From the NCBI GenBank assembly GCA_040384445.1, contig JAZKJG010000002.1, positions 160,823 to 224,822 on the forward strand: a DNA stretch of 64,000 bases, in the 5' to 3' direction. Source of the stretch: Patescibacteria group bacterium. Its GTDB lineage: Bacteria; Patescibacteriota; Minisyncoccia; Phycocordibacterales; CAIZLB01. The notes beneath the pieces are model-generated. The model made no database searches. It worked only from the letters and a program-made list of their open reading frames with translations, and was not told where the DNA came from. Numbering within the stretch: position 1 is the first letter of the stretch; each line of letters starts with the position of its first letter. Positions 1-64,000 of this stretch are shown here, piece after piece. A program made the position numbers and the translations under genes.

Positions 1-2325
1 CAGCATCTGTTTCTAAAGCATCAGATTGTGAATTGTTTTGTTGTGAACTAGACTCTTTTCCTACCAAAACTTCTCGGGGTCTTGCTCCATCTGATGGACC
101 GATTACACCTTTAGACTCAAGAATATCCATAAGTCGAGCTGCTCGAGAGTATCCAATACGGAATTTTCTCTGCAAGTACGAAGTGGAAGCCTTTTTAGCG
201 TCGATAACTGCCTGCTTAGCTTCTTCATATAGATCATCATCAGAATCTTCACTATCTCCACCTTCAAATGAAGATGAGAAGATTGCGTTAGAGCCGGCAT
301 TTTCTTGTTCCTGAACACCAAGTTGTATTGTCTCAGGTATATATTCCATTGTATCAATAAGATGCTTTACAATCTTCTTTGTCTCACCCTCAACTATGTT
401 TGGAGATTGCACTCGTTGTGGACTAGACATTGCACCTGTTTTAAAGAGCATATCTCCTTTACCAAGAAGTTCTTCAGCTCCTCTATCATCAAGAATTGTT
501 CTTGAGTCAATCTGTGAAGCAACCTGTAGTGCGAGTCGAGAAGGGATGTTTGCTTTAATGGTACCTGTAATGACGTTTACAGATGGTCGTTGTGTTGAAA
601 GTACTAGGTGAATTCCAACAGCTCGAGACATTTGAGCAAGTCGAACAATTGCAGACTCGAGTTCTTTTGGATATGTCTGCATGATGTCAGCAAGCTCGTC
701 GATCACAACAACAATGTAGGGCATTGTCTCAGGTAGTCCTTCTCCAAGATTTTCTGCCTGCTCTGGTTTCTTGTCCGCAACCTTTTTGGCTTCTTCAAGT
801 GCCGGAGTAAGAATGTTCTTGTGATACGAATCAATATCTCGTACCTGATGTTTCTCTAGTAAGTCGTATCGTCGAGTCATTTCTTTTCCTGCCCATTTAA
901 GCGCCTGGATGGCTTTTTTAGGGTCAGTAATCACGGGTGTGAGTAGGTGAGGGATTCTATTATATAGAGTAAGCTCAACTCGCTTAGGGTCAATAAAGAT
1001 AAATCTTAGATTCTCAGGTGAGTTCTTGTACAAGAGAGATGTTACAAGGTTGTGAATCATCACAGATTTTCCAGATCCAGTTGTACCGGCAATAAGTACG
1101 TGTGGCATCTTTGCAAGGTTCTCATAATACATTTTTCCAGACACTCCTTTACCAAGTGCAATAAGGAGTGGTTCTGGTGCTTTCTGGAACTCGTCACTTG
1201 CAAGTAATGTTCCTAAACCAACAACTGTTTTGATAGTGTTAGGTACCTCGATTCCAACTAGGGATTTACCTGGGATTGGGGCCTCAATTCGAATAGGGTG
1301 AGCAGCAAGTGCAAGAGAAAGGTTTTGCTGTAGATTAAGGATTCGTGACAGCTTTACTCCTTCTGCAGGCTTCATTGTATATCGTGTCACTGAGGGTCCT
1401 ACTGAGATCTCATCCATCTCTACTTGTACACCAAAGTTCTGGAGAGTTCTTTTGATGATATTTGCTTTCACTTTAATATCACCAACCTCAGGTTTTCCTT
1501 TATCTTTCTCTAGAAGAGAAAGAGGAGGGGGAACATACACTCTTCCAAGAAGTAATGACTTTCGACTCATTTGCATCAATTCGTCCATTTGACCTTTATC
1601 TTCAGAAACCTTTGCCTGCAAAGGTTTTATGGCGTCCTTTAGATTGTCTTTTACATTTTCTATAGATAATCTGTCTTTTATAAACACATCCTCAGGTTCT
1701 CCTTGGATTTCAATACGTAGTTTTTTGTCTTTTTTATCTACAAATGATGCGTCATCTTCAAGTTCTTCTTCCTGTATATCTTTCTTTAATCTAAACGAAT
1801 ATTCAAACAATACAACAAGAGATATAAGTAGCATCCCTGTAAGTACTATATACCCAAGTGTTTTATCAAATAGATTTAGTAAAGGTTCTGCTATAAATTG
1901 ACCAAAAATTCCTCCTGCTCCTAGAATAGATATCTCTAATATACCTAGTACTGATATAAGGAATATTCCGGCAAAGAAGATTTTAGTTTTTGTATAAGCA
2001 GTGTTTTCTTTGTGTACACTATAAAAATAGGTCTGAACCCCAAATAAGAAGGGTAGAACATAATACCCGTACCCTAGGAGTCCGTGGAACCATGTATAAC
2101 TAGTTGATCCGATTGCTCCCCCTAGGTTGAAAGGAGCAAGCATGAAGAACAGGAATAGGACAAAAAAGACAAGTGCAAGGACAGTGTTCTTCACGTAGGG
2201 ATTTTCCGGCAACACACTTGGGTTCATTCCTTTAAAAAAGTCTGATACGCCAACACTTTCTTTGCTTTCAGAGACAGATGATCGAGAGTCTCTCTTTTTT
2301 CTCGTTTTTGAAATCTTTTTGGACA
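1..2325 (-). CDS. ftsK: DNA translocase FtsK/SpoIIIE (partial; C-terminal end runs past window start)
   Basis: Minus-strand ORF starting at the ATG at 2325. It has N-terminal TM helices, a Walker A motif (GTTGSGKS), the FtsK motor region (VVVIDELADIM, LVLSTQRPS) and a gamma-like winged helix (SYLQRKFRIGYSRAARLMDILE). It is open to position 1. It is absent from the ORF track only because it runs off the window edge. Confidence 0.85.
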
Positions 2326-2395
2326 TGTGTCCTATTTTACCATGAGGAGAGTTTAAGCCTTGCTTTTTTACTTGTCTTATATATACTGTTTGCTA

Positions 2396-3094
2396 ATGGA
2401 CAATCAATTTACACCTATTGAGCCAAAAAAAGACACAGCCATTACTACTAAAAGACAGATTGAGAGAGCTGCTGTTTCAAAGGCAATATACATGGTAACT
2501 GACCTTTTCGAGGAAGGGGAACCTTTAAAATCAACCCTACGGAAAGCTGCCTTGGATATACTTACAAGCAAGGAGGTTCGGCACACAGATGCCTTATCAA
2601 CCCTGGTAGGTTTGGCAAGGGAGATAGACCTTATTACAGAAGTGAATGCTACTATTCTCCTAAGAGCAATTAGAAGCATTGGAGAGGAAGTTAGAGGAGG
2701 ACAAAGAGAGGTTCAAATTGAAGAAACTCTTAAGTTCAAAGACCAACAAAATGCACTCTCAAGGACTGTTGATTCTGCTCCTTCTAAGGAAATAGTAGCC
2801 GAGGTTGGAAGGGTTGATTCAGTGGTTGAAAAACCTAAAGAAGCAGTAGAACCAAAAAGGACAGAAAGACCTACGATAGCAAGTTCAGTCACTACAACCT
2901 TGGACATTGGAACCCGACGGAAAAAGATCCTAGAGGTTGTAAAATCTAAAGGACAAGCTACTATCCACGAGTTCATACAGTCTATTCAAGGATGTAGCTC
3001 TAAAACGATACAGAGAGAGCTTACGAGCTTGGTTCTGTCAGGGACATTGAAAAAGACAGGGGAAAGACGGTGGAGTAAGTACTCCCTTAGGTAA
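2396..3094 (+). CDS. hypothetical protein with C-terminal DeoR-like winged-helix HTH
   Basis: ORF 2360-3094. The likely start is the internal Met (MDNQF) at 2396. The C-terminus (RRKKILEVVKSKGQATIHEFIQSIQGCSSKTIQRELTSLVLSGTL) resembles a DeoR/wHTH DNA-binding domain. Confidence 0.45.
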   Translation: MDNQFTPIEPKKDTAITTKRQIERAAVSKAIYMVTDLFEEGEPLKSTLRKAALDILTSKEVRHTDALSTLVGLAREIDLITEVNATILLRAIRSIGEEVRGGQREVQIEETLKFKDQQNALSRTVDSAPSKEIVAEVGRVDSVVEKPKEAVEPKRTERPTIASSVTTTLDIGTRRKKILEVVKSKGQATIHEFIQSIQGCSSKTIQRELTSLVLSGTLKKTGERRWSKYSLR

Positions 3095-3111
3095 TAAACT
3101 ATAGGACATAT

Positions 3112-3134
3112 GGGTTTTTTGCTAAAAACCCTTT
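3112..3134 (+). terminator. hairpin GGGTTTTT-tgct-AAAAACCC followed by TTT
   Basis: Perfect 8-bp stem directly after the stop of the 2396-3094 gene. The U-tail is short, so this is a weak intrinsic terminator. Confidence 0.35.
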
Positions 3135-3250
3135 AAAAGTTGTAATATAACCCCTATGTACCCGTTTTCACTGGTACAGGTTAGCTTTCGGGTCCGTTTT
3201 GAGTATTGGTTCAATCGATATTCAAGACGGGTTCGCAAAGATTTAGCCCG

Positions 3251-3310
3251 AGTAGTGCGTGTCTAGATTTATCAATTATTATTAATAATAGACATTTAAA
3301 ACGCACTACT
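3251..3310. promoter_or_regulatory. imperfect ~15-bp inverted repeat enclosing the palindrome TATTATTAATAATA, 20 nt upstream of the 3330 start codon
   Basis: AGTAGTGCGTGTCTA (3251-3265) pairs with TAGAC...ACGCACTACT (3289-3310). The central AT palindrome is at 3278-3291. The element lies in the 5' leader or promoter of the surface-protein gene. Confidence 0.3.
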
Positions 3311-3329
3311 TATATTTAAATCAAACATT

Positions 3330-5075
3330 ATGAAAAATACATTCAAAGCAGCAATCTTCGCTCTTGCCCTTACAGTTACTGTAGGAGCATCAGCGCAAGG
3401 TTACATGTTCAATACAAACCTAAAGCTAGGAGCACGAGGAGCTGATGTTACAGCACTTCAATCTGCACTAGTTGCTGGTGGTTACCTTTCAGTAACTCCA
3501 ACAGGTTATTTCGGACAACTTACAAAGCGAGCAGTTCAGGACTTCCAAAGAGCTAACGGAATTACTCCAGTTTCTGGATTTTTCGGACCTCTTACACGAG
3601 CAGTTATGAACGCAGGAGCACCAACAACTCCTACAACTCCAGCAGCATGTCCAATTGGATACGTTTGCCAGCCTACATCAACTGGTGGTTCAACATCAGG
3701 AAGTGAAGGATTTGCAGAAGTTCGAGTAGCAGTAACTCCAACAAACAATCCAAATGTACAATTCAGTACAGATGTTCCTGTTTATGGAATTGAGTTCCGA
3801 GCAAAGCAGTCTGATATTACAGTTGAAAGAGTTAACCTACAGGTATCTGTAACTAACGCAGGTTCAGAAGAGAACCCTTCAACACTTATCAACACTGTTA
3901 TTGTTAAGGACGGATCAACTGTTCTACAAACAATCCCAGTTTCTTCAGCTACTTTCTCAAAGGTCACAACTAACGGTGTAACAACTTACTACCTACAAGT
4001 TGCTGGTCTAGGATTCAGAGTTGCTAAAGATACTGCTAAGGACCTTACATTCTCATTTAACACTAACTCAATCGATACAGATCGAACAGTTGCTGTTACA
4101 GTTTATGGAGGAGCTACAGGACAGGGAATTCGAGTTGTGGACGGACGAGGTATCAGTAACTACAATGGTCTAGGAGATGTGCGAACACACACTTTCAAGA
4201 AACCAGGTACATCTACTCTTACAGCTAAGGCAGACGCAACAACACTTTACGCTAACAACTACCGAGTTAACGTTAACGGAAATGGAGCAGAAAAAGTTCT
4301 TTCTTCAACATTCGCTGTTAAATCAGAAACAGGTTCTTCAAAGCTTAACAGTGTAACAGTAGCAGTTACTGCTTCTGGAACATTGCCTTCAAACGTTTAC
4401 CTATACGATGGATCAACTATCGTTGATGCTCGATCAGGATCAACTTCAGTTACATTTGATCTAAGTAACTCAAACATTGTTGTTTCAGCAGATACTACTA
4501 AGACTTTCTCAGTTAAAGTAGATATGCCTTCAAACACAGCAACTGGAACAGTTATCTTAACTCAAGTTACTGCAGTTTCTTATGAGAAACCAAATGGTTC
4601 ATCAGCAACTATTTCAGGTCTATCAATCGCAGGTCCTTATAACTACTTTGCTCCAATTGTTGCAAAGTTCAGTAAAGTTTCATCATCAGTAAGTACAGTA
4701 ACTAACGACGGTATCGATACTGCAGTTGTTGCTAACTTCCGACTTGGAATTATGGCTGACGGTGGAGATCTATCAACATCTACATTCGCAGTTATCGGAA
4801 TCAAGAACATCTCTACAGGAGTAGTTATCGCTACTTCATCAGTGGTTGGAGTTCCTTCAGAAAGTGGTCTTTCATTGTTTGCAGACGGAGCAACAAAATA
4901 TGTTGACTTCTCTAAGACATTCGCATCATCATCATTCTCAATCGGAACTACAAACACAGTTCGAGCATTCATCGAGTCTGTAGCATGGAAAGCAGCCACA
5001 AACGGTACTTTCGCTACATCAACACGAGGATTCGAAGCTCTTGATAGTGAAGGAACAGCTTCATTCAGTAGATAG
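3330..5075 (+). CDS. secreted Ser/Thr-rich surface protein with N-terminal peptidoglycan-binding (PG_binding_1-like) domain
   Basis: Signal peptide (MKNTFKAAIFALALTVTVGASAQG). The PG-binding-like motif is GARGADVTALQSALVAGGYL...FQRANGITPVSGFFGPLTRAV. A long beta-rich S/T/V/N-rich region follows. It is a paralog of the C-terminal domains of the 55950 gene. Confidence 0.6.
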   Translation: MKNTFKAAIFALALTVTVGASAQGYMFNTNLKLGARGADVTALQSALVAGGYLSVTPTGYFGQLTKRAVQDFQRANGITPVSGFFGPLTRAVMNAGAPTTPTTPAACPIGYVCQPTSTGGSTSGSEGFAEVRVAVTPTNNPNVQFSTDVPVYGIEFRAKQSDITVERVNLQVSVTNAGSEENPSTLINTVIVKDGSTVLQTIPVSSATFSKVTTNGVTTYYLQVAGLGFRVAKDTAKDLTFSFNTNSIDTDRTVAVTVYGGATGQGIRVVDGRGISNYNGLGDVRTHTFKKPGTSTLTAKADATTLYANNYRVNVNGNGAEKVLSSTFAVKSETGSSKLNSVTVAVTASGTLPSNVYLYDGSTIVDARSGSTSVTFDLSNSNIVVSADTTKTFSVKVDMPSNTATGTVILTQVTAVSYEKPNGSSATISGLSIAGPYNYFAPIVAKFSKVSSSVSTVTNDGIDTAVVANFRLGIMADGGDLSTSTFAVIGIKNISTGVVIATSSVVGVPSESGLSLFADGATKYVDFSKTFASSSFSIGTTNTVRAFIESVAWKAATNGTFATSTRGFEALDSEGTASFSR

Positions 5076-5142
5076 TCGACCGTTTGTAACTTCTTCGGAA
5101 TTTACATAACAGTTAGCTAAAAATTGAAAAGCTTCCGCAAAA

Positions 5143-5166
5143 GCCACCCGCAAGGGTGGCTTTTGT
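5143..5166 (+). terminator. rho-independent terminator GCCACCC-gcaa-GGGTGGC + TTTT
   Basis: GC-rich 7-bp stem with a 4-nt loop and a T-run, 70 nt after the stop of the 3330 gene. Confidence 0.7.
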
Positions 5167-5358
5167 TATGTCTATATTTCAAAGTAAAAAGATGTTATAG
5201 TGTATAAATGTTAGACAGTACGTCATTCAAATTCATCCTAAGCTTCCTTGGGGTTATAGTTGCGACTCTGCTTATTCTTAAAGGTATAACAAACGCATAA
5301 ATACCTTATTTTTCCTTGTAAAAATTGTAATATTACTCGTCGTAAAACGTTATCTAAC

Positions 5359-5958
5359 ATGAAAGAAGATCATACACATATCTCACATATGAACGACTCC
5401 TACAAAGATATATGGTCTATTTCAGAAACAGATTTTAAAAAGCTCTTTGAACAGATATATTACAAATACATCGATTCACTGTATAGATTTGCTTACTTTA
5501 GACTTAGTGATGCAGAAAAGGCTACAGACCTGGTCCAGGATGTTTTCATCAAATACTTTGCATACTTACAGAAGTTAAGAAACAATCCAAAGGAGGAGAA
5601 TAGAGTTGATCTGAATCACAGAGCAATCCTGTTTCAATCTCTTCGAAATGCTGTTGTAGACCAATACAGACTAAAAAAGAACTACTCACTAGATGCGCTT
5701 ATAGATGAAGAGGGTGCTGACGACCTACTTGCTTCAGATGAAGATATTACATCATCAACTGAAACAGATATTAACTTTAAAGAATTAACTAAACATATAG
5801 TTAAGCTAAAGCCAGGTCAGCAGGAACTTATCTATATGAGATATTTTGAAGGTTTGTCAGTCACGGAAATTTCTCTTGCTCTAAACGAGAGGGAAAACAC
5901 TGTCTCGGTAAAACTGCACAGAATTGCAGAAGTGTTAAAAAAAGCTATGAATTCGTAA
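5359..5958 (+). CDS. RNA polymerase sigma-70 family factor, ECF-like
   Basis: Region-2-like segment (ATDLVQDVFIKYFAYL) and region 4 HTH (LKPGQQELIYMRYFEGLSVTEISLALNERENTVSVKLHRI). The 199 aa size is typical of group-4 sigma factors. Confidence 0.75.
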   Translation: MKEDHTHISHMNDSYKDIWSISETDFKKLFEQIYYKYIDSLYRFAYFRLSDAEKATDLVQDVFIKYFAYLQKLRNNPKEENRVDLNHRAILFQSLRNAVVDQYRLKKNYSLDALIDEEGADDLLASDEDITSSTETDINFKELTKHIVKLKPGQQELIYMRYFEGLSVTEISLALNERENTVSVKLHRIAEVLKKAMNS

Positions 5959-5986
5959 TATATCCGTTTAAAAATTTATCCACCAA

Positions 5987-6847
5987 ATGTTACAAGACAC
6001 TAACAACATCATTCATACACTGCAGAAGATGAGACTAAAAAAGTCTGTGTCTTTGGATGTTGGTAAAAAGGCTTCAATCCTTAACTCTGTATTTGAACAA
6101 CCTGCAAGCTTAGTGTCTTCACCTCTTAGACCAAAATATACAACAAACATCCCATCACCATATTTTGTGATGTTCTCACGATACGTACTACCGGTATTTG
6201 TCCTATTTTTTGTTGGACGAGTATTTGGAGACGGTTTGGTTGAAAGAGCTCAGTTGGCTATTGGAGATTTTAATCAAGTAAAATCAGAGATTGCACTACA
6301 GAACTCACTTACAGAAACTAAGAAAGATATTGTTGCACTAAAGACTTTTGCTCTTGCAGACGTATCTTCAGATAAAAAAGACTTAACTGACAAGGTGACA
6401 AGTGGTTCTCGACAAATTAGAAACCAAGTTGCTTCTCTTGTAAAAGAAAATAAGATTACAGAGGCAAAAGAGATTGTGCTTACACTAGAGACTGCTCTTA
6501 AGGCTGATGAGCTGTATAAAGTTGCTACTTCAGTAAGTGATGAGGTGATGGAGACTACGGACCTAAGACTTGAACTTGAACGAAAAGAGACTGAGGTATC
6601 AGTTCTAGAGGCTTCATCTTCAGCTACAACAACAGTTAAAGGTATTCAAGATCGATTAACAGAAGACAAGAAGGAATTGTCTGATATCGAATCTACAGCT
6701 TCAACAACTGAAATGCTTGCAGAGGCACAAAAATTCCTTTTGAAATCAGAAGAATATGTACAGGCAGGGAATGTTGAAAACGCTATTATATCACTCCAAG
6801 CGCATGATCGTATAGTTGCAGAAATAAAGCTAATACTGTTACCATAG
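5987..6847 (+). CDS. putative anti-sigma factor (short cytoplasmic N-domain, one TM, extracytoplasmic coiled-coil region)
   Basis: Lies immediately downstream of the ECF sigma gene. It has ~60 aa N-terminal, a TM helix (YFVMFSRYVLPVFVLFFVGRVF) and a K/E-rich coiled-coil C-terminus. No family motif was recognised; the assignment rests on context. Confidence 0.35.
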   Translation: MLQDTNNIIHTLQKMRLKKSVSLDVGKKASILNSVFEQPASLVSSPLRPKYTTNIPSPYFVMFSRYVLPVFVLFFVGRVFGDGLVERAQLAIGDFNQVKSEIALQNSLTETKKDIVALKTFALADVSSDKKDLTDKVTSGSRQIRNQVASLVKENKITEAKEIVLTLETALKADELYKVATSVSDEVMETTDLRLELERKETEVSVLEASSSATTTVKGIQDRLTEDKKELSDIESTASTTEMLAEAQKFLLKSEEYVQAGNVENAIISLQAHDRIVAEIKLILLP

Positions 6848-6851
6848 GGTA

Positions 6852-7100
6852 ATGGCATTCTTTAAAGATTTCATCACAAAACAATTAGTCAAGAAACAAC
6901 TCAAGGGTGTACCTGAGGATCAGCAACAAAAAATTATGGGCCTTATAGAAAAGGATCCAGAGTTTTTTAAAGTGATTGGTGAAAAAATACAAGAGGAAAT
7001 TAAAAAAGGGAAAGGGCAAATGGAAGCAACTATGATTGTTATGAAAGAACATCGAGAAAAGTTATCAAAGCTTTTAGGTGAGTCTGGATTTACAAAATAG
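6852..7100 (+). CDS. small hypothetical protein (82 aa, K/E-rich)
   Basis: ORF only, 4 nt after the stop of the preceding gene. No recognisable motif. Confidence 0.35.
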   Translation: MAFFKDFITKQLVKKQLKGVPEDQQQKIMGLIEKDPEFFKVIGEKIQEEIKKGKGQMEATMIVMKEHREKLSKLLGESGFTK

Positions 7101-7174
7101 TATTTTTGACACAGTGTGTTGTTATATAAAAGTTCTTTTTGACATAACTACAGTTATGATATACTTATCCCTAT

Positions 7175-7855
7175 ATGCTTAAGTTCACTAACGTTACGAA
7201 GCTGTATCACACAGGTGATACTGCTTTAAAAGATATTAATATTCACATCAGACCAAAAGAATTTGTTTCTATTGTTGGTCAGTCTGGTGCTGGAAAGACA
7301 ACACTACTAAAACTTGTGTTAGGAGAAGAATCTCCAACAGAAGGTGAGGTTATTTTTGAGGAGATGAATATTCATCAACTTAAAAGAAAACACATGAACA
7401 TGTATCGACGTCGAGTGGGTACGGTGTTTCAAGATTTTCGACTATTACCTGACAAGACAGCATATGAAAATGTGGCCTTCGCAATGGAGGCAGCGGGGCG
7501 AGCAGATTTTGAAATTGAATCTGATGTGCCACATGCACTCGATCTCGTTGGGCTGCGACATAAGGCGCACAGTTTTCCAGATCAATTGTCTGGAGGAGAG
7601 AAACAAAGAGTTGCAATTGCACGAGCAATTGTGAATCAGCCAGAGATGATTATTGCGGATGAGCCAACTGGAAACCTCGATCCTGTAAACACATACGAGA
7701 TTATTCAACTTCTTAAGAAGATCAACGATTTAGGAACAACAATTATTTTAACAACGCATAACGTTGGGGTGATTGATAACCTTGGCCGAAGAGTTATTAC
7801 AATTAAAGATGGAAAAGTTGCTCTCGATAGTATCGAAGGTAAATATATTTTATAA
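7175..7855 (+). CDS. ftsE: cell-division ABC transporter ATP-binding protein FtsE
   Basis: Walker A (GQSGAGKTT), ABC signature (LSGGEKQRVAIARA) and Walker B (IIADEPTGNLD). 226 aa, directly followed by ftsX. Confidence 0.85.
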   Translation: MLKFTNVTKLYHTGDTALKDINIHIRPKEFVSIVGQSGAGKTTLLKLVLGEESPTEGEVIFEEMNIHQLKRKHMNMYRRRVGTVFQDFRLLPDKTAYENVAFAMEAAGRADFEIESDVPHALDLVGLRHKAHSFPDQLSGGEKQRVAIARAIVNQPEMIIADEPTGNLDPVNTYEIIQLLKKINDLGTTIILTTHNVGVIDNLGRRVITIKDGKVALDSIEGKYIL

Positions 7856-7873
7856 TCTAATCTACTACATATA

Positions 7874-8797
7874 ATGATCATTACGAAACTTAGACGAACA
7901 ATAAAATCGGGAGCAATTAGTTTTTGGCGAAACAGTTCAGTTTCGCTTGCCTCTGTACTTATCATGACAGTGACGCTTACAGTTATTTCCATGATACTTT
8001 TTTTTGGTGTAGTGATGTCTTCTACGCTTGAAACAATTAAGAGTAAAGTAGATATTAACGTATATTTTGTAAAAGGAGCAGAGGAAGAAGAAATGATTGC
8101 ACTGTCTGAGAGTTTGAAACAAATGCCAGAGATTGCGTCTGTTGAATATGTTTCTAGAGAGCAAGCATATGCAACTTTTAGAGAGAGACATAAAGACGAA
8201 GAGGCAACACTGCAGGCATTGGATGAGATTGGAGAAAATCCACTCCCTGCAAGTTTAAATATTAAAGCTAAAGATCCTTCACAATATGATGCGATTGTAG
8301 AAGTTTTGAAAAATAAAGAAATCACAACAAATGATAATGGAATTGTTGAAAAGATTAACTATACAAAAAACAAGCAAGCAATTGACGCGATTACACGAAT
8401 CATTAACGCTTCAAACAAGTTAGGATTCTTGATTGCAATATTCTTCGCCGCAGTTTCAATTCTTATTACATTTAACACAGTTCGACTCGCAATCTATATT
8501 TTCCGAGAAGAAATTTCAGTAATGAGATTGGTGGGAGCAAGTGAGACATATATTCGAGGACCATTTGTTACTGTTGGAATTTTGTACGGTATTGTATCAG
8601 CTATTGTCACGGTGCTGCTCATGATACCACTTACGAATTCACTTGGTGAATGGACTGATAAGTTGGGAACAGGCATGAACTTGTTTGCATACTATCAAGA
8701 TCATCTTGTTATAATTATAGTAAGTTTACTGGTCGCAGGATCAACACTTGGAGCAATATCAAGTTTCTTGGCAATCAGAAGGTATCTAAAAGTATAA
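7874..8797 (+). CDS. ftsX: cell-division permease FtsX
   Basis: 307 aa. An N-terminal TM, a large periplasmic-type loop and three C-terminal TM helices. Adjacent to ftsE. Confidence 0.8.
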   Translation: MIITKLRRTIKSGAISFWRNSSVSLASVLIMTVTLTVISMILFFGVVMSSTLETIKSKVDINVYFVKGAEEEEMIALSESLKQMPEIASVEYVSREQAYATFRERHKDEEATLQALDEIGENPLPASLNIKAKDPSQYDAIVEVLKNKEITTNDNGIVEKINYTKNKQAIDAITRIINASNKLGFLIAIFFAAVSILITFNTVRLAIYIFREEISVMRLVGASETYIRGPFVTVGILYGIVSAIVTVLLMIPLTNSLGEWTDKLGTGMNLFAYYQDHLVIIIVSLLVAGSTLGAISSFLAIRRYLKV

Positions 8798-8803
8798 ATA
8801 AAA

Positions 8804-8842
8804 AGAGACCCTCCGCGATGAAGCGAGAGGGTCTTTTGTTTT
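8804..8842. terminator. bidirectional terminator AGAGACCCTC-...-GAGGGTCTCT flanked by A-run and T-run
   Basis: Lies between the convergent ftsX (+) and the lipoprotein gene (-). 10-bp stem with runs on both sides. Confidence 0.65.
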
Positions 8843-8859
8843 GATTCTTGTGGGCAATG

Positions 8860-9294
8860 TTAGTTGCCCCAGCGTTGGCGCCATTGGTCGTAGCCAATGG
8901 AATTGCGGCCGGGAGGGACGACTCCTTGACTGTAGGACTGATTAAAGTCCCGGTAGTTAGGATTCCGCATCCGAGGGTCCTGTTGAGGAGGGCCACCGTA
9001 GTAGCCACCTCCGTACTGAGGGTAACCAGGGTTACCGCCGTACATTGGAGGACGTGGCATCGGCCGAGGTTGCATTTGGGGAGGATAACCTCCACCGTAT
9101 TGCGGTCCTTGAGGACGCATTTGGGGAGGGTAACCACCACCATACTGAGGTCCTTGTGGATGGCGCATCTGAGGAGGAGGATAACCTCCGCCGCCGCCAT
9201 AATTGCCACCAGCGTGGGGTTGGTAGGTGATTCCACAGGAGGTGAGGGACACGGCAGCGAGTGCCAGAACCAACATTGTAAGGAGCTTTTTCAT
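8860..9294 (-). CDS. lipoprotein with Gly/Pro/Tyr/Gln-rich tandem repeats (YGGGYPPQMRPQGPQ)
   Basis: Lipoprotein signal with lipobox (MKKLLTMLVLALAAVSLTSC). Repeated GGGYPPQM(R/Q)P(Q)GPQY units. Locally GC-rich, driven by GGN/CCN codons. The long + strand ORF 8848-9312 is its antisense artefact. Confidence 0.6.
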   Translation of the reverse strand: MKKLLTMLVLALAAVSLTSCGITYQPHAGGNYGGGGGYPPPQMRHPQGPQYGGGYPPQMRPQGPQYGGGYPPQMQPRPMPRPPMYGGNPGYPQYGGGYYGGPPQQDPRMRNPNYRDFNQSYSQGVVPPGRNSIGYDQWRQRWGN

Positions 9295-9471
9295 GATTTC
9301 AGAATGGGTTGAAACGAGGGATTGTTACGCAGGAACTCTTCCTTTGTATGTGTATATTATACCATATCCAGTATAAAAAAGCAAGTACCAATAAAAGCCA
9401 AGTAATATAAGCCTAAATGTTCTATTGGAGTAGGAAAACTCATATTCTACATGATATACTTGTATATTATG

Positions 9472-10524
9472 ACTCAACAAACACTGCACGATACAATACA
9501 AAAGATTTTCACTGAAAAGCGAGGAATACTTGCCGCTGATGAAAGCGTGGCTTCTATTCATAAGCGTTTTGAGGCTTTGCAGGTTCCTCAAAATGAGTCT
9601 AACCGACTGGCCTACAGAACCCTCCTTATTGGTACTCCTAACCTAAGCGAAAAGATTAGTGGTGTGATTTTCCACGATGAGACATTTCGGCAAAAGATCG
9701 ATGGTAAGACATTTGCAGAATACTGTACTGAAAACAACATAGTTCCAGGTATAAAAGTGGATAAAGGACTTATGGATTTGCCTAACTTTCCAGGAGAAAA
9801 ACTAACTCTAGGAATCGACGGTTTGAAAGAAAGAATGGAGGAGTACTACGCTCTCGGTGCACGTTTTTGTAAATGGAGAGCGGTTGTTGATGTACACGGA
9901 TCAACAGAAGAAGGTATTGCAGCAAACATGAGAAATCTTGCCTTGTATGCATCTATTGCACAGCAAGCAGGAATTGTACCTATGGTAGAGCCTGAAGTGT
10001 TATATGACGGTACACACCTTATTCATGAGACTCGAGATGTGATGACAAAAACACTTACTCATTTGTTCGGAGAGTTGGCGTTGTATAGAGTAGATATGAC
10101 TGGTCTTATCTTGAAAACCTCAATGGTACTTCCAGGACTTAAGAGTGGTGAAGAAGTTGAAAATTCAGAAGTTGCAAAAGAAACAGCATTAGTACTTCGA
10201 ACATGTGTGCCAAAAAATATTGGAGGTATTGTATTTTTATCTGGTGGACAAACTCCAATCCAGGCTACAGAAAATCTTTCTAAAATAATGCAGCAAGGCC
10301 CATATGATTTTCCGATGACATATTCATATTCACGAGCTATCCAGGATCCTGTACTTCATTATTTTGCAAAACATTTACAAGAAGATTATGCGCGTGAAGC
10401 ACGAGTGATACTTCTTGATCGTCTTGCAATGAATACTCTTGCACTGAACGGGGAATATGTAGCTGCAAATGAAACTGGAATTTCTGCACATGCTGATACA
10501 GTGACGCACAGTCAGGATCTATAA
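9472..10524 (+). CDS. fba: fructose-bisphosphate aldolase, class I
   Basis: RGILAADES, GIKVDKG and the LEGT-like core are typical of class-I (Schiff-base) FBA. The likely start is MTQQTL at 9472 (ORF from 9451). Confidence 0.8.
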   Translation, partial: TQQTLHDTIQKIFTEKRGILAADESVASIHKRFEALQVPQNESNRLAYRTLLIGTPNLSEKISGVIFHDETFRQKIDGKTFAEYCTENNIVPGIKVDKGLMDLPNFPGEKLTLGIDGLKERMEEYYALGARFCKWRAVVDVHGSTEEGIAANMRNLALYASIAQQAGIVPMVEPEVLYDGTHLIHETRDVMTKTLTHLFGELALYRVDMTGLILKTSMVLPGLKSGEEVENSEVAKETALVLRTCVPKNIGGIVFLSGGQTPIQATENLSKIMQQGPYDFPMTYSYSRAIQDPVLHYFAKHLQEDYAREARVILLDRLAMNTLALNGEYVAANETGISAHADTVTHSQDL

Positions 10525-10548
10525 AATTAAATTTACATTAAAACAATT

Positions 10549-11331
10549 ATGGAGAAAAAACATAAAACAATCTTAACACTACTCGTACTGTTCTTGCTCG
10601 GATCAGCGATTTACTTTTTGACATATGGTGGAAATAGAAAAGAGCAGACACCAATAACCGCAACATCTACTGCAACAACGACAGTAACTACATTTGAAAT
10701 TAAAACAGAATATTTTTCTGACTCATCATCTGAATATGATGCTCTTGTGGAATATCCGCAATTTGTGGGAGCAAAATCTGGAACTGTAGAAGAAAGAATG
10801 AACGCGCAATTTAAAAAAGAATCTAAAGCTGTGTATGAGCAAACAGCAACTGAACTAGCAGATGCTGCGTCAGCTATAGCTGGAAGAGATATTATTTTCC
10901 AAAGAAAATTACAATCTGATAAAACATATATCAACAATGAGACCAGTGTGATGTCGTTAGTGTATTCACAATATATTGATACTGGAGGAGCGCACGGAAC
11001 ATTCCTGTATGTGTCTCAGTCAGTTGATTTGAAAACTGGTAAAAAGCTTATGCTCTCAGATTTATTCAAAGGAGATTATGAAAGTGTGTTACGTAAAGAA
11101 ATAGATAAACAAATTCGATCTGCTGCAACTACATGTCTACGATGTGATTCACTTGCTGATGAACTTTCAAATTTGAATGTTCAACTTCCAGATCATTTCT
11201 TGTTAAGTGATCAAGGGATTACATTCTTGTTTGGTGCGTATGAATTAGGTTCTTATGCAGCAACTGCAAGTGGGCAAGAGGTGTTTGTACATAAGGATTT
11301 GTTGAATGAGTACATCCTTAGAGCTTGGTAG
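10549..11331 (+). CDS. secreted DUF3298/DUF4163 (RsiV-like) domain protein
   Basis: N-terminal TM/signal. YSQYIDTGGAHGTF motif, characteristic of DUF3298. Confidence 0.5.
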   Translation: MEKKHKTILTLLVLFLLGSAIYFLTYGGNRKEQTPITATSTATTTVTTFEIKTEYFSDSSSEYDALVEYPQFVGAKSGTVEERMNAQFKKESKAVYEQTATELADAASAIAGRDIIFQRKLQSDKTYINNETSVMSLVYSQYIDTGGAHGTFLYVSQSVDLKTGKKLMLSDLFKGDYESVLRKEIDKQIRSAATTCLRCDSLADELSNLNVQLPDHFLLSDQGITFLFGAYELGSYAATASGQEVFVHKDLLNEYILRAW

Positions 11332-11353
11332 ACGGATATGCTAGAATGAATAT

Positions 11354-12052
11354 ATGAAATTACGAGGTATATATGTTCTTATAGCTATTTTTGTCATTGG
11401 TATTTTTTCACATGCCAGTGCAGCAACAAGTTCTGTCTACAAGGACTTTAAGTTAAAAGTTCCTTATTATAAGCAACAATATCCAAACAGTTGTGAGGCA
11501 TCTGCACTTCGAATGGCTTTGGCATATCGAGGGATTAAAAAGAATGATATTCAAGTTCTCACTCAATTTGGCTACAACCCAAGAGTAAAGGATTGGACTA
11601 ATAATCGTTGGGATGATCCTCAAAAGCAGTATGTAGGTTTTGTTGATGTGTCTGGACGACCAAACGGCGGGTATGGAGTGTATGGAAAACCAGTACTTCG
11701 AGCGGTTGAGAGTTTTGGTAGGACTGGTGAATATGCAACTGGAACTGCTATTACGGCACAATTTTTGACTCGTGAACTTGATCTGGGCAATCCTATTGTG
11801 ATTTGGGGGTATACATCAATAACAGAACCTATGTACACATGGACAACTCCAGAAGGTGTTCTTGTAAAAGCGATTCGTGGAGAACACGCAAGAACAGTCG
11901 TAGGGTACAAGGGAACTGCGGAAAATCCTGTAGGATTTTATGTGCATGATCCATTTACAGGCAAAGCAAATGTGTACTGGACAACAAAGTCCCTTATGGA
12001 TCATATGCAAAAGGTACCAGGGGTGACGAATCAAGCGGTTGTGGTAAGATAA
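11354..12052 (+). CDS. secreted C39-like cysteine peptidase domain protein (Peptidase_C39_2-like)
   Basis: Signal peptide. Q-x3-NSCEASALRMAL arrangement around the putative catalytic Cys, with His/Asp candidates later. Confidence 0.45.
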   Translation: MKLRGIYVLIAIFVIGIFSHASAATSSVYKDFKLKVPYYKQQYPNSCEASALRMALAYRGIKKNDIQVLTQFGYNPRVKDWTNNRWDDPQKQYVGFVDVSGRPNGGYGVYGKPVLRAVESFGRTGEYATGTAITAQFLTRELDLGNPIVIWGYTSITEPMYTWTTPEGVLVKAIRGEHARTVVGYKGTAENPVGFYVHDPFTGKANVYWTTKSLMDHMQKVPGVTNQAVVVR

Positions 12053-12056
12053 GGCT

Positions 12057-13259
12057 ATGGAAATATTACTCATTGTTCAGACAATACTTATAGTTGTTTT
12101 ACTGGCCTTATTTTTTATACATACAAAGAAGAAAAGTGTTGTAAATGAAGATCCTAAAATTGCGGAGATGATAAAAGATCTTGGGCGTCTTGAAGCTGTA
12201 TTTAAGGATGAAATGTCACGAAATCGTCTTGAGACAAGTAGTGGACAAAAAGATATTCGAACTGAGATTAGTCAGAATTTGAATTCAACTTTGAATTCGC
12301 TTACATTAACTGTAGAAACTAAGCTTACAACGCTACAGCAAGATAACTCAAAGAAATTAGATATGATGCGAGAAACAGTAGATGAAAAATTACACGCAAC
12401 ACTCGAGAAAAGATTCGGTGAGTCATTTAAACTTGTATCAGATAGACTTGATCAGGTACATAAAGGGCTTGGAGAAATGCAAACAATTGCTGTTGGGGTA
12501 GGAGACCTTAAAAAAGTTTTAAGTAATATTAAAACCCGAGGTTCTTGGGGTGAGGCACAACTTGGAAATCTTATCGAAGAAATTATGACCACTGAACAAT
12601 ATGGAGTTCAAGTGAAGACAAAGAAAAATAGTGCAGATGTGGTTGATTATGCTATCAAGCTTCCAGGTCAGGGAGAGAAGGATCATATTTGGCTTCCTAT
12701 TGATGCAAAGTTCCCAATAGAAGATTATCAAAGGCTTATTGAGGCAGAAGAAGTTGGCGACTTGGCGGCTATTGCACTTAATAGAAAACAACTTGATACT
12801 CGTATTAGAGAAGAGTCAAAAAAGATTCACACAAAATATATTGATACACCACACACAACTGACTTTGGTATTTTGTTTGTGCCTATTGAAAGTTTGTATG
12901 GAGAAATTCTTCGAATTCCAGGATTGTTTGAATTCGTGCGAAGAGAGTATAAAGTTATTATTACAGGTCCAACAACCATTCAGGCAATTCTCAACAGTTT
13001 GAATATGGGATTTCGAACGCTTGCTATTCAGAAGAGATCAAGTGAGGTGTGGGATATTTTAAATGGAGTGAAGACAGAGTTTGGAAAGTTCGGGGATATT
13101 CTTGAAAAGACACATAAGAAGTTGCAGGAGGCAGGGAATACGATTGAGAATGCAATGGTCCGGAGTAGAGCGATTGAGAAGAAGCTTGGGAAGGCTGGGG
13201 ATGCGCCTGGGATTGGTGAGGCGGAGATTGATGTGAAGGAGATTGTGGAGATTGAGTAA
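12057..13259 (+). CDS. rmuC: DNA recombination protein RmuC homolog
   Basis: N-terminal TM, long coiled-coil, and a conserved C-terminal RmuC region (ITGPTTIQAILNSLNMGFRTLAIQKRSSEVW). Confidence 0.65.
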   Translation: MEILLIVQTILIVVLLALFFIHTKKKSVVNEDPKIAEMIKDLGRLEAVFKDEMSRNRLETSSGQKDIRTEISQNLNSTLNSLTLTVETKLTTLQQDNSKKLDMMRETVDEKLHATLEKRFGESFKLVSDRLDQVHKGLGEMQTIAVGVGDLKKVLSNIKTRGSWGEAQLGNLIEEIMTTEQYGVQVKTKKNSADVVDYAIKLPGQGEKDHIWLPIDAKFPIEDYQRLIEAEEVGDLAAIALNRKQLDTRIREESKKIHTKYIDTPHTTDFGILFVPIESLYGEILRIPGLFEFVRREYKVIITGPTTIQAILNSLNMGFRTLAIQKRSSEVWDILNGVKTEFGKFGDILEKTHKKLQEAGNTIENAMVRSRAIEKKLGKAGDAPGIGEAEIDVKEIVEIE

Positions 13260-13289
13260 AAGCTATATGTGTGATATTGTTTCATTATA

Positions 13290-13589
13290 ATGAAGAAAAT
13301 TGTAAATAGTATTGCTTTTATTTTTATCCTGTTACTAATTTTGGTTTTCTTTGTAGGATTAAGTGGTGGAAATGTAGAACCTGGCATCGTGTGGGTGTTT
13401 GGTATTTTGACTATTTTATTTTTATTTGCAGCTTATGGATCTTTTGCGAAAAAAACAGAAACGAATCCGGAGCCTATAAAAGCTACTCAAGGTTATAAAT
13501 TGGCAAAATCATTCTATTACGGAATTCTTATTTTTGGACTGTTGTTTTCATTAACTGTACTGGTTACTTATTTTTTAATGAGACAGTAG
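13290..13589 (+). CDS. small membrane protein (3 predicted TM helices)
   Basis: ORF with hydrophobic segments. No motif. Confidence 0.35.
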   Translation: MKKIVNSIAFIFILLLILVFFVGLSGGNVEPGIVWVFGILTILFLFAAYGSFAKKTETNPEPIKATQGYKLAKSFYYGILIFGLLFSLTVLVTYFLMRQ

Positions 13590-13636
13590 TTATGAAGAGT
13601 AAGGAGGATGTTGACTAGAGGAGTAATATCCGTAGT

Positions 13637-14203
13637 ATGGAGGATGGAAATAAGTCAAACAACGTTAGAACTTTTACTATGGAAACTACTACTTTGCCTG
13701 CATTTGGAAGCCCAGAATTCTGGGAATTTTATGATGAATTTTGCAAACCTGAAAATTTGGAAAAATTTATCAGTGATCTTGAGGTGTCTGATGATGCATC
13801 AGGCAAAATGCACCTCATTATGCATGCAGCTCATCTGACTCGAGAAATTCACAAACTCAAACGTCCTGAAAAAGGGTGGAAGAATCACCATGCATGGTTG
13901 GCACTTAAGCACGCCCCAATCCAAAGGCATGATGGAAATATCTTCACTTCCATGAGTAGAGGTGATGTTATTACAGTTGCTCATCAATGGGATCGAGACA
14001 TAATGATTACGCACAATCCGATTTCTGAGCATGTGTGTGGTTATCTCTTGGGTGGCAAATGGGAGCCTATGATAGGACTATTCATGCCTCTGTTTGATAA
14101 GAAAACAATCATGACCTGTATTGAATTGAGGTGCAAAAAGAATCTCGCTGAAGCCTTAGAAAAGGCTAAAGAGGAGTCTGCGACTTGGTATTGGTATGAA
14201 TAA
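13637..14203 (+). CDS. hypothetical protein (188 aa)
   Basis: Composition looks like a globular protein. Preferred over the overlapping low-complexity ORF 13608-13838. Confidence 0.4.
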   Translation: MEDGNKSNNVRTFTMETTTLPAFGSPEFWEFYDEFCKPENLEKFISDLEVSDDASGKMHLIMHAAHLTREIHKLKRPEKGWKNHHAWLALKHAPIQRHDGNIFTSMSRGDVITVAHQWDRDIMITHNPISEHVCGYLLGGKWEPMIGLFMPLFDKKTIMTCIELRCKKNLAEALEKAKEESATWYWYE

Positions 14204-14212
14204 GATACCCCT

Positions 14213-14247
14213 CCGCCACCAACCCTCCTGGGATGGTGGCGGTTTCT
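14213..14247 (+). terminator. hairpin CCGCCACC-(14 nt)-GGTGGCGG + TTTCTT
   Basis: 8-bp GC stem 10 nt after the stop of the 13637 gene. The tail is T-rich. Confidence 0.45.
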
Positions 14248-14271
14248 TCATTCACAAGCTATACTAAACCC

Positions 14272-14547
14272 ATGGAACAAACCACCCTCGAACATGCAAA
14301 TACATTCTTCTACATCACCTCAATCGCGGTATTTATCCTCATAATCATCCTTTTAGTGGTCCTATATGGAGTCTACCGAGCCTCAAAGTTCGTTAAGCAC
14401 ACTATGGACCGAGTTGAAACACTGATAGACAAGGCAGGGGATTCGGCCGAGGAAAATGGGGCAGCCAAGAAGGTTATCCCATATGTACTCCCAATCCTTG
14501 GCTTTTTCTTCAACAAGAAGAAAAGCTCGACAAGAAAGAAAATGTGA
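14272..14547 (+). CDS. small membrane protein (one TM, basic C-terminus)
   Basis: ORF 14233-14547. The likely start is MEQTTLEH at 14272, after the terminator hairpin. Confidence 0.3.
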   Translation: MEQTTLEHANTFFYITSIAVFILIIILLVVLYGVYRASKFVKHTMDRVETLIDKAGDSAEENGAAKKVIPYVLPILGFFFNKKKSSTRKKM

Positions 14548-14559
14548 TATAATTCAGAT

Positions 14560-14970
14560 ATGACTAAAAACACACCACAAACAAAAACAACAACCGGAGA
14601 GAAAGTTATGATCGGAGCAGGAATCACAGGATTATTAGTTGCAGCAACGTTAGGTGCTAAGTTCTTATTTAATACTAAAAAAGGAAAGCAAAGTCTTAAG
14701 CACATTAAGAGTTGGGCATTTAAAATGAAAGGAGAAGTTCTTGAAAGATTAGAAAAAGCTAAAGAAATTAACGAAGAAACATATAACAAAGTTGTAGAAG
14801 AATTAGGTGAAAAATATAAAAAAATTAAAGGAATGACACTTGATGAAGTTGCAGAAGTTGTATCTGAATTAAAAGGACAATGGAAATCAGTTCATGCAGA
14901 AGTGAAGAAAACTCTAAAGACTCCAAATGCAAAACCGAAAGCTAAACCAAAAACAGCCAAGACAAAATAA
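14560..14970 (+). CDS. YtxH-like membrane-anchored coiled-coil protein
   Basis: N-terminal TM (IGAGITGLLVAATLGA) then a K/E-rich helical region. Its architecture matches the YtxH/DUF948 family. Confidence 0.35.
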   Translation: MTKNTPQTKTTTGEKVMIGAGITGLLVAATLGAKFLFNTKKGKQSLKHIKSWAFKMKGEVLERLEKAKEINEETYNKVVEELGEKYKKIKGMTLDEVAEVVSELKGQWKSVHAEVKKTLKTPNAKPKAKPKTAKTK

Positions 14971-15754
14971 TCAAACTACCTCATGGGGAGGAGTTTCAGA
15001 GTGGTATGATGAATATCTTCAAGATGAAGATACGTACCAAGCTAAAGTTATAGCGCCAAATCTAATCCGTCTACTTAATGTAGGCGGATTTGAGAATGGG
15101 AATGTTGTGCTTGAGCTAGGGTGTGGACAAGGGTATTTTATGCATCATGTTCTAGATAATCTCCCAAAGGGAATTAAGATTGATTTTCACGGTGTAGATA
15201 TTTCAGGTGAACTATTAGAAATCGCCAAAAAAGATTTAGGGAGTGTTGCTACATTTACAAAATCAGATGCATCAAAGTTATCAACTGTAAAAGACAAAAG
15301 TATTGATGTTATGTATTCAGTTCTGGCTCTGCAGAATATGAGTGATCTCAGTGCGGTGATGGGGGAAGTGAAAAGGGTGTTGAAAAAAGAAGGTGCGTTT
15401 GTAGCTGTGATCAATCATCCTACGTTTCGAATTCCAAAACAAAGTGATTGGTATTTTGATAAAGATAGAAATGCCCAAGGTAGAGTGGTGTATACATATA
15501 TGTCAGATAAGAAATTTGCCATTGATATGCATCCAGGTAAAACTGCAGTAGGGGAAAAGAAAGAAGAAACATTTTCTTTTCATCATCCTCTCCAGTATTA
15601 TACAAAAATATTTGCCAAACACGGGCTGGTGATTACGAGACTAGAGGAGTGGATTTCACACAAGAAAAGTGAAGAGGGTCCTAAAAAACCTATTGAAGAC
15701 AATGCTCGGAAGGAAATCCCATTATTTATGTGCATTGAACTTAATTCAAAATAA
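14927..15754 (+). CDS. class I SAM-dependent methyltransferase
   Basis: Motif I VVLELGCGQGYF and motif post-I IDFHGVDIS. The start is uncertain; the listed ATG overlaps the previous gene by 44 nt. Confidence 0.6.
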   Translation: MQNRKLNQKQPRQNNQTTSWGGVSEWYDEYLQDEDTYQAKVIAPNLIRLLNVGGFENGNVVLELGCGQGYFMHHVLDNLPKGIKIDFHGVDISGELLEIAKKDLGSVATFTKSDASKLSTVKDKSIDVMYSVLALQNMSDLSAVMGEVKRVLKKEGAFVAVINHPTFRIPKQSDWYFDKDRNAQGRVVYTYMSDKKFAIDMHPGKTAVGEKKEETFSFHHPLQYYTKIFAKHGLVITRLEEWISHKKSEEGPKKPIEDNARKEIPLFMCIELNSK

Positions 15755-15769
15755 GTATATATTATAAGC

Positions 15770-16675
15770 ATGTTCAGACTCATCCGTTACACTATATATC
15801 TCGTTGTGCTTTTACTATGCATGTTTTTGCTGCAAGAGTGGGGTGTGGATGTGAAGGGGGGTTTTAAGAAAGGTGCTGATCGAGTGCAGAATTTTATACA
15901 GGGAGCAGAGAAGGAGATTACTGCTTCAAGTACGGGTCCAACAACTGGAGTTGTCGCATCTACGACAGTAAAGTCATATACAAGTACGAGTACAAGTAAA
16001 AATAAACAGCCAACACAAACTGGAATGAGTATTGCAGGTGTGTTGAAATACACAAACATAGAACGAGTAAAAGCTGGATTGAAACCTTTGGTGCTAAATA
16101 AAAAACTTTCAAATTCAGCAGTAGCTAAAGTTGAAGATATGTTTGCATTACAGTATTTTGAACATGATTCACCCGCAGGAAAAACTGCAGCAGACTTGGT
16201 GCGTGAGCAAGGGTATGTGTATCAAAGTGTCGGAGAAAACCTGGCACTTGGAGATTTTGGAACTGACCAAAAGTTGGTAGAAGCTTGGATGAATAGTCCG
16301 CTACATAGAAAAAATATTTTGAACCCAAAATTTTCAGAGTTAGGTCTTGCAGTTGCACGAGGTACTTTTAAAGGTGATATGCAATGGTTAGCTGTACAAC
16401 ATTTTGGTAAACCAGCGCCTGTTTGTGTTGCTGTTCCTACGACACTCAAAGAAGATGTAGATGCTGAAAAAGTTGCACTTGAAGCAGAAGAACAACAATT
16501 GCAAAGTATAGCAAATGAAATTGAATCAGATCCTGAGCAGAATAAATCAAAAGAATTTATTGAAGAATATAATGCACGAGTTGCGTCATATAATGCACGA
16601 CTTGGAAACCTTAGAGATCTTATTAAAGAGTATAATGCAAAAGTGGAAGCGTATAATCAATGTGCTTCTGCATAG
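15770..16675 (+). CDS. secreted CAP/SCP (YkwD-like) domain protein with C-terminal coiled-coil
   Basis: N-terminal TM/signal. CAP-domain motifs (YFEHDSPAG...GENLA...WMNSPLHRKNIL...LGLAV). Confidence 0.55.
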   Translation: MFRLIRYTIYLVVLLLCMFLLQEWGVDVKGGFKKGADRVQNFIQGAEKEITASSTGPTTGVVASTTVKSYTSTSTSKNKQPTQTGMSIAGVLKYTNIERVKAGLKPLVLNKKLSNSAVAKVEDMFALQYFEHDSPAGKTAADLVREQGYVYQSVGENLALGDFGTDQKLVEAWMNSPLHRKNILNPKFSELGLAVARGTFKGDMQWLAVQHFGKPAPVCVAVPTTLKEDVDAEKVALEAEEQQLQSIANEIESDPEQNKSKEFIEEYNARVASYNARLGNLRDLIKEYNAKVEAYNQCASA

Positions 16676-16684
16676 TTTTGATTA

Positions 16685-17785
16685 CTACAGAACAAGATAA
16701 GCTACAATTCCTAGAATATACGGTACAAGTCTTCCTGCTCTAAACATCATAAGGGCAAATGCATCACGTTCATTTACATGCTTATAAAACAATCCTTCCA
16801 TAGCAATCTCGATTAGACTGCATCCAATTCTACTGATGAATAAAAAGAGTGTAAGAAGAAGAAAGTTGTATGGTGTTGCTGGTTTAATAAGTAAACTAAT
16901 AGCGGTGAAAACTGCGGTAATAATAACACCCCAGGTAAACACATTTTTCTCATTATGAACTCTATCTTCCATTGAACCAAAAGGAATTTGAAACAAAATA
17001 AAAGGTATGAGTGTAATTGCGAGTAATATACCAATCTTATCCCATTCATATCCAAAATATGAGTGTAAATAAATCGGAAGAAGCACTCCTGTTATTCCAT
17101 AATATAAATGCAAAATAGACTGTGTAATAAATGAGTTTCGGTCTAGTTTATCTTTCCAAAAATTTTCAAGTTTTTGCTCAAGTGTAAGCTTGTGAATTTC
17201 TTTTGTTAGTGGAGTCAGATCGGGTTCTTGTAAGTATGTATATACAAAGAATAGGAAGGGAAATAGAAGTAAGAAAGATACAATATACACTACAGGTAAA
17301 CTTTGCTCACTTAATGTACTTAAAATGAATGGTACAGTAACAAAGGGGATGTTCCACATTGTAAGATAAATCCCTCTACCTTTTCCTCTGTCTTCGATAT
17401 GTGTATAGCTCTCAAATAGAATATCTAGGTTGTATAAGATGTAAGGAGTGATAAGGTGATGTAAACAAAATGCTGTTATATACACCGCTTGATTTCCTTG
17501 AATACTTCCAAAATACATTGCACCTAGGCAGATCATTTCTGCAAAGGTGAAAAGATACATAACTGTCTTTGTACCTTTAAGCTTAATTGAGGCAAGTGTA
17601 AGATACACAGCAATACCAAAAAGAGAGGCGATACCATATACCAAAAGCACTTCAGTTACTGAAAGATCAAAAAAATATTTTAAAATAGAAGAGTTCGCAA
17701 AGTACACAAATACATGATGGAGTGCGAGAAAGAAGATAGATAAATAGAGTGCTGTGTGAACTCGAATCGCGATGTACTTTTGCAT
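16685..17785 (-). CDS. polytopic membrane protein, MFS-transporter-like (about 12 TM)
   Basis: 366 aa, hydrophobic throughout with regular TM periodicity. Confidence 0.5.
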   Translation of the reverse strand: MQKYIAIRVHTALYLSIFFLALHHVFVYFANSSILKYFFDLSVTEVLLVYGIASLFGIAVYLTLASIKLKGTKTVMYLFTFAEMICLGAMYFGSIQGNQAVYITAFCLHHLITPYILYNLDILFESYTHIEDRGKGRGIYLTMWNIPFVTVPFILSTLSEQSLPVVYIVSFLLLFPFLFFVYTYLQEPDLTPLTKEIHKLTLEQKLENFWKDKLDRNSFITQSILHLYYGITGVLLPIYLHSYFGYEWDKIGILLAITLIPFILFQIPFGSMEDRVHNEKNVFTWGVIITAVFTAISLLIKPATPYNFLLLTLFLFISRIGCSLIEIAMEGLFYKHVNERDAFALMMFRAGRLVPYILGIVAYLVL

Positions 17786-17805
17786 ATCTCCAAATTATAT
17801 CATAG

Positions 17806-17867
17806 GAATTTTTGATTAGCTTTAAGAACAATCCGTCACTAATGTTCCTAAAGCTAATCAAAAATTC
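17806..17867. repeat. 25-bp-arm inverted repeat (1 mismatch) with 12-nt loop in the 5' leader of the transporter gene
   Basis: GAATTTTTGATTAGCTTTAAGAACA (17806-17830) pairs with TGTTCCTAAAGCTAATCAAAAATTC (17843-17867). It lies 20 nt upstream of the start codon at 17785. Confidence 0.6.
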
Positions 17868-17902
17868 TCAATACTAGAGTTTCAAAATTTGAACATACAA
17901 AA

Positions 17903-17946
17903 TAAAAATCTCGTGCCTGTCTGAGACGTACGAGATTTTTATTTTT
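17903..17946. terminator. bidirectional terminator ATCTCGT-...-ACGAGAT with flanking A/T runs
   Basis: Downstream of the stop (17958) of the DsbA-like gene on the minus strand. Hairpin with T-runs in both orientations. Confidence 0.55.
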
Positions 17947-17957
17947 ATATGTGGTTA

Positions 17958-18752
17958 TTATTTCGCAGCTAACATTTGATCTACGATCTTTTTCATTACA
18001 TCGTATGGTAATGCTCCAAGACCTTGCCCTTGTTCATTTACAAGAGGAATATCTTCACCGTTAAACTGTATTACAGTATAAGGAGTTCCTGCTGCACCTG
18101 CTTTAAGACCTGCTTCGTATGACTCCTTAACCTTTGTTGCATACTTTCCACTGTCAATACATGCTTTAAGTTTTGCTTTATCAACTCCTAGCTTTGATCC
18201 AATCTCAGGTAGAAGTGAAAGATCTAAACCATCATTAGATTTTGTTGTTGAATATAATTCATCAACAAAACTCCAAAATTTATCTTGACCACCAAGTTCA
18301 GCTACACATTCTGTTGCCTCAGCTTCTTTTGCTGCATTTTTATGAAGCGCTTGCTCTCCATATGAAAGAGGGAAATGTCGATACACCCACGCTACTTCGT
18401 CTGCCTTATACTCACTGTGAATTTTTTTCATAGTATCGTGATACACCTTACAGAAAGGACATTCGATATCTGAATATTCGATAATTACAATCTTTGCATC
18501 TTTGTTTCCTCTGATATGATCTGCATCAGTTACTTTGGCGATCTCAAACTCTGGGGCTGCAAGAGCACCTTTTACAAGATCTTGGCCATTACCATCTTTT
18601 TTATTTCCACTTACATAAAGTCCGAAGGCAATAAGTGCACCAGCCACAATAATTGCAATTGGTGTGATTAATTGTTTTTTATCAAAAGTTGATTTTGTTG
18701 AAGTTGCAGGAGTTGAATTTGCTACTTCTGTTTTATTGTATGTTGGTTCCAT
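17958..18752 (-). CDS. DsbA-family thiol:disulfide oxidoreductase, membrane-anchored
   Basis: N-terminal TM. CxxC active site (ECPFCKVYH) in a thioredoxin-fold context. Confidence 0.65.
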   Translation of the reverse strand: MEPTYNKTEVANSTPATSTKSTFDKKQLITPIAIIVAGALIAFGLYVSGNKKDGNGQDLVKGALAAPEFEIAKVTDADHIRGNKDAKIVIIEYSDIECPFCKVYHDTMKKIHSEYKADEVAWVYRHFPLSYGEQALHKNAAKEAEATECVAELGGQDKFWSFVDELYSTTKSNDGLDLSLLPEIGSKLGVDKAKLKACIDSGKYATKVKESYEAGLKAGAAGTPYTVIQFNGEDIPLVNEQGQGLGALPYDVMKKIVDQMLAAK

Positions 18753-18791
18753 TTCGAAATTATACCAAACAATTGGAAATATGTGCCACTT

Positions 18792-19373
18792 TTAAAATGG
18801 CAAACTGTATGTCATACGTACATCTTGCTCAAGACTTTGCTCCCAAACTCGAGTATCTAAGGGTACAACTCGCTTGTCCTTATTGTCCATATAGAATAGT
18901 TTCTGCTCTTTAAGAGCATATTCATACACATCTTTTGTCACTTCAACATCCACCATACAGTAATCTATAATTTTCTGAATTTCACCCTTTTTCCACCACG
19001 TAATAGCTTCAAGACCATTTCCAGATTTTCCTTTGTTAAGCGTTGCTTGTGCAACTGAATCAAGGCCCACCCGTCGCCCAATCACTTTCTGGATTTCTTT
19101 CAAAAGATCTACGTGTCTAAATTTTGTTAAATCACCGTTATAATATTTATTTAGAATAGGAAGGTCAAAGTGATCACCGTTATATGTTACGAGTAAATCA
19201 GCTTTCTCAAGAATTGGCCAAAGGGTAGGGAGTGTTTCGATTGTGTAGCTTGAATATTTTCCTGTATCAGATTCATAAATACACATAATAGACATATCAA
19301 GTGCTGTAGGATCATTACTTCCTGCCATAGCAAATGTGTTTTGTGTTTCAATATCGAGGATAACTTTCTTCAT
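18792..19373 (-). CDS. stand-alone DEDD-family 3'-5' exonuclease (PolB-exonuclease-like, RNase H fold)
   Basis: Exo I DIET, Exo II YNGDHFDLPIL, Exo III YCMVDV. Confidence 0.6.
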   Translation of the reverse strand: MKKVILDIETQNTFAMAGSNDPTALDMSIMCIYESDTGKYSSYTIETLPTLWPILEKADLLVTYNGDHFDLPILNKYYNGDLTKFRHVDLLKEIQKVIGRRVGLDSVAQATLNKGKSGNGLEAITWWKKGEIQKIIDYCMVDVEVTKDVYEYALKEQKLFYMDNKDKRVVPLDTRVWEQSLEQDVRMTYSLPF

Positions 19374-19375
19374 GA

Positions 19376-20647
19376 TTAAATTGTTTTAATTGAGTATGTT
19401 TTATTTTTCACTTCATCTTCACCTATAAGTACTACTTCTTGTACTGCAAGTTTTTTTGCAAATGAAATAATATCGCCAGATTTTTTACTTGTATATTGCA
19501 CTGCAACATTTTTCCCAGATTCTCGAAGTTCACTTGCAACAGTGTCAGCATAGGATAGTGTATCTTCGCTATCATCAAGAACTGCAACAAGAATATTAGT
19601 TTGAGCTGCATATGCAGGAATCAAGTTTCTAGACTCAAGAAAGTTTAACATAGGGACATCTCCAATTCCAAAACCGATTCCTGAAATTGTTGCTTCATCC
19701 GTTGCTCCTTCGAAGATGTCCACTAAACTATCGTATCGTCCACCACCAAAGAGGGCACGGTTATTATTTGTATCCGTATCAAATACTTCAAATACAATAC
19801 CTGTATAGTAATCTAGACCTCGCACCGTATTTTCATCAAAGATAATATTTGAGATTCCGGCATCGTTACATAGTTTAATAGTTTCAAGCACTTCATTAAG
19901 TGCAGGTTTAATTGAAGGAATACTTTGCAATAGCTGTAGATCATCAATGTCTCGAATATCAACAAGTGTTTTTACATTTTCAATTCCTGCTTCATCGCAG
20001 ATATTGTAATACTCTGCAATAAATTCATCCTCATTCATTTTGCTTCTTTTGTCTGTCAGTTTTTGAAATGAAAGAGCATATTGATCTGTCAGTCCATAAT
20101 AATCTTTGTATAACACTTCAAGAAATGCTCGTGAGTTTACATGAATTGTATAATCAACTTCTGTTGCTCCAAAACCTTTCATGATTGTTGCAATCAATTG
20201 AAAAATTTCAGCATCATATCTGACACTTGGTTTTTTTGTAAGAAGATCAACGTTGAGTTGCCAAAATTCTCGCATTCGTCCTCGTTGCGGTCGTTCATAT
20301 CTGAAGCAATTTGGAATTGAGTAGAGTCGAAGAGGGAAAGGGAGCTCTCTCTTTTTTCCTGCGACCATTCGGGCAAGTGTCGGTGTCATTTCAGGTCGCA
20401 GAGTAACCTGTCTGTCACCTCGATCTGTAAATGTATATGTCTGCTCGTTCACAAGCTCTTGACCTGATTTTGCATGATAGATCTCAGTGTTCTCTAGTAT
20501 TGAGGCGTTGTACTCTTCATATCCAAAAGAATGCACCGCTTTTCGCCATGTTGAGAAAATGTAGTTCTGGACAGATTGGTCTTCAGGGTAAAAGTCTCGA
20601 ACCCCCTTGTAGCTCTCTGTTGATAGTTTCTTTATAGAGTCTTTCAT
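19376..20647 (-). CDS. hisS: histidyl-tRNA synthetase
   Basis: Class II aaRS motif 2 (FRYERPQRGRMREFWQ). HisRS-typical N-terminal region (GVRDFYPED) and C-terminal anticodon-binding domain. Confidence 0.85.
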   Translation of the reverse strand: MKDSIKKLSTESYKGVRDFYPEDQSVQNYIFSTWRKAVHSFGYEEYNASILENTEIYHAKSGQELVNEQTYTFTDRGDRQVTLRPEMTPTLARMVAGKKRELPFPLRLYSIPNCFRYERPQRGRMREFWQLNVDLLTKKPSVRYDAEIFQLIATIMKGFGATEVDYTIHVNSRAFLEVLYKDYYGLTDQYALSFQKLTDKRSKMNEDEFIAEYYNICDEAGIENVKTLVDIRDIDDLQLLQSIPSIKPALNEVLETIKLCNDAGISNIIFDENTVRGLDYYTGIVFEVFDTDTNNNRALFGGGRYDSLVDIFEGATDEATISGIGFGIGDVPMLNFLESRNLIPAYAAQTNILVAVLDDSEDTLSYADTVASELRESGKNVAVQYTSKKSGDIISFAKKLAVQEVVLIGEDEVKNKTYSIKTI

Positions 20648-20747
20648 GAATTATATATACCATATTTAAAGGGGTTTGTGGAAAATTTAGGGATTAGTTT
20701 ATATTTTCTTTTGCTATTAATAATGACTGAAATGGTTTACTTTTCTT

Positions 20748-21872
20748 GTGGCTAAAACACCATTTCAAAAAGATATACATATATTTCTAACAACACTGAT
20801 CGAGAAGGCGATCGCCATGAATGCTTCAGATATTCATATTGATCCTAAGGATAGTTTTGTTCAAATTCGTTTTAGAATTTCTGGAATACTTCATGAAAGT
20901 GGAAGATTGGAATTAGAATATTTGGATTTGTGTATTGGGAAGATAAAAGTTCTGGCTGAACTTCGCTCAGATGTTCATGATAAATCTCAAGATGGAAGAT
21001 TTTACTATATTTCAAATGTAACAGGTGAGCGTATTGATATACGTGTTTCTATAGCACCAACTTTTTATGGTGAAAATTGTGTGATGCGGCTGCTTCGACC
21101 TGAATTGTTGCGGTATCGAACATTTGCGGAACTTGGTATGACAATCGATCAAGTACACAGGTACACTACCTCACTTAAAAAAAGTTCAGGACTAATTATT
21201 GTGGCGGGGCCAACCGGATCTGGGAAAACAAGTACGCTATATACAACGCTGAGGTATCTCGCAAAAGGAGTTGATTCAAGTCATGCATTTTCAGACGAAA
21301 TAGATACTGAGCGAAATATTGTCACGATAGAAGATCCTGTTGAATCTGCAATTCCACGAATTAGACAAATTCAAATACATCCCGATAAAGGCTTTGGATT
21401 TAAGGAGGCGCTCAAAGGAATTTTAAGACAAGATCCAGATGTAATTATGATTGGTGAGATTCGCGATAAAGAAACTGCTCTCGCTGCGATTCAAACTGCA
21501 CTTACTGGTCATCTAGTTCTTGCTTCTATTCATGCTCCAAATGCAGCGTCAATTATTCCAAGACTTATCGACATGGGTATAGAACCATACATGCTTTCAT
21601 CTTCAATTTCTATGATATTGAGTCAGCGACTGATTCGTATGTTTGATTACTCACTTGGATTATATGGAGAACGAAAGGGGGTATTTGAAATAGTTCCGGT
21701 AGATACTGAAATGCGTGAGATGATTCATACAAAAAAGACTCCATATGAGATTGAACAATATTTATCGAAAACAGGTCACACCCTTCTTCGTGATGCATGT
21801 GCAGATATGTATATTCGACATGTAACAACTGAAGAAGAAATTAATCGCATAACACTTGATATATACTCATGA
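20748..21872 (+). CDS. pilB: type IV pilus/type II secretion assembly ATPase (GspE/PilB family, lacks N-terminal domain)
   Basis: Walker A (GPTGSGKTST), Asp box, Walker B and His box region. 374 aa. Confidence 0.75.
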   Translation: MAKTPFQKDIHIFLTTLIEKAIAMNASDIHIDPKDSFVQIRFRISGILHESGRLELEYLDLCIGKIKVLAELRSDVHDKSQDGRFYYISNVTGERIDIRVSIAPTFYGENCVMRLLRPELLRYRTFAELGMTIDQVHRYTTSLKKSSGLIIVAGPTGSGKTSTLYTTLRYLAKGVDSSHAFSDEIDTERNIVTIEDPVESAIPRIRQIQIHPDKGFGFKEALKGILRQDPDVIMIGEIRDKETALAAIQTALTGHLVLASIHAPNAASIIPRLIDMGIEPYMLSSSISMILSQRLIRMFDYSLGLYGERKGVFEIVPVDTEMREMIHTKKTPYEIEQYLSKTGHTLLRDACADMYIRHVTTEEEINRITLDIYS

Positions 21873-22915
21873 AATTAAAAAACAAAGAAGCCAGATCATT
21901 ATGGTACAAGAAAATATTTTTCTATTTGAAATCAGGACAGTCACTTCCTGAGTCGGTACGAACTGCAGCGTTAGATGCTGACAGCTTGTATATCTATGAA
22001 GAATTGATTGATGGTTCGAGGTTTTCAGATGTATGTGAGTTGCCAGAATTAAAAAATACATTCTCCCAAACAGAAGTGTCTTTGCTCCGAGTTGCAGAAC
22101 AAACAGGATCAATGCAATTCGTATGTGGAATTCTGTCTCAAATGTTGAAAGAACAATATGCGCAAGTGCAAAAACTTATTGCTGCACTTATATATCCTGT
22201 ACTGGTGCTTATCATGGCGTGTGGATTGCTGCTCATGATTCTTGTAGGAATTGTTCCAAAAATTGGTCCATTATTTTCTTCAATGAGTACCGTTCCATTT
22301 GCTACACGAATTCTTATTGCAGCAAGTAATCATGTTATATCTTTCTGGTATATCGATATTTGTGTTGGAATAGTTTTGTTGTGTGTGCTGATATATATGA
22401 AAAGAAAAACAACTTATTTTTCATATATTAGTCGGTGGATACAATATATTGCAATCAGAGCACCATATGTACGAGAAGTGTATTTATATTGGTATATCGA
22501 ACGATGGGTGCAAGTTGTTCATATCTCGTTACAGAGTCATGTGTCCTTACTTCAGTCACTTCAGTTTGCACATGAATCTGTTGAAAATCCATATATCCAA
22601 AAAGAGTTTTCAAAAGTAACAGAAGGGGTTCGGGTAGGTCAAACATGTGCCGATTCGCTTGGGCTCGTTGCTCCATTTCTAAAGCAAAAATTAAAAGACT
22701 GGATATCAGTTATTGCATCAGGAGAAAAAACTGGAACACTTCAAGAAGTTTTTGGTGTGAGCAGGGAACATATTGCAGAAAATCTTAAAGATGCATTTGA
22801 TAGGGCACAAAAAATAATTGAACCTATGCTTATTGTATTGGTTGGAATTATGGTTTTGTGTATTTGCTTGGCAATCATTTTGCCTATGTATCAATTAACT
22901 CAATCAGTACAATAA
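21869..22915 (+). CDS. pilC: type IV pilus platform protein (GspF/PilC family)
   Basis: 348 aa polytopic membrane protein. The start overlaps the pilB stop (ATGA). Architecture typical of T2SS-F. Confidence 0.7.
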   Translation: MKLKNKEARSLWYKKIFFYLKSGQSLPESVRTAALDADSLYIYEELIDGSRFSDVCELPELKNTFSQTEVSLLRVAEQTGSMQFVCGILSQMLKEQYAQVQKLIAALIYPVLVLIMACGLLLMILVGIVPKIGPLFSSMSTVPFATRILIAASNHVISFWYIDICVGIVLLCVLIYMKRKTTYFSYISRWIQYIAIRAPYVREVYLYWYIERWVQVVHISLQSHVSLLQSLQFAHESVENPYIQKEFSKVTEGVRVGQTCADSLGLVAPFLKQKLKDWISVIASGEKTGTLQEVFGVSREHIAENLKDAFDRAQKIIEPMLIVLVGIMVLCICLAIILPMYQLTQSVQ

Positions 22916-22916
22916 T

Positions 22917-24077
22917 ATGCATACACAAAAAGGATTTAGTTTAATAGAAGTAATGCTTGCACTCGCGATCTCCGTGATAGTTTTTGTTGCAGTCTTTCAT
23001 TTTGCTGCAAGTATACATACATATGCAAAAAAACATACTGCAACACCTGAGAAATATGTCTCATATCAATACGGTGAACCGTATTGTGGCATGCATAAAA
23101 CGTTGCAAGATATTCATTTCGATACATCAAATCAAATACACTTCCAAGCCTATCTATCTACTTCAACTAGAATTTCAAGTATTCATCAGTTGAACGGAAA
23201 CAGATTTCTTCTGACAACTGATTCTGCATCTACTTCAGAAAGTGATATTTTTCTGTTTGATGTTGATACTCAAAATACGACAGTCACACTCATATCTTCA
23301 CTTGACGTAGGTCCAGGTATTCAAGATGCAAAACTACTAGATCAATATTTATATGTTGCAAATACGAGTGTGAATAGTCACCTTAAAACATTGTATGTTA
23401 CAGAAAATTTAATTTCAGAATTATTTAATGTAAAATTACCATCATTATCATCGAGTGCATCATTACCAAAAAAGTTGGCAATATATGGAAACACATTAAT
23501 CCTTGGATCTGAGAAAAGTAACTCTGGTCCAGAATTGTTTGTGTTTCCTATAGAAGGGGATGGAGTGGTGAGAACTCCTATATATAGTATGGAGATTGAC
23601 GGACAGGCAAATCAGCTACTTTCTAGCTATGGAAATATACTGGTTGCAAATGCTGCAGATCCAGAATTACGAGTGTATAACTCACTATTTAATATCGAGT
23701 TCACATACGATGCGCCTCTAACTCTTGGAAATGGTAAAAGTGTCTTATATAAAGATCCATATATAATCCTAGGGCGTACAGTTGGATCAGGGGAGTTAAG
23801 TCTGTTACTTCAAAAGGGTACCACAACAGAAGTGCTAAAAACGAAACGAACTTATGGAACTGTTGATCATATTCAAATGCTGGATTCAGAAACCATACTC
23901 GCAATGACAGCTAATGAAGATGCTGAGCTACAATTTTGGAATATTCCTAGTTTAGATCACGAAAAAGATATTAATATTCCAGGTAGAGTATCAGCGTACG
24001 AATGTACATCAGAAAATTTGCTATTTATTTCCACAACAATTAATACGGAACCGGTCCTCTTATGGCTAGAAATATAA
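22917..24077 (+). CDS. large prepilin-type protein (class III signal peptide + 350-aa beta-rich domain)
   Basis: MHTQKGFSLIEVMLALAISVIVFVAVF gives a G|F cleavage site and Glu5. The long C-terminal domain may be PilY1/tip-adhesin-like. Confidence 0.6.
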   Translation: MHTQKGFSLIEVMLALAISVIVFVAVFHFAASIHTYAKKHTATPEKYVSYQYGEPYCGMHKTLQDIHFDTSNQIHFQAYLSTSTRISSIHQLNGNRFLLTTDSASTSESDIFLFDVDTQNTTVTLISSLDVGPGIQDAKLLDQYLYVANTSVNSHLKTLYVTENLISELFNVKLPSLSSSASLPKKLAIYGNTLILGSEKSNSGPELFVFPIEGDGVVRTPIYSMEIDGQANQLLSSYGNILVANAADPELRVYNSLFNIEFTYDAPLTLGNGKSVLYKDPYIILGRTVGSGELSLLLQKGTTTEVLKTKRTYGTVDHIQMLDSETILAMTANEDAELQFWNIPSLDHEKDINIPGRVSAYECTSENLLFISTTINTEPVLLWLEI

Positions 24078-24547
24078 CTTATAAAAAAGGATTTACTCTT
24101 ATAGAACTTGTGCTGTACATGGGTGTATTTACCATTCTGGTGGTTGGAATTCTATATACATCAATGTATATACAGAAAGTATTACAAGATTCTGCTGTTC
24201 GATATGAAATTGACGAGATTATATACAGGCAGTTAGCATTACTTCAAAATCACATAACTCTTGCCACTCATATTGAAGTAAGCACAAGTAGTATTCGTAT
24301 GTATTCTCAAAACAGCATTGTCACACAAGAATTAAGAAGTGGTATTTTGTTTATGATATATGAATATGGCAACGGGCAAAAGAAAGAGTTTGCAATATAC
24401 CCAACTATGAAATTTTCGGAGTTTTCGTTTAGAGATAATGAGACAGGGGAGACTTTTGAGACCAAAAATCAACTGAGAGTACAGGTGGATAGAATAGGTG
24501 TGAAAGGAAAATTAATGTCCTTAGAAGAGTATTTCTACACCTATTAA
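24062..24547 (+). CDS. prepilin-type N-terminal cleavage/methylation domain protein (pilin/pseudopilin)
   Basis: MARNITYKKGFTLIELVLYMGVFTILVVGIL. 161 aa. Confidence 0.65.
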   Translation: MARNITYKKGFTLIELVLYMGVFTILVVGILYTSMYIQKVLQDSAVRYEIDEIIYRQLALLQNHITLATHIEVSTSSIRMYSQNSIVTQELRSGILFMIYEYGNGQKKEFAIYPTMKFSEFSFRDNETGETFETKNQLRVQVDRIGVKGKLMSLEEYFYTY

Positions 24548-24585
24548 AATCCCAGATACTATGATATAGTATGCAATATTAACGT

Positions 24586-25878
24586 ATGGCTTCATTTCGA
24601 GACATTGTCTTTTTTATCATCACTTTTTTCTCTGTATATGTTCAGGTTTTTTACTTGGTAACGTTTTTTCGGTATCAACATAAGATCTTGCGACGTACAG
24701 GAAAGGTTTACTTGAAAGAGTATCCTGCGGTAACTATTATAGTGCCTTGTTATGCAGAGGAAAGAACTGTGGAGAAAACAGTACATTCACTCCAGGAACT
24801 CAGATATCCAGAGGATAAGTTACATATTATTTTGGTTGATGACGGAAGTCCTGATAACACATGGCAAAAATTACAAGAGCTAGAAAGTAAGTATTCAAAT
24901 GTTCGTTCATTCACTAAAACAAATGGTGGTAAGCATACATGTTTAAATTTCGGATTAGAGAAGACAGAAACCCTATATGTTGGATGTCTTGATGCTGACT
25001 CACTTGTTCATCCAGAGGCGCTTGTGCGTATTATGTCTTACTTTGAGGGTAATATAAAACTTATGGCAGTGACTCCAACTCTTGTTGTTCATAATCCTAA
25101 ATCACTCGTACAAAGAGCACAGCGGGCAGAGTACAATGTGGGAACATACAATAAAAAAATGATGGGATTTTTAGGGGGTATTCATGTGACTCCTGGACCA
25201 TTCTCTATCTTTAAAAAGGAAGTGTTTGATACAATCGGTCCGTACAAAAAAGCTCACAATACAGAAGATATGGAGATTACGTTTAGAATGCATAGACAAG
25301 GATATTTGATTGATAACTGTAGTGATGCGTATGTATATACTCTAGGTCCTAAAACAATCTATGATTTATATCGTCAACGAGTGCGATGGATTTATGGATT
25401 CATGAAAAATATTATTGACTACAAAGAATTATTTTTTAAGAAAAAGTATGGGACATTAGGTTTCTTTACTCTTCCTTCTGGAATTATTTCTATTATTGCC
25501 GTGATCTTTATGATACTTTTTATTGTCCAAGGCCTTATAGGACCAGCGATTGTATTTTTTGAAAAATTATCTACACTAGGCTTTAATGTGAGTTTTTCAA
25601 ATATATTTAGTGCGCCATCATTTGATTGGTTTTATATTAATACAGAAACAGTTGCGCTTGTTGCATTAGCACTCTACACGCTAGTCCTATTCTCATTTAT
25701 TCTTGGAAAATGGGTATCAAGTAATTCGGAAACAAATTTGCTTGATGCAGTAATATTTTTTGGACTGTACTCTGTCATTGCTCCAATATGGTTATGTAAA
25801 GCATTATGGAATGTTTTGATAAATAGGGAGGACAGCTGGACAGTGGAGATAGACAAACGAGTACGTGAAAATTTATAA
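24586..25878 (+). CDS. processive family-2 glycosyltransferase (cellulose/chitin-synthase-like, QxxRW) with C-terminal TM bundle
   Basis: DDGS..D motifs (IILVDDGSPDNT; LDADS) and Q(R)xRW (YRQRVRWIYGF). N-terminal and C-terminal TM helices. Confidence 0.7.
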   Translation: MASFRDIVFFIITFFSVYVQVFYLVTFFRYQHKILRRTGKVYLKEYPAVTIIVPCYAEERTVEKTVHSLQELRYPEDKLHIILVDDGSPDNTWQKLQELESKYSNVRSFTKTNGGKHTCLNFGLEKTETLYVGCLDADSLVHPEALVRIMSYFEGNIKLMAVTPTLVVHNPKSLVQRAQRAEYNVGTYNKKMMGFLGGIHVTPGPFSIFKKEVFDTIGPYKKAHNTEDMEITFRMHRQGYLIDNCSDAYVYTLGPKTIYDLYRQRVRWIYGFMKNIIDYKELFFKKKYGTLGFFTLPSGIISIIAVIFMILFIVQGLIGPAIVFFEKLSTLGFNVSFSNIFSAPSFDWFYINTETVALVALALYTLVLFSFILGKWVSSNSETNLLDAVIFFGLYSVIAPIWLCKALWNVLINREDSWTVEIDKRVRENL

Positions 25879-25911
25879 ATAACATGATATGCTAACCAGT
25901 AATAAAAATAT

Positions 25912-26694
25912 ATGAGTTCTACAACAGAATTTGAAAAAGAATTTTCTAAAAAAGAAATTGAGCGTATAGAGAAAGTACACTCTGCACCAGGCTTTTCACC
26001 AATGCAATATTTGGTTGTGTTTGTTGTAACAGTGGGATTATTCCTAAGTGCATTTGGACTGAGTAATTATTTGAGTGATAGAAAATTGGATAAAGTAAAA
26101 TATATTCAAGATGATATTGCTATAGATATACTTTCTTCAGAAACTCAATTTGAACTCCTACAGGATATTTCATGTAAAGATGCAGGAGCTTCAGTACTTT
26201 CTTCTGAGCTCAATGACCTTGCACGACGAATTGAATATTCAGAACAATCTATTCAAAACATTGAAGAAGTTACTCGACTTAAAAAGTATTATTCAGTACT
26301 CCAGGTTAAAGATTATATTTTGATGAAAAAGGCTACAGAGCGATGTGGATTGAAAAGTGTGTTCGTATTATATTTCTATACAACCGAAAAGAATTGTGTA
26401 GAATGTGCACGACAAGGATACGTACTTACAGAACTACGAGACAAATATCCAGACCTACGAGTGTACTCTTTTGATTATGGGTTAGATCTTGGAATCATTC
26501 AGACACTGATTCGAACGTATAAGCTTTCAGATACAGAGCTACCAACACTTATAGTGGAAGGAGATGTGCTTACTGGATATCATGATTTAGAAGCAACAGA
26601 GGCTTTGTTGCCTGAGAAGTTTAGAAAAGAGCAGGCTGAGTTAATGAATGCAAAAGTAGCAACCTCTACCGCCTCTACTTCAAAGAAGAACTAA
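25912..26694 (+). CDS. membrane-anchored protein with thioredoxin-like CxxC region
   Basis: N-terminal TM. A beta-strand then CVEC (VFVLYFYTTEKNCVECARQ), resembling a thioredoxin-fold active site. Confidence 0.3.
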   Translation: MSSTTEFEKEFSKKEIERIEKVHSAPGFSPMQYLVVFVVTVGLFLSAFGLSNYLSDRKLDKVKYIQDDIAIDILSSETQFELLQDISCKDAGASVLSSELNDLARRIEYSEQSIQNIEEVTRLKKYYSVLQVKDYILMKKATERCGLKSVFVLYFYTTEKNCVECARQGYVLTELRDKYPDLRVYSFDYGLDLGIIQTLIRTYKLSDTELPTLIVEGDVLTGYHDLEATEALLPEKFRKEQAELMNAKVATSTASTSKKN

Positions 26695-26696
26695 AT

Positions 26697-27791
26697 ATGC
26701 CTCCAACAAACAAACCATATTTTGTTGGTTTAGATAATCTCAGAGCTTACGCATTTGCACTCGTTTTTTTGTCGCACATGTATTTCAATTTTTTTCCTGC
26801 AAATGAAGTATATAGAAAAACATTTGCACACGGAGAAATAGGGGTTCAAATCTTTTTTGTATTGAGTGCGTTTCTTATTATGTATCTGTCACTTCGAGAA
26901 TTTTCGAAAACAGGAACTTTTTCAGTTCTGCATTTTTTTAAAAAAAGAATTCTTAGAATTTGGCCAGTTTACTTTTTGGTAGTTGCAGTAAGTTATCTCA
27001 TCTACATTCTTTCCGGCACAACCGCGCAAATGAGTTGTACATACATGTTCTTATATTTTATGGGAAATACATGTATGATTCAAGATTTTGCACATGTGGG
27101 AGGGGCACTCACAATATCGCCACTGTGGTCAGTTTCTGTTGAACAACAATTTTATACAATTTTTCCACTTTTGTTTTTGTTGGCTATTGTTGTTTCAAAA
27201 AAGTATGCAGCCAAGTATAAACTATTGTTTTGTATAATAGCTTGTATCATTCCGTTAGTGGCCATTATCTACGCACTATATATTAGATATCTACACGTAG
27301 GAAATTGGAGATACACTGATTACTCACTCGCGTCATCTATTCCATCGCTTGTTTCTGGAATATGTCTTGGGTATATTATGTACGCACGGTTTAAGATTAT
27401 AGATCATATAAGATCTTACTCTAAAACATACGCGACTGTTGGAGCACTTATTTTTGCATGTGGAATAATATTAAAAACAACATATCCATGGGGAGCATTA
27501 CTATATGTAGTGCCAATTATTGGTTCAGTGTTGATTTATATTATTCTGGCAACAAAAGAGAGGGTGGTGTCGGAAGTTGTACAGAAAACTTCTGTTATAG
27601 AATACATGGGACGTATTTCATACGGACTATATGCCTACCATATGTTTGCTGTTGTAATTGTGCAAAAGTTTTTGTTTCCAACATACTCAAATATGCCACT
27701 TTTGGCGAGTTTGATGACGCTTGCGATCACGATTGTCATAGCTCATATTTCGTACAAGTACATGGAGTCTTGGTTTTTAAAATTTAAATAA
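26697..27791 (+). CDS. acyltransferase family 3 (OatA-like O-acyltransferase) membrane protein
   Basis: 364 aa with ~10 TM helices. Conserved N-terminal region (GLDNLRAYAFALVFLSHMY) typical of Acyl_transf_3. Confidence 0.7.
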   Translation: MPPTNKPYFVGLDNLRAYAFALVFLSHMYFNFFPANEVYRKTFAHGEIGVQIFFVLSAFLIMYLSLREFSKTGTFSVLHFFKKRILRIWPVYFLVVAVSYLIYILSGTTAQMSCTYMFLYFMGNTCMIQDFAHVGGALTISPLWSVSVEQQFYTIFPLLFLLAIVVSKKYAAKYKLLFCIIACIIPLVAIIYALYIRYLHVGNWRYTDYSLASSIPSLVSGICLGYIMYARFKIIDHIRSYSKTYATVGALIFACGIILKTTYPWGALLYVVPIIGSVLIYIILATKERVVSEVVQKTSVIEYMGRISYGLYAYHMFAVVIVQKFLFPTYSNMPLLASLMTLAITIVIAHISYKYMESWFLKFK

Positions 27792-27808
27792 ATACGTATA
27801 CTATACAT

Positions 27809-28528
27809 ATGCATCCTATTACCCAAGCAATCGAACAGTTGACTGATATCTGTGCAAAATACGGATTCGTCCAGTTTTCTGGTCCTGAAATAGAAACAGA
27901 GTGGCATAATTTTGATGCACTTCGAGTTTCAAAAGATCACCCAGCCAGAGATGCGCAGGATACTTTTTGGTTAGGTGAACAGTATAAAGAAGAACTAGCA
28001 AGTGTTGGACCACAACGAATGCTTCCGCGAACTCACACATCAGGTGCGCAAATTCGTAAAATGATGGAAAGTAAGCCTCCATTTAAAATTATTTCAGCAG
28101 GAAAAGTTTTTAGAAATGAAGCAACAGATGCAACTCACGAAGCAGAGTTTTACCAACTCGAGGGATTATCTGTGGGAAAAAATATTTCAATCTCTGATTT
28201 AAAAAATACTATCACTGATATTTACAAAGAATTTTTTGGTCCAGATATTCAGGTGCGATTTCGAGAAAGTTTTTTTCCGTTCGTAAAACCAGGTATGGAG
28301 ATAGATATTTTTTGGAAAGACAGATGGCTCGAAGTGTGTGGAGGGGGAATGGTTCATCCCGAAGTTCTAGAACATGGATTTAAAGATCATATGACAAAAG
28401 AAGAAATTTCTGAGTTAAGTGGATTTGCTTTTGGAATGGGGATTGACCGTCTTGTAATGCTTAAGTACGGAATTGACGACATTCGAGATATGTACTCAGG
28501 AGACCTTCGATTCTCACGATGGTTCTAA
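27809..28528 (+). CDS. pheS: phenylalanyl-tRNA synthetase alpha subunit (short form, catalytic core only)
   Basis: Class II core motifs (FRNEATDATHEAEFYQLEG; GMVHPEVL). 239 aa. Confidence 0.8.
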   Translation: MHPITQAIEQLTDICAKYGFVQFSGPEIETEWHNFDALRVSKDHPARDAQDTFWLGEQYKEELASVGPQRMLPRTHTSGAQIRKMMESKPPFKIISAGKVFRNEATDATHEAEFYQLEGLSVGKNISISDLKNTITDIYKEFFGPDIQVRFRESFFPFVKPGMEIDIFWKDRWLEVCGGGMVHPEVLEHGFKDHMTKEEISELSGFAFGMGIDRLVMLKYGIDDIRDMYSGDLRFSRWF

Positions 28529-28565
28529 AGTTTAAATACTAAGACTTTTATGCTATATATAGCCT

Positions 28566-30569
28566 ATGTATATATCTTACAACTGGCTTAAGTCATATAT
28601 GAAAAATGCAGATACAGCAATGCCGACACCCGAGACTGTGTCTGATCTTTTTACAATGAGAGCTTTTGAAGTTGAAAGTATGGAAGAACAAGATGGAGAT
28701 GTTGTATATGATATTAAACTCACCGCAGATCGATCTCCGTATGCAAGAGGGATTCGATATATTGCACTTGAATTATCGCTCTTAGTACCTGAGCTTATTT
28801 TTGATCCAAAGTTTACTCCATTTACAAAAACAAACATAGATACAACGACAGTTAAAACAGAAGTACACAGTGCACTTGTTGATAAACATGCTACAGCTCT
28901 TTGTCCAATGTACTCACTTACAAAAATTGAGAATGTTCACAATGGCGTATCACCAAGTTCTGTAATCGAAAAATTAAAAGCGCTTGGACAGCAGAGTAGG
29001 GGAACGATAGTGGATCTTACAAATCTAGTAATGTATGACACAGGACAACCGTTACATGCATTTGATGCAGATAAAGTAGAGGGAGATGTACTGGTGGCAG
29101 TTCTTGATGTGGATACAGAAGTAAGTATTCTCGGAGGAAAAAAAGTATCTCTTAAAAAGGGAATGCTTGTGATACGAGATGATAAAGATATTTTAGCTAT
29201 TGCAGGGGTGAAAGGGTGTGTAAAAGCAGAAGTGGCAGCTGATACAAAAAATATATTTCTTGAGTCTGCAACATTTGAAAGGGTAGGGGTTCGAAAAACT
29301 TCTCGAGCGCTTGATATTATAAATGATTCATCTAAATGTTTTGAGCAGGGCGTGTCAGGGGAAAGATTTTTACTCGGAGTGGAAACATATATTGAGCATA
29401 TTAAAAATGTATTTCCAGATGCAAAAGTTCAGACTACGCAAGTTTCAACAGATGTTGATGCTGCTATTTCTTCTGTAAAATTGAACACTATTCTGGTGAG
29501 TGTTGAAAAAATGGCTAAGCTTGTAAATCCAGAAGATAAAGCTTTGGAGCAAGAGTTTAAAAACTTCTTAGAACAAACATTACCAAAAACTGGAGCGGTT
29601 GTAGAGAAAAAAAGTATGGATGAGTATGTTATTACAGCACCACTATATAGAACAGATCTCCAAACTGAAGCAGATGTTGTGGATGAATTTATACGAAATG
29701 TTGGGTATGAGATTATTACGTATAAAAAAACAGAAGAAGGTGGAGAAACAGAGCAAGGGAGAAAATATGTAGTCCTAAAAGCCATCCGAAAGTTTTTAAC
29801 AGAAAAAGGCTTTACAGAAGTATTGCTTCACACACTTGTAGATAACAACAAGAACCCAGATGCTGTACTTCTTGAAAATGCGTTAACATCAGAGAGAAAT
29901 GCACTCCGAGCTTTTCTTGCTCCAGAGATGGAACATGCAATTGTAAAAAATTTTCCATATTTAGATATTGTTGAAAAAACTTCAGTAAATCTTTTTGAGA
30001 TTGGATATGTGTATGAGGTTGTTAAAAACTCAATCAAACAAAAATTACATCTCGCACTAGGGATAGGGATGCCTAAGCAGCTAAAGAAAAAAGGCAATAC
30101 TGAATCTCTCACAGAAATCACTCATGAATTATTTCTAGGACTAAACTCTGTAAAAAATAGAGATACAGAAACGGTATATATTACTGAAGTTGATATTACA
30201 GACTTTGTTGAAACTTCAGATTTGAAAGTAAATGAAACAAAAAAAGAGTATCTTTCACCGAACGCGCGAATCAAATCATTTCCATATAAAAAAGCATCTG
30301 TATATCCAAGTATGAGCAGAGATATAGCTTTCTTTGTTGAAGGAGGGGATAAGGCTGATGTTGATCAAAGTATTCGGACATTTGCTAAACAAGATGGTCT
30401 TATTGAAACTATTACGTTGTTCGATGAATTTACAAAAGAAGATAAAACATCATATGGATATCGGTTCGTATTCCAGTCGTATGAGAAGACGTTAACGGAG
30501 GAAGAGGTCTCAAAAAGCATGCAACAAATAGCAGAATCTGTGACAGAAAAAGGCTGGATAGTTCGGTAG
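28566..30569 (+). CDS. pheT: phenylalanyl-tRNA synthetase beta subunit (shortened)
   Basis: N-terminus SYNWLKSY, and B3/4 and B5 regions. 667 aa, shorter than typical PheT. Confidence 0.8.
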   Translation: MYISYNWLKSYMKNADTAMPTPETVSDLFTMRAFEVESMEEQDGDVVYDIKLTADRSPYARGIRYIALELSLLVPELIFDPKFTPFTKTNIDTTTVKTEVHSALVDKHATALCPMYSLTKIENVHNGVSPSSVIEKLKALGQQSRGTIVDLTNLVMYDTGQPLHAFDADKVEGDVLVAVLDVDTEVSILGGKKVSLKKGMLVIRDDKDILAIAGVKGCVKAEVAADTKNIFLESATFERVGVRKTSRALDIINDSSKCFEQGVSGERFLLGVETYIEHIKNVFPDAKVQTTQVSTDVDAAISSVKLNTILVSVEKMAKLVNPEDKALEQEFKNFLEQTLPKTGAVVEKKSMDEYVITAPLYRTDLQTEADVVDEFIRNVGYEIITYKKTEEGGETEQGRKYVVLKAIRKFLTEKGFTEVLLHTLVDNNKNPDAVLLENALTSERNALRAFLAPEMEHAIVKNFPYLDIVEKTSVNLFEIGYVYEVVKNSIKQKLHLALGIGMPKQLKKKGNTESLTEITHELFLGLNSVKNRDTETVYITEVDITDFVETSDLKVNETKKEYLSPNARIKSFPYKKASVYPSMSRDIAFFVEGGDKADVDQSIRTFAKQDGLIETITLFDEFTKEDKTSYGYRFVFQSYEKTLTEEEVSKSMQQIAESVTEKGWIVR

Positions 30570-30649
30570 AAAATAAGACAAATCACCCCACAAAACCACT
30601 TAAAATCCATAGCATGAGCTGTGGGTTTTCTGCTATACTATAGTCCATT

Positions 30650-32758
30650 ATGGCAGAAAAAAAACCAGCTAAATCAACCTATGACGCAAGTGCTATTCAA
30701 GTATTAGAGGGGTTAGAGCCAGTACGAAAACGACCAGGAATGTACATTGGTACAACAGGACCAGACGGTCTACATCATCTTATAAATGAGATTTTTGATA
30801 ACTCACGAGATGAGGCCATGGGTGGATTTGCTGATCGAGTGGAAGTGGCTCTTCTTCCTGGAGGATATGTTCGAGTGGTGGATAACGGAAGAGGTATTCC
30901 TACAGGTATTCATCCTAAAACAAAAGTGTCTGCGCTTGAGACAACGATGACAGTTCTGCATGCTGGAGGAAAGTTTGGAGGAGAAGGGTATAAAGTGTCT
31001 GGAGGTTTGCATGGAGTAGGGGCATCTGTTGTAAACGCACTCTCAGTACACACCATGGTTACTGTACATCAAGATGGAGGAAAGTTTTTCCAAGAATATG
31101 AGATCGGTAAACCAAAAGCGCTCGTAAAAAAAGTTGGTACGTCAAAACTGCATGGAACGATTACAATGTGGAAAGCGGATGACACTATCTTCAAAGATGG
31201 TATCAACTATGACTGGACAAAGATTATGTCGCATCTACGACAGCAGGCATACCTTGTAAAAGGACTAAAGATTCATGTGATAGACCTACGAGGACTTGAG
31301 ATGACTGATAAGGAGGTTTTAAAAATGACAACAGATGCAGTGTATTTGTATGATGAAAATTTAGTTGCACCGTCAATGAGTTTTTATTTTGAAGGAGGAC
31401 TTCGATCTCTTGTTGCATTTTACAATCAGACTCAGAAAGCAGTACATAAGAATATTTTTTATGTTGAAAAAGATTATGTATCAAGTGACAAGGGGGCAGA
31501 AGGTGTTTCTGTGGCTGTTGAGGTTGCTCTGCAGTATGTTGATGACATCAGTAGTCGACTTGTTCCATTCGCGAACAATATCTATAACCCAGAAGGAGGA
31601 ACACATATCACAGGTTTTAAAACTGCTCTTACCCGAACTCTTAACACATACGCAAAGAAAAATAATATCGTTAAGGATGATGAGTCGTTTACAGGAGACG
31701 ATGTTCTTGAAGGTTTGTGTGGTGTTGTTTCTGTAAAACTCCAGGAGATTCAGTTTGAAGGACAGACAAAAGCAAAGCTAGGATCAACAGAAGCTCAGTC
31801 AGCAGTGAGTTCAGTGTTCGGTGAGGCGTTCTCTTCATTCCTAGAAGAAAATCCTGATGATGCAAAAGCTATTATAAATAAAGCGATACTTGCTGTGCGA
31901 GCTCGAAAGGCTGCTAAGGCTGCCAAGGATTCAATCATGCGAAAGGGTGCACTCGAAGGTATGACACTTCCTGGAAAGCTTGCAGATTGTCAGAGTAGAA
32001 AAGCAGAGGAGTCAGAACTCTTTATTGTGGAGGGAGACTCAGCGGGAGGTACTGCTGTTATGGGACGAGACCGAAAGACTCAAGCTGTTCTACCACTTCG
32101 AGGAAAGATTTTGAACATCGAGCGAGCACGACTGGATAAAATCCTTGCTTCAGAACAAGTACGAAATCTCGTAGTGGCACTAGGAACTGCTATTGGAGAT
32201 ATTTTTGATATTACAAAACTTCGATATCATAAAGTGATTATTGCAACTGATGCCGACGTTGACGGGGCCCATATTCGAACACTTATCTTAACTCTTTTGT
32301 ATCGATACTTCAGACCGCTTATTGAAGGTGGATTTATTTATATTGCACAACCGCCGCTCTATAAGATTACACACAACAAAAAGATTGTATACGTGTATTC
32401 TGATGATGAAAAAGCTATCCATATGAAAGCACTTGGGTTTGGTGAAGAGGAAGAAGAGGTTATAAACGAAGATGGAGAAGGTGAGGAGGTGGCACCTGTA
32501 GAAGAAACAGAAGAAGAGGATACAAAAGCTGCATCTAAAAAGCGACCAAGTATTCAGCGATATAAAGGTCTTGGAGAAATGAACGCAGAAGAACTTGGAG
32601 AAACTACTATGGATGTTACAAAGCGAGTTCTCAAGCAAGTGAATATTCTAGATGCTGTAGAAGCAGATAGGGTGATCGATGTTTTGATGGGAACTGATGT
32701 AGCTTCTCGAAAGAGTTTCATTCAGACAAATGCTCGCACTGCTCGGTTGGATGTGTAA
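30650..32758 (+). CDS. gyrB: DNA gyrase subunit B
   Basis: GHKL ATPase motifs (INEIFDNSRDEAMGG; GLHGVG), TOPRIM region (IVEGDSAGG) and C-terminal QRYKGLGEMN. A ~40-aa acidic insertion (EEEEEVINEDGEGEEVAPVEETEEED) precedes QRYKGLGEM. Confidence 0.9.
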   Translation: MAEKKPAKSTYDASAIQVLEGLEPVRKRPGMYIGTTGPDGLHHLINEIFDNSRDEAMGGFADRVEVALLPGGYVRVVDNGRGIPTGIHPKTKVSALETTMTVLHAGGKFGGEGYKVSGGLHGVGASVVNALSVHTMVTVHQDGGKFFQEYEIGKPKALVKKVGTSKLHGTITMWKADDTIFKDGINYDWTKIMSHLRQQAYLVKGLKIHVIDLRGLEMTDKEVLKMTTDAVYLYDENLVAPSMSFYFEGGLRSLVAFYNQTQKAVHKNIFYVEKDYVSSDKGAEGVSVAVEVALQYVDDISSRLVPFANNIYNPEGGTHITGFKTALTRTLNTYAKKNNIVKDDESFTGDDVLEGLCGVVSVKLQEIQFEGQTKAKLGSTEAQSAVSSVFGEAFSSFLEENPDDAKAIINKAILAVRARKAAKAAKDSIMRKGALEGMTLPGKLADCQSRKAEESELFIVEGDSAGGTAVMGRDRKTQAVLPLRGKILNIERARLDKILASEQVRNLVVALGTAIGDIFDITKLRYHKVIIATDADVDGAHIRTLILTLLYRYFRPLIEGGFIYIAQPPLYKITHNKKIVYVYSDDEKAIHMKALGFGEEEEEVINEDGEGEEVAPVEETEEEDTKAASKKRPSIQRYKGLGEMNAEELGETTMDVTKRVLKQVNILDAVEADRVIDVLMGTDVASRKSFIQTNARTARLDV

Positions 32759-32783
32759 GATTCTAAATGGTATACTTTTGTAT

Positions 32784-35504
32784 ATGAAAAAAAATATATT
32801 TGGTTTTCTTGCATTAGTGTTTTGCTTAAATCTAATCCCAAGTACAGTTATTGCAAGCCCTTTAATTTTTTTACCTGAACAGGTGCTGTTTGGAACAAGT
32901 GCAACATATAGTGCTGGTCAAGTTGAGAATATGACCTTTGTCGATAGTACGCAATCATCAGGCAAAAGACAAAATATCGAATACGGAATCGCACAGACTT
33001 TTACAGAAGGGTTGATTACGTCTTATGAGATTATTACAACAAAGGAAGCTGATATTTCCGGATTTGATGCTATTCCAGGACTAACTGTTGAAATTCCAAA
33101 TGTGATTGCTTCACAAGGAACAAGTAGCCCTAAGACATATGTTGCGTACATAAAGTTTTTAGAGAAAAATAACCAAGATAACGCAAGTTTCTATGCCTCT
33201 AAGGAGTTTTCAATTACTCCAAACAACACTCCGTATACAACTGTTAAAAATGTGAACCTTCTGATGTCAAACGGGGATCGTTTTTTTACAATCCACGGCC
33301 CTTCTATTTACATCCCAGAAGAAGCTGCTGCAGATCAAAATATCTCTTCATCAACATCGCTAGAGATTACATTTGAGTCAAATGTGGAAACTGTTTTAAA
33401 TCCTAAGATTATATTTACAAAATTAAGATCAAACAGTTTTAAAGAAGAATTTGTTCCTGCACCAATCACGATTAAAAAGGGTTTAAACTATATTGTAATA
33501 CCATTGCCTGTATTTGGATATGAACCAGGGGTGTACACAGGTCAAATGGTCATTGATTCGAAAACTCTGAAAAATACAGTTGATCTGCAGTATATTGTTT
33601 CAGGAGAATCAGTAACAGTTGGTTCTCCAGTATTGGTTACAAAAGACTCTAAAGAGCATATTAGTTTTGACATATTTAGTACACCAATTGATCTTGATCG
33701 AGAAGCTGACCTGGTTAATACTTCGGCTCTTCCTACTGCTTCTTCTACATCTACTCCTGTATTGTATTCAACAACAATTGAACTCCTTGATAAAGATAAA
33801 AATGTTTTAAGTACAATTACTCAAGACGTAGATTTCATGCAGGAAAGGTTTTCAGTAGAAATCCCGGTTGCTAAATTTAAAAAACTAGACATAGAATATA
33901 CTCACATCAAAGTTACTTCACCAAGGACAGGGAAGGTGGTATACGAAGGAACAAAAGATTTTACATACTCGTCACTACCTGAAATAAATCTATATGAAAT
34001 AGGATTCGTTGTACTGTATATATTGTTTTTGATTGCTGTTCTGTTTTTTGCTTTCAAAAGAGATCTAAAAAAAGCAATAGCATTTGGTGTTCTTATTGGT
34101 ATATTATTTATATCTAAATCAGCCTTCGGAGTAGTGACTCAGGGGTTGTACCCATTAGATAGTACGGTAGTTAATAAACAAGCTACTGCATCTCAGCTGT
34201 TGAATGTGACAAAAAATCCAGACGAGCACTATCCCAAATTCTATTTCCAAGATGATGTTGTAAATAAGACATATACATGTGGTATGCCTAAAACTATAAC
34301 TTTTACTGTTCGGTACATCATGTGTTCAAACGCTACTCCGATACTTAAGGTCGGGGCATCAATGAGTGACTTGAATGCAGCCGAAGCTGCTAAAAGTGAT
34401 ATTGGATTAGCCTCTGCGCAAGAAGGTGTCGGTTCGGTTGGGGTACACTCGTACTATAGAAGACTTTCTGAATTTCGTACCGCAACAGTACCTGCATCTC
34501 AGTCAGGAACACAGTATCTATACCTCTATGTGTATCATAAGGCTAGTGCGGCGACAAATGAAATCTACCGTGGATATAGTTACAATGCAGTACCTGTAAC
34601 AACAGGATCTTGTTCTGCTTGTACAAACGCACCAGAAACTTCAAATGTACCCAACTTTAAAGTACATGGAAGAAATTATTATTACTCTTCAATAGATCAA
34701 AAACTATACTATAGAGAAGCACCAGCAGGTGCAAACATGTCTACTCCTGACGCGTGCGGAATAGATTTATGTGCAGACACTTCAGATATTGAAACAGATT
34801 TCCCAGCTGGAAAAGTTTGGAGTCCACAACCCCCTACAAACTCAACTGACCCAAACAGATATGCTTGCGTTGGAATGAGCATTACATGTGCATGCCAAGG
34901 GAGAAATAGAGTATGTACAAATTCAACGATGGGTACAACATCAACTGATATAAACCATTCATCATGTCTACTTAGAGCATACTGCAGTGTTTCTTACTTT
35001 GGCACAAACTCGGGAACTGTAACATTTGATGCCTATAACAAATTAGGTTCACTTGCATTTGATCCAGATGAAAATCCTGTAATTCGAGAGTCTATTGCAA
35101 TAGGTAATGAATTAATTACGCGAAATGTAATTGACACATTTGATGGTAGAGACGCTGAAGCTTCATGTTTACTTGAGTACGGTGGGGGAATATTACATGG
35201 AAACACTGGTTCTTCAACTATTATAAAATTCTATGCGGACCCAAAAGTAGTGGACTCAGGAAGAATGTGTCACTTTGGGTGGCAAACCAACAACATGGAA
35301 TCATGTTCAATTAATAGTGTTAATTACGCTACAAACACATTTCCTGGAGACCCAGAATCATACTCAGTAGGAACATTGGGAGAAAGGAATCGTACAGTAA
35401 CACTCAGTTGTTACGGTGTTGTGGATCCTGATATTGGAGGACCTGCTCCATTGATAGCAACAACAACAACTTGTTTCGTAAATCCTAAGATTCAAGAGAA
35501 CTAG
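32784..35504 (+). CDS. large surface/membrane protein with signal peptide, central TM helix and Cys-rich C-terminal half
   Basis: ORF 32730-35504. The probable start is MKKNIFGFLALVFCL at 32784. There is a TM near aa 425-445 (FVVLYILFLIAVLFFAF). The C-terminal ~470 aa contain many Cys residues. No family motif. Confidence 0.45.
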   Translation: MKKNIFGFLALVFCLNLIPSTVIASPLIFLPEQVLFGTSATYSAGQVENMTFVDSTQSSGKRQNIEYGIAQTFTEGLITSYEIITTKEADISGFDAIPGLTVEIPNVIASQGTSSPKTYVAYIKFLEKNNQDNASFYASKEFSITPNNTPYTTVKNVNLLMSNGDRFFTIHGPSIYIPEEAAADQNISSSTSLEITFESNVETVLNPKIIFTKLRSNSFKEEFVPAPITIKKGLNYIVIPLPVFGYEPGVYTGQMVIDSKTLKNTVDLQYIVSGESVTVGSPVLVTKDSKEHISFDIFSTPIDLDREADLVNTSALPTASSTSTPVLYSTTIELLDKDKNVLSTITQDVDFMQERFSVEIPVAKFKKLDIEYTHIKVTSPRTGKVVYEGTKDFTYSSLPEINLYEIGFVVLYILFLIAVLFFAFKRDLKKAIAFGVLIGILFISKSAFGVVTQGLYPLDSTVVNKQATASQLLNVTKNPDEHYPKFYFQDDVVNKTYTCGMPKTITFTVRYIMCSNATPILKVGASMSDLNAAEAAKSDIGLASAQEGVGSVGVHSYYRRLSEFRTATVPASQSGTQYLYLYVYHKASAATNEIYRGYSYNAVPVTTGSCSACTNAPETSNVPNFKVHGRNYYYSSIDQKLYYREAPAGANMSTPDACGIDLCADTSDIETDFPAGKVWSPQPPTNSTDPNRYACVGMSITCACQGRNRVCTNSTMGTTSTDINHSSCLLRAYCSVSYFGTNSGTVTFDAYNKLGSLAFDPDENPVIRESIAIGNELITRNVIDTFDGRDAEASCLLEYGGGILHGNTGSSTIIKFYADPKVVDSGRMCHFGWQTNNMESCSINSVNYATNTFPGDPESYSVGTLGERNRTVTLSCYGVVDPDIGGPAPLIATTTTCFVNPKIQEN

Positions 35505-35650
35505 CCTCCTGTTGATGGGGTGTGGATAAGTTGACAAAACTACATATTGTATAGTATGATATCTGTATCAGAAGCACAAGATCTTTAACACTTGTTTCTA
35601 CACTCTGTAGAGCTCTGTTAAATGGTCCCATGTTTTGAACCCTCACCACG

Positions 35651-36679
35651 ATGAAAACTCTTCGATTCTTGGCAGTGGTCTTAACAGCCATTGCTTTGCT
35701 GTCTTTTTTCTCTAACACATCCGAGGCTTCAGGTCTTGTGGATGTAAACTACGCCACTCTTAATATTGTCACTGCGTCAGACTCTACAGAACAACAAACA
35801 GGATTAGGGAAAACGGTCTTTGTACCGATTGAAACCTTTCTTGTTGATACTGCCCGAGTGAAAATCAGTTTTGAATTGTACCGCTCGGACAGTGTCCAGA
35901 CATACAACATGGATCGCCTGAATATTCTGAACTTCAACCCTACTTGTAGGGTTGTGCAAAACAATGATCCTGATCAGTGGATTTCAAGTATCAGCGGGTT
36001 TGTAAATTTTGCAACTGCCGGTGCTATGTATACTGACCTCAGTACGTCACCTGAAGTAAATCAAGGGATGTTCATTTGCCCCTTGGATTCCAGTGGTCAT
36101 ATAGTTGCATCCTTAGTTGGAACTCGTATCAATGATCCTAACCCTCATCTGATGAATAGTGGTGCGTACAAAGTTCACTCGAATGCCAGTATGACTGTGC
36201 ATAAAGTGAAAGTTGTAAACATGCCGCTTATTTTCAGGGATGGGGTTGGGGCACAAATCATGCGCGATCTAAAAACTTCGTATCCTAATCGCCCCCTCAG
36301 TCTGTTGTTGGATGTCAACATTATAGTCAACCTTGCACTCAATCCATACGAAGGTTGTATGTACTCACCAAGCCTTAGGCGAACATCAAGCCTTTGTTGG
36401 CTTCACTTCGACGGGAGGCTTATACCAGAAGGAGACTTCCAGCTGGCGATCACATCGCCCAACTCCGTTATTGTCCCAGCCGGCTGCTTCAGTTGGCTGG
36501 ACCTCTACCACTCTCCATCGCCCGGAGAGATCGGTACCAAGGTGAACTTGCATTCCTGCAACATCATGTCCTACGGTCCGCAGACCATCAGTCCGCCGAC
36601 CATGGGAACCAACATGGTTTCAGGAATCCAAACACCTCATGCGAAGGGTTTCTACACCCTTCGCACTCGGATCGAATAA
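35651..36679 (+). CDS. secreted hypothetical protein with GC-rich 3' third
   Basis: Signal peptide (MKTLRFLAVVLTAIALLSFFSNTSEA). By eye the last ~320 nt (about 36360-36680) are ~55% GC, against ~36% genome-wide. A putative sigma-70 promoter (TTGACA...TATGAT) lies at 35531-35563. Confidence 0.5.
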   Translation: MKTLRFLAVVLTAIALLSFFSNTSEASGLVDVNYATLNIVTASDSTEQQTGLGKTVFVPIETFLVDTARVKISFELYRSDSVQTYNMDRLNILNFNPTCRVVQNNDPDQWISSISGFVNFATAGAMYTDLSTSPEVNQGMFICPLDSSGHIVASLVGTRINDPNPHLMNSGAYKVHSNASMTVHKVKVVNMPLIFRDGVGAQIMRDLKTSYPNRPLSLLLDVNIIVNLALNPYEGCMYSPSLRRTSSLCWLHFDGRLIPEGDFQLAITSPNSVIVPAGCFSWLDLYHSPSPGEIGTKVNLHSCNIMSYGPQTISPPTMGTNMVSGIQTPHAKGFYTLRTRIE

Positions 36680-36727
36680 TATCCGAGAATAAAAAAACCT
36701 CTCACTGCTCACGCAGGGGAGGTTTTC
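36666..36727. terminator. two tandem hairpins (CTCGGAT-8nt-ATCCGAG spanning the stop codon, then CCTCTC...GGGAGG + TTTT)
   Basis: Lies between the convergent 35651 (+) and 36745 (-) genes, with A-run and T-run flanks. Confidence 0.5.
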
Positions 36728-36744
36728 TTATTTATATTTATATA

Positions 36745-38055
36745 TTAGTTAACTTGAACTGTTGCGTACTGAGTGTTATCACCTTCATTTGACTCACTTA
36801 CAGCATTTGATGTATCTGCCATAAATGTAATTCGGTTTGTTCCTCGTGTGAGACTATCGATCTCATAGAGGATAGTTGATTCACTTCCTGATGCTAAACC
36901 ATTATCAGATCCTGGGATAAAATCTCGAGTGTATCCATTACTATCAACAAGAGAAATTTTACTTGACCAAGAGTTACTAAAGTAACCACCGTTGTTTCGA
37001 ACTCGTGCTCGAACCGCAAGCTTTTCTCCGTAATTCACATAACTTTGTGAATAGAATGATCCATTAATAACTCGTCCAACTTCAAGAGATACGATAGAAA
37101 GGTTAGGGGAATATGAGTTGTTGTTATTATATCCAGTACTGTAATTGTTATTACAGTTGTAGTTGTAACTATAGTTTCCATTATAATCACAATTATTGTA
37201 GTTATAGTTGTAATTAGTATTGTTATAGTATGTGTTAGAAATGTTTTTAATTTCTACTGCTACTGTGTTGTCACTTTCGTTTGATTCAGCAACTTGATTT
37301 TCTGTATCAAGATAAATTCGAACGATTGGAGTTCCTTGTGAAAGATCAACGCCGCTAAATCGTGCTTCGACACTATATGAACTTCCTCCAGGAATACTGT
37401 TTAGGTTGTTGAGAATTTTTACTTTATCATCGTATTCTCGAGCAGGCATTTCAACTCGCATTGAGTATGATCCAGTTGGAGAATCTTGCTCGTTGAGTAC
37501 TAGGAATCGTACTGAAATTGTATCTTCAGTAGTAAATGTGTTTCTTGCAACAAACTGACCATTTAAAATAACACCCATTGTTGAGTAACTTACTCGTAAG
37601 TTTTTTCGTCCACTCAAAACCGGAGTGGGATTGTAATATGTATATGTTGGAGTTTTTACAACTGGCTTAGCAACAGTTTTTACTGGAGCTTTAGCAGGTG
37701 CATTTTCAAGAATCACAATGTCTCCTTGAGTTGTATATATGCCGTTTAGGCCATTATCTGTAACTGGAGCGGGTTGCGCCACAGGCTGAGTTGGGGTTGT
37801 CGTCGCAATAGTCTCTGTCTTGCCTAGGGAAACAGTGGCTGATGCCAGCTGGTTTATGCCTCGAGGGATAAGTTTAAAGAGGGTAATACTTAAAAAGACC
37901 AAAATAGCGATTGCTATAATGATAACTAGAAAGCGGATGATTGTTCGTAATATTTCCATAATGTTTGTATTATATACATAATATCTATATATGTCAAGGG
38001 TTAAGAGATGTTCTAAGTATGGCAATATAGAGTATATAAAACGATTATATGGCAC
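36745..38055 (-). CDS. membrane-anchored surface protein with CARDB-like domains and Asn/Tyr-rich low-complexity linker
   Basis: N-terminal TM (FLVIIIAIAILVFLSITLF). NYNYNYNNCDYNGNYSYNYNCNNNY stretch. Two CARDB-like segments (ESNESDNTVAVEIKN; ESNEGDNTQYATVQV). Confidence 0.5.
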   Translation of the reverse strand: MPYNRFIYSILPYLEHLLTLDIYRYYVYNTNIMEILRTIIRFLVIIIAIAILVFLSITLFKLIPRGINQLASATVSLGKTETIATTTPTQPVAQPAPVTDNGLNGIYTTQGDIVILENAPAKAPVKTVAKPVVKTPTYTYYNPTPVLSGRKNLRVSYSTMGVILNGQFVARNTFTTEDTISVRFLVLNEQDSPTGSYSMRVEMPAREYDDKVKILNNLNSIPGGSSYSVEARFSGVDLSQGTPIVRIYLDTENQVAESNESDNTVAVEIKNISNTYYNNTNYNYNYNNCDYNGNYSYNYNCNNNYSTGYNNNNSYSPNLSIVSLEVGRVINGSFYSQSYVNYGEKLAVRARVRNNGGYFSNSWSSKISLVDSNGYTRDFIPGSDNGLASGSESTILYEIDSLTRGTNRITFMADTSNAVSESNEGDNTQYATVQVN

Positions 38056-38753
38056 AAGAAATATTCACAAAAGAAGAAATTGCGATAGGTTGGAAGGTGC
38101 TAAAAATAGCGATTGGAATACTTGTGGTTACTGGATTACTTTCAAGCATATTAAGGCTCACGATTGTATATATGACAGAGGGTAAGACTGGGCTAACTAA
38201 CTTTATAGAAGATAAAACTGATGGAAATGGAGCATTGAGTACGCAAGCGAATCTTAAGCAATCGCTAGAAGAAGAAAAAAAAGAAACTATACCTGTTGCG
38301 CCTTTGCCAACAGAAGCACCACAGTATTTGGAAGTACCATCACTTGGTATTAAAACAAAAATCGAATCACCAGAAACTACGAGTGTTGCAGTACTTGATG
38401 CTGCACTTCAAAGATCTGCAGTGTACTACCAAGGTTCAGGAACTCCTGGAAATAGAAACATGTTAATCTTCGGACACAGTACTGGATTTTCAGTTGTTCG
38501 AAATCAAGCGTATAAAGTTTTTAATACAATAAAAACAGCGAAAGCTGGAGAAGTGATTTATGTCCGAACAGCAAGTGGAGTGCATACTTATAAAGTACGA
38601 GAGGTAAAGAGGGTGAGTAAATATAATACATGGATTGATTTTGATAGTACGAAGCCGATGTTAACTCTTGCGACATGTGATAGTTTTGGGAAAGCTTCTG
38701 ACAGATGGGTTTTACAGGCGGATTATGTAGGGTTTACTGCGAAGGGTATATAA
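38049..38753 (+). CDS. sortase family transpeptidase
   Basis: N-terminal TM. Catalytic His (LIFGHS), the TLxTC signature (LTLATCD) and a downstream Arg. Confidence 0.7.
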   Translation: MAQEIFTKEEIAIGWKVLKIAIGILVVTGLLSSILRLTIVYMTEGKTGLTNFIEDKTDGNGALSTQANLKQSLEEEKKETIPVAPLPTEAPQYLEVPSLGIKTKIESPETTSVAVLDAALQRSAVYYQGSGTPGNRNMLIFGHSTGFSVVRNQAYKVFNTIKTAKAGEVIYVRTASGVHTYKVREVKRVSKYNTWIDFDSTKPMLTLATCDSFGKASDRWVLQADYVGFTAKGI

Positions 38754-38788
38754 ATAAAAACACCCCCGACGCTGGTGCGTCGGGGGTG
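38752..38788 (-). terminator. GC-rich hairpin CACCCCCGACGC-tggt-GCGTCGGGGGTG with T-run on the minus strand
   Basis: 12-bp stem. Read on the minus strand it is followed by TTTTTATTTAT. It terminates the 38796-39278 gene. Confidence 0.65.
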
Positions 38789-38795
38789 GTGGTGT

Positions 38796-39278
38796 TCAGG
38801 TTCCGATCTCTCTGGTTTCCATGATCAGATCGTATAACTTGTCGAAGAAAATTCCAAATAAAAAATCTGCAGGTTCAATTCTCTCATTGATTGCTGGATG
38901 AATGAAAGATTGCTTTGCATCACCCTGAGAAGGTGCGATGTAGAATACAGTTATATTGTCTCCTAAACACTGATCGATATGTTGTACGAATGTAAACTCA
39001 TGAGCCGACCGATCGTCAATATGCCTAACCGTGAGTGTAATACTTTTTTTATTGGGTAATCCTTGAAGTCCTTCAGGATTGCTCTGTTTTGCAATAGCCT
39101 GAAATTCTCCCGCCAATTCTGAACTCATAAGAGCATTGATCAAGTCTTTGATCGGCAAAGAAATCGAAGCGGTAATTCTATATCCGTGAATAGTTTTCAT
39201 TTTCAATATCAGGTTGAGTTGACCACCTAAAACGTAAGGTGCTGCAATACAGGCTATCACAGCTCTTCTGTATGTCAA
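38796..39278 (-). CDS. hypothetical protein (160 aa), GC-elevated
   Basis: ORF with its own strong terminator. GC is visibly higher than the flanking genes. No motif recognised. Confidence 0.4.
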   Translation of the reverse strand: MTYRRAVIACIAAPYVLGGQLNLILKMKTIHGYRITASISLPIKDLINALMSSELAGEFQAIAKQSNPEGLQGLPNKKSITLTVRHIDDRSAHEFTFVQHIDQCLGDNITVFYIAPSQGDAKQSFIHPAINERIEPADFLFGIFFDKLYDLIMETREIGT

Positions 39279-39310
39279 CTCACATTGATTGTGATAATAT
39301 TAGTGATATG

Positions 39311-40726
39311 AATAATGAAATACCTCAAGCTCCTCGTATCGTCAATTTTACAGACGAGACATTGAATCAAACATCTACACCAATAGTCACTCATCAGAAA
39401 ACCTCGACATACTCGTCAGGTTTTCTTTTTGCGTTCACTGCATTTGCTGCTGCATTAGTTGCATATATCTTCTATGGACCATTAATATACTTATTGATAA
39501 CAGAAACCCGGCTGTATTTTTTGCAGAACATTGATTTGACTCCATATATTGGCCTGATAGCAATTGTGGTTTCAGTATTTGGAGTAATTGTGCTTATCAA
39601 AAATATCGGGAAAGGATATGGGTACGTAAGAAATTTATTACCTCTAACTTTTTTAATTCATACAGCATTAATTTTTGTTCCACTTATCCCTGCTCTAAAT
39701 GATCCTGCAAATTATCTGATGGCCGAAAAGTATATTCTTTATGGTGTTATAGGATCAGCAATAATGACTCTTTTGGCTTTAATCTTTTCAATTATTATTT
39801 TGTATAGAAACTCGAAGGTTTTAGGTATTGTTTTAATGCTCGGATTAATTGGAGTTACCGGTTGGGCAGTTCTTAATAATGCTCAATTTAAAACTGATTT
39901 AGAGGTTAAAGCAGGCATGGGTTCAGAATTAGATTCACATTCAAACTCAGGTCCTCAAAGAATTCAAACAATGAATGGAATTCTTACTTTTACTCTCGGT
40001 GATAATGTTGATTATGAGAATTGGGGACATGCAACTTCAGAGGCTGCGTTGATATTTACTGAAAACAATAAAGGAAGTGGAACTTTATTTGGTGGTTGTG
40101 GTGCAGGATCTTCATTTATAGAAGTGATTGAAGATTTGGACAAGACTATTTATCATACAAATGATCGGTTAAATGTAAGAAAGGAAACATATGGAAATAA
40201 TATATATGTTGTTTATGATTGGGCATTTGAACCATCAATCTCTTACTATGAGTTGTATTATAAAAATACTAGAGTACATATTGTGTATCGTCCGAATGAA
40301 CCATGTGCAGTTGGAAAAAACTACAGACCAGATCTAGAACTCTTATTAAAAACATTTAATTATGAAGGATACGAAAAAGGAGAACCTGAGGTGGCTAAAC
40401 CTGCACCAGTAATTGTAAAGACTGCAGTTGTTGCAAAGGAAAAAACACCTCCAAAATCAAATATTACAAAACAAGGAGAAGGTAAGTTTGAAAGTACTAT
40501 ATATTCTGATTTATCTTTTACACCTCAAATAGATAAAACATATGTGTCTGATGCACAGGTAAATTATTGGTATGATTTAATGTGGGTAAAAGGAGTATCA
40601 GTAAGTAATTATGAGTGTGAAGATAAATCAGCATCTATGATAAAAAGTACCGATGCGAATACTAGAGCTACAGGAATTGCGCAGGTAAATGCATGCCTGT
40701 ATGTGATGCTGTACATGATGCCGTAG
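39311..40726 (+). CDS. membrane protein (N-terminal multi-TM domain + ~270-aa Cys-containing C-terminal domain)
   Basis: ORF 39239-40726. The start MNNEIPQ at 39311 avoids overlap with the minus-strand gene. About 6-7 TM helices then a soluble domain. Confidence 0.45.
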   Translation, partial: NNEIPQAPRIVNFTDETLNQTSTPIVTHQKTSTYSSGFLFAFTAFAAALVAYIFYGPLIYLLITETRLYFLQNIDLTPYIGLIAIVVSVFGVIVLIKNIGKGYGYVRNLLPLTFLIHTALIFVPLIPALNDPANYLMAEKYILYGVIGSAIMTLLALIFSIIILYRNSKVLGIVLMLGLIGVTGWAVLNNAQFKTDLEVKAGMGSELDSHSNSGPQRIQTMNGILTFTLGDNVDYENWGHATSEAALIFTENNKGSGTLFGGCGAGSSFIEVIEDLDKTIYHTNDRLNVRKETYGNNIYVVYDWAFEPSISYYELYYKNTRVHIVYRPNEPCAVGKNYRPDLELLLKTFNYEGYEKGEPEVAKPAPVIVKTAVVAKEKTPPKSNITKQGEGKFESTIYSDLSFTPQIDKTYVSDAQVNYWYDLMWVKGVSVSNYECEDKSASMIKSTDANTRATGIAQVNACLYVMLYMMP

Positions 40727-40764
40727 CACCTTCAAAACCCCTTAAAATATGGTAGTATACCCTC

Positions 40765-42870
40765 ATGGCGTTACCAGAAAAATACAAATCTCCTTATGAA
40801 TCAACCAAAGTTGAAGGACCTGTCTATGACAAGGAATTAAACTCTGGTTTTTTTACACCTGAAAATTTGGTAAAAGCATTTCCTGAAAGATACAATGCTG
40901 ATGCATGGACAACAATTACACCCCCACCAAATGCAAACGGAAGACTTCATGCAGGTCATGCACTTGATGTAACTCTCAAAGATATCATTGGGCGATTTAA
41001 GCGTATGAATAACAAGAGGGTGTTAATGCTTCCTGGATCTGATCATGCAGGATTTGAAACACAAGTGGTATATGAAAAGAAATTAGAGAAAGAGGGAAGA
41101 AGTAGATTTGGTATGGATAGGGATATTTTGTACAAAGAGATTTATGATTTTACGATTCAAAATAAAGACACTGTAGCCGGAGAGGTAAAACGAATCGGAG
41201 CATCATATGACTGGAGCAGAGATACATTTACACTTGATGAAAAAGTTGTAAGTGGAGTTCAAGATACATTTATAAAAATGTATAACGATGGATTGGTATA
41301 CAGAAGTAAGCGAGATGTAAACTGGTGTTCAAAACATCAAACATCGCTTTCAGATGTGGAGACAACAAACAAAGAATTAGTTGACACATTCTATACATTT
41401 AAGATTGGAGAATTTTTAATTGGAACATCACGACCAGAAACAAAGTTTGGCGACAAATATATTGTGGTTCATCCAACTGATCCACGTTACTCTAAATATT
41501 CTCACGGAGATACATTTACTGCAGAATGGATATTGGGAGAAACAACATTTACAATCATCAAAGATGAAAGTATTGATATGGAATTTGGAACTGGTGCAAT
41601 GACAATTACTCCATGGCACTCAAGTATAGACTTTGATATTGCAAAGAAACATAATCTTGAAATGGTGCAGGTGATTGATGAAAACGGTAAGCTTATGGAA
41701 ATAGCGGGAGAACTCAAAGGACTTCGAGCTATAACAGAAGGACGAAAACGAACTGTTGAATTATTAGAACAAAAAGGATTACTTGTTGAGAAAAATGAAA
41801 AATACACTCACGTAGTTCCAGTGTGTTACAAATGTGAGACTCCAATCGAACCGCAACTTAAAGATCAATGGTTTGTGAAAATGGCACCACTTGCAGAGAA
41901 GGCTCTAGAAGCCTCAAAAAAAGGAGAGATTAATTTCGTTACGGATCAATTTAGAAAAACATATGAGTATTGGATGAGTAATCCTATTGACTGGAATATT
42001 TCTCGGCAAATTGTATGGGGAATTAGAATTCCTGCATGGTTTAAAAACAAGGGAACAGAAAACGAAGAATACTATATCGGTCACGAAAATCCGGGGGCAG
42101 AATGGGTGCAGGATATTGATACATTCGATACATGGTTTTCTTCAGGGCAATGGCCTGTCGCAACACTTGGATTTGTTGGGGGAAAAGATATGGAATATTA
42201 TCCAACTCAACTTATGGAAACGGGACGAGATCTTGTTTTTAAATGGGTTCCTCGAATGGTTATTTTCGGATTGTATTTAACAGGTGAAGTTCCGTTCAAG
42301 GATATTTATCTGCATGGTATGGCACTAGATGAGAAAGGGCAAAAGATGAGTAAGAGTAAAGGAAATGTAATGAGTCCAATTGATCTTGCAGACGAGTTTG
42401 GAATGGATGCACTTCGAATGTCACTTATTGTTGGAAGTACTCCAGGAAATGATGTATCAATGTCTAAAGATAAAATCCGAGCGTATAAAAAATTCGTAAA
42501 CAAACTGTGGAACATTACACGCTTTGTTCTTGAGAATACTGAAGGAGTCAATCTTGACGTCAATCTTGACAACGATAAAGCGAAAAGAATTCAAGAAGTA
42601 AAAGATGCTATTGCTAAGCATATAAATGAATATCAGTTACATCTTGGAGCTGAAGAATTGTACCACTATGTATGGCATGAGTTTGCAGATGTTGTGATTG
42701 AAGATGTGAAGAAAGATTTAACAGATGAAAATAAAGCATTGTTAAAATACATGTTGAAAGAAATTGTGACAATGGCACATCCGTTTATGCCATTTGTAAC
42801 AGAGGAGATTTGGGGTGATATTCGAAGTGAGGGTGATGTTGAGTTGTTGCTTGTAAAAGAATGGAAATAA
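40765..42870 (+). CDS. valS: valyl-tRNA synthetase (shortened, no C-terminal coiled-coil)
   Basis: Class I HIGH region (PPPNANGRLHAGHAL, ValRS-like PPPNxTG context) and KMSKS (QKMSKSKGN). 701 aa. Confidence 0.7.
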   Translation: MALPEKYKSPYESTKVEGPVYDKELNSGFFTPENLVKAFPERYNADAWTTITPPPNANGRLHAGHALDVTLKDIIGRFKRMNNKRVLMLPGSDHAGFETQVVYEKKLEKEGRSRFGMDRDILYKEIYDFTIQNKDTVAGEVKRIGASYDWSRDTFTLDEKVVSGVQDTFIKMYNDGLVYRSKRDVNWCSKHQTSLSDVETTNKELVDTFYTFKIGEFLIGTSRPETKFGDKYIVVHPTDPRYSKYSHGDTFTAEWILGETTFTIIKDESIDMEFGTGAMTITPWHSSIDFDIAKKHNLEMVQVIDENGKLMEIAGELKGLRAITEGRKRTVELLEQKGLLVEKNEKYTHVVPVCYKCETPIEPQLKDQWFVKMAPLAEKALEASKKGEINFVTDQFRKTYEYWMSNPIDWNISRQIVWGIRIPAWFKNKGTENEEYYIGHENPGAEWVQDIDTFDTWFSSGQWPVATLGFVGGKDMEYYPTQLMETGRDLVFKWVPRMVIFGLYLTGEVPFKDIYLHGMALDEKGQKMSKSKGNVMSPIDLADEFGMDALRMSLIVGSTPGNDVSMSKDKIRAYKKFVNKLWNITRFVLENTEGVNLDVNLDNDKAKRIQEVKDAIAKHINEYQLHLGAEELYHYVWHEFADVVIEDVKKDLTDENKALLKYMLKEIVTMAHPFMPFVTEEIWGDIRSEGDVELLLVKEWK

Positions 42871-42872
42871 AG

Positions 42873-42906
42873 AAAACCCCTCAGCCGTAGCTGGGGGTTT
42901 TTTTGA
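42873..42906. terminator. bidirectional terminator CCCCTCAGC-cgta-GCTGGGGG + TTTTTTT
   Basis: Lies between the convergent valS (+) and the 42915 gene (-). Confidence 0.65.
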
Positions 42907-42914
42907 ATCTTTTT

Positions 42915-43502
42915 TCACTGAGCGAGGGTGATTGTTTTGATCACACCGTCTCCTCCTTTGATGGAAGTGAGGTAACTCGCCTCGTACGTAGGGTTCATGA
43001 TTTGCATCGCTGCCTGAAATTCCGTGATGGTATTGTCGAGCATTGAATCATGAATAGGATGGCCGTATACACTATCGGTTTCTTTTCCGGTGGTCATCCT
43101 TTCCATGAAAGCAGAGAGATCGGGCAGTCCTGCGTCGGGAATGGTGGCGAGTACGGCTTGCATTGCGCATAGGGTACGCAATGCAGTCTCAAACTCCTCG
43201 TCCAAAGTGTTTCCTTGAAGGAATGTCTTTGAGTCAAAGAAATCTGGAGGATGCACAGTGAATCTCATGGCGGTAATGTACTCTTCCTTGTACTTTTTTA
43301 CTTCCACAAATTTGGCAGCGTATACATCGAACACTTTTTTCTTCGCTGCAGGATCAGCTTTGAATACTGCTACAGCGGTTTCGTTCTTTGAACTCTTCGT
43401 GGGCTTGTTTAGTTTCCACCAAACAAATGATGCGATCAATGCGACAGCAAGAAACATGCTGGTGAACGTGAGTCGATTAGCTTGGTCAATACTTATTTTC
43501 AT
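42915..43502 (-). CDS. membrane-anchored hypothetical protein (195 aa), GC-elevated
   Basis: N-terminal TM (FTSMFLAVALIASFVWW). The rest is soluble. ~47% GC by eye. Confidence 0.4.
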   Translation of the reverse strand: MKISIDQANRLTFTSMFLAVALIASFVWWKLNKPTKSSKNETAVAVFKADPAAKKKVFDVYAAKFVEVKKYKEEYITAMRFTVHPPDFFDSKTFLQGNTLDEEFETALRTLCAMQAVLATIPDAGLPDLSAFMERMTTGKETDSVYGHPIHDSMLDNTITEFQAAMQIMNPTYEASYLTSIKGGDGVIKTITLAQ

Positions 43503-43594
43503 AAAGGTCAGGTGTTAAGGGTGAAGTAATGCTGTAAAATACCATACCATATATCTCAGAAAAATCAAACACCCGCACATGATATCATCTACAT

Positions 43595-44329
43595 ATGAAG
43601 AAAATCATTGCTTTTGACCTCGACGGAACCCTTGCTGAAAGTAAGCATCCTATATCGCAAGATATGGCAATTCTTATTTCAAAACTAACTGAAAAAGCAA
43701 AAGTGATTGTTATTTCAGGTGGATCATATTCTCAATATGAGAAACAATTTATTCCGCAAATGGGAACTGAACATCTTGAGAATATTATTCTTATGCCTAC
43801 AAACGGAAGTGTACGATATGAATACAAAAATAATGAACCGAGGGTAACAAAATCATTTCCATTTAATGATGAAGTGAAAGAGAAAGTGTTAGCAGAGTTG
43901 AATACGATTATTGGAAATGAAGAATTCGAAGTTCCTACAGAACATTTTGGGGAATATATCGAAGATCGAGGGACACAAATTACATTTTCAGGATATGGAC
44001 AGCTAGCGCCAATTGAAAAGAAAATGATCTGGGATTTATCACGGTCAAAGAGATTGAAAATTAAAGAATATTTAGAATCAAAAATTCCTGAGATTGATGC
44101 ACATGTTGGAGGTATGACGTCAGTTGATATTCTTCCAAAGAATTTTAATAAAGCATCAGGGTTAATGGCTTATCTTGAGGAAAATGATTTAACGACAGAC
44201 GATATTGTATTTATTGGTGACGCGGTATTTCCAGGCGGTAATGATTATTCGCCATCACAAGTTGGAATCGAGACTATTTCCACAAATGGACCAGAGCATA
44301 CGAAAGAGATCATAGAAACGTTGCTTTAG
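43595..44329 (+). CDS. HAD-IIB family hydrolase, eukaryotic-type phosphomannomutase-like
   Basis: DxDGT motif I (IIAFDLDGTLAES), motif II (VISGGS), C-terminal GDAVFPGGNDY. Size ~245 aa as in the PMM family. Confidence 0.55.
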   Translation: MKKIIAFDLDGTLAESKHPISQDMAILISKLTEKAKVIVISGGSYSQYEKQFIPQMGTEHLENIILMPTNGSVRYEYKNNEPRVTKSFPFNDEVKEKVLAELNTIIGNEEFEVPTEHFGEYIEDRGTQITFSGYGQLAPIEKKMIWDLSRSKRLKIKEYLESKIPEIDAHVGGMTSVDILPKNFNKASGLMAYLEENDLTTDDIVFIGDAVFPGGNDYSPSQVGIETISTNGPEHTKEIIETLL

Positions 44330-44356
44330 CCTCTCGAATAAAGGTAAAATAGGTAA

Positions 44357-44719
44357 ATGAATGAAGACATCAGAAAAGACATTTATGAAGAGAAGCGACC
44401 GTGGGGGAGCTTTAGGAAATTTACACAAAACGTCTCAACAACAGTAAAAATTATTGAGATCTTACCAGGAGAAAGTTTAAGTCTACAAACACATCGACAC
44501 AGGGGCGAATTTTGGCGAATCATTGGAGGGAATGGAATAGTGGAAATAAACGGAAAACGAACAGAAGCTGTAAAAGGTGGAGAGTTTTTTATACCTACAC
44601 AAGCAACACATCGAGCGATTGGTGGAAATGAAACTCTTGAAATTCTAGAGATTGCGACTGGAGATTTTGATGAAGCAGATATTGAAAGATTAGAAGATAA
44701 ATACGGTCGTATCGCGTAA
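44357..44719 (+). CDS. cupin-2 domain protein (mannose-6-phosphate isomerase type II cupin-like)
   Basis: 120 aa. HRHRGEFWRIIGGNG...IPTQATHRAIGG, with metal-binding His residues in a cupin arrangement. Confidence 0.5.
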   Translation: MNEDIRKDIYEEKRPWGSFRKFTQNVSTTVKIIEILPGESLSLQTHRHRGEFWRIIGGNGIVEINGKRTEAVKGGEFFIPTQATHRAIGGNETLEILEIATGDFDEADIERLEDKYGRIA

Positions 44720-44720
44720 T

Positions 44721-45788
44721 ATGTTTAAGCTTAAAAGAGTACAGGATAAACCAATATTTCAACCTGATAAAAATCTTTTTTGGGAAAAGGAAGGAGTGTT
44801 TAATGCTGGTGTAATAGAAAAAGATGGTGAAATATATATGTTGTATAGAGCAGTGGGTGAGAAAGGTGCATACATTTCACACATCGGTTTAGCTAAAAGT
44901 AAAAATGGTATAAAATTTGACAGAGTCAGTGATCAGCCTGTATTTGGTCCATCAAAAGAATATGACAAATGGGGAACAGAAGATCCAAGGATTACGAAAA
45001 TTGGTGATGAATATTTTGTGACGTATGTTGCTATTCCAGAGCGAATTATGGACCACGGTCAAAGTATTCAAAGAGAAGTTCCTCTAACGACATCTATGGC
45101 GCTTTTGAAAACAAAAGATTTTTTAACATTTGAACACTTAGGTGTTATTACTCCATTTGGGTCAGACAACAAAGACGTGGTTTTATTTCCAAAAAAAATT
45201 CCACATATTGATGAGCATGGAGTATCAACACTTCGATATGCAATGTTGCACAGACCTAATCGATGGTCAAAAGATTGGTTGCATGGACCATATGCTTCTA
45301 AGGTTCCAATACATCTTCCTTTCCATGAAGAAGATATGCCTCAAAAACCAAGTGTGTGGATTGCATGGTCAGATGATTTAATTACATGGGATTCTCATAA
45401 ACCACTTATGGTTCCTTCAAAAGTACATTCCGCAAAAAATGGTCCTGGACTTCCGCCGATTGAAACTCCAGATGGATGGCTTGTGATTTATCACCATGTA
45501 AATGAAAATCAAACTACAAAAAAGCTGACATATACAGTTCGAGCGGCACTTTTTGATCTAAAAGATCCTACAAAATATATAGGGAAAATTCCATACGATA
45601 TCTTGATTCCTGAAGTTTCTTTTGAAACTGAAAATGGGTCTGCCATAGTATTTCCGACAGGGGGATTTGTGAAGGATGATGTGCTATACATATACTATGG
45701 CTGTAGTGATATGTATGTAGGACTTGCCACAGGCTCATTGAGCGAATTAATTACAGAACTCAAACATGTTGGCCCGCCAATCAATTAA
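44721..45788 (+). CDS. GH130 family glycoside phosphorylase/hydrolase (beta-mannoside phosphorylase-like, DUF377)
   Basis: N-terminal FNAGVIEKDGEIYMLYRAVG, HIGLAKSKNGIKF and WGTEDPRITKIGDEY, typical of the GH130 5-bladed propeller. Confidence 0.7.
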   Translation: MFKLKRVQDKPIFQPDKNLFWEKEGVFNAGVIEKDGEIYMLYRAVGEKGAYISHIGLAKSKNGIKFDRVSDQPVFGPSKEYDKWGTEDPRITKIGDEYFVTYVAIPERIMDHGQSIQREVPLTTSMALLKTKDFLTFEHLGVITPFGSDNKDVVLFPKKIPHIDEHGVSTLRYAMLHRPNRWSKDWLHGPYASKVPIHLPFHEEDMPQKPSVWIAWSDDLITWDSHKPLMVPSKVHSAKNGPGLPPIETPDGWLVIYHHVNENQTTKKLTYTVRAALFDLKDPTKYIGKIPYDILIPEVSFETENGSAIVFPTGGFVKDDVLYIYYGCSDMYVGLATGSLSELITELKHVGPPIN

Positions 45789-45793
45789 CCTTT

Positions 45794-48064
45794 ATGCCTA
45801 CATCTCAAAACAACAGCGCCGCAATGTGGATTGTCTTTCTCTCAACGTTCCCACCTCGAGAGTGTGGTTTGGCGACATTTACTTCTGATCTTGTAAATAG
45901 TTTTGATACACTGTTTTCTCCACAAGAAGAAACCAAAGTTATTGCAATGGAGACAGAGGGTTCAATCGCTACTACTATAGGGACACCTGTTGATGAGGGT
46001 AAGGTTATTTTTAGAATTTCTGAAAATAAAAAAGACGATTATATAAAAGCTGCGGAATATTTGAACTCATTAGATCATGTGAAGATTGTTTCTATACAAC
46101 ACGAGTTTGGAATTTTTGGAGAAAACGACGGAGAGAATGTTTTGATTTTTCTGGAGCATATTCAAAAACCAGTAGTTGTAACATTTCACACGGTACTCCC
46201 TAGACCTGATGAACAGAAGTTGAAAATTATTCAAAAGATTGGTGAGAAGGCGGCGCAACTTGTTGTGATGACACATGCATCCCAGGCTATTCTTGAAAGC
46301 GTGTACGCTATCCCATCGTCAAAAATTAAAATGATTCATCATGGAATTCACGAATTACCTTATTTAGATAGTTCAGTTGCAAAGCGAATACTTGATAAGA
46401 GATCACTCACAAAATTAATTGAGCTTTCTGGTAAAAGAATTATTTCTACATTTGGATTGTTAAATAGAGGAAAGGGAATTGAATATGCAATTGAAGCATT
46501 ACCTGCGATCGTAAAAGAATTTCCAGATGTACGATACTTGATCTTGGGTGCAACCCACCCAGTTGTGTTTAGAAGAGAAGGACCTGTGTATATAAATGAA
46601 TTACGAGCTAAAGCAGAAAAACTCGGAGTACTCGAATATATTTGTTTTTTTGATTCATATATTGCCACAAAAGATTTGCTGACATTTTTGCAGGCAACAG
46701 ATGTGTATGTGTCTCTCTCTCAAAACCCAGATCAAGCGGTCTCAGGAACGCTTACGTATGCTCTCGGAGCAGGGCGAGCTGTTGTGTCCACACCATTCAT
46801 GCAAGCTCGAGAAATAGTTACTCCTGAAGTAGGGCATCTTGTTGATTTTGGAAATGCAGAATCTATTGCACATGCAGTTGTTTCTCTGTTTACTCACCAG
46901 CAAGATTTACAGAATAAAAATAAAGCAGCATATTTCAGAACACGAGGAATGATCTGGCCAAATATTGCGCTTTCGTATATGCAGGGATTTATTTCACTTT
47001 CTCCAGAGTTGGCACTCAAAGAAAAAGCATTGCCACCGCTTAATCTTTCGCATGTTCGAAATATGACAGATGAGTTTGCCATGTTTCAGTTTGCGACATT
47101 TACAACACCAGATCCAGTTTCAGGATATACACTTGACGATAATGCTCGTGCACTTATATGTATGACGTGGGTGAAGAATAAAGAATCTGTGCTGGATTTA
47201 ATACGGGTCTACTTGTCGTTCCTAGAAAAAGCATCACTAGCAGGGGGATTTGAAAATTATTATGATGCAGATAAGATAGAGAATCATATTAGGAATACTC
47301 AAGAAAATCTTGAAGATTCGAACGCGCGAGCGTTGTGGGCGGTTGCAGAAACCTATGCGGGAGAATCTGATGAAGAAATAGAAAAGCGCGCAGAAAAATT
47401 ATTTATGTATCAGCTTGCACACCATACTCGAGTGTCTTCACCGCGTGCTGCTGCTTTTTATGTTAAAGCTTTTTCTGTGTGGCTCGCATCTGGAAAAACA
47501 TCTGAAGATGTAACTCACTTGTTAATTGGACACATTACTTTTTATGCAGATTTCTTAATGTCTATTTTGAAAGATAACGAAACTCCTGATTGGATTTGGT
47601 TTGAAGGTGCAATGACCTATTCGAATGCACTTCTACCAGAAGCACTTTTCTTAGCTCATCAAAGTACAGGATATGAACACTATCTTGATGCTGCAAAAAG
47701 AACGCTTGATTTCTTACTACAAAATTCTTTTGAAGGAAACATGTGTGTACCAATTGGACAAGCAGGTTGGTTTAGAAGGGGGGAGGTAAAAGAAATGTAC
47801 GACCAACAACCTGAAGAGGTATCTGCGCTGGTGTTATGTCTACATACAGCATTGTCTGTTACAAAAAACGAGATATATCAAGTGCGTATGAAGAGTGCAT
47901 TTGAATGGTTCCTCGGAAAAAACATCTTAGGACAAGTGATTTATTCATATGGTAGTGGTGGGTGCTACGATGGACTAGGAAATCAATACATTAATCTTAA
48001 CCAAGGAGCTGAATCTACTGTGTCGTACTTGTTGGCACGCCTTGTCTTAGAAAGAGATAACTAA
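45794..48064 (+). CDS. family-4 glycosyltransferase (GT-B) fused to a ~350-aa C-terminal domain of unknown type (possibly (alpha/alpha)6 glycosidase-like)
   Basis: The GT4 region covers about aa 1-400 (two Rossmann halves, EX7E-like region near ALGAGRAVVSTPF). The remaining ~350 aa are helix-rich (FEGAMTYSNALLPEALFLAHQ). Confidence 0.6.
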   Translation: MPTSQNNSAAMWIVFLSTFPPRECGLATFTSDLVNSFDTLFSPQEETKVIAMETEGSIATTIGTPVDEGKVIFRISENKKDDYIKAAEYLNSLDHVKIVSIQHEFGIFGENDGENVLIFLEHIQKPVVVTFHTVLPRPDEQKLKIIQKIGEKAAQLVVMTHASQAILESVYAIPSSKIKMIHHGIHELPYLDSSVAKRILDKRSLTKLIELSGKRIISTFGLLNRGKGIEYAIEALPAIVKEFPDVRYLILGATHPVVFRREGPVYINELRAKAEKLGVLEYICFFDSYIATKDLLTFLQATDVYVSLSQNPDQAVSGTLTYALGAGRAVVSTPFMQAREIVTPEVGHLVDFGNAESIAHAVVSLFTHQQDLQNKNKAAYFRTRGMIWPNIALSYMQGFISLSPELALKEKALPPLNLSHVRNMTDEFAMFQFATFTTPDPVSGYTLDDNARALICMTWVKNKESVLDLIRVYLSFLEKASLAGGFENYYDADKIENHIRNTQENLEDSNARALWAVAETYAGESDEEIEKRAEKLFMYQLAHHTRVSSPRAAAFYVKAFSVWLASGKTSEDVTHLLIGHITFYADFLMSILKDNETPDWIWFEGAMTYSNALLPEALFLAHQSTGYEHYLDAAKRTLDFLLQNSFEGNMCVPIGQAGWFRRGEVKEMYDQQPEEVSALVLCLHTALSVTKNEIYQVRMKSAFEWFLGKNILGQVIYSYGSGGCYDGLGNQYINLNQGAESTVSYLLARLVLERDN

Positions 48065-48150
48065 TATTTGAAATGGGATTTGTAAGGTTTGACTTAATCT
48101 AAATACAATGGTATATTGTAAAAGGAAATTAATTCAAACTAGTTAATAAA

Positions 48151-48627
48151 ATGCAAAAAAATCAATGTACTTTAGGGGATTCTCAAGAAGATGTCTCGCT
48201 CATGTTGGCTAGACAATATACTGCACAATCCGAAACTCAACCTGTCATGTACGGTGAGGTTAAGGATTGGCAAGAGAATAATGCTCGTAAATTATACGAG
48301 GCTCAAAAAATAGTCAATCAACTCGATTCAAATGCGCTTAATGTATACCGTCTCTTTCGCTCAGTTGGACTTCCTGTTTCTTGGCCTAATTTCTTTCAAC
48401 GCCTTCAGATTCGGAGAGAGCAAAGGAAAGTAATGAAGGTTGCACAGGCTGATATTGCTCTTCGTAAAAAAATTATTACTTTGTTCGAAGAAATTCAGAG
48501 TCTTCGTAAAAGAGACTTGATACAAGAGAGGTTTGAGTTGAGGAATAGTATAATAAAATTTAACTCTCTCATCACTCAACATGGAGATCGACTCGGTTTA
48601 AACTATCGTCGCGAGCAAAACATATGA
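48151..48627 (+). CDS. hypothetical protein (158 aa, helical/basic)
   Basis: ORF only. Confidence 0.35.
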   Translation: MQKNQCTLGDSQEDVSLMLARQYTAQSETQPVMYGEVKDWQENNARKLYEAQKIVNQLDSNALNVYRLFRSVGLPVSWPNFFQRLQIRREQRKVMKVAQADIALRKKIITLFEEIQSLRKRDLIQERFELRNSIIKFNSLITQHGDRLGLNYRREQNI

Positions 48628-48688
48628 TCCAAAACTACACCACAAGGTTCAAGCCCCTGGGTGTTTTTTTAATGATATAATCCAAATT

Positions 48689-50164
48689 ATGCTCCAATCA
48701 ACTGCCCTCAATATTCTTAAAACTGGTGCATCCGTTTTTCTTACCGGAGAACCAGGATCTGGAAAAAGCTACACTATTAAACAGTATGTAGATTATTTGG
48801 CACAGAATGGTGTATATGCTTCTGTTACTGCTAGTACTGGTATTGCCGCGACACACATTGGAGGAATGACCATACACTCATGGGCAGGTATTGGTATTAA
48901 AGAGAGTTTGAGTATTTATGACATAGAAGCACTTCATGAAAAAGAATATATTGTAAAAAGATTATTGAAGGCAAAAGTTCTTATTATAGATGAGATTTCT
49001 ATGCTCTCTGGAAATACATTTGATATGGTAAATGCAGTATGTAAAAGCATAAGACAAGTTGAAGATAGACCGTTTGGTGGACTGCAAGTTATATGTGTTG
49101 GGGATTTTTTTCAGCTCCCTCCGATTATTAAAAAAAGTACAAATAGTCTAGAACTCTTTGAAGATAACGGGTTTGTGTTTTCGTCTTCTGCATGGAAAGA
49201 ACTAAAACCACTAACATGCTATCTTTCGGAACAACATAGACAGAGTGATGCAAAATTTACAAAAACACTTGCACAGATACGAAGTAATACTGTGGACGAA
49301 GAAGTGCACGACGTTCTTCGAAGTAGAGTGGTAAAAGAATTAACAGTACTACCTGACGCAACAAAACTGTATTCACATAATGCACACGTTGATACGGTAA
49401 ACAATCGTGAGATTGGAAAGCTAGAAGGGAAGGTAAAAATTTATGGTATGACTATGAAAGGAAAAGAGACCATGACTGCAAGTTTGATAAAAAGTTGTTT
49501 GTCTCCAGAAAAGCTTGAACTCAAAATTGGTGCAAAAGTTATGTTTACAAAAAATAATCCTGATAAGGGTTTTGTAAATGGAACAACTGGAACTCTTGTT
49601 GAATTTCATTATGATGTACCTCGTGTGAAAGTTGCAAATGGTATGACAATTGATGTTGAGCCAATGGATTGGAGTATTCAAGATCAAGGAAAAATTCTTG
49701 CTTCAATTACACAGATTCCACTTCGACTTGCGTGGGCAATAACAATTCATAAGAGTCAGGGAATGAGTCTAGATGCTGCAATCATGGACCTTTCTCAGGT
49801 TTTTGAATATGGACAAGGGTATGTTGCGCTCTCTCGTGTACGGACCCTGGATGGTCTACATGTGATTGGATATAACGACAGAGCACTGCAGGTTCATCCA
49901 CGAGTACAAGAAGAAGATGAATTATTTAAGGAGCAATCAAAAGAAGCAGAAGTGCAGATTTTTCAAATGGATAAAGGTGAGTTATCTAGAATTCAAGATA
50001 AATATATCTCTTCTATTGCAGGGGTGAAAAAAGGTGAGGAAAAAGAGAAGGAGAAAAAAACTACCGGTAAGAAAAATTGGGGATGGAAGACTAAGACGAA
50101 GAAAAAAGTGAGTGGGGATGATACGTATAAAGTTGAGTATGAAGGGGATGGGGATGTGTATTAA
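48689..50164 (+). CDS. PIF1-family (RecD-like, SF1B) ATP-dependent DNA helicase
   Basis: Walker A (GEPGSGKS), motif II (LIIDEISML), the Pif1 signature region (FGGLQVICVGDFFQLPPI) and a C-terminal KSQG motif (ITIHKSQG). Confidence 0.7.
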   Translation: MLQSTALNILKTGASVFLTGEPGSGKSYTIKQYVDYLAQNGVYASVTASTGIAATHIGGMTIHSWAGIGIKESLSIYDIEALHEKEYIVKRLLKAKVLIIDEISMLSGNTFDMVNAVCKSIRQVEDRPFGGLQVICVGDFFQLPPIIKKSTNSLELFEDNGFVFSSSAWKELKPLTCYLSEQHRQSDAKFTKTLAQIRSNTVDEEVHDVLRSRVVKELTVLPDATKLYSHNAHVDTVNNREIGKLEGKVKIYGMTMKGKETMTASLIKSCLSPEKLELKIGAKVMFTKNNPDKGFVNGTTGTLVEFHYDVPRVKVANGMTIDVEPMDWSIQDQGKILASITQIPLRLAWAITIHKSQGMSLDAAIMDLSQVFEYGQGYVALSRVRTLDGLHVIGYNDRALQVHPRVQEEDELFKEQSKEAEVQIFQMDKGELSRIQDKYISSIAGVKKGEEKEKEKKTTGKKNWGWKTKTKKKVSGDDTYKVEYEGDGDVY

Positions 50165-50580
50165 ATCGAGTTTTCACACTGCATCGTTTTTCTGTTCATA
50201 CCATACTTTCCACTTACACCAGTTGAGTCCATGCAATAATAATCACTGTTATCGAGTGCTGTAAACAATACCCAGTGATGAGCATCTGATAAACAGGTGA
50301 TACCTGCTTCGTCTTGATTTTTCACATCAGTCCTTGTTGAAATAATGTCACTCGCAACTTTTTTAAGTTCAGTTCTTGTGGTGTTTATAAATCCTCCTTG
50401 ACACAATGTTTCTGCTGCAACGGTCGGTTTTTTATTTGCAAATTTTTTAAAGTCTTCGAACGCTGCAAATATTTTTTCATTTGGATTTTCTTCGACCACC
50501 GTAACTTTTTCATCATTTCTATTTATGAAAAGTATTGCTCCAGTTAATAATATTGCAAGAATTAGAATTTGTTTAATCAT
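50161..50580 (-). CDS. secreted hypothetical protein (139 aa)
   Basis: N-terminal signal/TM (MIKQILILAILLTGAILF). Confidence 0.4.
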   Translation of the reverse strand: MIKQILILAILLTGAILFINRNDEKVTVVEENPNEKIFAAFEDFKKFANKKPTVAAETLCQGGFINTTRTELKKVASDIISTRTDVKNQDEAGITCLSDAHHWVLFTALDNSDYYCMDSTGVSGKYGMNRKTMQCENSI

Positions 50581-50595
50581 GTATACATCATACAG

Positions 50596-50632
50596 TAATT
50601 AAAAATGCTGCGCACATTTTGATGTGCGCAGC
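50596..50632 (-). terminator. perfect 11-bp hairpin GCTGCGCACAT-tttg-ATGTGCGCAGC with T-run on the minus strand
   Basis: Downstream (minus orientation) of the stop of the 50639-51062 ORFs. Confidence 0.65.
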
Positions 50633-50638
50633 TCAAGA

Positions 50639-51062
50639 TTAAAATCCGAAGTATTCCTCCCAGTTCATTCGGTCAACCGTTTCTTGATCGAAGAGGATAG
50701 TGAGTCGGATGTGTGGAACAGGTCTCCTGTAGTAATCCTTATCTTCCTCGGTGCTTCGTTCCTGGTTTTCGTTTGGAGGTTCGGGAATGTCTGACATGGT
50801 TTTGTGGGTTGGGGAAAGTTGAATCACTCCATCGACGTTTTTCATATCGAGTTGGAATGTCAAAGAAAAAGTCGTAGTTAGGGTTGGGTACGTAAGGTGC
50901 AACGAGTGCAAAGGTTGAGGTAAACTCTACGTGTTTTTTCTCAACCTTATCAGGAATGAATTCTTCAGCAATTGGTTTAGGTTTTACAGGCTGTGGGAAG
51001 AACTCTCTGCTACATGCAAAGACTGCACAGGCAAATAAGTGTAAGGGAAAAGGTGCTCTCAT
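50639..51062 (-). CDS. putative secreted/lipoprotein gene split into two overlapping ORFs (possible frameshift), GC-elevated
   Basis: ORF 51062-50739 (signal peptide MRAPFPLHLFACAVFAC) and ORF 50911-50639 overlap by 173 nt in different frames. They share one terminator. ~45% GC. Confidence 0.3.
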
Positions 51063-51084
51063 GACTTCCTACTGTATACCAGAA

Positions 51085-51579
51085 CTAGACCCTCTTTTGC
51101 AACAGGGTTGAGATACCTAAGAAAAATACATACACAAAAATAACCCAACTGAGTGCGTACAATATGCTTGCAATCAACTCTGCTTTCATAAGTAAATTAA
51201 AATTACCTAAAATAAAATTCCAATCATGAATCACATTATCACCACCCAAAAGTGGTAACTCCATTTTTAATGCATCACTTGCATATCTTGAAACATTTGC
51301 AATATTTTCTGCTACCCACATCATGAGTATGGCAAATGAAAATATATCCTTTCGTCTTAAAAAATATACCGCACATATAAGTGGAATAAAAATTTGGAAT
51401 ATACTTCCACCTAATGCAGTAGCGATTTCTCCAAAAATAAAAGTTGGAACTAATGTGTGACCTGCCTCATGAAAAATCAGATCAACAGTATTTATAAAAT
51501 GCCACTCAGATGAATAGATACAAAAGAAGAAATATAGTGAAGCAAGTATAAATCCGAATATTTTCATATTACTCTCCAC
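51085..51579 (-). CDS. small polytopic membrane protein with HExxH motif (possible intramembrane zinc metallopeptidase-like)
   Basis: HEAGHTL motif within or adjacent to a TM segment. 164 aa. Confidence 0.4.
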   Translation of the reverse strand: MESNMKIFGFILASLYFFFCIYSSEWHFINTVDLIFHEAGHTLVPTFIFGEIATALGGSIFQIFIPLICAVYFLRRKDIFSFAILMMWVAENIANVSRYASDALKMELPLLGGDNVIHDWNFILGNFNLLMKAELIASILYALSWVIFVYVFFLGISTLLQKRV

Positions 51580-52186
51580 ACTGTACTCCAGCGTTTATCC
51601 AAAATACTTTTCCACCCTTAAGAGTTCCTTGTAATGAATCGTCAATAGAAAATCGCTCATATTGCGCATAGTTTTCAGTCCAAGGTGTAATTTTAATAGC
51701 AGGGTATAGTCTTTGTAGTTCAGCCTTTGTTGTATTAAGTGTTACTCCTTTTGCTGTCGTGATGAGGGGAATAGCTTTTGCTGCATCTCGATCTGTATAT
51801 TCATACTGGAAGAATTTCTTCATTCCAAACTTCGTATCTCCGAAAAATACTCGAAGTCTATTCCATTCAACCACTCGAATTTGTGTTCCAGGACATGTTC
51901 CATACATTGAGAAACTATTTGTCCATCCAGTATCTTTTGTGGATGATCCGAGGGCTCTGTTAAATGTTGATAACACATCTTCTTCGGTTGCTCCAAATTT
52001 GAGTCCTCCAAGTCCATCTGATTCGAGTTGGAGAGAGATTTTTCCGCCAGGAGTTGGTGTTTGTACTGTAGTAGTTGCAGTAGGTTCTTCAACTATAATT
52101 GGTGGAACTCTATTTTCCATATACACATACACACCAATTGCAATAATGATCGTTAAAATTAATGTTAAAAATGTATTGTTTTTCAT
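51569..52186 (-). CDS. secreted hypothetical protein (205 aa) with N-terminal TM anchor
   Basis: MKNNTFLTLILTIIIAIGVYVYM anchor. Confidence 0.4.
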   Translation of the reverse strand: MKNNTFLTLILTIIIAIGVYVYMENRVPPIIVEEPTATTTVQTPTPGGKISLQLESDGLGGLKFGATEEDVLSTFNRALGSSTKDTGWTNSFSMYGTCPGTQIRVVEWNRLRVFFGDTKFGMKKFFQYEYTDRDAAKAIPLITTAKGVTLNTTKAELQRLYPAIKITPWTENYAQYERFSIDDSLQGTLKGGKVFWINAGVQCGE

Positions 52187-52330
52187 ACTATAAATGTACC
52201 ATGTATATAACCCTATAGTAAGATGAAGTCTAGCAGGGTATAATTAAGGGATGCATTTTTAGAATGCTACATTATTCACCTAATCATTATTAATCATTAA
52301 TAAAATAAATAAATACATAAAATAAAAATT

Positions 52331-53461
52331 ATGATACATAAAACAAAAACATTACAACTAGGGATTCTACTGACAGTCGCATGTTTTTTGGTGACAGTGA
52401 TACATGCAGCTACTACAATTGTAGTAACACCAACGGATGTGCAAGGATGGTCAACATCTGATACTCGCCCAGGAGGTGCTGTAAACTACGTTGCAGATGT
52501 GTCTTCTCCTTTAGGAGATGCAGCTCTTCAATTAACAACAAACGCTTCAACAACTGCAAAAGCTCAATATCTTCATGCAGCATCAACATCAATTGATGAT
52601 GTAACTGATCTAGGGTATTGGACAAAGCAGGTTTCAGGACCTGCTCACGCTGATGCATCATATCAATTACTTGTATTGCTAAATGGGACAACATCTTCAT
52701 TTACAACATTCGTATATGAACCATATCAACAAACAAACCCAATCGTGCCTGGAACATGGCAAGAGTGGGATGTAGAAGCAGGTCAGTTCTGGTCAAGCCG
52801 TTCTGTAACAGCAGGAGGGGCATGTACAGTGGTTGCGGGAGGTGGAGGAGCTCCGTTCTATACACTAGCTGAAATTAAGGCAAATTGTCCTAATGCAGTA
52901 GTTGTAGGATTTGGCGTAAATATCGGTTCAAATAACCCAGAGTTTGACGTCTATACAGACGGAGTTGTATTCAACGATACAACATATGACTTTGAGTTAG
53001 TTGCTCCAGATACAACAGCACCAGCTGCTCCAACACCTATTTCTCCAGCAAACGGTACAACAACTACAACAGTTGCTCAGCAATTGATTGATTGGTCAGA
53101 TGTTACAGACCCATCAGCGCCTGTGACATATATCTACCAATCTTCAAACTCATCATCTACTAATCCAGATGGATCATTTGAGTTTCCTATTTACACATCA
53201 GGTCCTCTAGCAGTATCTGAGATTGCTACACCAGGAACTCCAGAAGGTGTGTATTATTGGCATGTAAATGCTACTGATGCCGCTGGAAATACAAGCCCTT
53301 GGAGTGTTGCTTGGAAAATTACAGTAGATAATACTGTAGTTGTACCTCCAACAACACCTACAAACAAGGATCAATGTAAAAATGATGGATGGAAATCATT
53401 TACAAATCCAAGTTTCAAAAATCAAGGACAATGTGTGAGTTCTGTTGCTAAAAATCAATAG
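52331..53461 (+). CDS. secreted Thr-rich hypothetical protein (376 aa)
   Basis: Signal peptide. Thr/Pro-rich linker (TTAPAAPTPISPANGTTTTTV). Confidence 0.45.
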   Translation: MIHKTKTLQLGILLTVACFLVTVIHAATTIVVTPTDVQGWSTSDTRPGGAVNYVADVSSPLGDAALQLTTNASTTAKAQYLHAASTSIDDVTDLGYWTKQVSGPAHADASYQLLVLLNGTTSSFTTFVYEPYQQTNPIVPGTWQEWDVEAGQFWSSRSVTAGGACTVVAGGGGAPFYTLAEIKANCPNAVVVGFGVNIGSNNPEFDVYTDGVVFNDTTYDFELVAPDTTAPAAPTPISPANGTTTTTVAQQLIDWSDVTDPSAPVTYIYQSSNSSSTNPDGSFEFPIYTSGPLAVSEIATPGTPEGVYYWHVNATDAAGNTSPWSVAWKITVDNTVVVPPTTPTNKDQCKNDGWKSFTNPSFKNQGQCVSSVAKNQ

Positions 53462-53524
53462 ATACTGACTACAGTTAATAAAAACACCTGGGAAACTGGG
53501 TGTTTTTATTATAAGATAAGAACA

Positions 53525-54166
53525 ATGAGTAAATTTGTTATTACGCTGATCATATTATTGTTTGCCGGAGTGTGTGTTTTCTTTGTTGCTAAAGATGCAA
53601 AGCCAGAAATTCAACAATCATATAAAATAGTGGCGTTCGGAGATTCACTTACTGCTGGATACGGTGTTGATGATGTAGATAATTACCCTTCAGTACTACA
53701 GGAAAGATTGAGAATGGTAAATCCTAATATTACTGTTGTAAATATGGGGGTATCAGGGGAGACAACGGCAGGAGGATTAAAAAGAGTAGATTCAGTTGTG
53801 GCTGAAAAACCAGATGCTGTATTACTTGGGTTTGGTGCGAATGATATTTTACGATCGTTGAGTCCATCTGATGCGAAAGCTAATCTTGAAGAAATGATTG
53901 AAAAATTTCAACAGAATAATATTAGGGTGATTTTGATGGGTATGAGAACTTCATTAAATAGTGCTGCCGTGTATAGAAAAGAATTTAATGATATATACCC
54001 ACAACTCGCAGAGAAATATGATGCAGTGCTAATTCCATTTTTCTTGGAAGGGGTAGTGTTGAAAGAGGATTTGAATATTGCGGACAGGTTGCATCCAAAC
54101 ACTGCAGGGTATGTCAAAATTGTGGATGAAAACATTATGCCTGTGGTGAAGGGGTTGTTTCGGTAA
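53525..54166 (+). CDS. SGNH/GDSL hydrolase (arylesterase/lysophospholipase-like)
   Basis: Block I GDSLTAGYG after a signal/TM, block III GxND (GFGANDI) and a DxxH-like C-terminal (DRLHPN). Confidence 0.7.
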   Translation: MSKFVITLIILLFAGVCVFFVAKDAKPEIQQSYKIVAFGDSLTAGYGVDDVDNYPSVLQERLRMVNPNITVVNMGVSGETTAGGLKRVDSVVAEKPDAVLLGFGANDILRSLSPSDAKANLEEMIEKFQQNNIRVILMGMRTSLNSAAVYRKEFNDIYPQLAEKYDAVLIPFFLEGVVLKEDLNIADRLHPNTAGYVKIVDENIMPVVKGLFR

Positions 54167-54219
54167 TTTTATTTTGATATTCTGTTGACAATCAGCATTT
54201 CATATTGTAAATTTAAAGT

Positions 54220-54969
54220 ATGATGTCGACCCAGATTCAAAAGGTCATAGAACATCTAGGCTTCTCAGAAAAAGAGGCTAAGGTCTATCTTGTTGCCTTG
54301 GGTCTTGGCGAATGTCACGTGTCAGATATAGCGACGTATATGAAATTACCTCGAACGAGTGTACAGATAATTTTGGATAGGCTGCATAAAAAAGGGTTAA
54401 TGAATTTTTATATAATTTGTCGCTATAAATATTGGGTTGCAGAAGATCCTAAACGCCTTCTATTTAATGTACAAAGCTTTGAAGAAGAAATAAAAAAAGC
54501 GTTACCCAAACTTCTTGCGCTTAAGAAACAAAAACAGAAAAAAAAGAATCGTCAGCAGTATGAGTTGAGTCTTAATCTTTTTCATACCTTGGCAGATACG
54601 TTGATACAGCCTGTTTTGATAGCAAACGGAGATGTTGAAATAGAATATGTAAACACTGCCTGGGAAAAACAGTTTGGGTATGTGCTCGATGAGGTGAAGG
54701 GGTTTAATCCACGAATACTACAAAGTGGTAAGACACATCCTGATGTATATAAAAGTATGTGGAAAAATCTGAATGCGGAAAAAATGTTTCAATCAAATGA
54801 GCTTATAGACATGCGAAAAGATGGTACATGTTTTAATCTTCTTACAACCATTTTCCCTACAAGACATAATGGTAATATTTTTTTCATTCAAATTTTTGAT
54901 AGTATAGATGAGTCTCAAAGAGTAGGGGTCTTAAAAGAAAAATTTACCGGATTTGATATGAATATATAA
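54220..54969 (+). CDS. transcriptional regulator: TrmB-like N-terminal wHTH + C-terminal PAS domain
   Basis: HTH (EKEAKVYLVALGLGECHVSDIATYMKLPRTSVQIILDRLHKKGL) and a PAS-like region (IEYVNTAWEKQFGY...MRKDGTCF). Confidence 0.5.
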   Translation: MMSTQIQKVIEHLGFSEKEAKVYLVALGLGECHVSDIATYMKLPRTSVQIILDRLHKKGLMNFYIICRYKYWVAEDPKRLLFNVQSFEEEIKKALPKLLALKKQKQKKKNRQQYELSLNLFHTLADTLIQPVLIANGDVEIEYVNTAWEKQFGYVLDEVKGFNPRILQSGKTHPDVYKSMWKNLNAEKMFQSNELIDMRKDGTCFNLLTTIFPTRHNGNIFFIQIFDSIDESQRVGVLKEKFTGFDMNI

Positions 54970-55335
54970 TAACGACACTATTTGTGTTGTCGTTAGAATT
55001 TTGTGCAACCTTTATTTTATTTACTTTTTTGTATATATATGTATATTTTCCAAAATCTTGTAGACAATATATATTGAGCGATTTACACTCTCCATGTGGG
55101 GACTTAAAACTTGATCTCCAAATTAGAAATTCTGATATCGTACAATATTATGAATAATAAAATTGGATATATAGAATCCTGAGACTTATGCAGAGAGTAC
55201 TTGTGATCTGATAAAATTCTAGTCAAACTTTTTTCAGTTGTTAATTGAATATCCGTGTTTTCATCCTTTTTGTTATTTTATAAATTGTTCACATTATTAC
55301 TATTAATAAATAATATATATATATGAAATTTACTT

Positions 55336-55677
55336 ATGATTAAATTATTAGAAAAAGGTACCTACCGTCTTGGGTTAAACAAGGCTAAGCAAAGACTTTT
55401 GTTTCTGGGAGAGCATAGATATGTATGGTCTCACACCAACAAAGCGGGAGACATATTGAGTGTGTATAAGGAGCCCTATAAACTAGGGTCAGTTCTTGAG
55501 CAAGGTGTATATAGAGTATACAAGGTGAAAAACGAACCAAAATATGTGGATCTGCATCATTTGGAATTATTACCTCAACCTGGAATACGACAGGGATACT
55601 TGGTGTTAACGGAACTACCAACAGATCAGACGATTGAAAGTAGGATTTTACCAACAAGTGAAATTATTACACCGTAG
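55336..55677 (+). CDS. hypothetical protein (113 aa)
   Basis: ORF preceded by a 366-nt AT-rich non-coding region. Confidence 0.3.
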   Translation: MIKLLEKGTYRLGLNKAKQRLLFLGEHRYVWSHTNKAGDILSVYKEPYKLGSVLEQGVYRVYKVKNEPKYVDLHHLELLPQPGIRQGYLVLTELPTDQTIESRILPTSEIITP

Positions 55678-55753
55678 TATCTCTATGATATATGCGATGA
55701 AAGATCGTTCCCTTAAAAAACACTCCAATATTATTGTTGGAGTGTTTTTTTGT

Positions 55754-55828
55754 TGGTGACCCCACGGAGAGTCGAACTCCGGTTAACAGATTGAAAACCT
55801 GCTGTCCTAACCATTAGACGATGGGGCC
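55754..55828 (-). tRNA. tRNA-Glu (anticodon UUC)
   Basis: The reverse complement folds as a canonical cloverleaf: acceptor GGCCCCA/TGGGGTC, D-arm GTCT/GGAC, anticodon stem GCAGG/TCTGT with loop TTTTCAA (anticodon TTC), T-arm CGGAG-TTCGACT-CTCCG, discriminator A and encoded CCA. Confidence 0.85.
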
Positions 55829-55949
55829 TTGTTGAATACAAATATACCAGATTTAACTATAAAATCAAGGGTTACAGACAAGCTCGATTAGTACTTTCTG
55901 TAGCAATAGTGTTAAAATTAGACCATTACAAATTCACATTTACAATAAA

Positions 55950-57815
55950 ATGAAAAAAATATTAACCCTATTATTGATAGTTGTTTATTCTCTAGGTTTA
56001 GGTACTCTGACTTTTGCAGCCGATGAGGATGGGGAAGGGGCACAATTTTTGACTATGTCTACTTCAGGAATTACTTCTAACTCAGCAACGTTGATATATA
56101 CAACAACAGCGCCAACTGTAAGTTCATCTGTGTACGGTCTGACCGGTAGTTACGGAACAACTGGACCTAGTACAGTAATGGGAACAAGTCACTCTGCTAC
56201 ATTTACAAACCTTTCTCCAAGTACGAAATATTACTATAGAGTTGCGTTAACAAGTGGTGAAATTTCTACAGGATCGTTTACTACGATAGCCTCTGCTGTT
56301 GAAGAGGATAAAGATAATAATCCACAGTTCTTAAGTGTAAATACTTCTGGAATCACATCAAGTTCAGTGACGTTGTTATTTACAACAACAGCATCAACAG
56401 TTAGTTCATCTGTATATGGATTGACAACTAGTTATGGTTCAACAGGTCCAACAACAGCAATGGGAACAAGTCATTCTTCAGTATTTACAAACTTGTCTCC
56501 GGGCACAATATATTACTATAAAATCACATTGACTGGAGGAGAGATATCGACTGGATCATTTACAACAGCAGTAGTGGCTGGTGATTCAAATGCTCCCTAC
56601 ATCACTTCTGTGGTGGCAAATCCAAATACAACATCAGCAGTAGTTTCTCTTACTGCGAATGAACCAGCAACTATGAAAATCTCATCAGGATTAACAAATG
56701 CATATGGTACAGTTTCTGCAACGAATCCTCTTAGCTCAACAGGAACATTTACACTAAATGGATTAGCCGTTGATACAGTATATTATTATAAAATTACAAT
56801 GACAGATGCTGCAGGAAATGTAAGTGAATCAGCAAGTTCATTTAAAACTCTTGGGGCTCCGGTTGTTGGATCTGTAACAATACCAAGTGTATATTCATTA
56901 AATCCAACTTCACTTACAACTACAGGAGTTACTCTAAATGCAACTCTCGTATCAGCTAATAATGGAGCAATCATTAACCGAGGTTTTGAATGGGGATTAA
57001 CCACAGCGTACGGAGGTATTATAACAGTTGATGGATCAATTGCTGCAGGTACAACGTTCTCTCAGACTATTTCGGGATTATCACCAAATACTACATATCG
57101 ATATAGGGCATTTGCTACTAACTCTGCAGGAAAGGGGGCTTCAGTTAGTGGAACATTTACAACACCTCTGGCACCAGTTACATCAACTCCTTCTACATCT
57201 GTGACTAATGTCACCACAACTTCATCAGGAAGTGGGTATACATCATCGACAAATAGTGGTAGTTCAGCAACAAAGAACACGGGAACAGTACAATTTACTC
57301 GAGATCTGAGTATGGGAATGAAAAATGATACAGTGAAAGCTTTGCAGGTGTATTTAAATAATAATGGTTTCAAAATTGCAGCATCAGGTGCAGGATCTCC
57401 AGGACTGGAAACAACATACTTTGGTCCAGCTACGAGAATTGCACTTATGAATTTTCAGAGAGCAAATGGTATTTCACCAGCGTCTGGATTTTTTGGACCT
57501 CTGACTCGAAGTAAAATATCTGGCGGAGTTTCTACGAATACTTCTTCTGTTACTACTGCACCATTAGTACTAGGAAATAATAACTTGGGAGTGAAAGCAT
57601 TGAGAACAATTTTACGAACAAAAGGATACTTCGCAGCATATGGATCTGCCGGAGTACCAGCATCAGCTGCTGCAGAGACAACATACTTCGGAATTGAAAC
57701 GCAAAATGCATTGAAGAAATTCCAATGTGATAAAAATGTTGTATGTACGGGAACTCCTGATACTACAGGATGGGGAAAAGTTGGTCCAAAAACAAGAGCA
57801 GCTCTCGGTTGGTAA
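55950..57815 (+). CDS. secreted surface protein: 4 Fn3-like repeats + 2 C-terminal peptidoglycan-binding (PG_binding_1-like) domains
   Basis: Signal peptide. ~100-aa repeats each ending YYY(R/K)(V/I)..T. Two motifs FGPATRIALMNFQRANGISPASGFFGPLTR and TYFGIETQNALKKFQ, paralogous to the N-terminal domain of the 3330 gene. Confidence 0.6.
   Translation: MKKILTLLLIVVYSLGLGTLTFAADEDGEGAQFLTMSTSGITSNSATLIYTTTAPTVSSSVYGLTGSYGTTGPSTVMGTSHSATFTNLSPSTKYYYRVALTSGEISTGSFTTIASAVEEDKDNNPQFLSVNTSGITSSSVTLLFTTTASTVSSSVYGLTTSYGSTGPTTAMGTSHSSVFTNLSPGTIYYYKITLTGGEISTGSFTTAVVAGDSNAPYITSVVANPNTTSAVVSLTANEPATMKISSGLTNAYGTVSATNPLSSTGTFTLNGLAVDTVYYYKITMTDAAGNVSESASSFKTLGAPVVGSVTIPSVYSLNPTSLTTTGVTLNATLVSANNGAIINRGFEWGLTTAYGGIITVDGSIAAGTTFSQTISGLSPNTTYRYRAFATNSAGKGASVSGTFTTPLAPVTSTPSTSVTNVTTTSSGSGYTSSTNSGSSATKNTGTVQFTRDLSMGMKNDTVKALQVYLNNNGFKIAASGAGSPGLETTYFGPATRIALMNFQRANGISPASGFFGPLTRSKISGGVSTNTSSVTTAPLVLGNNNLGVKALRTILRTKGYFAAYGSAGVPASAAAETTYFGIETQNALKKFQCDKNVVCTGTPDTTGWGKVGPKTRAALGW
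56040..56577 (+). repeat. tandem ~255-nt coding repeat (Fn3-like units 1 and 2, ~75% nt identity)
   Basis: Unit 1 about 56040-56295 and unit 2 about 56322-56577. They share long identical stretches (e.g. ggaacaagtcactc/ggaacaagtcattc, acatttacaaac/tatttacaaac). Confidence 0.55.
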
Positions 57816-57826
57816 TAATAAAAAAA

Positions 57827-57853
57827 CCTTCTCCTAAAAAGAGAAGGTTTTTT
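57827..57853. terminator. bidirectional terminator CCTTCTC-ctaaaaa-GAGAAGG + TTTTTT
   Basis: Lies between the convergent 55950 (+) and malic enzyme (-) genes. A-run before, T-run after. Confidence 0.7.
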
Positions 57854-57863
57854 ACATTTGTAC

Positions 57864-59018
57864 TTATGCGAAATATTGTAACACCGCTTTTTCAACTACT
57901 CCGACAACTTCTGCATCAAACATAGAAGGAAGAATTGCTTCAGCGGTTACAAACTGTTCATGGTGCTTTACAATTGCTTCAGCAATGGTCATAAACAAAC
58001 CACGGTCAAATTGTGCTCCAGGAATTTGAAGCATCCCTTTAAATGCCCCTGGGAATACAAGAGAGTTGTTTATCTGATTTGGATAATCTCCACGCCCTGT
58101 GGCAACTATGAATGCTCCAGTCTCACGTGCAAGCTCTGGCATTATCTCAGGTGTAGGGTTCGAAAGGGTAAAGAGAATAGGTCTTTCACTCATAGACCGA
58201 ACCATATCTTGTGTGACAGTGTTTGCTTTTGAAAGTCCTATAAATACATGTGCATCTTTTAATGCGTCAACTAAATCTCCATTAATCACATTAGCTGTAG
58301 AACCATTTAACAACTCCTGCTTCTCAAAAGTTAAATCATTTCTATCGTGAGTAATAATTCCTTTACTATCAATAAAAGTAATATTCGTAAATCCGTATGA
58401 GATAAGTAATCGTCCTGTTGCAACTCCTGCAGCACCTACTCCAGCCAATACTATTTTAGTTTCTTCTTTTGAAATACCTCTAAGCTTTGTTGCATTGATA
58501 AGTCCAACAAGTGTCACGGTTGCTGCGCCCCATTGATCATCATGCATAACAGGAATGTCTAGTTCTTTTCTTAGTCTGCCTTCGATTTCAAAACATCGGG
58601 GTGCCGAAATGTCTTCAAGATTAATTCCTCCAAACACTGGAGAGATGTTTTTTATTATGGAAATGATTTCTTCTGTATCTTGTGTGTTGAGACAAATAGG
58701 GAAGGCATCAACTCCTGCAAATTCTTTAAAGATTGCAGCTTTACCTTCCATGACAGGAATGGCGGCGTAAGGTCCAAGATTTCCAAGTCCTAGTATTGCT
58801 GAGCCGTCAGATATAACCGCAACAGTATTATTTTTTAATGTGTACTCTCGAGCAAGAGTTTTATCATTTCCAATTGCTACTGATACTGCACCAACTCCAG
58901 GACTGTATGCGAGAGAAAGAATTTCTCGACTATCAAGTTTTACTTTGCTTTTTGTTTCAAGTTTCCCATGATGTTCTTTGTGTAATGCGAGTGCTTTCTC
59001 GTTCAGATCGTGATTCAT
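57864..59018 (-). CDS. NAD(P)-dependent malic enzyme (short, MaeB-like catalytic module)
   Basis: LSLAYSPGVG, GLGNLG (Rossmann) and the VISDGSAILGLGN context. 384 aa. Confidence 0.8.
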   Translation of the reverse strand: MNHDLNEKALALHKEHHGKLETKSKVKLDSREILSLAYSPGVGAVSVAIGNDKTLAREYTLKNNTVAVISDGSAILGLGNLGPYAAIPVMEGKAAIFKEFAGVDAFPICLNTQDTEEIISIIKNISPVFGGINLEDISAPRCFEIEGRLRKELDIPVMHDDQWGAATVTLVGLINATKLRGISKEETKIVLAGVGAAGVATGRLLISYGFTNITFIDSKGIITHDRNDLTFEKQELLNGSTANVINGDLVDALKDAHVFIGLSKANTVTQDMVRSMSERPILFTLSNPTPEIMPELARETGAFIVATGRGDYPNQINNSLVFPGAFKGMLQIPGAQFDRGLFMTIAEAIVKHHEQFVTAEAILPSMFDAEVVGVVEKAVLQYFA

Positions 59019-59080
59019 AAGGGATTAGTATATCACACATTAAAATGCACCCGTCTCCTCGGAAGGATAGGGTGCTTTGA

Positions 59081-59404
59081 TTAGTTTGGAACGTAACAAC
59101 GTTCGTGGCCACGGGGATAAATATATACCAATTGGTTTATACAGCTTGTATAGAAAAGGAGGGAGTTGTCAATTCTGGGTTGTAATTGTTCAGTTGTTCC
59201 AACATGTAAAACGTGTTCCTCGATTTCTAATGGTTCAATTTTCATGCTTCCAGTTTTTCTGGTGACTGCCCAGACTATGGAGAAAATGAAATCCCCATCA
59301 TTTTCTGCCACGTTTTTAATCTCAAAGCATGTGTTTGTTGAATTAGACTCAAGGACGATTTGCCCTCCAATAAATGTTGAAAGTAATGCAAGAGTAATTT
59401 TCAT
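59081..59404 (-). CDS. small secreted hypothetical protein
   Basis: The listed ORF begins at a TTG (59467) that is itself the TTGACA of a likely -35 box. The internal ATG at 59404 gives MKITLALLSTFIGG, a signal peptide. Confidence 0.35.
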   Translation of the reverse strand: MKITLALLSTFIGGQIVLESNSTNTCFEIKNVAENDGDFIFSIVWAVTRKTGSMKIEPLEIEEHVLHVGTTEQLQPRIDNSLLFYTSCINQLVYIYPRGHERCYVPN

Positions 59405-59435
59405 AATAGAGCAGGTAAAGACTGTAGATCCATTT

Positions 59436-59467
59436 CTGAGAATATATAAATAGTCCCTCGTTGTCAA
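59436..59467 (-). promoter_or_regulatory. putative sigma-70 promoter (TTGACA -15/17- TATATT) for the 59081-59404 gene
   Basis: Minus-strand TTGACAacgagggactatttaTATATT, ~35 nt upstream of the ATG at 59404. Confidence 0.35.
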
Positions 59468-59470
59468 ATA

Positions 59471-59496
59471 AAATAAAAAACCTCCCGAAGGAGGTC
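59471..59496 (-). terminator. terminator CCTCC-cgaa-GGAGG with T-run on the minus strand
   Basis: 17 nt after the secG stop (59513). The A-run on + strand is a T-run on the minus strand. Confidence 0.55.
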
Positions 59497-59512
59497 TTTT
59501 ATAAAGCTGAGT

Positions 59513-59740
59513 TTAGAACCACAAGTCTAGAATAACTGATCCTACGAAAAGGATAGCTACGATGATAGTTCCAAGGAAGATAACCTTCTCACCACCTCGT
59601 CGTGTGTGCCATGTAGATACAGCTCCACCACCGAAACTTCCTCCTGCGTCAGCATCTGTTGGCTGTAGAAGGATAAGGATAGTTAGAAGTACCGCTAGGG
59701 CAATTTGTATATAAGGTAGGATTGATAGGATTAACATAGG
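59513..59740 (-). CDS. secG: preprotein translocase subunit SecG
   Basis: Two TM helices flank a Gly-rich loop (ILLQPTDADAGGSFGGGAVS), matching the SecG pattern. The start is probably Met6 (MLILSIL). Confidence 0.55.
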   Translation of the reverse strand, partial: PMLILSILPYIQIALAVLLTILILLQPTDADAGGSFGGGAVSTWHTRRGGEKVIFLGTIIVAILFVGSVILDLWF

Positions 59741-59779
59741 GTGAGTATACACCAAAAGGTTTATTTTGTGTAGGGGGGT

Positions 59780-60193
59780 CTATTTATTGAAATATTCTGT
59801 AAATATCTCTGAAAGATCCTCTAAAGTTTTGTACTTTTTAATAAGTACATATTCATTTCCAGCAACCATGGCAGATAAACGTTTACCTTCAGTTTCTCTA
59901 TATAGACAGAGAATAGGTTTACCCATAGCTTCAGCCTGTCCTAGTTCGTATCCAACTCCAAGACTTGGTGTAGAGACTTCGGCAACAATTACATCAGCTT
60001 CTTTAACCCATTCCATATCCCTTTCGAATATCTCTTTGTCAGTTCTCTGGACCTCACCTAAATTCCCAAGTTCTTTATTTCCAATATGTTCAGTTAATAC
60101 TGTTCCATGATTTTGTAAATCAGTAATCATATCAAGGTATAATTCTTGATCGTCTCTTCCTCCACGTATTGAACCGGCAAAATATATTTTCAT
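59780..60193 (-). CDS. nucleoside 2-deoxyribosyltransferase-fold protein, DNPH1/Rcl-like 2'-deoxynucleoside 5'-phosphate N-hydrolase
   Basis: N-terminal IYFAGSIRGGRDDQ matches the DNPH1/Rcl signature (YFCGSIRGGR.D). Conserved Glu later (VGYELG). Confidence 0.6.
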   Translation of the reverse strand: MKIYFAGSIRGGRDDQELYLDMITDLQNHGTVLTEHIGNKELGNLGEVQRTDKEIFERDMEWVKEADVIVAEVSTPSLGVGYELGQAEAMGKPILCLYRETEGKRLSAMVAGNEYVLIKKYKTLEDLSEIFTEYFNK

Positions 60194-60249
60194 AAAGGGA
60201 AGTATACCATAATAAAAACCGCAGTTTTCACCGCGATTTTTAAAGTAAA

Positions 60250-62052
60250 TTATTTACCTTTTTTCATCAAATCCCGAGCAGTCTTCGTAAGCCCTTGTTT
60301 TCGTAGTCGAACGTTTAGCGGCGTAACCTCTAGGTACTCATCATCCTGCATAACTTCAAGTCCTCGTTCAATTGTAATCTCATACGGTGGTACAAGCATG
60401 ATCATCTCGTCTGTTCCAGAAGCTCGCATGTTTGTAAGCTGTTTAGCTTTAGTAGGGTTAACTTCCATTTCTTCTCCTTTAGAAGTGTTTCCAACAACCA
60501 TACCTGCGTATACGTCTGTAGATGGGGCAATATATAGAACACCTCGAGTCTGTAGGTTTCCAAGGGCGAATGTAAGTGCTTTTCCAGATTCCATAGAAAC
60601 CATTGATCCAACTTCTCGTTTTTCAATAACTCCAACATGTGGTCGGAACTCTACGAATCGTGAAGAAAGAATTCCTTCTCCTTTTGTATCAATAGTAAAC
60701 TGTCCTCGGTATCCTAGAAGTCCTCGTGTTGGCATTTCAAATACGAGTCGAGTAATTCCTTCTCGTTCACTCATTTGGGTCATAAGAGCTTTTCGTTTTC
60801 CAAGTTTCTCGATAACTGCTCCAGAGAATTCTGAAGGTACATCAACAACAACTTCTTCAAACGGTTCTGATTTAACTCCACCAACTTCTTTCATAATAAC
60901 TTCTGGGTTTGAAACCTGAACCTCAAATCCTTCTCGACGCATCTGTTCTAGAAGAACTGCAATGTGAAGTTCTCCACGTCCGTATACTTTAAATGTATCT
61001 CCAGTAGCTGTATCAAAATCAACTTTCAACCCTACGTTTACTTCAAGTTCTTTTTCTAGTCTATCTCGAATCTGTCGTGATGTAACATATTTACCTTCTC
61101 GTCCTGCAAAAGGAGAGTTGTTAACTAAAAAGTTAAGAGCAATTGTTGGTTCATCAACACCAATAGAAGTTAGAAGTTCTACAGTAGGATCTGATGTAAT
61201 AGTTTCTCCGATGAAAATATCAGTAAGACCTGCAAGCATTACAATGTCTCCAACTTCAGCAGCTTCAGATTCTAGTCGACTCTGACCCTCGAATGAGAAC
61301 AATTTAATAATTTTTCCAGTTCGAGGAGCTTTGTCTTTGTTCAAAATATGAACTGTCTGTCCAACTTTTACTGATCCGTTCCAAACTCGACATAGTGCAA
61401 GTCGTCCTACGAAGTTGTCATATGCAAGGTTGAATGGTTGTGCAACGAATACATCATCTGATCGCATTGGTTTAGCCTCATCAACATGAGAGAGTATCAT
61501 ATCAAATAGTGGATCAAGGTTTACAAACTCTTCTGTAAGAGTTGTTTTTGCAACAGCACTTCGTCCGATTGCGTATACAACAGGGAAATCAAGCTGAGCA
61601 TCTTCTGCTCCAAGTTCAATAAACAATTCAAGAATTTCATCATGAACTCGCTTTGGATCAGCAGCTGGTTTATCCAATTTATTCATAATAATAATAGGCT
61701 TAAGTCCTAGCTCTAGAGATTTCTTCAATACGAATCGAGTCTGAGGCATAGGTCCTTCCTGAGCATCCACGAGCAAAAGAACAGTATCAATTGAACGAAG
61801 TACTCGCTCTACTTCAGATCCGAAGTCGGCGTGACCTGGTGTGTCTACGATATTGATCTTATGTCCCTTATATATAAGAGAGGCATTCTTTGCGTAAATT
61901 GTAATTCCTCGCTCCTGTTCGATTGAGTTAGAGTCCATACTTCCAGCGTCTGCTTTGATGGCTCCTGTGTACTTAAGCATGGCATCAACGAGAGTTGTTT
62001 TACCGTGGTCCACGTGGGCAATAATAGCTATGTTTCTTATGTCTGTTTTCAT
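60250..62052 (-). CDS. typA: translational GTPase TypA/BipA
   Basis: G1 AHVDHGKTT, G3 DTPGHADF, G4 NKLD. EF-G-like domain order without domain IV. 600 aa. Confidence 0.9.
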   Translation of the reverse strand: MKTDIRNIAIIAHVDHGKTTLVDAMLKYTGAIKADAGSMDSNSIEQERGITIYAKNASLIYKGHKINIVDTPGHADFGSEVERVLRSIDTVLLLVDAQEGPMPQTRFVLKKSLELGLKPIIIMNKLDKPAADPKRVHDEILELFIELGAEDAQLDFPVVYAIGRSAVAKTTLTEEFVNLDPLFDMILSHVDEAKPMRSDDVFVAQPFNLAYDNFVGRLALCRVWNGSVKVGQTVHILNKDKAPRTGKIIKLFSFEGQSRLESEAAEVGDIVMLAGLTDIFIGETITSDPTVELLTSIGVDEPTIALNFLVNNSPFAGREGKYVTSRQIRDRLEKELEVNVGLKVDFDTATGDTFKVYGRGELHIAVLLEQMRREGFEVQVSNPEVIMKEVGGVKSEPFEEVVVDVPSEFSGAVIEKLGKRKALMTQMSEREGITRLVFEMPTRGLLGYRGQFTIDTKGEGILSSRFVEFRPHVGVIEKREVGSMVSMESGKALTFALGNLQTRGVLYIAPSTDVYAGMVVGNTSKGEEMEVNPTKAKQLTNMRASGTDEMIMLVPPYEITIERGLEVMQDDEYLEVTPLNVRLRKQGLTKTARDLMKKGK

Positions 62053-62122
62053 CGTATGATGATGACATAAAATTAGGATTGGTGCAAGGTTAGGGGTTAA
62101 AATAGCGTGGTATAATGCGGGT

Positions 62123-62611
62123 ATGAGAGAATCATTACATCATTTAGAACCTGTTAATCCTGCTAATGTTGAAAATTCTTTAGGATCTGAAATTTGGAAG
62201 TTTAGAAATGAAGATATTGATATAAAAATAGAAGATGAAATTTTACCATACCTAGATCATTCAGTTTCCGTACCAGAAGACCTGGAACTTCTAGATATTG
62301 CATTTGCAATTGATGCCTTACTTATTAGTGATGATGATACTCTTATCTCACTACTTAAGAAGGAGGATCTTCTCCCTGCATCAATGTTTATTGAGACAAC
62401 TTATGATGTAATCAAAGATGCCTTTGAAAGGGGTTTAATTTTAAAAGATGCACCTTGGTTTAAGTTGTTAAATAATAAGATGATTTCTTTAAGTCTATAT
62501 GTGGCTGGACTTACAGATGAAAAAACATTGAAGAATACTAGGGAAGAGTATTACTCTGACCTGGCTAAAAAATACCCAAACTCTACCCATAACGAAGAAG
62601 ATGAGTACTAG
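62123..62611 (+). CDS. acidic hypothetical protein (162 aa)
   Basis: ORF divergent from typA. D/E-rich, no motif. Confidence 0.35.
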   Translation: MRESLHHLEPVNPANVENSLGSEIWKFRNEDIDIKIEDEILPYLDHSVSVPEDLELLDIAFAIDALLISDDDTLISLLKKEDLLPASMFIETTYDVIKDAFERGLILKDAPWFKLLNNKMISLSLYVAGLTDEKTLKNTREEYYSDLAKKYPNSTHNEEDEY

Positions 62612-62658
62612 AGATGGTCCATTTGCCTTTATTCCACCCATATGCTATATTTTGCCCT

Positions 62659-62967
62659 ATGTTAAACATACGACTACAACGCGTTGGACGAAAGAACGAT
62701 GCCTCATATAGACTAGTTGCTATCAACTCAAAGTACGCTGCCCGAAGTGGTAAGGCTATTGAGATTCTTGGAGCAGTAGACTTCCGAAAAACAAAGATTG
62801 AAAAAGAATCTTTCAAGGCAGATAAAATTGCTGCATACATGAAAACTGGCGCACAGCTTTCACCAACAGTTCATAACCTACTTATCTCTGTAGGACTTAT
62901 CGAAGGAAAGAAAATAAACGTTCTTCCAAAGAAAACTCCACAAAAGAAAAAAGAAGAGGCTAAATAA
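62659..62967 (+). CDS. rpsP: 30S ribosomal protein S16
   Basis: MLNIRLQRVGRKNDASYRLVAI matches the S16 N-terminus (MVKIRLxRxGxKKxPFYRIV). The start is the internal ATG at 62659 of ORF 62614-62967. Basic C-terminal tail. Confidence 0.8.
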   Translation: MLNIRLQRVGRKNDASYRLVAINSKYAARSGKAIEILGAVDFRKTKIEKESFKADKIAAYMKTGAQLSPTVHNLLISVGLIEGKKINVLPKKTPQKKKEEAK

Positions 62968-62976
62968 AAATAAAAA

Positions 62977-63005
62977 ACTCTGCACTGAATGCAGAGTTTT
63001 TTATT
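62977..63005 (+). terminator. terminator ACTCTGCA-ctgaa-TGCAGAGT + TTTTTT
   Basis: Perfect 8-bp stem with T-run, 10 nt after the rpsP stop. Confidence 0.7.
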
Positions 63006-63074
63006 TGCAAATGTTTTACCAATCTATGATATAATTATCATATTAAAAACATAAAGCAGTAATCAACAAAAACC

Positions 63075-63341
63075 ATGACATCATCACAAGAAGCAGACGT
63101 ACAATTTCTCACATTTATAATTCAATCTCTTGCAGAAAATCAGGAGGCAATTAAGATTTCACGAACAGTAGACGAGATGGGTGTATTGCTCAGTCTTGAG
63201 GTTGATCGAGCAGATATGGGAAAAGTGATTGGGCGAGATGGGTCAACTGCGAAAGCAATCAGAACACTACTGCGAGTTTTTGGAATGAAAAATAATTCAC
63301 GAGTAAATCTTAAGATTAATGAACCAGCAGCAACTGAATAG
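63075..63341 (+). CDS. KH-domain RNA-binding protein (KhpA/YlqC family)
   Basis: GxxG KH motif (VIGRDGSTAKAIRTLL). 88 aa. Position downstream of rpsP is the conserved location. Confidence 0.7.
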   Translation: MTSSQEADVQFLTFIIQSLAENQEAIKISRTVDEMGVLLSLEVDRADMGKVIGRDGSTAKAIRTLLRVFGMKNNSRVNLKINEPAATE

Positions 63342-63388
63342 TTATCCACAAAATATCTTGCACAGATAAGGATTAAATCATATACTAA

Positions 63389-64000
<612 letters not shown>

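Follow-up and report, generated by a model that had tools for sequence, protein, structure and literature searches.

The window, the whole 64,000-nucleotide stretch of DNA that was analysed, carries on its minus strand a small gene that is convergent with ftsX and encodes a predicted lipoprotein (Table 1). The first-pass annotation, made from the sequence alone, had reported a minus-strand open reading frame here encoding 144 residues; the frame is present and its translation agrees. The same annotation had described long open reading frames on both strands, and we recovered these as a plus-strand frame at 8848-9312, which we treat as an antisense shadow of the gene, and as a second minus-strand frame that overlaps the lipoprotein gene and is also open (8775-9236).

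Table 1. Features of the lipoprotein locus in window coordinates, listed in the direction of minus-strand transcription.
Feature	Position	Strand	Basis or remark
-35 element TTGCTT	9379..9384	-	17 nt upstream of the -10 element
Extended -10 element TGgTATAAT	9356..9364	-	61 nt before the ATG
Inferred 5' UTR, ~55 nt	9295..9349	-	start deduced from the -10 position
Lipoprotein CDS	8860..9294	-	144 aa plus stop
Signal peptide, aa 1-19, ending in lipobox L-T-S	9238..9294	-	NCBIfam lipoprotein-signal matches; S19 conserved
Cys20 codon, predicted lipid-modified first mature residue	9235..9237	-	invariant column
Tandem repeat units u1-u3 (YGGGYPPQM...), aa 32-84	9043..9201	-	peptide and TRF repeats
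Degenerate units u4-u5 (YGGNPGYPQ, YGGGYYGGPPQ), aa 85-93 and 94-104	8983..9042	-	
Semi-conserved C-terminal module NYRDFNQSYSQGVVPPGRNSIGYDQWRQRWGN, aa 113-144	8863..8958	-	81% identity to P0002 over the last 21 aa
Predicted short helix YDQWRQRW, aa 135-142	8869..8892	-	AlphaFold2, pLDDT ~70-75
Bidirectional intrinsic terminator, common to convergent ftsX	8803..8842	both	folding; U-runs on both strands
Antisense shadow ORF, 154 aa, not a gene	8848..9312	+	frame open in 5/23 orthologues

Related loci were fetched through their FtsX, 34 from reference genomes and 27 from metagenomes, and belong to Patescibacteria MAGs with such labels as Parcubacteria, Paceibacterota and Nomurabacteria; going by the isolate names, most seem to be of freshwater origin. 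Where FtsX was at least 66% identical and sufficient downstream sequence was available, a small, GC-rich, convergent ORF with a lipobox lay 70-209 nt after the ftsX stop codon in every locus (26/26), in a set that includes near-duplicate, truncated or N-containing copies (L008, L010 and L012) and that was collected partly with a lipobox filter, the first pass having used position, length and composition only. These orthologous ORFs begin with a signal peptide ending in [G/A/S]-Cys. No lipoprotein ORF was found after ftsX in 24 more distant loci (FtsX 47-61% identical, at least 1,300 nt of downstream sequence), where pyrG or other genes follow ftsX; among the loci compared, the family is restricted to one clade of ultra-small, apparently freshwater Patescibacteria. 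A word-indexed single-sequence search returned the protein itself only, and an exhaustive phmmer search of 1.84 billion representatives yielded two relatives, P0002 and P0003, which match through a C-terminal PPG(R/Q)NSIG(Y/F)xxW motif. Profile searches with 16 members recovered five proteins and those with 26 members recovered four, mostly already in the profile, and the BLAST or HMM search that had been proposed from the first reading thus produced almost no relatives by sequence. In the literature on Patescibacteria, CPR and Parcubacteria, our searches for lipoproteins or protein disorder met with no relevant work; one Saccharibacteria paper only mentions SPII-type signal peptides.

Stop codons break up the plus-strand frame in 18 of 23 orthologues, and the minus-strand sense frame alone stays open throughout the 23 loci analysed. 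In the window gene itself, repeat units u1 and u2 differ at 10 of 15 aligned codons, with ten synonymous and no non-synonymous differences; since ~24% of random changes are expected to be synonymous, the chance of all ten being so is ~6e-7. In the antisense ORF the same repeat units are read as unlike peptides, and the sense-frame peptides of the lipoprotein include NPNYR, DFNQSYSQGVVPPGR and NSIGYDQWR. Together, the open sense frame in every locus and the all-synonymous u1/u2 differences indicate that the minus-strand gene is translated and that its repeat peptide is under purifying selection. As far as sequence can establish it, this gene is genuine and its coding strand and frame are settled. 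We rejected a plus-strand gene on its interrupted frame in the orthologues and on the synonymous-only repeat differences in the minus frame, and we attribute the plus-strand ORF to a stop-poor composition of which it would be a by-product. The start codon is M1, where 'MK' or 'MN' is conserved; initiation at M7, as in a public 138-aa version of the protein (P0001, in a cluster of one member), is ruled out by the replacement of M7 with Ile in a 98%-identical strain (L062). The public record of that strain, GCA_040384025.1, annotates the plus-strand shadow ORF in place of the lipoprotein.

The N-terminus reads MKKLLTMLVLALAAVSLTS up to Cys20 and continues as CGITYQPHAGGN, in the layout MKK-LLTMLVLALAAVS-LTS-C20, with a predicted mature N-terminus of Cys-GITYQPH... 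The window protein displays the sequence features by which we defined a bacterial lipoprotein (signal peptidase II substrate), namely a basic n-region, a hydrophobic h-region and [LVI][ASTVI][GAS]-C within the first ~35 residues. A lipobox rule of the PROSITE-PS51257 type fits the window protein and 19 of the 26 members. Met1 and Cys20 are the only invariant columns of the 26-member alignment, and Ser19 is retained in at least 90% of members, such that the lipoprotein-type precursor with lipobox LTSC proposed in the first-pass annotation is borne out by both the rule and the invariance of its cysteine. NCBIfam matches are confined to aa 1-26, are of lipoprotein-signal type, lie below cut-off and include a weak match to the LptM signal peptide. 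A motif scan of the window and 62 loci (474 kb, a small part of each genome) found neither lgt nor lspA. From the signal peptide and its lipobox we infer lipidation of Cys20.

The mature chain of 125 residues (Cys20 counted) comprises 22-23% Gly, 20% Pro, 13% Gln, 12% Tyr and 8% Arg, with zero Lys, zero Glu and a net charge of +7. Its tandem units are u1 (aa 32-50, YGGGGGYPPPQMRHPQGPQ), u2 (aa 51-65, YGGGYPPQMRPQGPQ) and u3 (aa 66-84, YGGGYPPQMQPRPMPRPPM). TRF detected a 45-nt period at 9072-9160 (2.0 copies, 86% matches), and the peptide repeat exceeds chance, with a best self-diagonal score of 14 versus 4.1 +/- 0.7 (maximum 8) in 2000 shuffles. Composition and self-diagonal score both support the earlier description of the mature part as repeat-bearing and of low complexity, and the C-terminal tail, QDPRMRNPNYRDFNQSYSQGVVPPGRNSIGYDQWRQRWGN, is rich in Arg, Trp, Gln, Asn and Tyr, as had been noted. 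The accompanying claim of a unit occurring at least three times stood in part: 'GGGYPPQM' is present three times, but the full 15-aa unit with PQGPQ only twice. The 'collagen-like' label did not survive, given that a collagen-like protein requires a long uninterrupted (Gly-X-Y)n and the longest Gly-X-Y run here is 3 triplets.

AlphaFold2 returned a mean pLDDT of 51.6, with residues 20-125 at pLDDT 39-49, a helical signal peptide, and the helix at 135-142 as the sole confident part of the mature protein; because the underlying alignment had only 5 sequences, the low pLDDT is weak evidence for disorder. The 2P+G value of the mature chain is 0.62, and among elastomeric proteins a value of 0.62 lies in the range favouring hydrated disorder over amyloid. 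The whole mature part is predicted to be intrinsically disordered. If the C-terminal segment is helical, Tyr135, Trp138 and Trp142 would, as read from the sequence, fall on one helix face with Arg flanking. Pfam gave no matches at E <= 10 and a PDB sequence search nothing below E = 0.4, leaving no significant match to curated families (Pfam, NCBIfam) or a solved structure past the signal peptide.

The gene has its own near-consensus promoter, which ranks joint second-highest among 60 window genes by a crude consensus score (three at 11.0, one at 12.0). TTGCTT or TTGAC(A/T) with 17-nt spacing recurs in 22 of the 23 orthologous loci, and 18 of the 23 carry a perfect TATAAT. The predicted leader contains a small hairpin, GGAAgagTTCC, followed by a G-poor, C/A-rich tract, and folds weakly (z -1.5). 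It has no Shine-Dalgarno sequence, an absence that is normal for this genome since only 4 of the 60 window genes have one. Roughly half of the orthologues have a leader of ~50-70 nt with a 5' hairpin (by eye) and a G-poor, C/A-rich tract, and ten are of a leaderless type in which the -10 box lies 8-15 nt from the ATG. The terminator hairpin folds at -19.3 kcal/mol on the minus strand (z -4.9) and -23.9 kcal/mol on the plus strand (z -4.6); a consensus terminator scan missed it because the stem has a bulge, and folding revealed it. A similar hairpin and T-run lie 3' of the stop codon in the orthologues, as judged by eye and without folding. The combination of an own promoter and a shared bidirectional terminator indicates that the lipoprotein gene is monocistronic.

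Windowed GC content confirmed that the region is strikingly GC-rich relative to its flanks, as the initial reading had stated: it forms the most GC-rich island of the 64 kb, at 0.55-0.59 compared to a window mean of 0.374 (sd 0.046). Observed GC1 and GC2 (0.67 and 0.54) are as expected from the amino acids (0.64 and 0.54), whereas observed GC3 is 0.51 compared to an expected 0.25 and an average of 0.28 +/- 0.07 in the other 59 genes. Amino-acid composition therefore explains the GC-richness only in part, failing as a complete cause on GC3. Elevated GC3 recurs in 21 of 23 orthologues, signal-peptide codons included, and NNC/(NNC+NNT) is 61% in the orthologous lipoprotein genes versus 28% in ftsX (64% for the window gene versus a window mean of 30%). 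A similar preference for NNC is seen elsewhere in the window in rpsP (0.63), typA (0.51) and a PG_binding_1 surface protein of 581 aa that is a probable major surface protein (0.68), suggesting translational selection in highly expressed genes as the best partial explanation. A-ending codons are generally avoided in the lipoprotein gene but not in rpsP or typA, and Arg nearly replaces Lys across the family despite AT-rich genomes. Codon bias and promoter consensus, the two grounds for this assignment, suggest that the lipoprotein gene is probably highly expressed. We rejected the idea that the GC island arose by recent horizontal transfer, given the conserved synteny and the same promoter type at each copy.

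Comparison among family members revealed fixed ends flanking a replaced middle. P0002, which adjoins an aldolase 93% identical to the window's aldolase, matches the window protein in its signal peptide and at 17 of the final 21 positions, and its middle is unrelated and without repeats. Independent repeat expansions are seen in other members (GGPQFGPQF x3 in L057, LPTYQSSGY x2 in L001, QPRPGYQ in P0006 and PQYGQP in L003), and the close relatives P0007 and P0008 differ by one 11-aa repeat-unit indel. The C-terminal aromatic motif, PPGRNSIGYDQW in the predicted helix, is conserved within subgroups and not family-wide; a second subgroup has VYGNGPQSY near the C-terminus, and 18 of 26 members have an aromatic-x2-3-aromatic pair among their 30 C-terminal residues. 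The strain-level relative L062 (GCA_040384025.1; 98.0% nucleotide identity over 6 kb) differs from the window gene at three positions, M7I, D136E and one synonymous change, a divergence of 0.69% for the lipoprotein gene versus 1.3-3.2% for its neighbours. A check for variation in repeat number, suggested with the initial description, gave a mixed outcome: the number is the same in this one strain-level relative, and indels and repeat turnover are evident across the family. By sequence comparison, the anchor is fixed, the C-terminal module is fixed per subgroup, and the middle keeps its composition but turns over.

Our preferred reading, to which we assign a probability of about 60%, is that the gene encodes a disordered, mostly cationic tether, held by its lipid anchor and displaying a small binding motif at its C-terminal end to a partner in the cell envelope, and that it is independently transcribed and probably highly expressed. 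The precursor would be exported through Sec, diacylglycerol would be added to Cys20 and signal peptidase II would remove the signal peptide, leaving a 125-residue chain tethered to the outside of the cytoplasmic membrane in a Patescibacteria cell of Paceibacteria type. This chain, cationic (+7), Lys-free and rich in Gly, Pro, Tyr, Gln and Arg, would use its Gly/Pro-rich middle with three YGGGYPPQM units as a flexible, hydrated spacer, whose length and sequence may change fast by slippage and duplication while its composition is retained. Specific function would be carried by the lipid anchor and by the aromatic/basic C-terminal motif VVPPGRNSIGYDQWRQRW, a predicted amphipathic helix that would most likely dock on an envelope component: a glycan such as peptidoglycan, an anionic polymer or the membrane interface. 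We infer the abundance of the protein, its tether-plus-binding-motif mechanism and the class of its binding partner.

The composition of the chain also makes adhesion and phase separation, the roles suggested in the first-pass annotation, physically plausible, as would be expected of a sequence dominated by Tyr, Arg, Gly, Gln and Pro. Tyr/Arg-rich low-complexity chains and the Gly/Tyr/Arg/Asn/Trp-rich mussel foot proteins self-associate or adhere, and an adhesive or condensate coat could likewise form if sticker-spacer chains of this protein self-associate or bind a host, attaching the episymbiont. The 12% Tyr and 8% Arg, the absence of Lys, the charge of +7 and the 2P+G of 0.62 are consistent with such a coat, as are the probably strong expression signals, the fast between-species evolution typical of host-interface proteins and the behaviour of Tyr/Arg-rich chains and mussel foot proteins noted above. 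However, the cationic charge is not conserved, with 7 of 26 members below zero and one neutral, some orthologues are very short (the mature part of L007 has 36 aa and almost no low complexity), and a membrane-anchored chain of ~125 residues may stay inside the wall or S-layer of a monoderm, such that we consider a coat of this kind unlikely. A more elaborate form, in which a dense brush or condensate-like adhesive layer of an abundant, lipid-anchored Arg/Tyr/Gly/Pro sticker-spacer chain covers the ultra-small cell for host contact, its repeats remodelled under host-driven selection while the anchor and aromatic helix stay fixed, is more speculative still and in our view improbable. If true, a protein of this adhesive layer would be a bacterial extracellular counterpart of the eukaryotic low-complexity adhesive and phase-separating proteins.

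The conserved N-terminus and variable repeat region raise the question of a size-variable surface shield of the mycoplasma Vlp/Vsa type, in which repeat length would vary within populations and help evade phage, predators or host defences. Mycoplasma Vlp, Vsa and Vsp are small lipoproteins with a conserved leader and N-terminus and fast-changing tandem repeats, encoded in reduced genomes; the window protein resembles them as a small lipoprotein with a conserved leader and a fast-changing repeat unit and number, and its own genome is reduced, in an organism that is probably host-associated. Independent expansion of different repeats between lineages and the 11-aa repeat indel between two close relatives fit the same idea. 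The window gene nonetheless departs from Vlp/Vsa in being a single copy at a fixed locus without a phase-variable promoter tract: it belongs to no multigene family, the 64-kb window holding one lipobox gene only and no paralogue, and the promoter lacks a homopolymer switch, its spacer having only a T5-6 run and a fixed length of 17 nt. It also differs in its Gly/Pro/Tyr/Gln/Arg composition, its conserved C-terminal motif and the equal repeat number of the strain pair (98.0% nucleotide identity), the sole comparison at strain level, and the synonymous divergence among repeat copies disfavours frequent slippage. We accordingly regard a variable shield as a distinctly doubtful proposition.

Adjacency to ftsX in 26 of 26 loci, even where the other flank differs (a secreted protein in L002 and L003, pyrG in L006 and L012), would be expected of an accessory to the FtsEX division complex, with the lipoprotein contacting the FtsX extracellular domain or an FtsX-controlled cell-wall hydrolase, and the window FtsX does have an FtsX_ECD domain. 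The convergent arrangement, with an own promoter and a shared terminator, however, means that the two genes are not co-transcribed, more distant relatives have ftsEX without a lipoprotein gene at this site, and adjacency within one clade may be inherited gene order; we consider this role very unlikely. Finally, that the region is something else altogether, whether foreign GC-rich DNA, a structured RNA or a plus-strand gene (8848-9312), is effectively excluded: the GC island with its atypical GC3 and the calling of the plus-strand ORF in one public record speak for it, but synteny is kept across a clade whose FtsX proteins are down to 66% identity, hexamer, spacer and extended -10 follow one pattern in the promoters of all copies, the plus-strand frame has stops in 18 of 23 orthologues, the repeat-unit differences are synonymous in the minus-strand frame only, and an Rfam search of 8500-9700 gave no more than a chance-level match (E = 0.29, 21 bits versus a gathering score of 55).

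The tether reading can be set beside several known systems. Braun's lipoprotein, Lpp, forms a heptad coiled-coil trimer and is joined to peptidoglycan by its C-terminal Lys. Like Lpp, OsmB and LptM, the window protein is a small lipoprotein, its monocistronic gene combining strong promoter and terminator signals with an expression-type codon bias, and by analogy to such small abundant lipoproteins it could plausibly serve as a structural element or spacer in the envelope. Unlike Lpp, its mature part is free of Lys and, but for a helix at 135-142, predicted to be disordered; Pfam and NCBIfam contain no Lpp match for it. It is not Lpp-like, and it has no sequence relation to Lpp, OsmB or LptM beyond the signal peptide. 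FUS-like prion-like domains, the PPQGY tails of cephalopod rhodopsin, and elastomeric and mussel foot proteins are Gly/Tyr/Pro/Gln low-complexity sequences with which the window protein shares its composition and short degenerate Tyr repeats. As in these eukaryotic low-complexity regions, Pro plus Gly is high enough for hydrated disorder; unlike them, the window protein is predicted to be extracytoplasmic and lipid-anchored, and with no homology between them the likeness is convergent.

Outer-membrane lipoproteins of E. coli have disordered N-terminal linkers, as described in a preprint (bioRxiv 10.1101/2021.01.05.425367). The window protein resembles these linker lipoproteins in its Sec-type signal peptide and lipobox Cys, and in the low-complexity, predicted disordered stretch that follows the lipid anchor immediately, and differs from them in that predicted disorder spans essentially the whole mature part, without a folded domain. 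In addition, the window organism, unlike E. coli, is presumed to be monoderm and would face no Lol sorting problem.

Overall, the gene is best filed as a new clade-restricted sequence family of a known kind, namely small lipoproteins whose ectodomain is disordered or built of repeats. The product evolves fast and, as a predicted surface protein, is of a familiar general sort; it is one more orphan low-complexity lipoprotein that would not surprise a specialist, and it demonstrates no mechanism new to biology. For annotation it counsels caution, given that sequence and profile searches find almost no relatives whereas synteny finds 26, and that gene callers are at odds over its strand and start codon. 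It is also a neat, small-scale case of a protein that conserves its composition, lipid anchor and terminal motif while the sequence between them is replaced. Most Patescibacteria have not been cultured, and little is known of the proteins that make up their envelope or contact their hosts; being small, apparently strongly expressed and clade-specific, this lipoprotein may reasonably be considered a candidate major envelope component in a Paceibacteria-type lineage.

The lipoprotein gene belongs to a small class of genes with high third-position GC (GC3) in the window, which also comprises the 342-aa secreted hypothetical protein and the two small membrane or secreted hypothetical genes listed in the table. 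Within the 342-aa gene, the 3' third has a GC content of 0.57 and a GC3 of 0.70-0.74, and the gene is overlapped in another frame by a shadow ORF (36394-36792). When comparing public records of the lipoprotein gene itself, we found that it is annotated differently from one to the next: in the strain-level relative L062 it is the antisense shadow ORF that is called, and in P0001, the public 138-aa version, the lipoprotein is begun at Met7, a position at which the sister strain has Ile.

Features of the window and of related loci
Locus	Coordinates	Strand	Feature	Remarks
Window	3330-5075	+	secreted protein, 581 aa	PG_binding_1 domain and long Thr/Ser/Val-rich region
Window	5359-7100	+	ECF sigma factor gene, then 286-aa and 82-aa genes	immediately upstream of ftsEX
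Window	14233-14547	+	small membrane or secreted hypothetical gene	GC3 ~0.5 vs window mean 0.28
Window	20748-24547	+	type IV pilus-like cluster	recognised by eye
Window	35651-36679	+	secreted hypothetical protein, 342 aa	second GC-rich island of window, chiefly 36350-36680
Window	36745-38055	-	protein with Asn/Tyr-rich low-complexity stretch	…NTYYNNTNYNYNYNNCDYNGNYSYNYNCNNNY…
Window	42915-43502	-	small membrane or secreted hypothetical gene	GC3 ~0.5 vs window mean 0.28
L001	6011-6634	-	lipoprotein orthologue, 207 aa	closest reference genome, FtsX 85% identical
L007	3653-3820	-	minimal positional orthologue, 55 aa	lipobox LLQG|C, end ...ENGW
L008	5995-6162	-	minimal positional orthologue, 55 aa	lipobox LLQG|C, end ...ENGW
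L062	3945-4439	+	antisense shadow ORF, 164 aa, called as gene	GCA_040384025.1, JAWVHG010019348.1

Translation starts were also considered across the window. A Shine-Dalgarno-like motif precedes only 4 of the 60 genes. In many, a TATAAT-like box is found 6-9 nt upstream of the ATG (for example the starts at 7175, 9469, 11354, 17785 (-) and 18752 (-)), which suggests that leaderless mRNAs are widespread in this organism. For the class I fructose-bisphosphate aldolase, 9469 (MTQQ...) is the probable start rather than the first ATG, 9451, given that the orthologue at the related locus L063 begins MTQN and that 9469 is preceded, at 8 nt, by a -10-like box.

Among other surface-type proteins, the 581-aa secreted protein is encoded with the highest NNC codon bias of the window (0.68), making its product a candidate major surface (S-layer-like) protein. 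The Asn/Tyr-rich stretch represents a type of low complexity different from that of the lipoprotein. By eye, the pilus-like cluster encodes a secretion ATPase and a platform protein, together with pseudopilin-like proteins that carry 'GFTLIE' motifs at the N-terminus. The 286-aa and 82-aa genes following the ECF sigma factor gene, neither of which had a Pfam match, are a possible anti-sigma pair.

The lipoprotein orthologues differ in size. In the L001 protein, the lipobox is followed by an insert of ~80 residues, rich in Gln, Arg and Glu, and only then by the Gly/Tyr/Pro-rich part. In the L007 and L008 orthologues, the low-complexity region is nearly absent, so the lipoprotein family can shrink to little beyond its anchor and tail. 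At L028, another related locus, a gap of ~600 nt without an assigned ORF (6286-6891) separates the lipoprotein gene from the aldolase gene.

Follow-up and report, generated by a model that had tools for sequence, protein, structure and literature searches.

The lifestyle ascribed to Patescibacteria is one of attachment to other cells, for which the proteins on their surface are the likely points of contact. Housekeeping sortases of classes A, D and E (SrtA of S. pyogenes and S. agalactiae, SrtD of C. perfringens (4d70) and SrtE of Thermobifida fusca) have an N-terminal anchor, an eight-stranded beta-barrel, a His-Cys-Arg triad and a TLxTC motif, and their substrates end in P-x-T-G, a transmembrane (TM) segment and a basic tail. 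In the pilus-type class C clusters of Gram-positive bacteria, the sortase is grouped with the Ig-like-fold surface proteins that it handles. Literature on sortases in connection with Patescibacteria, Parcubacteria, CARDB or LPXTG yielded general statements only. A sortase family of the CPR, fam000526, has been reported from over half of the CPR genomes, with enrichment relative to other bacteria (Meheust et al., 2019; PMC6744442), and the passages of that paper that describe the family give no cognate substrates, sorting motif or conserved partner.

We analysed a 64-kb stretch of DNA (the window) from a Patescibacteria MAG of the Paceibacteria/Parcubacteria type. The window encodes a sortase, which we regard as a candidate, and very probably a true, member of fam000526. 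Its anchor, barrel, triad and TLxTC motif are like those of the class A, D and E enzymes, to which its structural model was matched with a Foldseek probability of 1.0 and target-normalised TM-scores of 0.6-0.8, and the proteins that its relatives are predicted to sort also end in P-x-T-G, a TM segment and a basic tail. Unlike those enzymes, it has a conserved cytoplasmic F-x3-E and a divergently transcribed partner gene whose product is anchored by its N-terminus. As in class C clusters, substrate and partner in the cassette described below have common domain types. In contrast to class C clusters, however, the class C model was not reached (32 vs 160 bits), neither a lid motif nor a pilin motif was identified, the product of the partner gene is N-anchored and has no sorting signal, and there is only one substrate gene per cassette.

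The window sortase

The gene at 38049..38753 (+ strand) encodes a protein of 234 residues which an earlier note on this DNA had taken for a sortase with the catalytic His, the Cys of TLATC and an N-terminal TM segment, and all of these features were confirmed. The protein scored above the cut-offs of both the Pfam sortase family PF04203 (E=1.5e-19; 70.4 bits, cut-off 26.6) and the NCBIfam model TIGR01076, sortase_fam (41.2 bits, cut-off 39.35). A cytoplasmic N-terminus with invariant F6 and E10 is followed by the TM anchor (residues 17-42 by hydropathy, 38097..38174, + strand; helix 8-44 in the AF2 model), a linker of ~45 residues modelled at low confidence, and the catalytic beta-barrel (residues ~90-231). 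The catalytic residues are His143 in FGHSTG (codon 38475..38477), Cys210 in TLATC (38676..38678) and Arg219 in DRWV (38703..38705), all on the + strand. Loss of this triad had been named beforehand as grounds for giving up the assignment, but the three residues did not vary in any of the 27 sequences of alignment A1. Across the clade 30 columns of the subfamily alignment are invariant, and within the lineage of the window the enzymes are 54-82% identical. We considered the N-terminal F-x3-E as a signal of the type IV pilin kind and rejected it, since the Phe has no Gly before it and charged residues stand between F-x3-E and the TM segment.

The AF2 model had a mean pLDDT of 79, with most of the catalytic domain at 84-96. 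A Foldseek comparison with the PDB gave 136 matches at E<=1e-3, the best 50 of which were all sortases, and structures of SrtA, SrtC, SrtD and SrtE were matched with E values of 1e-10 to 1e-8 at a probability of 1.0. It had been proposed that structure prediction would assign the enzyme to a class. This did not prove possible, because the fold is about equally close to classes A, C, D and E. By sequence, C. perfringens SrtD (4d70) was the top PDB match, but the window sortase is only ~20% identical to any solved sortase. None of the NCBIfam class models (A-F and GN) was passed: the best, class E, gave 43 bits against a cut-off of 160, followed by SrtD (41/140), class D (36/165), class F (33/166), class C (32/160), GN (18/158) and class B (14/154). 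The sortases of two relatives (L036 and L053) likewise fell below all class cut-offs. The protein probably represents a subfamily specific to Paceibacteria, to which none of the curated classes A-F extends.

The divergent CARDB protein

Upstream of the sortase gene, on the opposite strand, lies a gene for a protein of 404 residues (36745..37959, - strand). The open reading frame extends mechanically over 36745-38055 (-), and the true start was placed at the ATG at 37959, since the N-termini of homologues, public gene calls and the position of a TTGACA-17-TATAAT promoter agree on it. This promoter (37969..37997, - strand) matches the sigma-70 consensus at 12 of 12 positions and lies within the 89-bp region between the two genes. 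The earlier note had described the product as N-terminally anchored, CARDB-like and rich in Asn and Tyr, and the analysis bore this out; that the protein accompanies the sortase throughout the clade had been overlooked.

One peptide of the partner reads FKLIPRGINQLASA. The N-terminal module of the protein (37822..37941, - strand) consists of a TM helix (residues 7-28) and the juxtamembrane motif KLIPRGINQLASATVSLG (residues 29-46). Residues 41-50 were predicted by AF2 to form a beta-strand (pLDDT ~80). A linker rich in Thr and Pro leads to two CARDB-type beta-sandwiches. Pfam found CARDB (PF07705) twice (E=4.8e-12; 46.4 bits vs a gathering score of 22.7), and the AF2 model agrees with the assignment. 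Domain 1 (residues ~121-241; 37237..37599, - strand) ends in ESNESDNT, with AF2 strands over 121-236 at pLDDT 85-91. Domain 2 (residues ~287-403; 36751..37101, - strand) ends in ESNEGDNT; here Pfam matched best over 301-396 and AF2 placed strands over 287-403 at pLDDT ~90. Between them is a low-complexity linker rich in Asn and Tyr and containing Cys (residues 239-286; 37102..37245, - strand), which AF2 left disordered from 244 to 282 and which includes the tract NYNYNYNNCDYNGNYSYNYNCNNNY (residues 249-273; 37141-37215, - strand). Among relatives the composition of this linker is kept while its length is variable, and the DNA that encodes it contains weak, imperfect repeats.

The two sandwiches and their E-x-N-E-x-(D/N)-N signature are like those of other CARDB surface proteins, but here the domains are fused to an N-terminal module that is specific to the clade. 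Position frequencies in an alignment of 64 unique partners showed that the TM helix and the juxtamembrane motif are the only part conserved clade-wide; the ectodomain consists of one or two CARDB domains or of PKD. This motif has the general form [RK]-phi-[VI]-P-x-[AGV]-phi-[NS], and in the lineage of the window it reads I-P-x-G-I-N. A phmmer search for relatives of the module, with a query of 90 residues against 1.84 billion cluster representatives, found only seven, and a profile of the 58-residue module gave no match at E<=1e-3 among 5.8 billion proteins, a database for whose size this query is too short. Since neither a C-terminal hydrophobic segment nor a sorting signal was found in it, the partner is, by the features of its sequence, not a canonical sortase substrate.

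Substrates in relatives and in the window

In 24-29 of 57 evaluable loci, the sortase gene is accompanied by a second gene, mostly 22-230 bp downstream on the same strand. Its product combines a signal peptide and PKD repeats with [VIL]P[YADSE]TG, a TM segment and a K/R tail. Over the catalytic domain, the sortases of these more distant relatives have 38-57% identity to that of the window (up to 57%, as in L025). Unlike in the known class A, D and E systems, the first position of the motif is mostly Val or Ile, not Leu, and many of the proteins have a long cytoplasmic tail that ends in FKxxNMxKKG. From this architecture, we assign the downstream proteins as canonical sortase substrates, and the motif appears as a mild variant of LPXTG, not an exotic one. 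In three of six such proteins tested, the LPXTG_anchor model TIGR01167 found the correct position with 10.4-14.9 bits but did not reach its cut-off of 15.9; standard annotation misses the signal because it scores just under the curated model. [VIL]PxTG with a TM segment and a basic tail would serve as a recognisable sorting signal for a large uncultivated group.

The earlier note had stated that no secreted protein in the 64 kb ends in an LPXTG-like signal, and this was upheld. Three independent scans of the window, relaxed and six-frame searches included, found no [LIVMFA][PA]x[TSA][GASN] followed by a TM segment and a basic tail, whereas the same scan succeeded in 28 related loci, which acted as its positive control. 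Neither the window nor its closer relatives, ~450 kb scanned altogether, contained a protein with such a signal, phmmer searches with the relatives' substrates found no homologue among the window ORFs, and none of the loci L003-L024 (lineages of 44-73% identity, 14 of them with at least 2.5 kb of downstream sequence) had a substrate within 10 kb. Small genomes would usually have few substrates, so that finding none in a single window of 64 kb is statistically unremarkable; the absence gains meaning only because relatives have a substrate gene adjoining the sortase.

Several candidates in the window were rejected. In the 924-residue secreted protein near the pair, 'SSLPEIN' with a TM segment and 'KRDLKK' resembled a cryptic sorting signal, but orthologues retain only the TM hairpin and have SLEQN, RDTEPN or other sequences in place of the motif. 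A protein of 164 residues (51085-51579, -) has 'LPLLGG', a C-terminal TM segment and 'QKRV'; its Pro is not retained in relatives (L004 has LNLLGG), and 25 residues lie between the motif and the TM segment. The 'LPKTG' of PheT (28566-30569) is a chance match in a cytoplasmic enzyme, and a protein of 104 residues (14233-14547) with a hydrophobic, basic C-terminus has no motif.

The earlier note had concluded that the substrate is encoded elsewhere in the genome or carries a non-canonical motif. This pair of options still fits. The relatives' motif, as a mild variant, and the lack of the adjoining substrate gene in the window and all of its closer relatives together point to the first of them.

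Gene order around the pair

The link between sortase and partner is one of gene order, within a region that is syntenic in any case, and the arrangement [N-anchored CARDB protein <-][sortase ->] was present in 69 of 79 evaluable loci (about 85 related loci in all). In 60 of these the two genes are direct, divergently transcribed neighbours, and in the other nine the partner lies no more than 3.5 kb from the sortase. When four partner homologues were chosen independently, each had a sortase beside it. On this evidence the CARDB protein is, as far as gene order can tell, no incidental neighbour but a partner that has been kept with the sortase throughout the clade. Four relatives (L040, L044, L046 and L050) have a sortase without an adjoining partner, and one of them, L046, still encodes an LPETG substrate, so that a partner in cis is not a strict requirement.

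We consider the following reading probable, with some reserve. The enzyme would be a catalytically competent housekeeping sortase, anchored in the membrane by its N-terminus, with a VPxTG specificity like that of its relatives. It would recognise secreted proteins ending in [V/I/L]-P-x-T-G, a TM segment and a basic cytoplasmic tail, cleave them after the Thr by way of Cys210, and transfer them to a peptidoglycan precursor. The ancestral arrangement would be a cassette of three genes set in a conserved neighbourhood of the core genome, with the order pheST-gyrB-[N-anchored CARDB partner <-][sortase ->][VPxTG PKD-type substrate ->]-thrS-dnaE. The lineage of the window has lost the adjoining substrate gene, with lineage-specific secreted proteins and valS now flanking the pair, and the genome outside this region is therefore the most likely location of the gene or genes for the substrate of the window sortase. 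The missing substrate of the window is most likely an ordinary case of a gene that was relocated or lost. The partner would be a conserved, co-located and strongly promoted surface protein, whose TM segment and juxtamembrane module probably couple it to the sortase, physically or functionally, at the membrane surface.

It is unlikely, in our estimate, that sortase and partner have no functional link and that their pairing is inherited core-genome synteny (pheST-gyrB ... thrS-dnaE), with the CARDB protein an independent adhesin or envelope protein. Such a reading would agree with the housekeeping genes that flank the pair, with the presence of gyrB (55 related loci) and pheST (36) within a few kb, and with the partner's lack of a sorting signal. 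The pair, however, outlasts rearrangement on either flank: one side may have valS, rpsP, ndk or thrS and the other side gyrB or genes of unrelated kinds, and genes inserted between the two separate them by no more than 2.5 kb. It also speaks against this reading that in 60 loci the two genes have remained divergent, with a short intergenic region in common, as does the restriction of the N-terminal module, since an HMM of this module found one ORF per locus in ~1.2 Mb of related DNA, and that ORF was always the sortase partner.

Possible roles of the partner

A direct role for the partner as the main client of the sortase in the lineage of the window appears improbable. The juxtamembrane motif could then be a pseudo-substrate or regulator in the active site, a cleavage site for shedding of the ectodomain, or a dock, in which case the partner would accept VPxT-linked proteins and anchor them to a membrane protein instead of the wall. 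Several observations are consistent with such a role: the partner is kept in lineages without an adjacent canonical substrate, its TM segment and juxtamembrane module alone are universal while the ectodomain varies, and I-P-x-G-I-N resembles the substrate form [VI]-P-x-T-G-I with the Thr removed. The motif would also lie on the outer face of the membrane, in exactly the position expected of a sorting motif, and the two genes have a common divergent promoter region in which the partner promoter is a perfect consensus. Nevertheless, the motif has no Thr-Gly scissile pair, which to our knowledge every characterised sortase (classes A-F) requires. It lies C-terminal to the TM segment, so that an acyl-enzyme would capture just a short membrane peptide, and no conserved Lys acceptor was identified. 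AF2 predicts residues 41-50 as an ordinary strand within the partner's own structure, and in L046 a sortase and its LPETG substrate occur with no partner next door.

A broader form of this idea, which we hold to be similarly doubtful, is that Paceibacteria have a two-component surface-display unit, made up of the sortase and a dedicated N-anchored partner that docks by its juxtamembrane [VI]-P-x-[AG]-phi. The motif would sit in or beside the active site as pseudo-substrate, regulator or acceptor, and VPxTG proteins would be joined to, or organised around, a membrane-anchored stalk, instead of or besides peptidoglycan. In the lineage of the window, with no adjacent substrate, the partner would be the principal client of the enzyme.

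Canonical substrates may have been lost in the lineage of the window, but that the sortase was thereby orphaned, or repurposed as a protease or transpeptidase, as the absence of substrates from the window and ~450 kb of close loci might suggest, is very unlikely, given a triad and catalytic domain as strongly conserved as is typical of a functional enzyme and the small fraction of each genome that the examined DNA represents.

Under the favoured reading, that of a housekeeping sortase with its substrates elsewhere and the partner coupled to it at the membrane, the conserved three-gene cassette names candidate sorted proteins. The analysis also adds a membrane-anchored partner that had not been described before, with an N-terminal module that accompanies the sortase.

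Other genes of the region

The earlier note had asked whether three further neighbours are conserved with the sortase. This is so for two of them within the close lineage. The secreted protein of 924 residues (32730..35504, + strand), which has an internal TM hairpin, is conserved only where the sortase is at least 54% identical, and no conserved motif that would mark it as a sortase substrate was found in it. The secreted protein of 342 residues (35651..36679, + strand), which has no C-terminal anchor, is lineage-restricted and occurs in L003, L006 and L011-L013. The third neighbour, given earlier as 470 residues, is an ORF of 495 residues (39239-40726) and is strain-specific. No C-terminal hydrophobic segment was present in any of the three, and none has the features of an LPXTG-type substrate.

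Two secreted proteins of the window contain PG_binding_1, and a PBP transpeptidase and MreB are encoded at the locus of a relative, which points to a peptidoglycan wall in the source organism. Between the stop codon of the sortase and a convergent ORF of 160 residues there is a GC-rich hairpin with a 12-bp stem (38761..38788, no strand assigned), which looks like a terminator.

The sortase lies outside the curated classes

The 234-aa ORF at 38049-38753 (+) matched the Pfam Sortase family in a profile search (E=1.5e-19) and passed the cut-off of the generic NCBIfam sortase model. No class-specific NCBIfam sortase model was reached, the best being class E at 43 bits versus a cut-off of 160. Residues 17-42 of the protein form a transmembrane (TM) segment, and FGHSTG, TLATC and DRWV motifs are present, in agreement with the earlier note, which had recognised the sortase His, the TLATC Cys and an N-terminal TM. 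The catalytic triad was retained on alignment of 27 homologues (36-81% identity), with His143, Cys210 and Arg219 invariant, as was the distinctive TCDSFG...DR context; Phe6 and Glu10 of the cytoplasmic N-terminus are also invariant. An AlphaFold2 model derived from this alignment had a mean pLDDT of 79, with most of the catalytic domain at 84-96. Structure prediction, which the earlier note had suggested for finding the class, returned a sortase fold and no class, solved sortases of classes A, C, D and E matching the model near-equally (E 1e-10 to 1e-8, ~20% identity). The top PDB sequence match was C. perfringens SrtD (4d70, E=2e-8). Together, the profile matches, the invariant residues and the near-equal structure scores indicate a genuine and, as judged from sequence and model, apparently active enzyme of a known kind, to which it adds an unclassified new member.

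An identical sequence is present in metagenome assembly GCA_040384025.1, where it is annotated 'MAG: sortase [Patescibacteria group bacterium]', and on a Logan contig of run SRR26324625. Relatives stem from Paceibacteria, Parcubacteria, Nomurabacteria and Taylorbacteria MAGs. Sortases are known to be frequent in CPR bacteria (PMC6744442), and the literature searched yielded nothing on the substrates or partners of CPR sortases.

A divergent CARDB protein is the regular partner of the sortase

The mechanical ORF of the neighbouring gene spans 36745-38055 (-). Homologue N-termini, public gene calls and a perfect promoter found by sequence match (TTGACA-17-TATAAT, 37997..37969, -) identify the ATG at 37959 as its true start; the protein then has 404 aa and the divergent intergenic region 89 bp. 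Behind an N-terminal TM helix the protein carries a pair of CARDB domains (Pfam E=4.8e-12); between them lies a disordered linker rich in Asn, Tyr and Cys (residues 239-286, 37102-37245, -; AF2 and sequence). The tract quoted in the earlier note lies within this linker, at 37141-37215, and the note's description of an N-anchored, Asn/Tyr-rich, CARDB-like surface protein holds. The partner is without any C-terminal sorting signal. Its AF2 model shows a long helix (residues 2-38) and a beta-strand (41-50, pLDDT ~80), followed by ~60 disordered residues. Linker composition, including 2-4 Cys in the window and in the related loci L003, L004 and L006, is kept among relatives; its length is not, differing widely, and its DNA contains weak, imperfect repeats only.

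We compared 80 sortase loci from species-representative genomes and several metagenome loci (L numbers), in which ORFs were called and then clustered. The neighbourhood is one of core genes, with gyrB just upstream in 55 loci, pheST in 36, and thrS and dnaE downstream in many. A partner homologue was the adjacent divergent gene in 60 of 79 evaluable loci and lay within 3.5 kb in 9 more. Among the ten exceptions, three loci break off at a contig end, L061 contains a partner gene missed by gene calling, L066 has the gene in reversed orientation, and L041 encodes a small N-anchored protein in its place; the partner is genuinely absent beside the sortase in L040, L044, L046 and L050. The pair is retained where either flank differs. 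In one sublineage (L014-L023, L089, L090) three insertions separate the two genes: an ECF sigma factor, a membrane protein of 253 aa that may be an anti-sigma factor, and a secreted helical-repeat protein of 236 aa. A homologous ECF sigma factor and a 286-aa neighbour occur in the window at 5359-5958 and 5987-6847, 32 kb from the sortase.

The partner ectodomain varies across loci (one or two CARDB domains, or CARDB and PKD). Only the N-terminal module is universal, consisting of basic residues, a ~22-residue TM helix and the juxtamembrane motif [RK]-[LIYF]-[VI]-P-x-[AVG]-[ILV]-[NS]-x-[LI]-[AGS]-x-A-[STA]-[VL]-S. An HMM of this module matched exactly one ORF per locus, always the partner gene (~1.2 Mb scanned). 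With the first 90 residues as query, phmmer found only 7 cluster representatives among 1.84 billion, and in the reciprocal test a sortase adjoined the partner homologue in 4 of 4 cases, on contigs not among the sortase matches listed.

More distant relatives encode a substrate beside the sortase

In more distant relatives (sortase 38-57% identical in the catalytic domain), a canonical substrate is encoded immediately downstream of the sortase, usually starting 22-230 bp past it on the same strand. These proteins combine a signal peptide with PKD-type repeats and carry, at the C-terminus, ...(S/N)(Q/E)[VIL]P[YADSE]TG followed by a TM and a K/R-rich tail. The motifs were VPYTG (6), VPATG (5), VPDTG (5), IPATG (3), IPYTG (2), and VPSTG, LPETG and LPYTG (1 each). 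A substrate gene was present in at least 24 of 57 evaluable loci, or 28-29 with five cases of weaker hydrophobicity judged by eye; linkage to the sortase is stricter for the partner than for the substrate gene. The curated LPXTG_anchor model matched at the right position with 10-15 bits versus a cut-off of 15.9, and routine annotation would therefore miss these substrates. Since a substrate may also be encoded 2-3 kb away from the sortase, or upstream of the partner gene, adjacency is common and not obligatory. L079 has two substrates.

Many substrates have unusually long cytoplasmic tails ending in FK(L/M)xNMxKKG(L/I), seen in proteins downstream of the sortase in L025-L039, L046, L048 and L069. 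From these sequences, a cytoplasmic recognition step between this tail motif and the Phe6/Glu10 N-terminus of the sortase is conceivable. In another sublineage (L065, L071, L074, L075, L082, L086) the gene for a protein of 800-950 aa lies downstream of the sortase; the protein has the conserved ending ...SSY(S/V)xGVTGAKLAL(T/I)RAL(S/A/M)(V/I/T)(L/I/V)(G/N)(A/G) and no TM tail.

The window lineage has no adjacent substrate gene

Scanning every ORF by hydropathy and motif revealed no sorting signal in the 64 kb, as had been noted earlier, and a relaxed six-frame scan found no [LIVMFA][PA]x[TSA][GASN] followed by an uncharged hydrophobic stretch and at least two K/R. LPEIN preceding the internal TM hairpin of a 924-aa protein, LPLLGG of a 164-aa protein, LPKTG in PheT and the tail of a 104-aa protein were rejected, the motif being unconserved in orthologues or its context wrong. 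No adjacent substrate gene was found in the window or its closer relatives (L003-L024, L088-L090; sortase 44-73% identical; ~450 kb scanned); valS, rpsP or ndk follows the sortase instead.

Conservation of the other neighbours with the sortase was confined to the close lineage. The 924-aa protein (32730-35504, +) is restricted to 11 loci with a sortase at least 54% identical, and the 342-aa protein (35651-36679) to a subset of these. The multi-TM 495-aa ORF (39239-40726, +; '470-aa' in the earlier note) and a 160-aa ORF (38796-39278, -) had no homologue in 87 related loci except in the same organism, and look like a strain-specific insertion between sortase and valS. The 924-aa protein, which has no Pfam match, comprises a signal peptide, a ~400-aa ectodomain, a TM-KRDLKK-TM hairpin (residues ~423-470) kept in orthologues, and a Cys-rich second ectodomain with the conserved C-terminal ending T(T/R)TC(F/L/Y)V(N/R/K)P.

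Proposed roles of the sortase and its partner

In the simplest account, the window encodes a functional housekeeping sortase of [VIL]PxTG specificity; its adjacent substrate gene would have been lost or relocated in this lineage, and its targets would be [VIL]PxTG proteins encoded outside the 64 kb and joined to the peptidoglycan wall. Both targets in this genome and an unchanged specificity are steps that we infer. The previous interpretation, a substrate elsewhere or with a non-canonical motif, is supported in part and sharpened by the [VIL]PxTG relatives. The conserved three-gene cassette and its N-anchored partner add a modest element of novelty; the kind of enzyme is itself known.

The conserved segment of the partner sits on the outer side of the membrane, the place where sorting motifs are displayed, and in the window lineage reads I-P-x-G-I-N, resembling the substrate motif [VI]-P-x-T-G-I minus Thr. 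This likeness and position would fit a role toward the sortase in docking, as a pseudo-substrate or as an acceptor. They would fit equally well if the segment were a structural part of a surface protein that works independently. L046 has a sortase and an LPETG substrate with no adjacent partner, which argues against an obligate role.

Other envelope genes in the window

Two large secreted proteins, at 3330-5075 (+) and 55950-57815 (+), contain PG_binding_1 domains, and a relative's locus encodes PBP and MreB, together indicating that the organism has a peptidoglycan wall to receive sorted proteins; the PG_binding_1 domains indicate that surface proteins are also attached to it non-covalently. 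The 55950-57815 protein additionally has fibronectin-III and purple-acid-phosphatase N-terminal-like domains. Four further genes (17958-18752, -; 15770-16675, +; 11354-12052, +; 10549-11331, +) encode secreted or envelope proteins, in this order a DsbA-like thioredoxin, in keeping with the nearby Cys-rich surface proteins, a CAP-domain protein, a C39-like peptidase and a PdaC/DUF3298 protein. The stretch ~20748-24547 (+) is a type IV pilus gene cluster, and its 386-aa protein (22917-24077) has a pilin-like N-terminal methylation motif.

Follow-up and report, generated by a model that had tools for sequence, protein, structure and literature searches.

A Patescibacteria operon joining a GH130 enzyme and a GT4–(alpha/alpha)6 fusion protein to two predicted mannose-phosphate enzymes

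Described systems related to the operon

The Thermoanaerobacter sp. X-514 cluster Teth514_1785-1796 (Chiku et al. 2014, PMC4264767) holds GH130 beta-1,2-mannoside phosphorylases, a GT4 glycosyltransferase and a 350-aa "hypothetical protein" (Teth514_1785) in one co-directional block with mannose 1-phosphate (Man-1-P) as its hub; only the GH130 enzymes have been characterised (PMC4264767). The operon analysed here, which lies in a 64-kb window (the whole stretch of DNA that was analysed), resembles it in all these features, Teth514_1785 being a homologue of the C-terminal domain (CTD) of its GT4 protein. In Thermoanaerobacter, however, separate genes encode GT4 and CTD, GH130 is present twice, the place that a predicted phosphomannomutase (PMM) and phosphomannose isomerase (PMI) hold in the window is taken by a Man-1-P guanylyltransferase, and together with GH5 the cluster carries a LacI regulator and an ABC importer. 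Two points go beyond PMC4264767: Teth514_1785 is homologous to members of a widespread (alpha/alpha)6 family, and that family also occurs fused to GT4.

In Leishmania the cytosolic beta-1,2-mannan reserve mannogen is built, and phosphorolysed to Man-1-P, by GH130-fold GT108 mannosyltransferase/phosphorylases that exchange hexose with central metabolism (as cited in PMC12814180 and PMC10913872). The likeness is in the way of working only; carriers of the present module have no demonstrated beta-1,2-mannan and the Leishmania system is eukaryotic, uses GT108 instead of GH130 and has no GT4 or (alpha/alpha)6 partner. For methylmannose polysaccharide, mycobacteria have the pair ManT (GT4) and MmpH ((alpha/alpha)6 hydrolase) (PDB 7qsg, 7qsj; 17 % and 11 % identity, not top matches), which differs in having no GH130, in having methyltransferases and in its unfused proteins. 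The Yersinia pestis protein YPO2471, known from structural genomics as a "putative exported protein" (PDB 7tem) and 19 % identical to the CTD, differs in its signal peptide, in lacking a GT4 fusion and in its importer/PUL-type loci with GH13; the NCBI label on its relatives is "sugar phosphotransferase", for which the supporting NCBIfam model is absent. The mannan pathway that pairs GH130 with an AGE-family epimerase (4-O-beta-mannosylglucose phosphorylase and cellobiose/mannobiose 2-epimerase) differs in that the CTD family has no invariant His and the window GH130 has beta-1,2, not beta-1,4, determinants. In cyclic beta-1,2-glucan synthase (Cgs), a possible further analogue, GT84 is joined to an (alpha/alpha)6 cyclisation domain and a GH94 phosphorylase; it differs in that all three domains are of other families, the sugar is glucose rather than mannose, and the enzyme is membrane-bound.

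Gene layout and assignment of the four proteins

The four open reading frames all lie on the plus strand at the positions originally predicted (Table 1), separated in order by spacers of 27, 1 and 5 nt. The 27- and 5-nt intervals agree with the original prediction, whereas the 1-nt overlap that it placed between the cupin and GH130 genes is a 1-nt spacer, because the sequence there reads TAA-t-ATG. The intergenic region 5' of the operon is presumed to be its promoter region; no strong sigma-70-like site was scored within it, and there are no Rfam matches across 42800-48800. On the 3' side the operon is followed by an 86-nt gap carrying a promoter-like site. None of the four proteins contains a transmembrane-like segment (maximum Kyte-Doolittle 19-residue mean 1.29) or, in the hydropathy scan, a hydrophobic stretch of the kind needed by a signal peptide. 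Family calls all exceed Pfam gathering scores, and Pfam bears out the four families first proposed (PMM-like HAD, type-II-PMI cupin, GH130, GT4 fusion).

Table 1. Positions of the operon, its domains and its flanking features in the 64-kb window
Feature	Position	Strand	Remarks
Terminator-like site after ValRS-like gene	42878-42897		upstream operon boundary
Divergent ORF of unknown function	42915-43502	-	upstream operon boundary
Intergenic region 5' of operon, 92 nt	43503-43594	+	common to operon and divergent ORF; read from sequence
HAD-IIB hexose-phosphate mutase gene (predicted)	43595-44329	+	244 aa
Type-II-PMI cupin gene (predicted)	44357-44719	+	120 aa
GH130 gene	44721-45788	+	355 aa
GH130 extended loop (L2 region)	45255-45359	+	residues 179-213, after phosphate-binding Arg of HR(178)
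GT4-CTD fusion gene	45794-48064	+	756 aa
GT4-type GT-B glycosyltransferase domain	45794-46996	+	residues 1-401; homologue of Teth514_1786
C-terminal (alpha/alpha)6-barrel domain (CTD), 355 aa	46997-48064	+	residues 402-756; homologue of Teth514_1785

The HAD protein matches Pfam Hydrolase_3 and eukaryotic PMM (PF03332; 46.7 bits, cutoff 22.4), as well as the HAD-IIB model TIGR01484 (75.8, cutoff 41.8). Its best PDB match, over the full length, is the HAD-type alpha-phosphoglucomutase of L. lactis (4bnd, 4.6e-33), followed by PMM1/PMM2, with eukaryotic PMM matches of 1e-11 to 1e-14; sugar phosphatases match poorly (best 1e-3), and the PMM-like character first proposed is thus upheld to the extent that the protein groups with HAD-type hexose-phosphate mutases and not with phosphatases. 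Both the nucleophile motif DxDGT (D8, D10; nt 43616-43624) and the C-terminal motif GDxxxPGGNDY align with 4bnd. The protein is a predicted HAD-IIB mutase of the PMM/alpha-PGM type, for which the interconversion of Man-1-P and Man-6-P is proposed; its preference for mannose is an assumption, because the closest characterised relative is an alpha-phosphoglucomutase. These comparisons bear on a two-step compatible-solute synthesis of the sucrose-phosphate or mannosylglucosyl-phosphoglycerate pattern, in which GT4 would glycosylate a phosphorylated acceptor, the HAD-IIB protein would be the phosphatase, and GH130 and the CTD would break down or modify the solute. In the MGG pathway, MggA is indeed a GT4 enzyme, an alpha-mannosyltransferase whose step is followed by that of a phosphatase (PMC3736172), the HAD protein gives weak S6PP and SPP matches, 8 loci carry GDE_C/GH100/MGH1-like hydrolases, and ethanol stress reportedly induces the Thermoanaerobacter genes (PMC3751872). 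Such a pathway nevertheless seems improbable, as the HAD protein is much closer to mutases than to phosphatases and has the PMM-type GGNDY motif, its homologue is present in 4 of 81 loci only, three DPANN loci have a classical PGM/PMM, itself a mutase, at its position, and the cupin PMI would be left without a role. The part that GH130 homologues were originally said to play in making mannosylglucosylglycerate found no confirmation in the literature consulted.

The cupin matches Pfam MannoseP_isomer (PF01050) at 7.7e-20 (71.7 bits, cutoff 23.6) over profile positions 11-116 of 116, and a PDB search returned no solved PMI-type structure matching it. It aligns with the C-terminal PMI part only of bifunctional GMP/PMI models, and assignment as such a bifunctional enzyme (TIGR01479) was rejected: the match covers profile positions 360-467 only (69.7 bits against a cutoff of 373), and the 120-aa protein has no N-terminal guanylyltransferase domain. 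It is a predicted single-domain cupin of the type-II PMI family, proposed to interconvert Man-6-P and Fru-6-P.

The GH130 protein matches Pfam Glyco_hydro_130 (PF04041) at 8.9e-42 (143.6 bits, cutoff 26) and 18 PDB chains of the family, the top ones being Teth514_1788 (9fj8, 3e-50; 43 % identity) and Teth514_1789 (7fip, 1e-44). Residues N28, R43, E87, D88, K151, R178, H258, Y271, E302 and D330 correspond to N29, R44, E92, D93, K143, R161, H214, Y222, E253 and D282 of Teth514_1788, and the 59 linked GH130s without exception have this signature (N-R-E-D-K-R-H-Y-E-D), as do the characterised Teth514 enzymes. The catalytic Asp (D88, in an EDPR motif) is accordingly invariant in the 59. In this family phosphorylases keep basic phosphate-binding residues that hydrolases replace by Glu (PMC4599007); here the Arg and His (R178, H258), whose loss would have spoken against the original prediction, are present and invariant, and a third basic position of the phosphate site, K239, varies within the family. 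Beta-1,2 specificity has been tied to a Glu before the catalytic Asp and a conserved Lys (PMC12814180, PMC4599007), which here are E87 and, in the +1 subsite, K151, so that the residues are those of the beta-1,2-specific subgroup GH130_4/_6. The NCBIfam equivalog for beta-1,2-mannobiose phosphorylase (NF052550) gives 212 bits, below its cutoff of 450, and the window clade shares about 35-43 % identity with characterised enzymes, from which it is set apart by an extra loop of ~25 aa. This loop, after Arg178, is 36 residues long in the window clade (window and L001-L003), against 19 in the clade that makes up most of the GT4-CTD-linked enzymes and ~10 in Teth514_1788; according to PMC12814180, accommodation of GDP-Man depends on loop L2. 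The 355-aa protein is thus a predicted beta-1,2-mannoside phosphorylase-like GH130 enzyme, with the proposed reaction beta-mannoside + Pi <-> alpha-Man-1-P + acceptor.

In the 756-aa protein, Pfam Glycos_transf_1 and Glyco_trans_1_4 cover residues ~120-380, and residues 402-756 have no Pfam match. The GT4 domain has a GT-B fold with the Glycos_transf_1 C-domain and is 38 % identical to Teth514_1786. Its EX7E motif is missing, replaced by P/D...Y in the window and (D/N)Q-AVSGTL-x-Y family-wide; in GT4 enzymes the second Glu of this motif binds the nucleotide ribose. The replacement could mean that the GT4-like domain is a retaining phosphorylase or transglycosylase acting on a sugar 1-phosphate, the module running on Man-1-P, or on Man-1-P and Glc-1-P, without nucleotide sugars. 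In keeping with this, the operon provides Man-1-P without an enzyme to activate it, neither the 64-kb window nor 79 of the 80 loci contain a Man-1-P guanylyltransferase, and trehalose phosphorylase is one known type of GT4 phosphorylase (PMC4264767). We regard this as very unlikely, since the Lys and Gly-rich phosphate-binding elements are kept, loss of EX7E is no proof of lost nucleotide binding, the absence of a guanylyltransferase is judged on 64 kb of genome, and in Firmicutes that enzyme is encoded directly upstream of GT4, a classic sign of a GDP-Man user.

The CTD was originally described as a helix-rich domain of ~350 aa, and structure prediction confirms this by modelling it confidently as an (alpha/alpha)6 barrel, a carbohydrate-enzyme fold as had been expected. 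Its sole close structural relative is the uncharacterised YPO2471, followed by GH9, AGE-family epimerases and GH76, and it falls into a YPO2471-like family by profile match, by common motifs and by its highest structural similarity; identity to Teth514_1785 is 32 %. The suggested GH63, GH15 or GDE-type hydrolase finds no support in either sequence or closest fold. Assignment as an AGE epimerase or isomerase was likewise rejected, as AGE enzymes have a catalytic His pair and the CTD family lacks the corresponding invariant residue. GH76 alpha-1,6-mannanases use a catalytic Asp-Asp pair, to which a DD pair of the CTD (D448, D449) may or may not correspond; the match to the GH76 profile is marginal (E 0.004) and over a different segment. 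The CTD is probably a glycoside hydrolase or transglycosylase of an uncharacterised family. The full-length model has a pTM of 0.92, and GT4 and CTD are therefore predicted to form one rigid body.

Conservation across loci

Linkage was counted in 67 informative loci for the position of GH130 and in 80-81 loci for accessory genes. GH130 lies directly upstream of GT4-CTD, on the same strand, in 45 of the 67 (anywhere in the locus in 55), and carriers of this arrangement span Patescibacteria, Bacteroidota, Omnitrophota, DPANN and Asgard archaea. In two unrelated lineages (L002, L077) GH130-GT4-CTD is a single ORF, while GT4 and CTD are separate genes with GH130 nearby in L081, Thermoanaerobacter (L084) and Thermoanaerobacterium (L090). 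The conserved unit is thus GH130 with GT4-CTD and not, as originally supposed, the four genes; the HAD and cupin are accessory, cupin homologues occurring in 10 of 81 loci. Their replacements elsewhere are classical PGM/PMM, sugar kinases, PFK and Man-1-P guanylyltransferase: ROK and GHMP kinases in some archaeal loci, PFK in Flavobacteria, and, in Firmicutes, the guanylyltransferase between GH130 and GT4. All of the accessory genes handle hexose phosphates.

The four-gene arrangement is not due to chance, because it recurs in a Minisyncoccia MAG (L003) in identical order with overlapping stops and starts (38/51/55/54/47 % identity for HAD/cupin/GH130/GT4/CTD), and subsets are carried by the related contigs L001 and L002. 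That the four genes are mere neighbours without functional relation can hardly be credited given this order, the short spacers, the adjacency kept across phyla and the single-ORF fusions.

As a separate observation, 9 informative loci have GT4-CTD without GH130 within 8 kb, which counts against the module proposed below.

Proposed function and alternatives

To a cytoplasmic module for mannoside synthesis and mobilisation, centred on alpha-Man-1-P, we give about an even chance. In its favour are the enzyme assignments, the linkage of GH130 with GT4-CTD across phyla, the shared GH130 residue signature, the hexose-phosphate character of the accessory genes, the rigid GT4-CTD model, and the lack of membrane segments in the four proteins and of transporters in the operon and most loci. 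GH130 and GT4-CTD would be its core pair, both acting on one soluble glycan or glycoside inside the cell, a product of the cell's own synthesis and not of import. GT4 would add an alpha-linked sugar, probably mannose from GDP-Man, and so start or extend the molecule; the rigidly attached CTD would trim, prime or recycle it, as cognate hydrolases do beside many polysaccharide synthases; and GH130 would add a beta-1,2-mannosyl unit from Man-1-P or remove it with phosphate, the net direction being set by the Man-1-P/Pi ratio. Here HAD mutase and cupin isomerase would link the Man-1-P pool reversibly to Fru-6-P, and mannose units could therefore be drawn from, or returned to, glycolysis without ATP.

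Such a module needs a molecule of mixed linkage, and none has been observed, because a retaining GT4 with GDP-alpha-Man gives alpha-linkages and GH130 acts on beta-mannosides, so that the two share no bond. The source of GDP-Man is also unseen, given the distribution of the guanylyltransferase. For an adapted Thermoanaerobacter strain, co-transcription of Teth514_1785-1787 and their increase during ethanol stress have been reported (PMC3751872), an observation counted in favour of synthesis and mobilisation.

In the salvage route first proposed, the link from Man-1-P through Man-6-P to Fru-6-P is reinforced by context, namely the exchange of the HAD for PGM/PMM and the presence of some cupin homologues beside ROK and GHMP kinases or PFK, but simple salvage leaves GT4-CTD, the most conserved gene, without a role. 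In a fuller version, drawing on the model of Chiku et al. 2014 (PMC4264767), imported beta-1,2-mannosides would be converted by GH130 to Man-1-P and passed by PMM and PMI to glycolysis, and GT4-CTD would only divert some mannose, through GDP-Man, into a glycoconjugate with no relation to this route. The Thermoanaerobacter GH130s lie behind LacI, an ABC importer and GH5, which indicates an imported substrate, and GH130_6-like genes of Caldicellulosiruptor and Neomarinimicrobiota also lie in transporter loci; the accessory kinases and PFK suggest catabolic flux. Cellular phosphate concentrations, moreover, favour phosphorolysis. We consider this version possible but doubtful: transporters, binding proteins and secreted glycosidases are absent from the operon and from most of the 80 loci, the Thermoanaerobacterium arrangement GH130-MPG-GT4-CTD has no neighbouring importer, and import gives no reason for two independent fusions of GH130 with GT4-CTD into one ORF or for their tight adjacency across bacteria and archaea. 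Nor is it known where such bacteria would find beta-1,2-oligomannan in nature (PMC4264767).

Returning to synthesis and mobilisation, a bolder form of that reading, which we put forward as speculation and think unlikely in its entirety, is that the triad of GH130, GT4 and (alpha/alpha)6 domain is an unrecognised bacterial and archaeal machine that builds and mobilises an intracellular reserve or stress glycan containing beta-1,2-mannoside, a counterpart of Leishmania mannogen organised like Cgs. The CTD and YPO2471 would then represent a new glycoside hydrolase or transglycosylase family, and the motif-altered GT4 might use Man-1-P rather than GDP-Man. For the organism itself, the operon joins the widespread GH130/GT4-CTD pair to two enzymes that, as predicted, would connect Man-1-P with glycolysis.

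The operon and its putative mannose-phosphate enzymes

The four plus-strand ORFs of the operon have coordinates identical to those of the original prediction and are separated, in order, by spacers of 27, 1 and 5 nt. The 1-nt overlap that had been described between the second and third genes is in fact a one-base gap (TAA-t-ATG). On the 5' side lie a ValRS-like gene with a terminator-like hairpin and then a divergent ORF, and on the 3' side an 86-nt gap precedes an ORF without assignment and a PIF1-type helicase. Promoter and terminator scans of the region gave scores not above shuffled controls, and no Rfam families, riboswitches or leaders were found around the operon (one match only, E 0.54). 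None of the four operon proteins contains a membrane-like segment, and an exact-sequence look-up of the 756-aa protein gave no record. The nearest relatives of the operon occur in Patescibacteria and Minisyncoccia MAGs, which, like the content of the rest of the window, indicates a Patescibacteria/CPR genome. The rest of the window (G+C about 37 %) carries type IV pilus genes, aminoacyl-tRNA synthetases and GyrB; the pilus genes (a T2SSE ATPase, a T2SSF platform and two prepilin-like proteins, within 20748-27791) are followed in that interval by a GT2 glycosyltransferase, a 260-aa ORF and an Acyl_transf_3 membrane acyltransferase, a gene set typical of CPR genomes.

Features of the operon and neighbouring ORFs (window coordinates)
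Feature	Position	Strand or location	Remarks
ORF, 495 aa	39239-40726	near operon	no Pfam match
Divergent ORF, 195 aa	42915-43502	minus	no Pfam match; hydrophobic segment at N-terminus
HAD protein	43595-44329	+	244-aa ORF
Cupin	44357-44719	+	120-aa ORF
GH130	44721-45788	+	355-aa ORF
GH130 loop L2 region segment	45255-45359	+	residues 179-213, after phosphate-binding Arg
GT4-CTD fusion	45794-48064	+	756-aa ORF
Altered EX7E site	46733-46762		GT4 residues 314-323
ORF, 158 aa	48151-48627	near operon	no Pfam match

The closest solved relatives of the GH130 protein are Teth514_1788 (9fj8, 3e-50) and then Teth514_1789 (7fip), respectively a 1,2-beta-oligomannan phosphorylase and a beta-1,2-mannobiose phosphorylase, both of Thermoanaerobacter. 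Alignment with Teth514_1788, the sequence of which was rebuilt from printed alignments, gives 43 % identity, and N28, R43, E87, D88, K151, R178, H258, Y271, E302 and D330 of the window protein correspond to N29, R44, E92, D93, K143, R161, H214, Y222, E253 and D282 of Teth514_1788. In GH130 enzymes a Lys and the Glu preceding the catalytic Asp mark beta-1,2 specificity, and phosphorylases are told from hydrolases by the basic residues they keep (PMC4599007, PMC12814180); the phosphate-binding residues, on which the choice between these two activities had been made to depend, are present as R178 and H258. The protein scores under the NCBIfam equivalog cutoff (212 vs 450). All 59 linked GH130s carry the same ten-residue signature (N-R-E-D-K-R-H-Y-E-D). 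They divide into a window-type clade and a majority clade, which share ~35 % identity with one another and with the Thermoanaerobacter enzymes. The segment in the loop L2 region has 36 residues in the window clade (the window and comparison loci L001-L003), 19 in the majority clade and ~10 in Teth514_1788; this loop has been linked to acceptance of GDP-Man (PMC12814180).

The HAD protein passes two family models, eukaryotic PMM of Pfam and HAD-IIB. Among solved structures its best match, by a wide margin, is 4bnd, the HAD-type alpha-phosphoglucomutase of Lactococcus lactis (4.6e-33, full length), followed by eukaryotic PMM1, PMM2 and parasite PMMs (1e-8 to 1e-14), with the first phosphatase appearing only at 1e-3. 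Because its best matches are mutases and both the DxDGT nucleophile motif and the PMM-type GDxxxPGGNDY motif align, the protein is most probably a mutase-type HAD, with a preference for mannose or glucose phosphate that is not readable from sequence; the proposal that it is PMM-like and not a sugar-phosphatase is thus upheld. A solute-phosphate pathway, with the HAD protein as its phosphatase, is improbable in view of the far better mutase matches and of the classical PGM/PMM that occurs as an accessory gene in three DPANN loci. The cupin, as anticipated, is type-II-PMI-like: its match (7.7e-20) spans nearly all of the model for the type-II PMI C-terminal domain, and it is the counterpart of the PMI part only in bifunctional GMP/PMI enzymes.

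Domains and relatives of the GT4-CTD fusion protein

Residues 1-401 of the fourth protein are a GT4-type GT-B domain, ordinary by fold, with sucrose-phosphate synthase Tll1590, PimB', MshA, HepE, BshA, PimA, TreT and ManT as fold neighbours. The invariant residue set of its subfamily is distinctive: the canonical EX7E motif is missing and the aligned positions read (D/N)Q-AVSGTL-x-Y, where, across 58 full-length fusions, Q314 is invariant and S317, G318, T319 and Y322 are at least 90 % conserved.

The C-terminal domain (CTD, residues 402-756) matches no Pfam or NCBIfam model. A homologue search, in which the matches listed reached ~1.75 times the query length (maximum 620 aa for the 355-aa query, and 343 aa for a 197-aa one), gave about 1,700 relatives; an exhaustive profile search gave 5,616 representative clusters with E <= 1e-3, of which 1,318 reach E <= 1e-30. 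The best 150 matches include 70 GT4-CTD fusions that are at least 690 aa long (those listed measure 700-810 aa) and 55 proteins of stand-alone CTD size (330-480 aa), possibly with fragments among them. A shorter ~610-aa 'GT4+CTD' architecture was rejected as an artefact of the apparent length limit of the first search, which showed truncated fragments in place of full-length fusions and of full-length YPO2471 orthologues; the exhaustive search placed the true fusions at 700-810 aa.

A model of the CTD built with a 49-sequence alignment is an (alpha/alpha)6 barrel (pLDDT 95, pTM 0.93), a carbohydrate-enzyme fold as had been expected. The more specific suggestion of a GH63/GH15/GDE-like domain was rejected, as there is no Pfam match and the closest protein by fold is YPO2471 (structure 7tem), which the family profile matches at 3.4e-23 with DDxARA and NxNxGAES motifs aligned. 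Conserved residues lie at alternate helix starts, a placement that fits a pocket at one barrel end. The 58 full-length fusions all keep D449, D726 and E740 and have no conserved His, which disfavours an AGE-type mechanism; assignment as an AGE-type epimerase or mannose isomerase was rejected for this reason, and the CTD is a putative carboxylate-based hydrolase or transglycosylase. In the full-length model (pLDDT 93, pTM 0.92) the linker is ordered, and the GT4 domain and CTD are therefore predicted to form one rigid body.

The (alpha/alpha)6 family accompanies GH130 even at 19 % identity. YPO2471-like genes stand beside GH130 and GH13 in importer-type loci of Serratia (L087:7383-8657) and of a Flavobacterium franklandianum PUL (L089:8459-9792), and the Serratia relatives of YPO2471 are 424 aa long with a signal peptide. 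Because this distant branch too accompanies GH130, a carbohydrate-cleaving role of the family on mannoside-containing substrates is supported. The Serratia locus also holds a DUF1861 gene and a porin-like gene; YPO2471-like proteins are named 'sugar phosphotransferase' at NCBI, and no NCBIfam model matches them.

With the rebuilt Teth514_1788 as query, a Thermoanaerobacter locus (CHARACTERISED system) was retrieved, in which the gene order is LacI, ABC importer, GH5, GH130, GH130, Man-1-P guanylyltransferase, GT4 (391 aa) and a 350-aa protein. The 391-aa GT4, which corresponds to Teth514_1786, shares 38 % identity with the GT4 domain of the window protein (4e-92); the 350-aa protein, which corresponds to Teth514_1785, named a 'hypothetical protein' by Chiku et al. 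2014 (PMC4264767), shares 32 % with the CTD (9e-55). The 756-aa protein is therefore a fusion of the two families. The window operon is a compact counterpart of the Thermoanaerobacter cluster, with PMM and PMI (the HAD mutase and cupin) in place of the guanylyltransferase. In Thermoanaerobacterium GH130, guanylyltransferase, GT4 and CTD occur without an importer nearby. According to a transcriptome study (PMC3751872), Teth514_1785-1787 are transcribed together, and their levels rise at 6 % ethanol in an adapted strain.

Conservation of the GH130 linkage across genomes

A CTD profile searched against one genome per species gave at least 600 matching stretches, of which the best 80 loci were taken. 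Of the 67 loci with enough upstream sequence, 45 have GH130 as the immediate upstream neighbour (same strand, within 400 nt), and 55 have it at any position in the locus. Carriers among the best 80 include Patescibacteria, Omnitrophota, many Bacteroidota, Woesearchaeota, Promethearchaeota/Hodarchaeota and a Methanosarcinales MAG. In two unrelated lineages (L002:1563-4838, 1091 aa; L077:5787-9077, 1096 aa) GH130, GT4 and CTD form a single ORF with short natural linkers.

Besides GH130 and GT4-CTD, every gene family is limited to at most 12 of the 81 loci (these 80 plus the window). The HAD mutase is found in 4 and the cupin in 10, and the exact four-gene order of the window is repeated in one locus, L003. 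Further accessory genes encode ROK and GHMP kinases, phosphofructokinase (in Flavobacteria) and, in eight loci, a GDE_C/GH100/MGH1-like hydrolase; by motif search and tblastn of the window and 80 loci, Man-1-P guanylyltransferase is confined to L005 and the Firmicutes loci.

Several loci have neighbours of their own. Where GH130 is missing upstream, a 315-aa gene stands directly downstream of the fusion in four loci (L009:9049-9996, L012:9053-10003, L023:9038-9982, L034:9038-9988); it has an LEDPR motif, no Pfam or NCBIfam match and, in two of the four copies (L009, L034), a weak GH130-profile match (E about 2e-6), and may encode a divergent GH130-like propeller. In five Patescibacteria loci (L019, L025, L033, L053, L069) the GDE_C/GH100/MGH1-like (alpha/alpha)6 hydrolase, of about 390-430 aa and absent in the window, is downstream of GT4-CTD, directly so in four and ~4 kb off in L033. 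A Dehalococcoidia MAG (L083:16-4776) differs in its accessory set, which suggests that the glycan is modified: a stand-alone CTD comes first, and after it a methyltransferase, a PIG-L deacetylase, GT4 and a GH100/MGH1-like hydrolase. An ABC-importer locus of a Neomarinimicrobiota MAG (L091:914-14981) has a Teth514-type GH130, three MGH1-like/GH63/GDE_C (alpha/alpha)6 proteins and GH32; here too GH130 is paired with (alpha/alpha)6 enzymes, though from a family other than the CTD's.

Proposed pathway and significance

Man-1-P is the common metabolite of the module: GH130 would make or consume it, and it would be joined to glycolysis by PMM and PMI here and by kinases and PFK elsewhere. For Thermoanaerobacter, Chiku et al. 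(PMC4264767) characterised the two GH130s only, proposed a GDP-mannose salvage pathway and described the source of beta-1,2-oligomannan as not known. Salvage, in which GH130 phosphorolyses imported beta-1,2-mannosides and PMM and PMI feed glycolysis, draws real support from the importer of that locus and from the catabolic flavour of the accessory kinases. The GH130-GT4-CTD gene fusions, the absence of transporters from most loci and the likeness of GT4 and CTD to ManT and MmpH, respectively, which are paired in the mycobacterial system, argue for a single pathway over mere salvage, which is left as a doubtful though appreciable possibility. We favour, at about an even chance, a module located in the cytoplasm, with one soluble glycan or glycoside as the common substrate of GT4-CTD and GH130: GT4 would start or extend it, the CTD would trim or prime it, and GH130 would add or remove beta-1,2-mannose via Man-1-P. 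In Firmicutes the guanylyltransferase sits upstream of GT4; a nucleotide-independent GT4 is very unlikely, and both it and the solute-phosphate pathway are less likely than the cytoplasmic module or salvage. Literature searches gave nothing relevant on a link of GH130 to mannosylglucosylglycerate, or on the module and YPO2471.

None of the enzyme families of the operon is new, and the cluster was described in split form in 2014. Literature searches did not find the placement of Teth514_1785 in the very large 7tem-related (alpha/alpha)6 family, its family's fusion to the motif-altered GT4 subfamily, or the cross-phylum conservation of GH130, GT4 and CTD, triple fusions included. The analysis shows that beta-1,2-mannoside phosphorylases are genetically tied, up to gene fusion, to one GT4 subfamily and an uncharacterised (alpha/alpha)6 family of about 5,600 sequence clusters spanning Patescibacteria, Bacteroidota, Firmicutes, DPANN and Asgard archaea. 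The in vitro properties of bacterial beta-1,2-mannoside phosphorylases have been well documented since 2014, and the product of the fusion protein is a concrete route to their in vivo substrate. Function would thereby be given to a large 'hypothetical' protein family and to the orphan structure 7tem, and in the reduced genomes of Patescibacteria one of few carbohydrate storage or stress pathways would be revealed.
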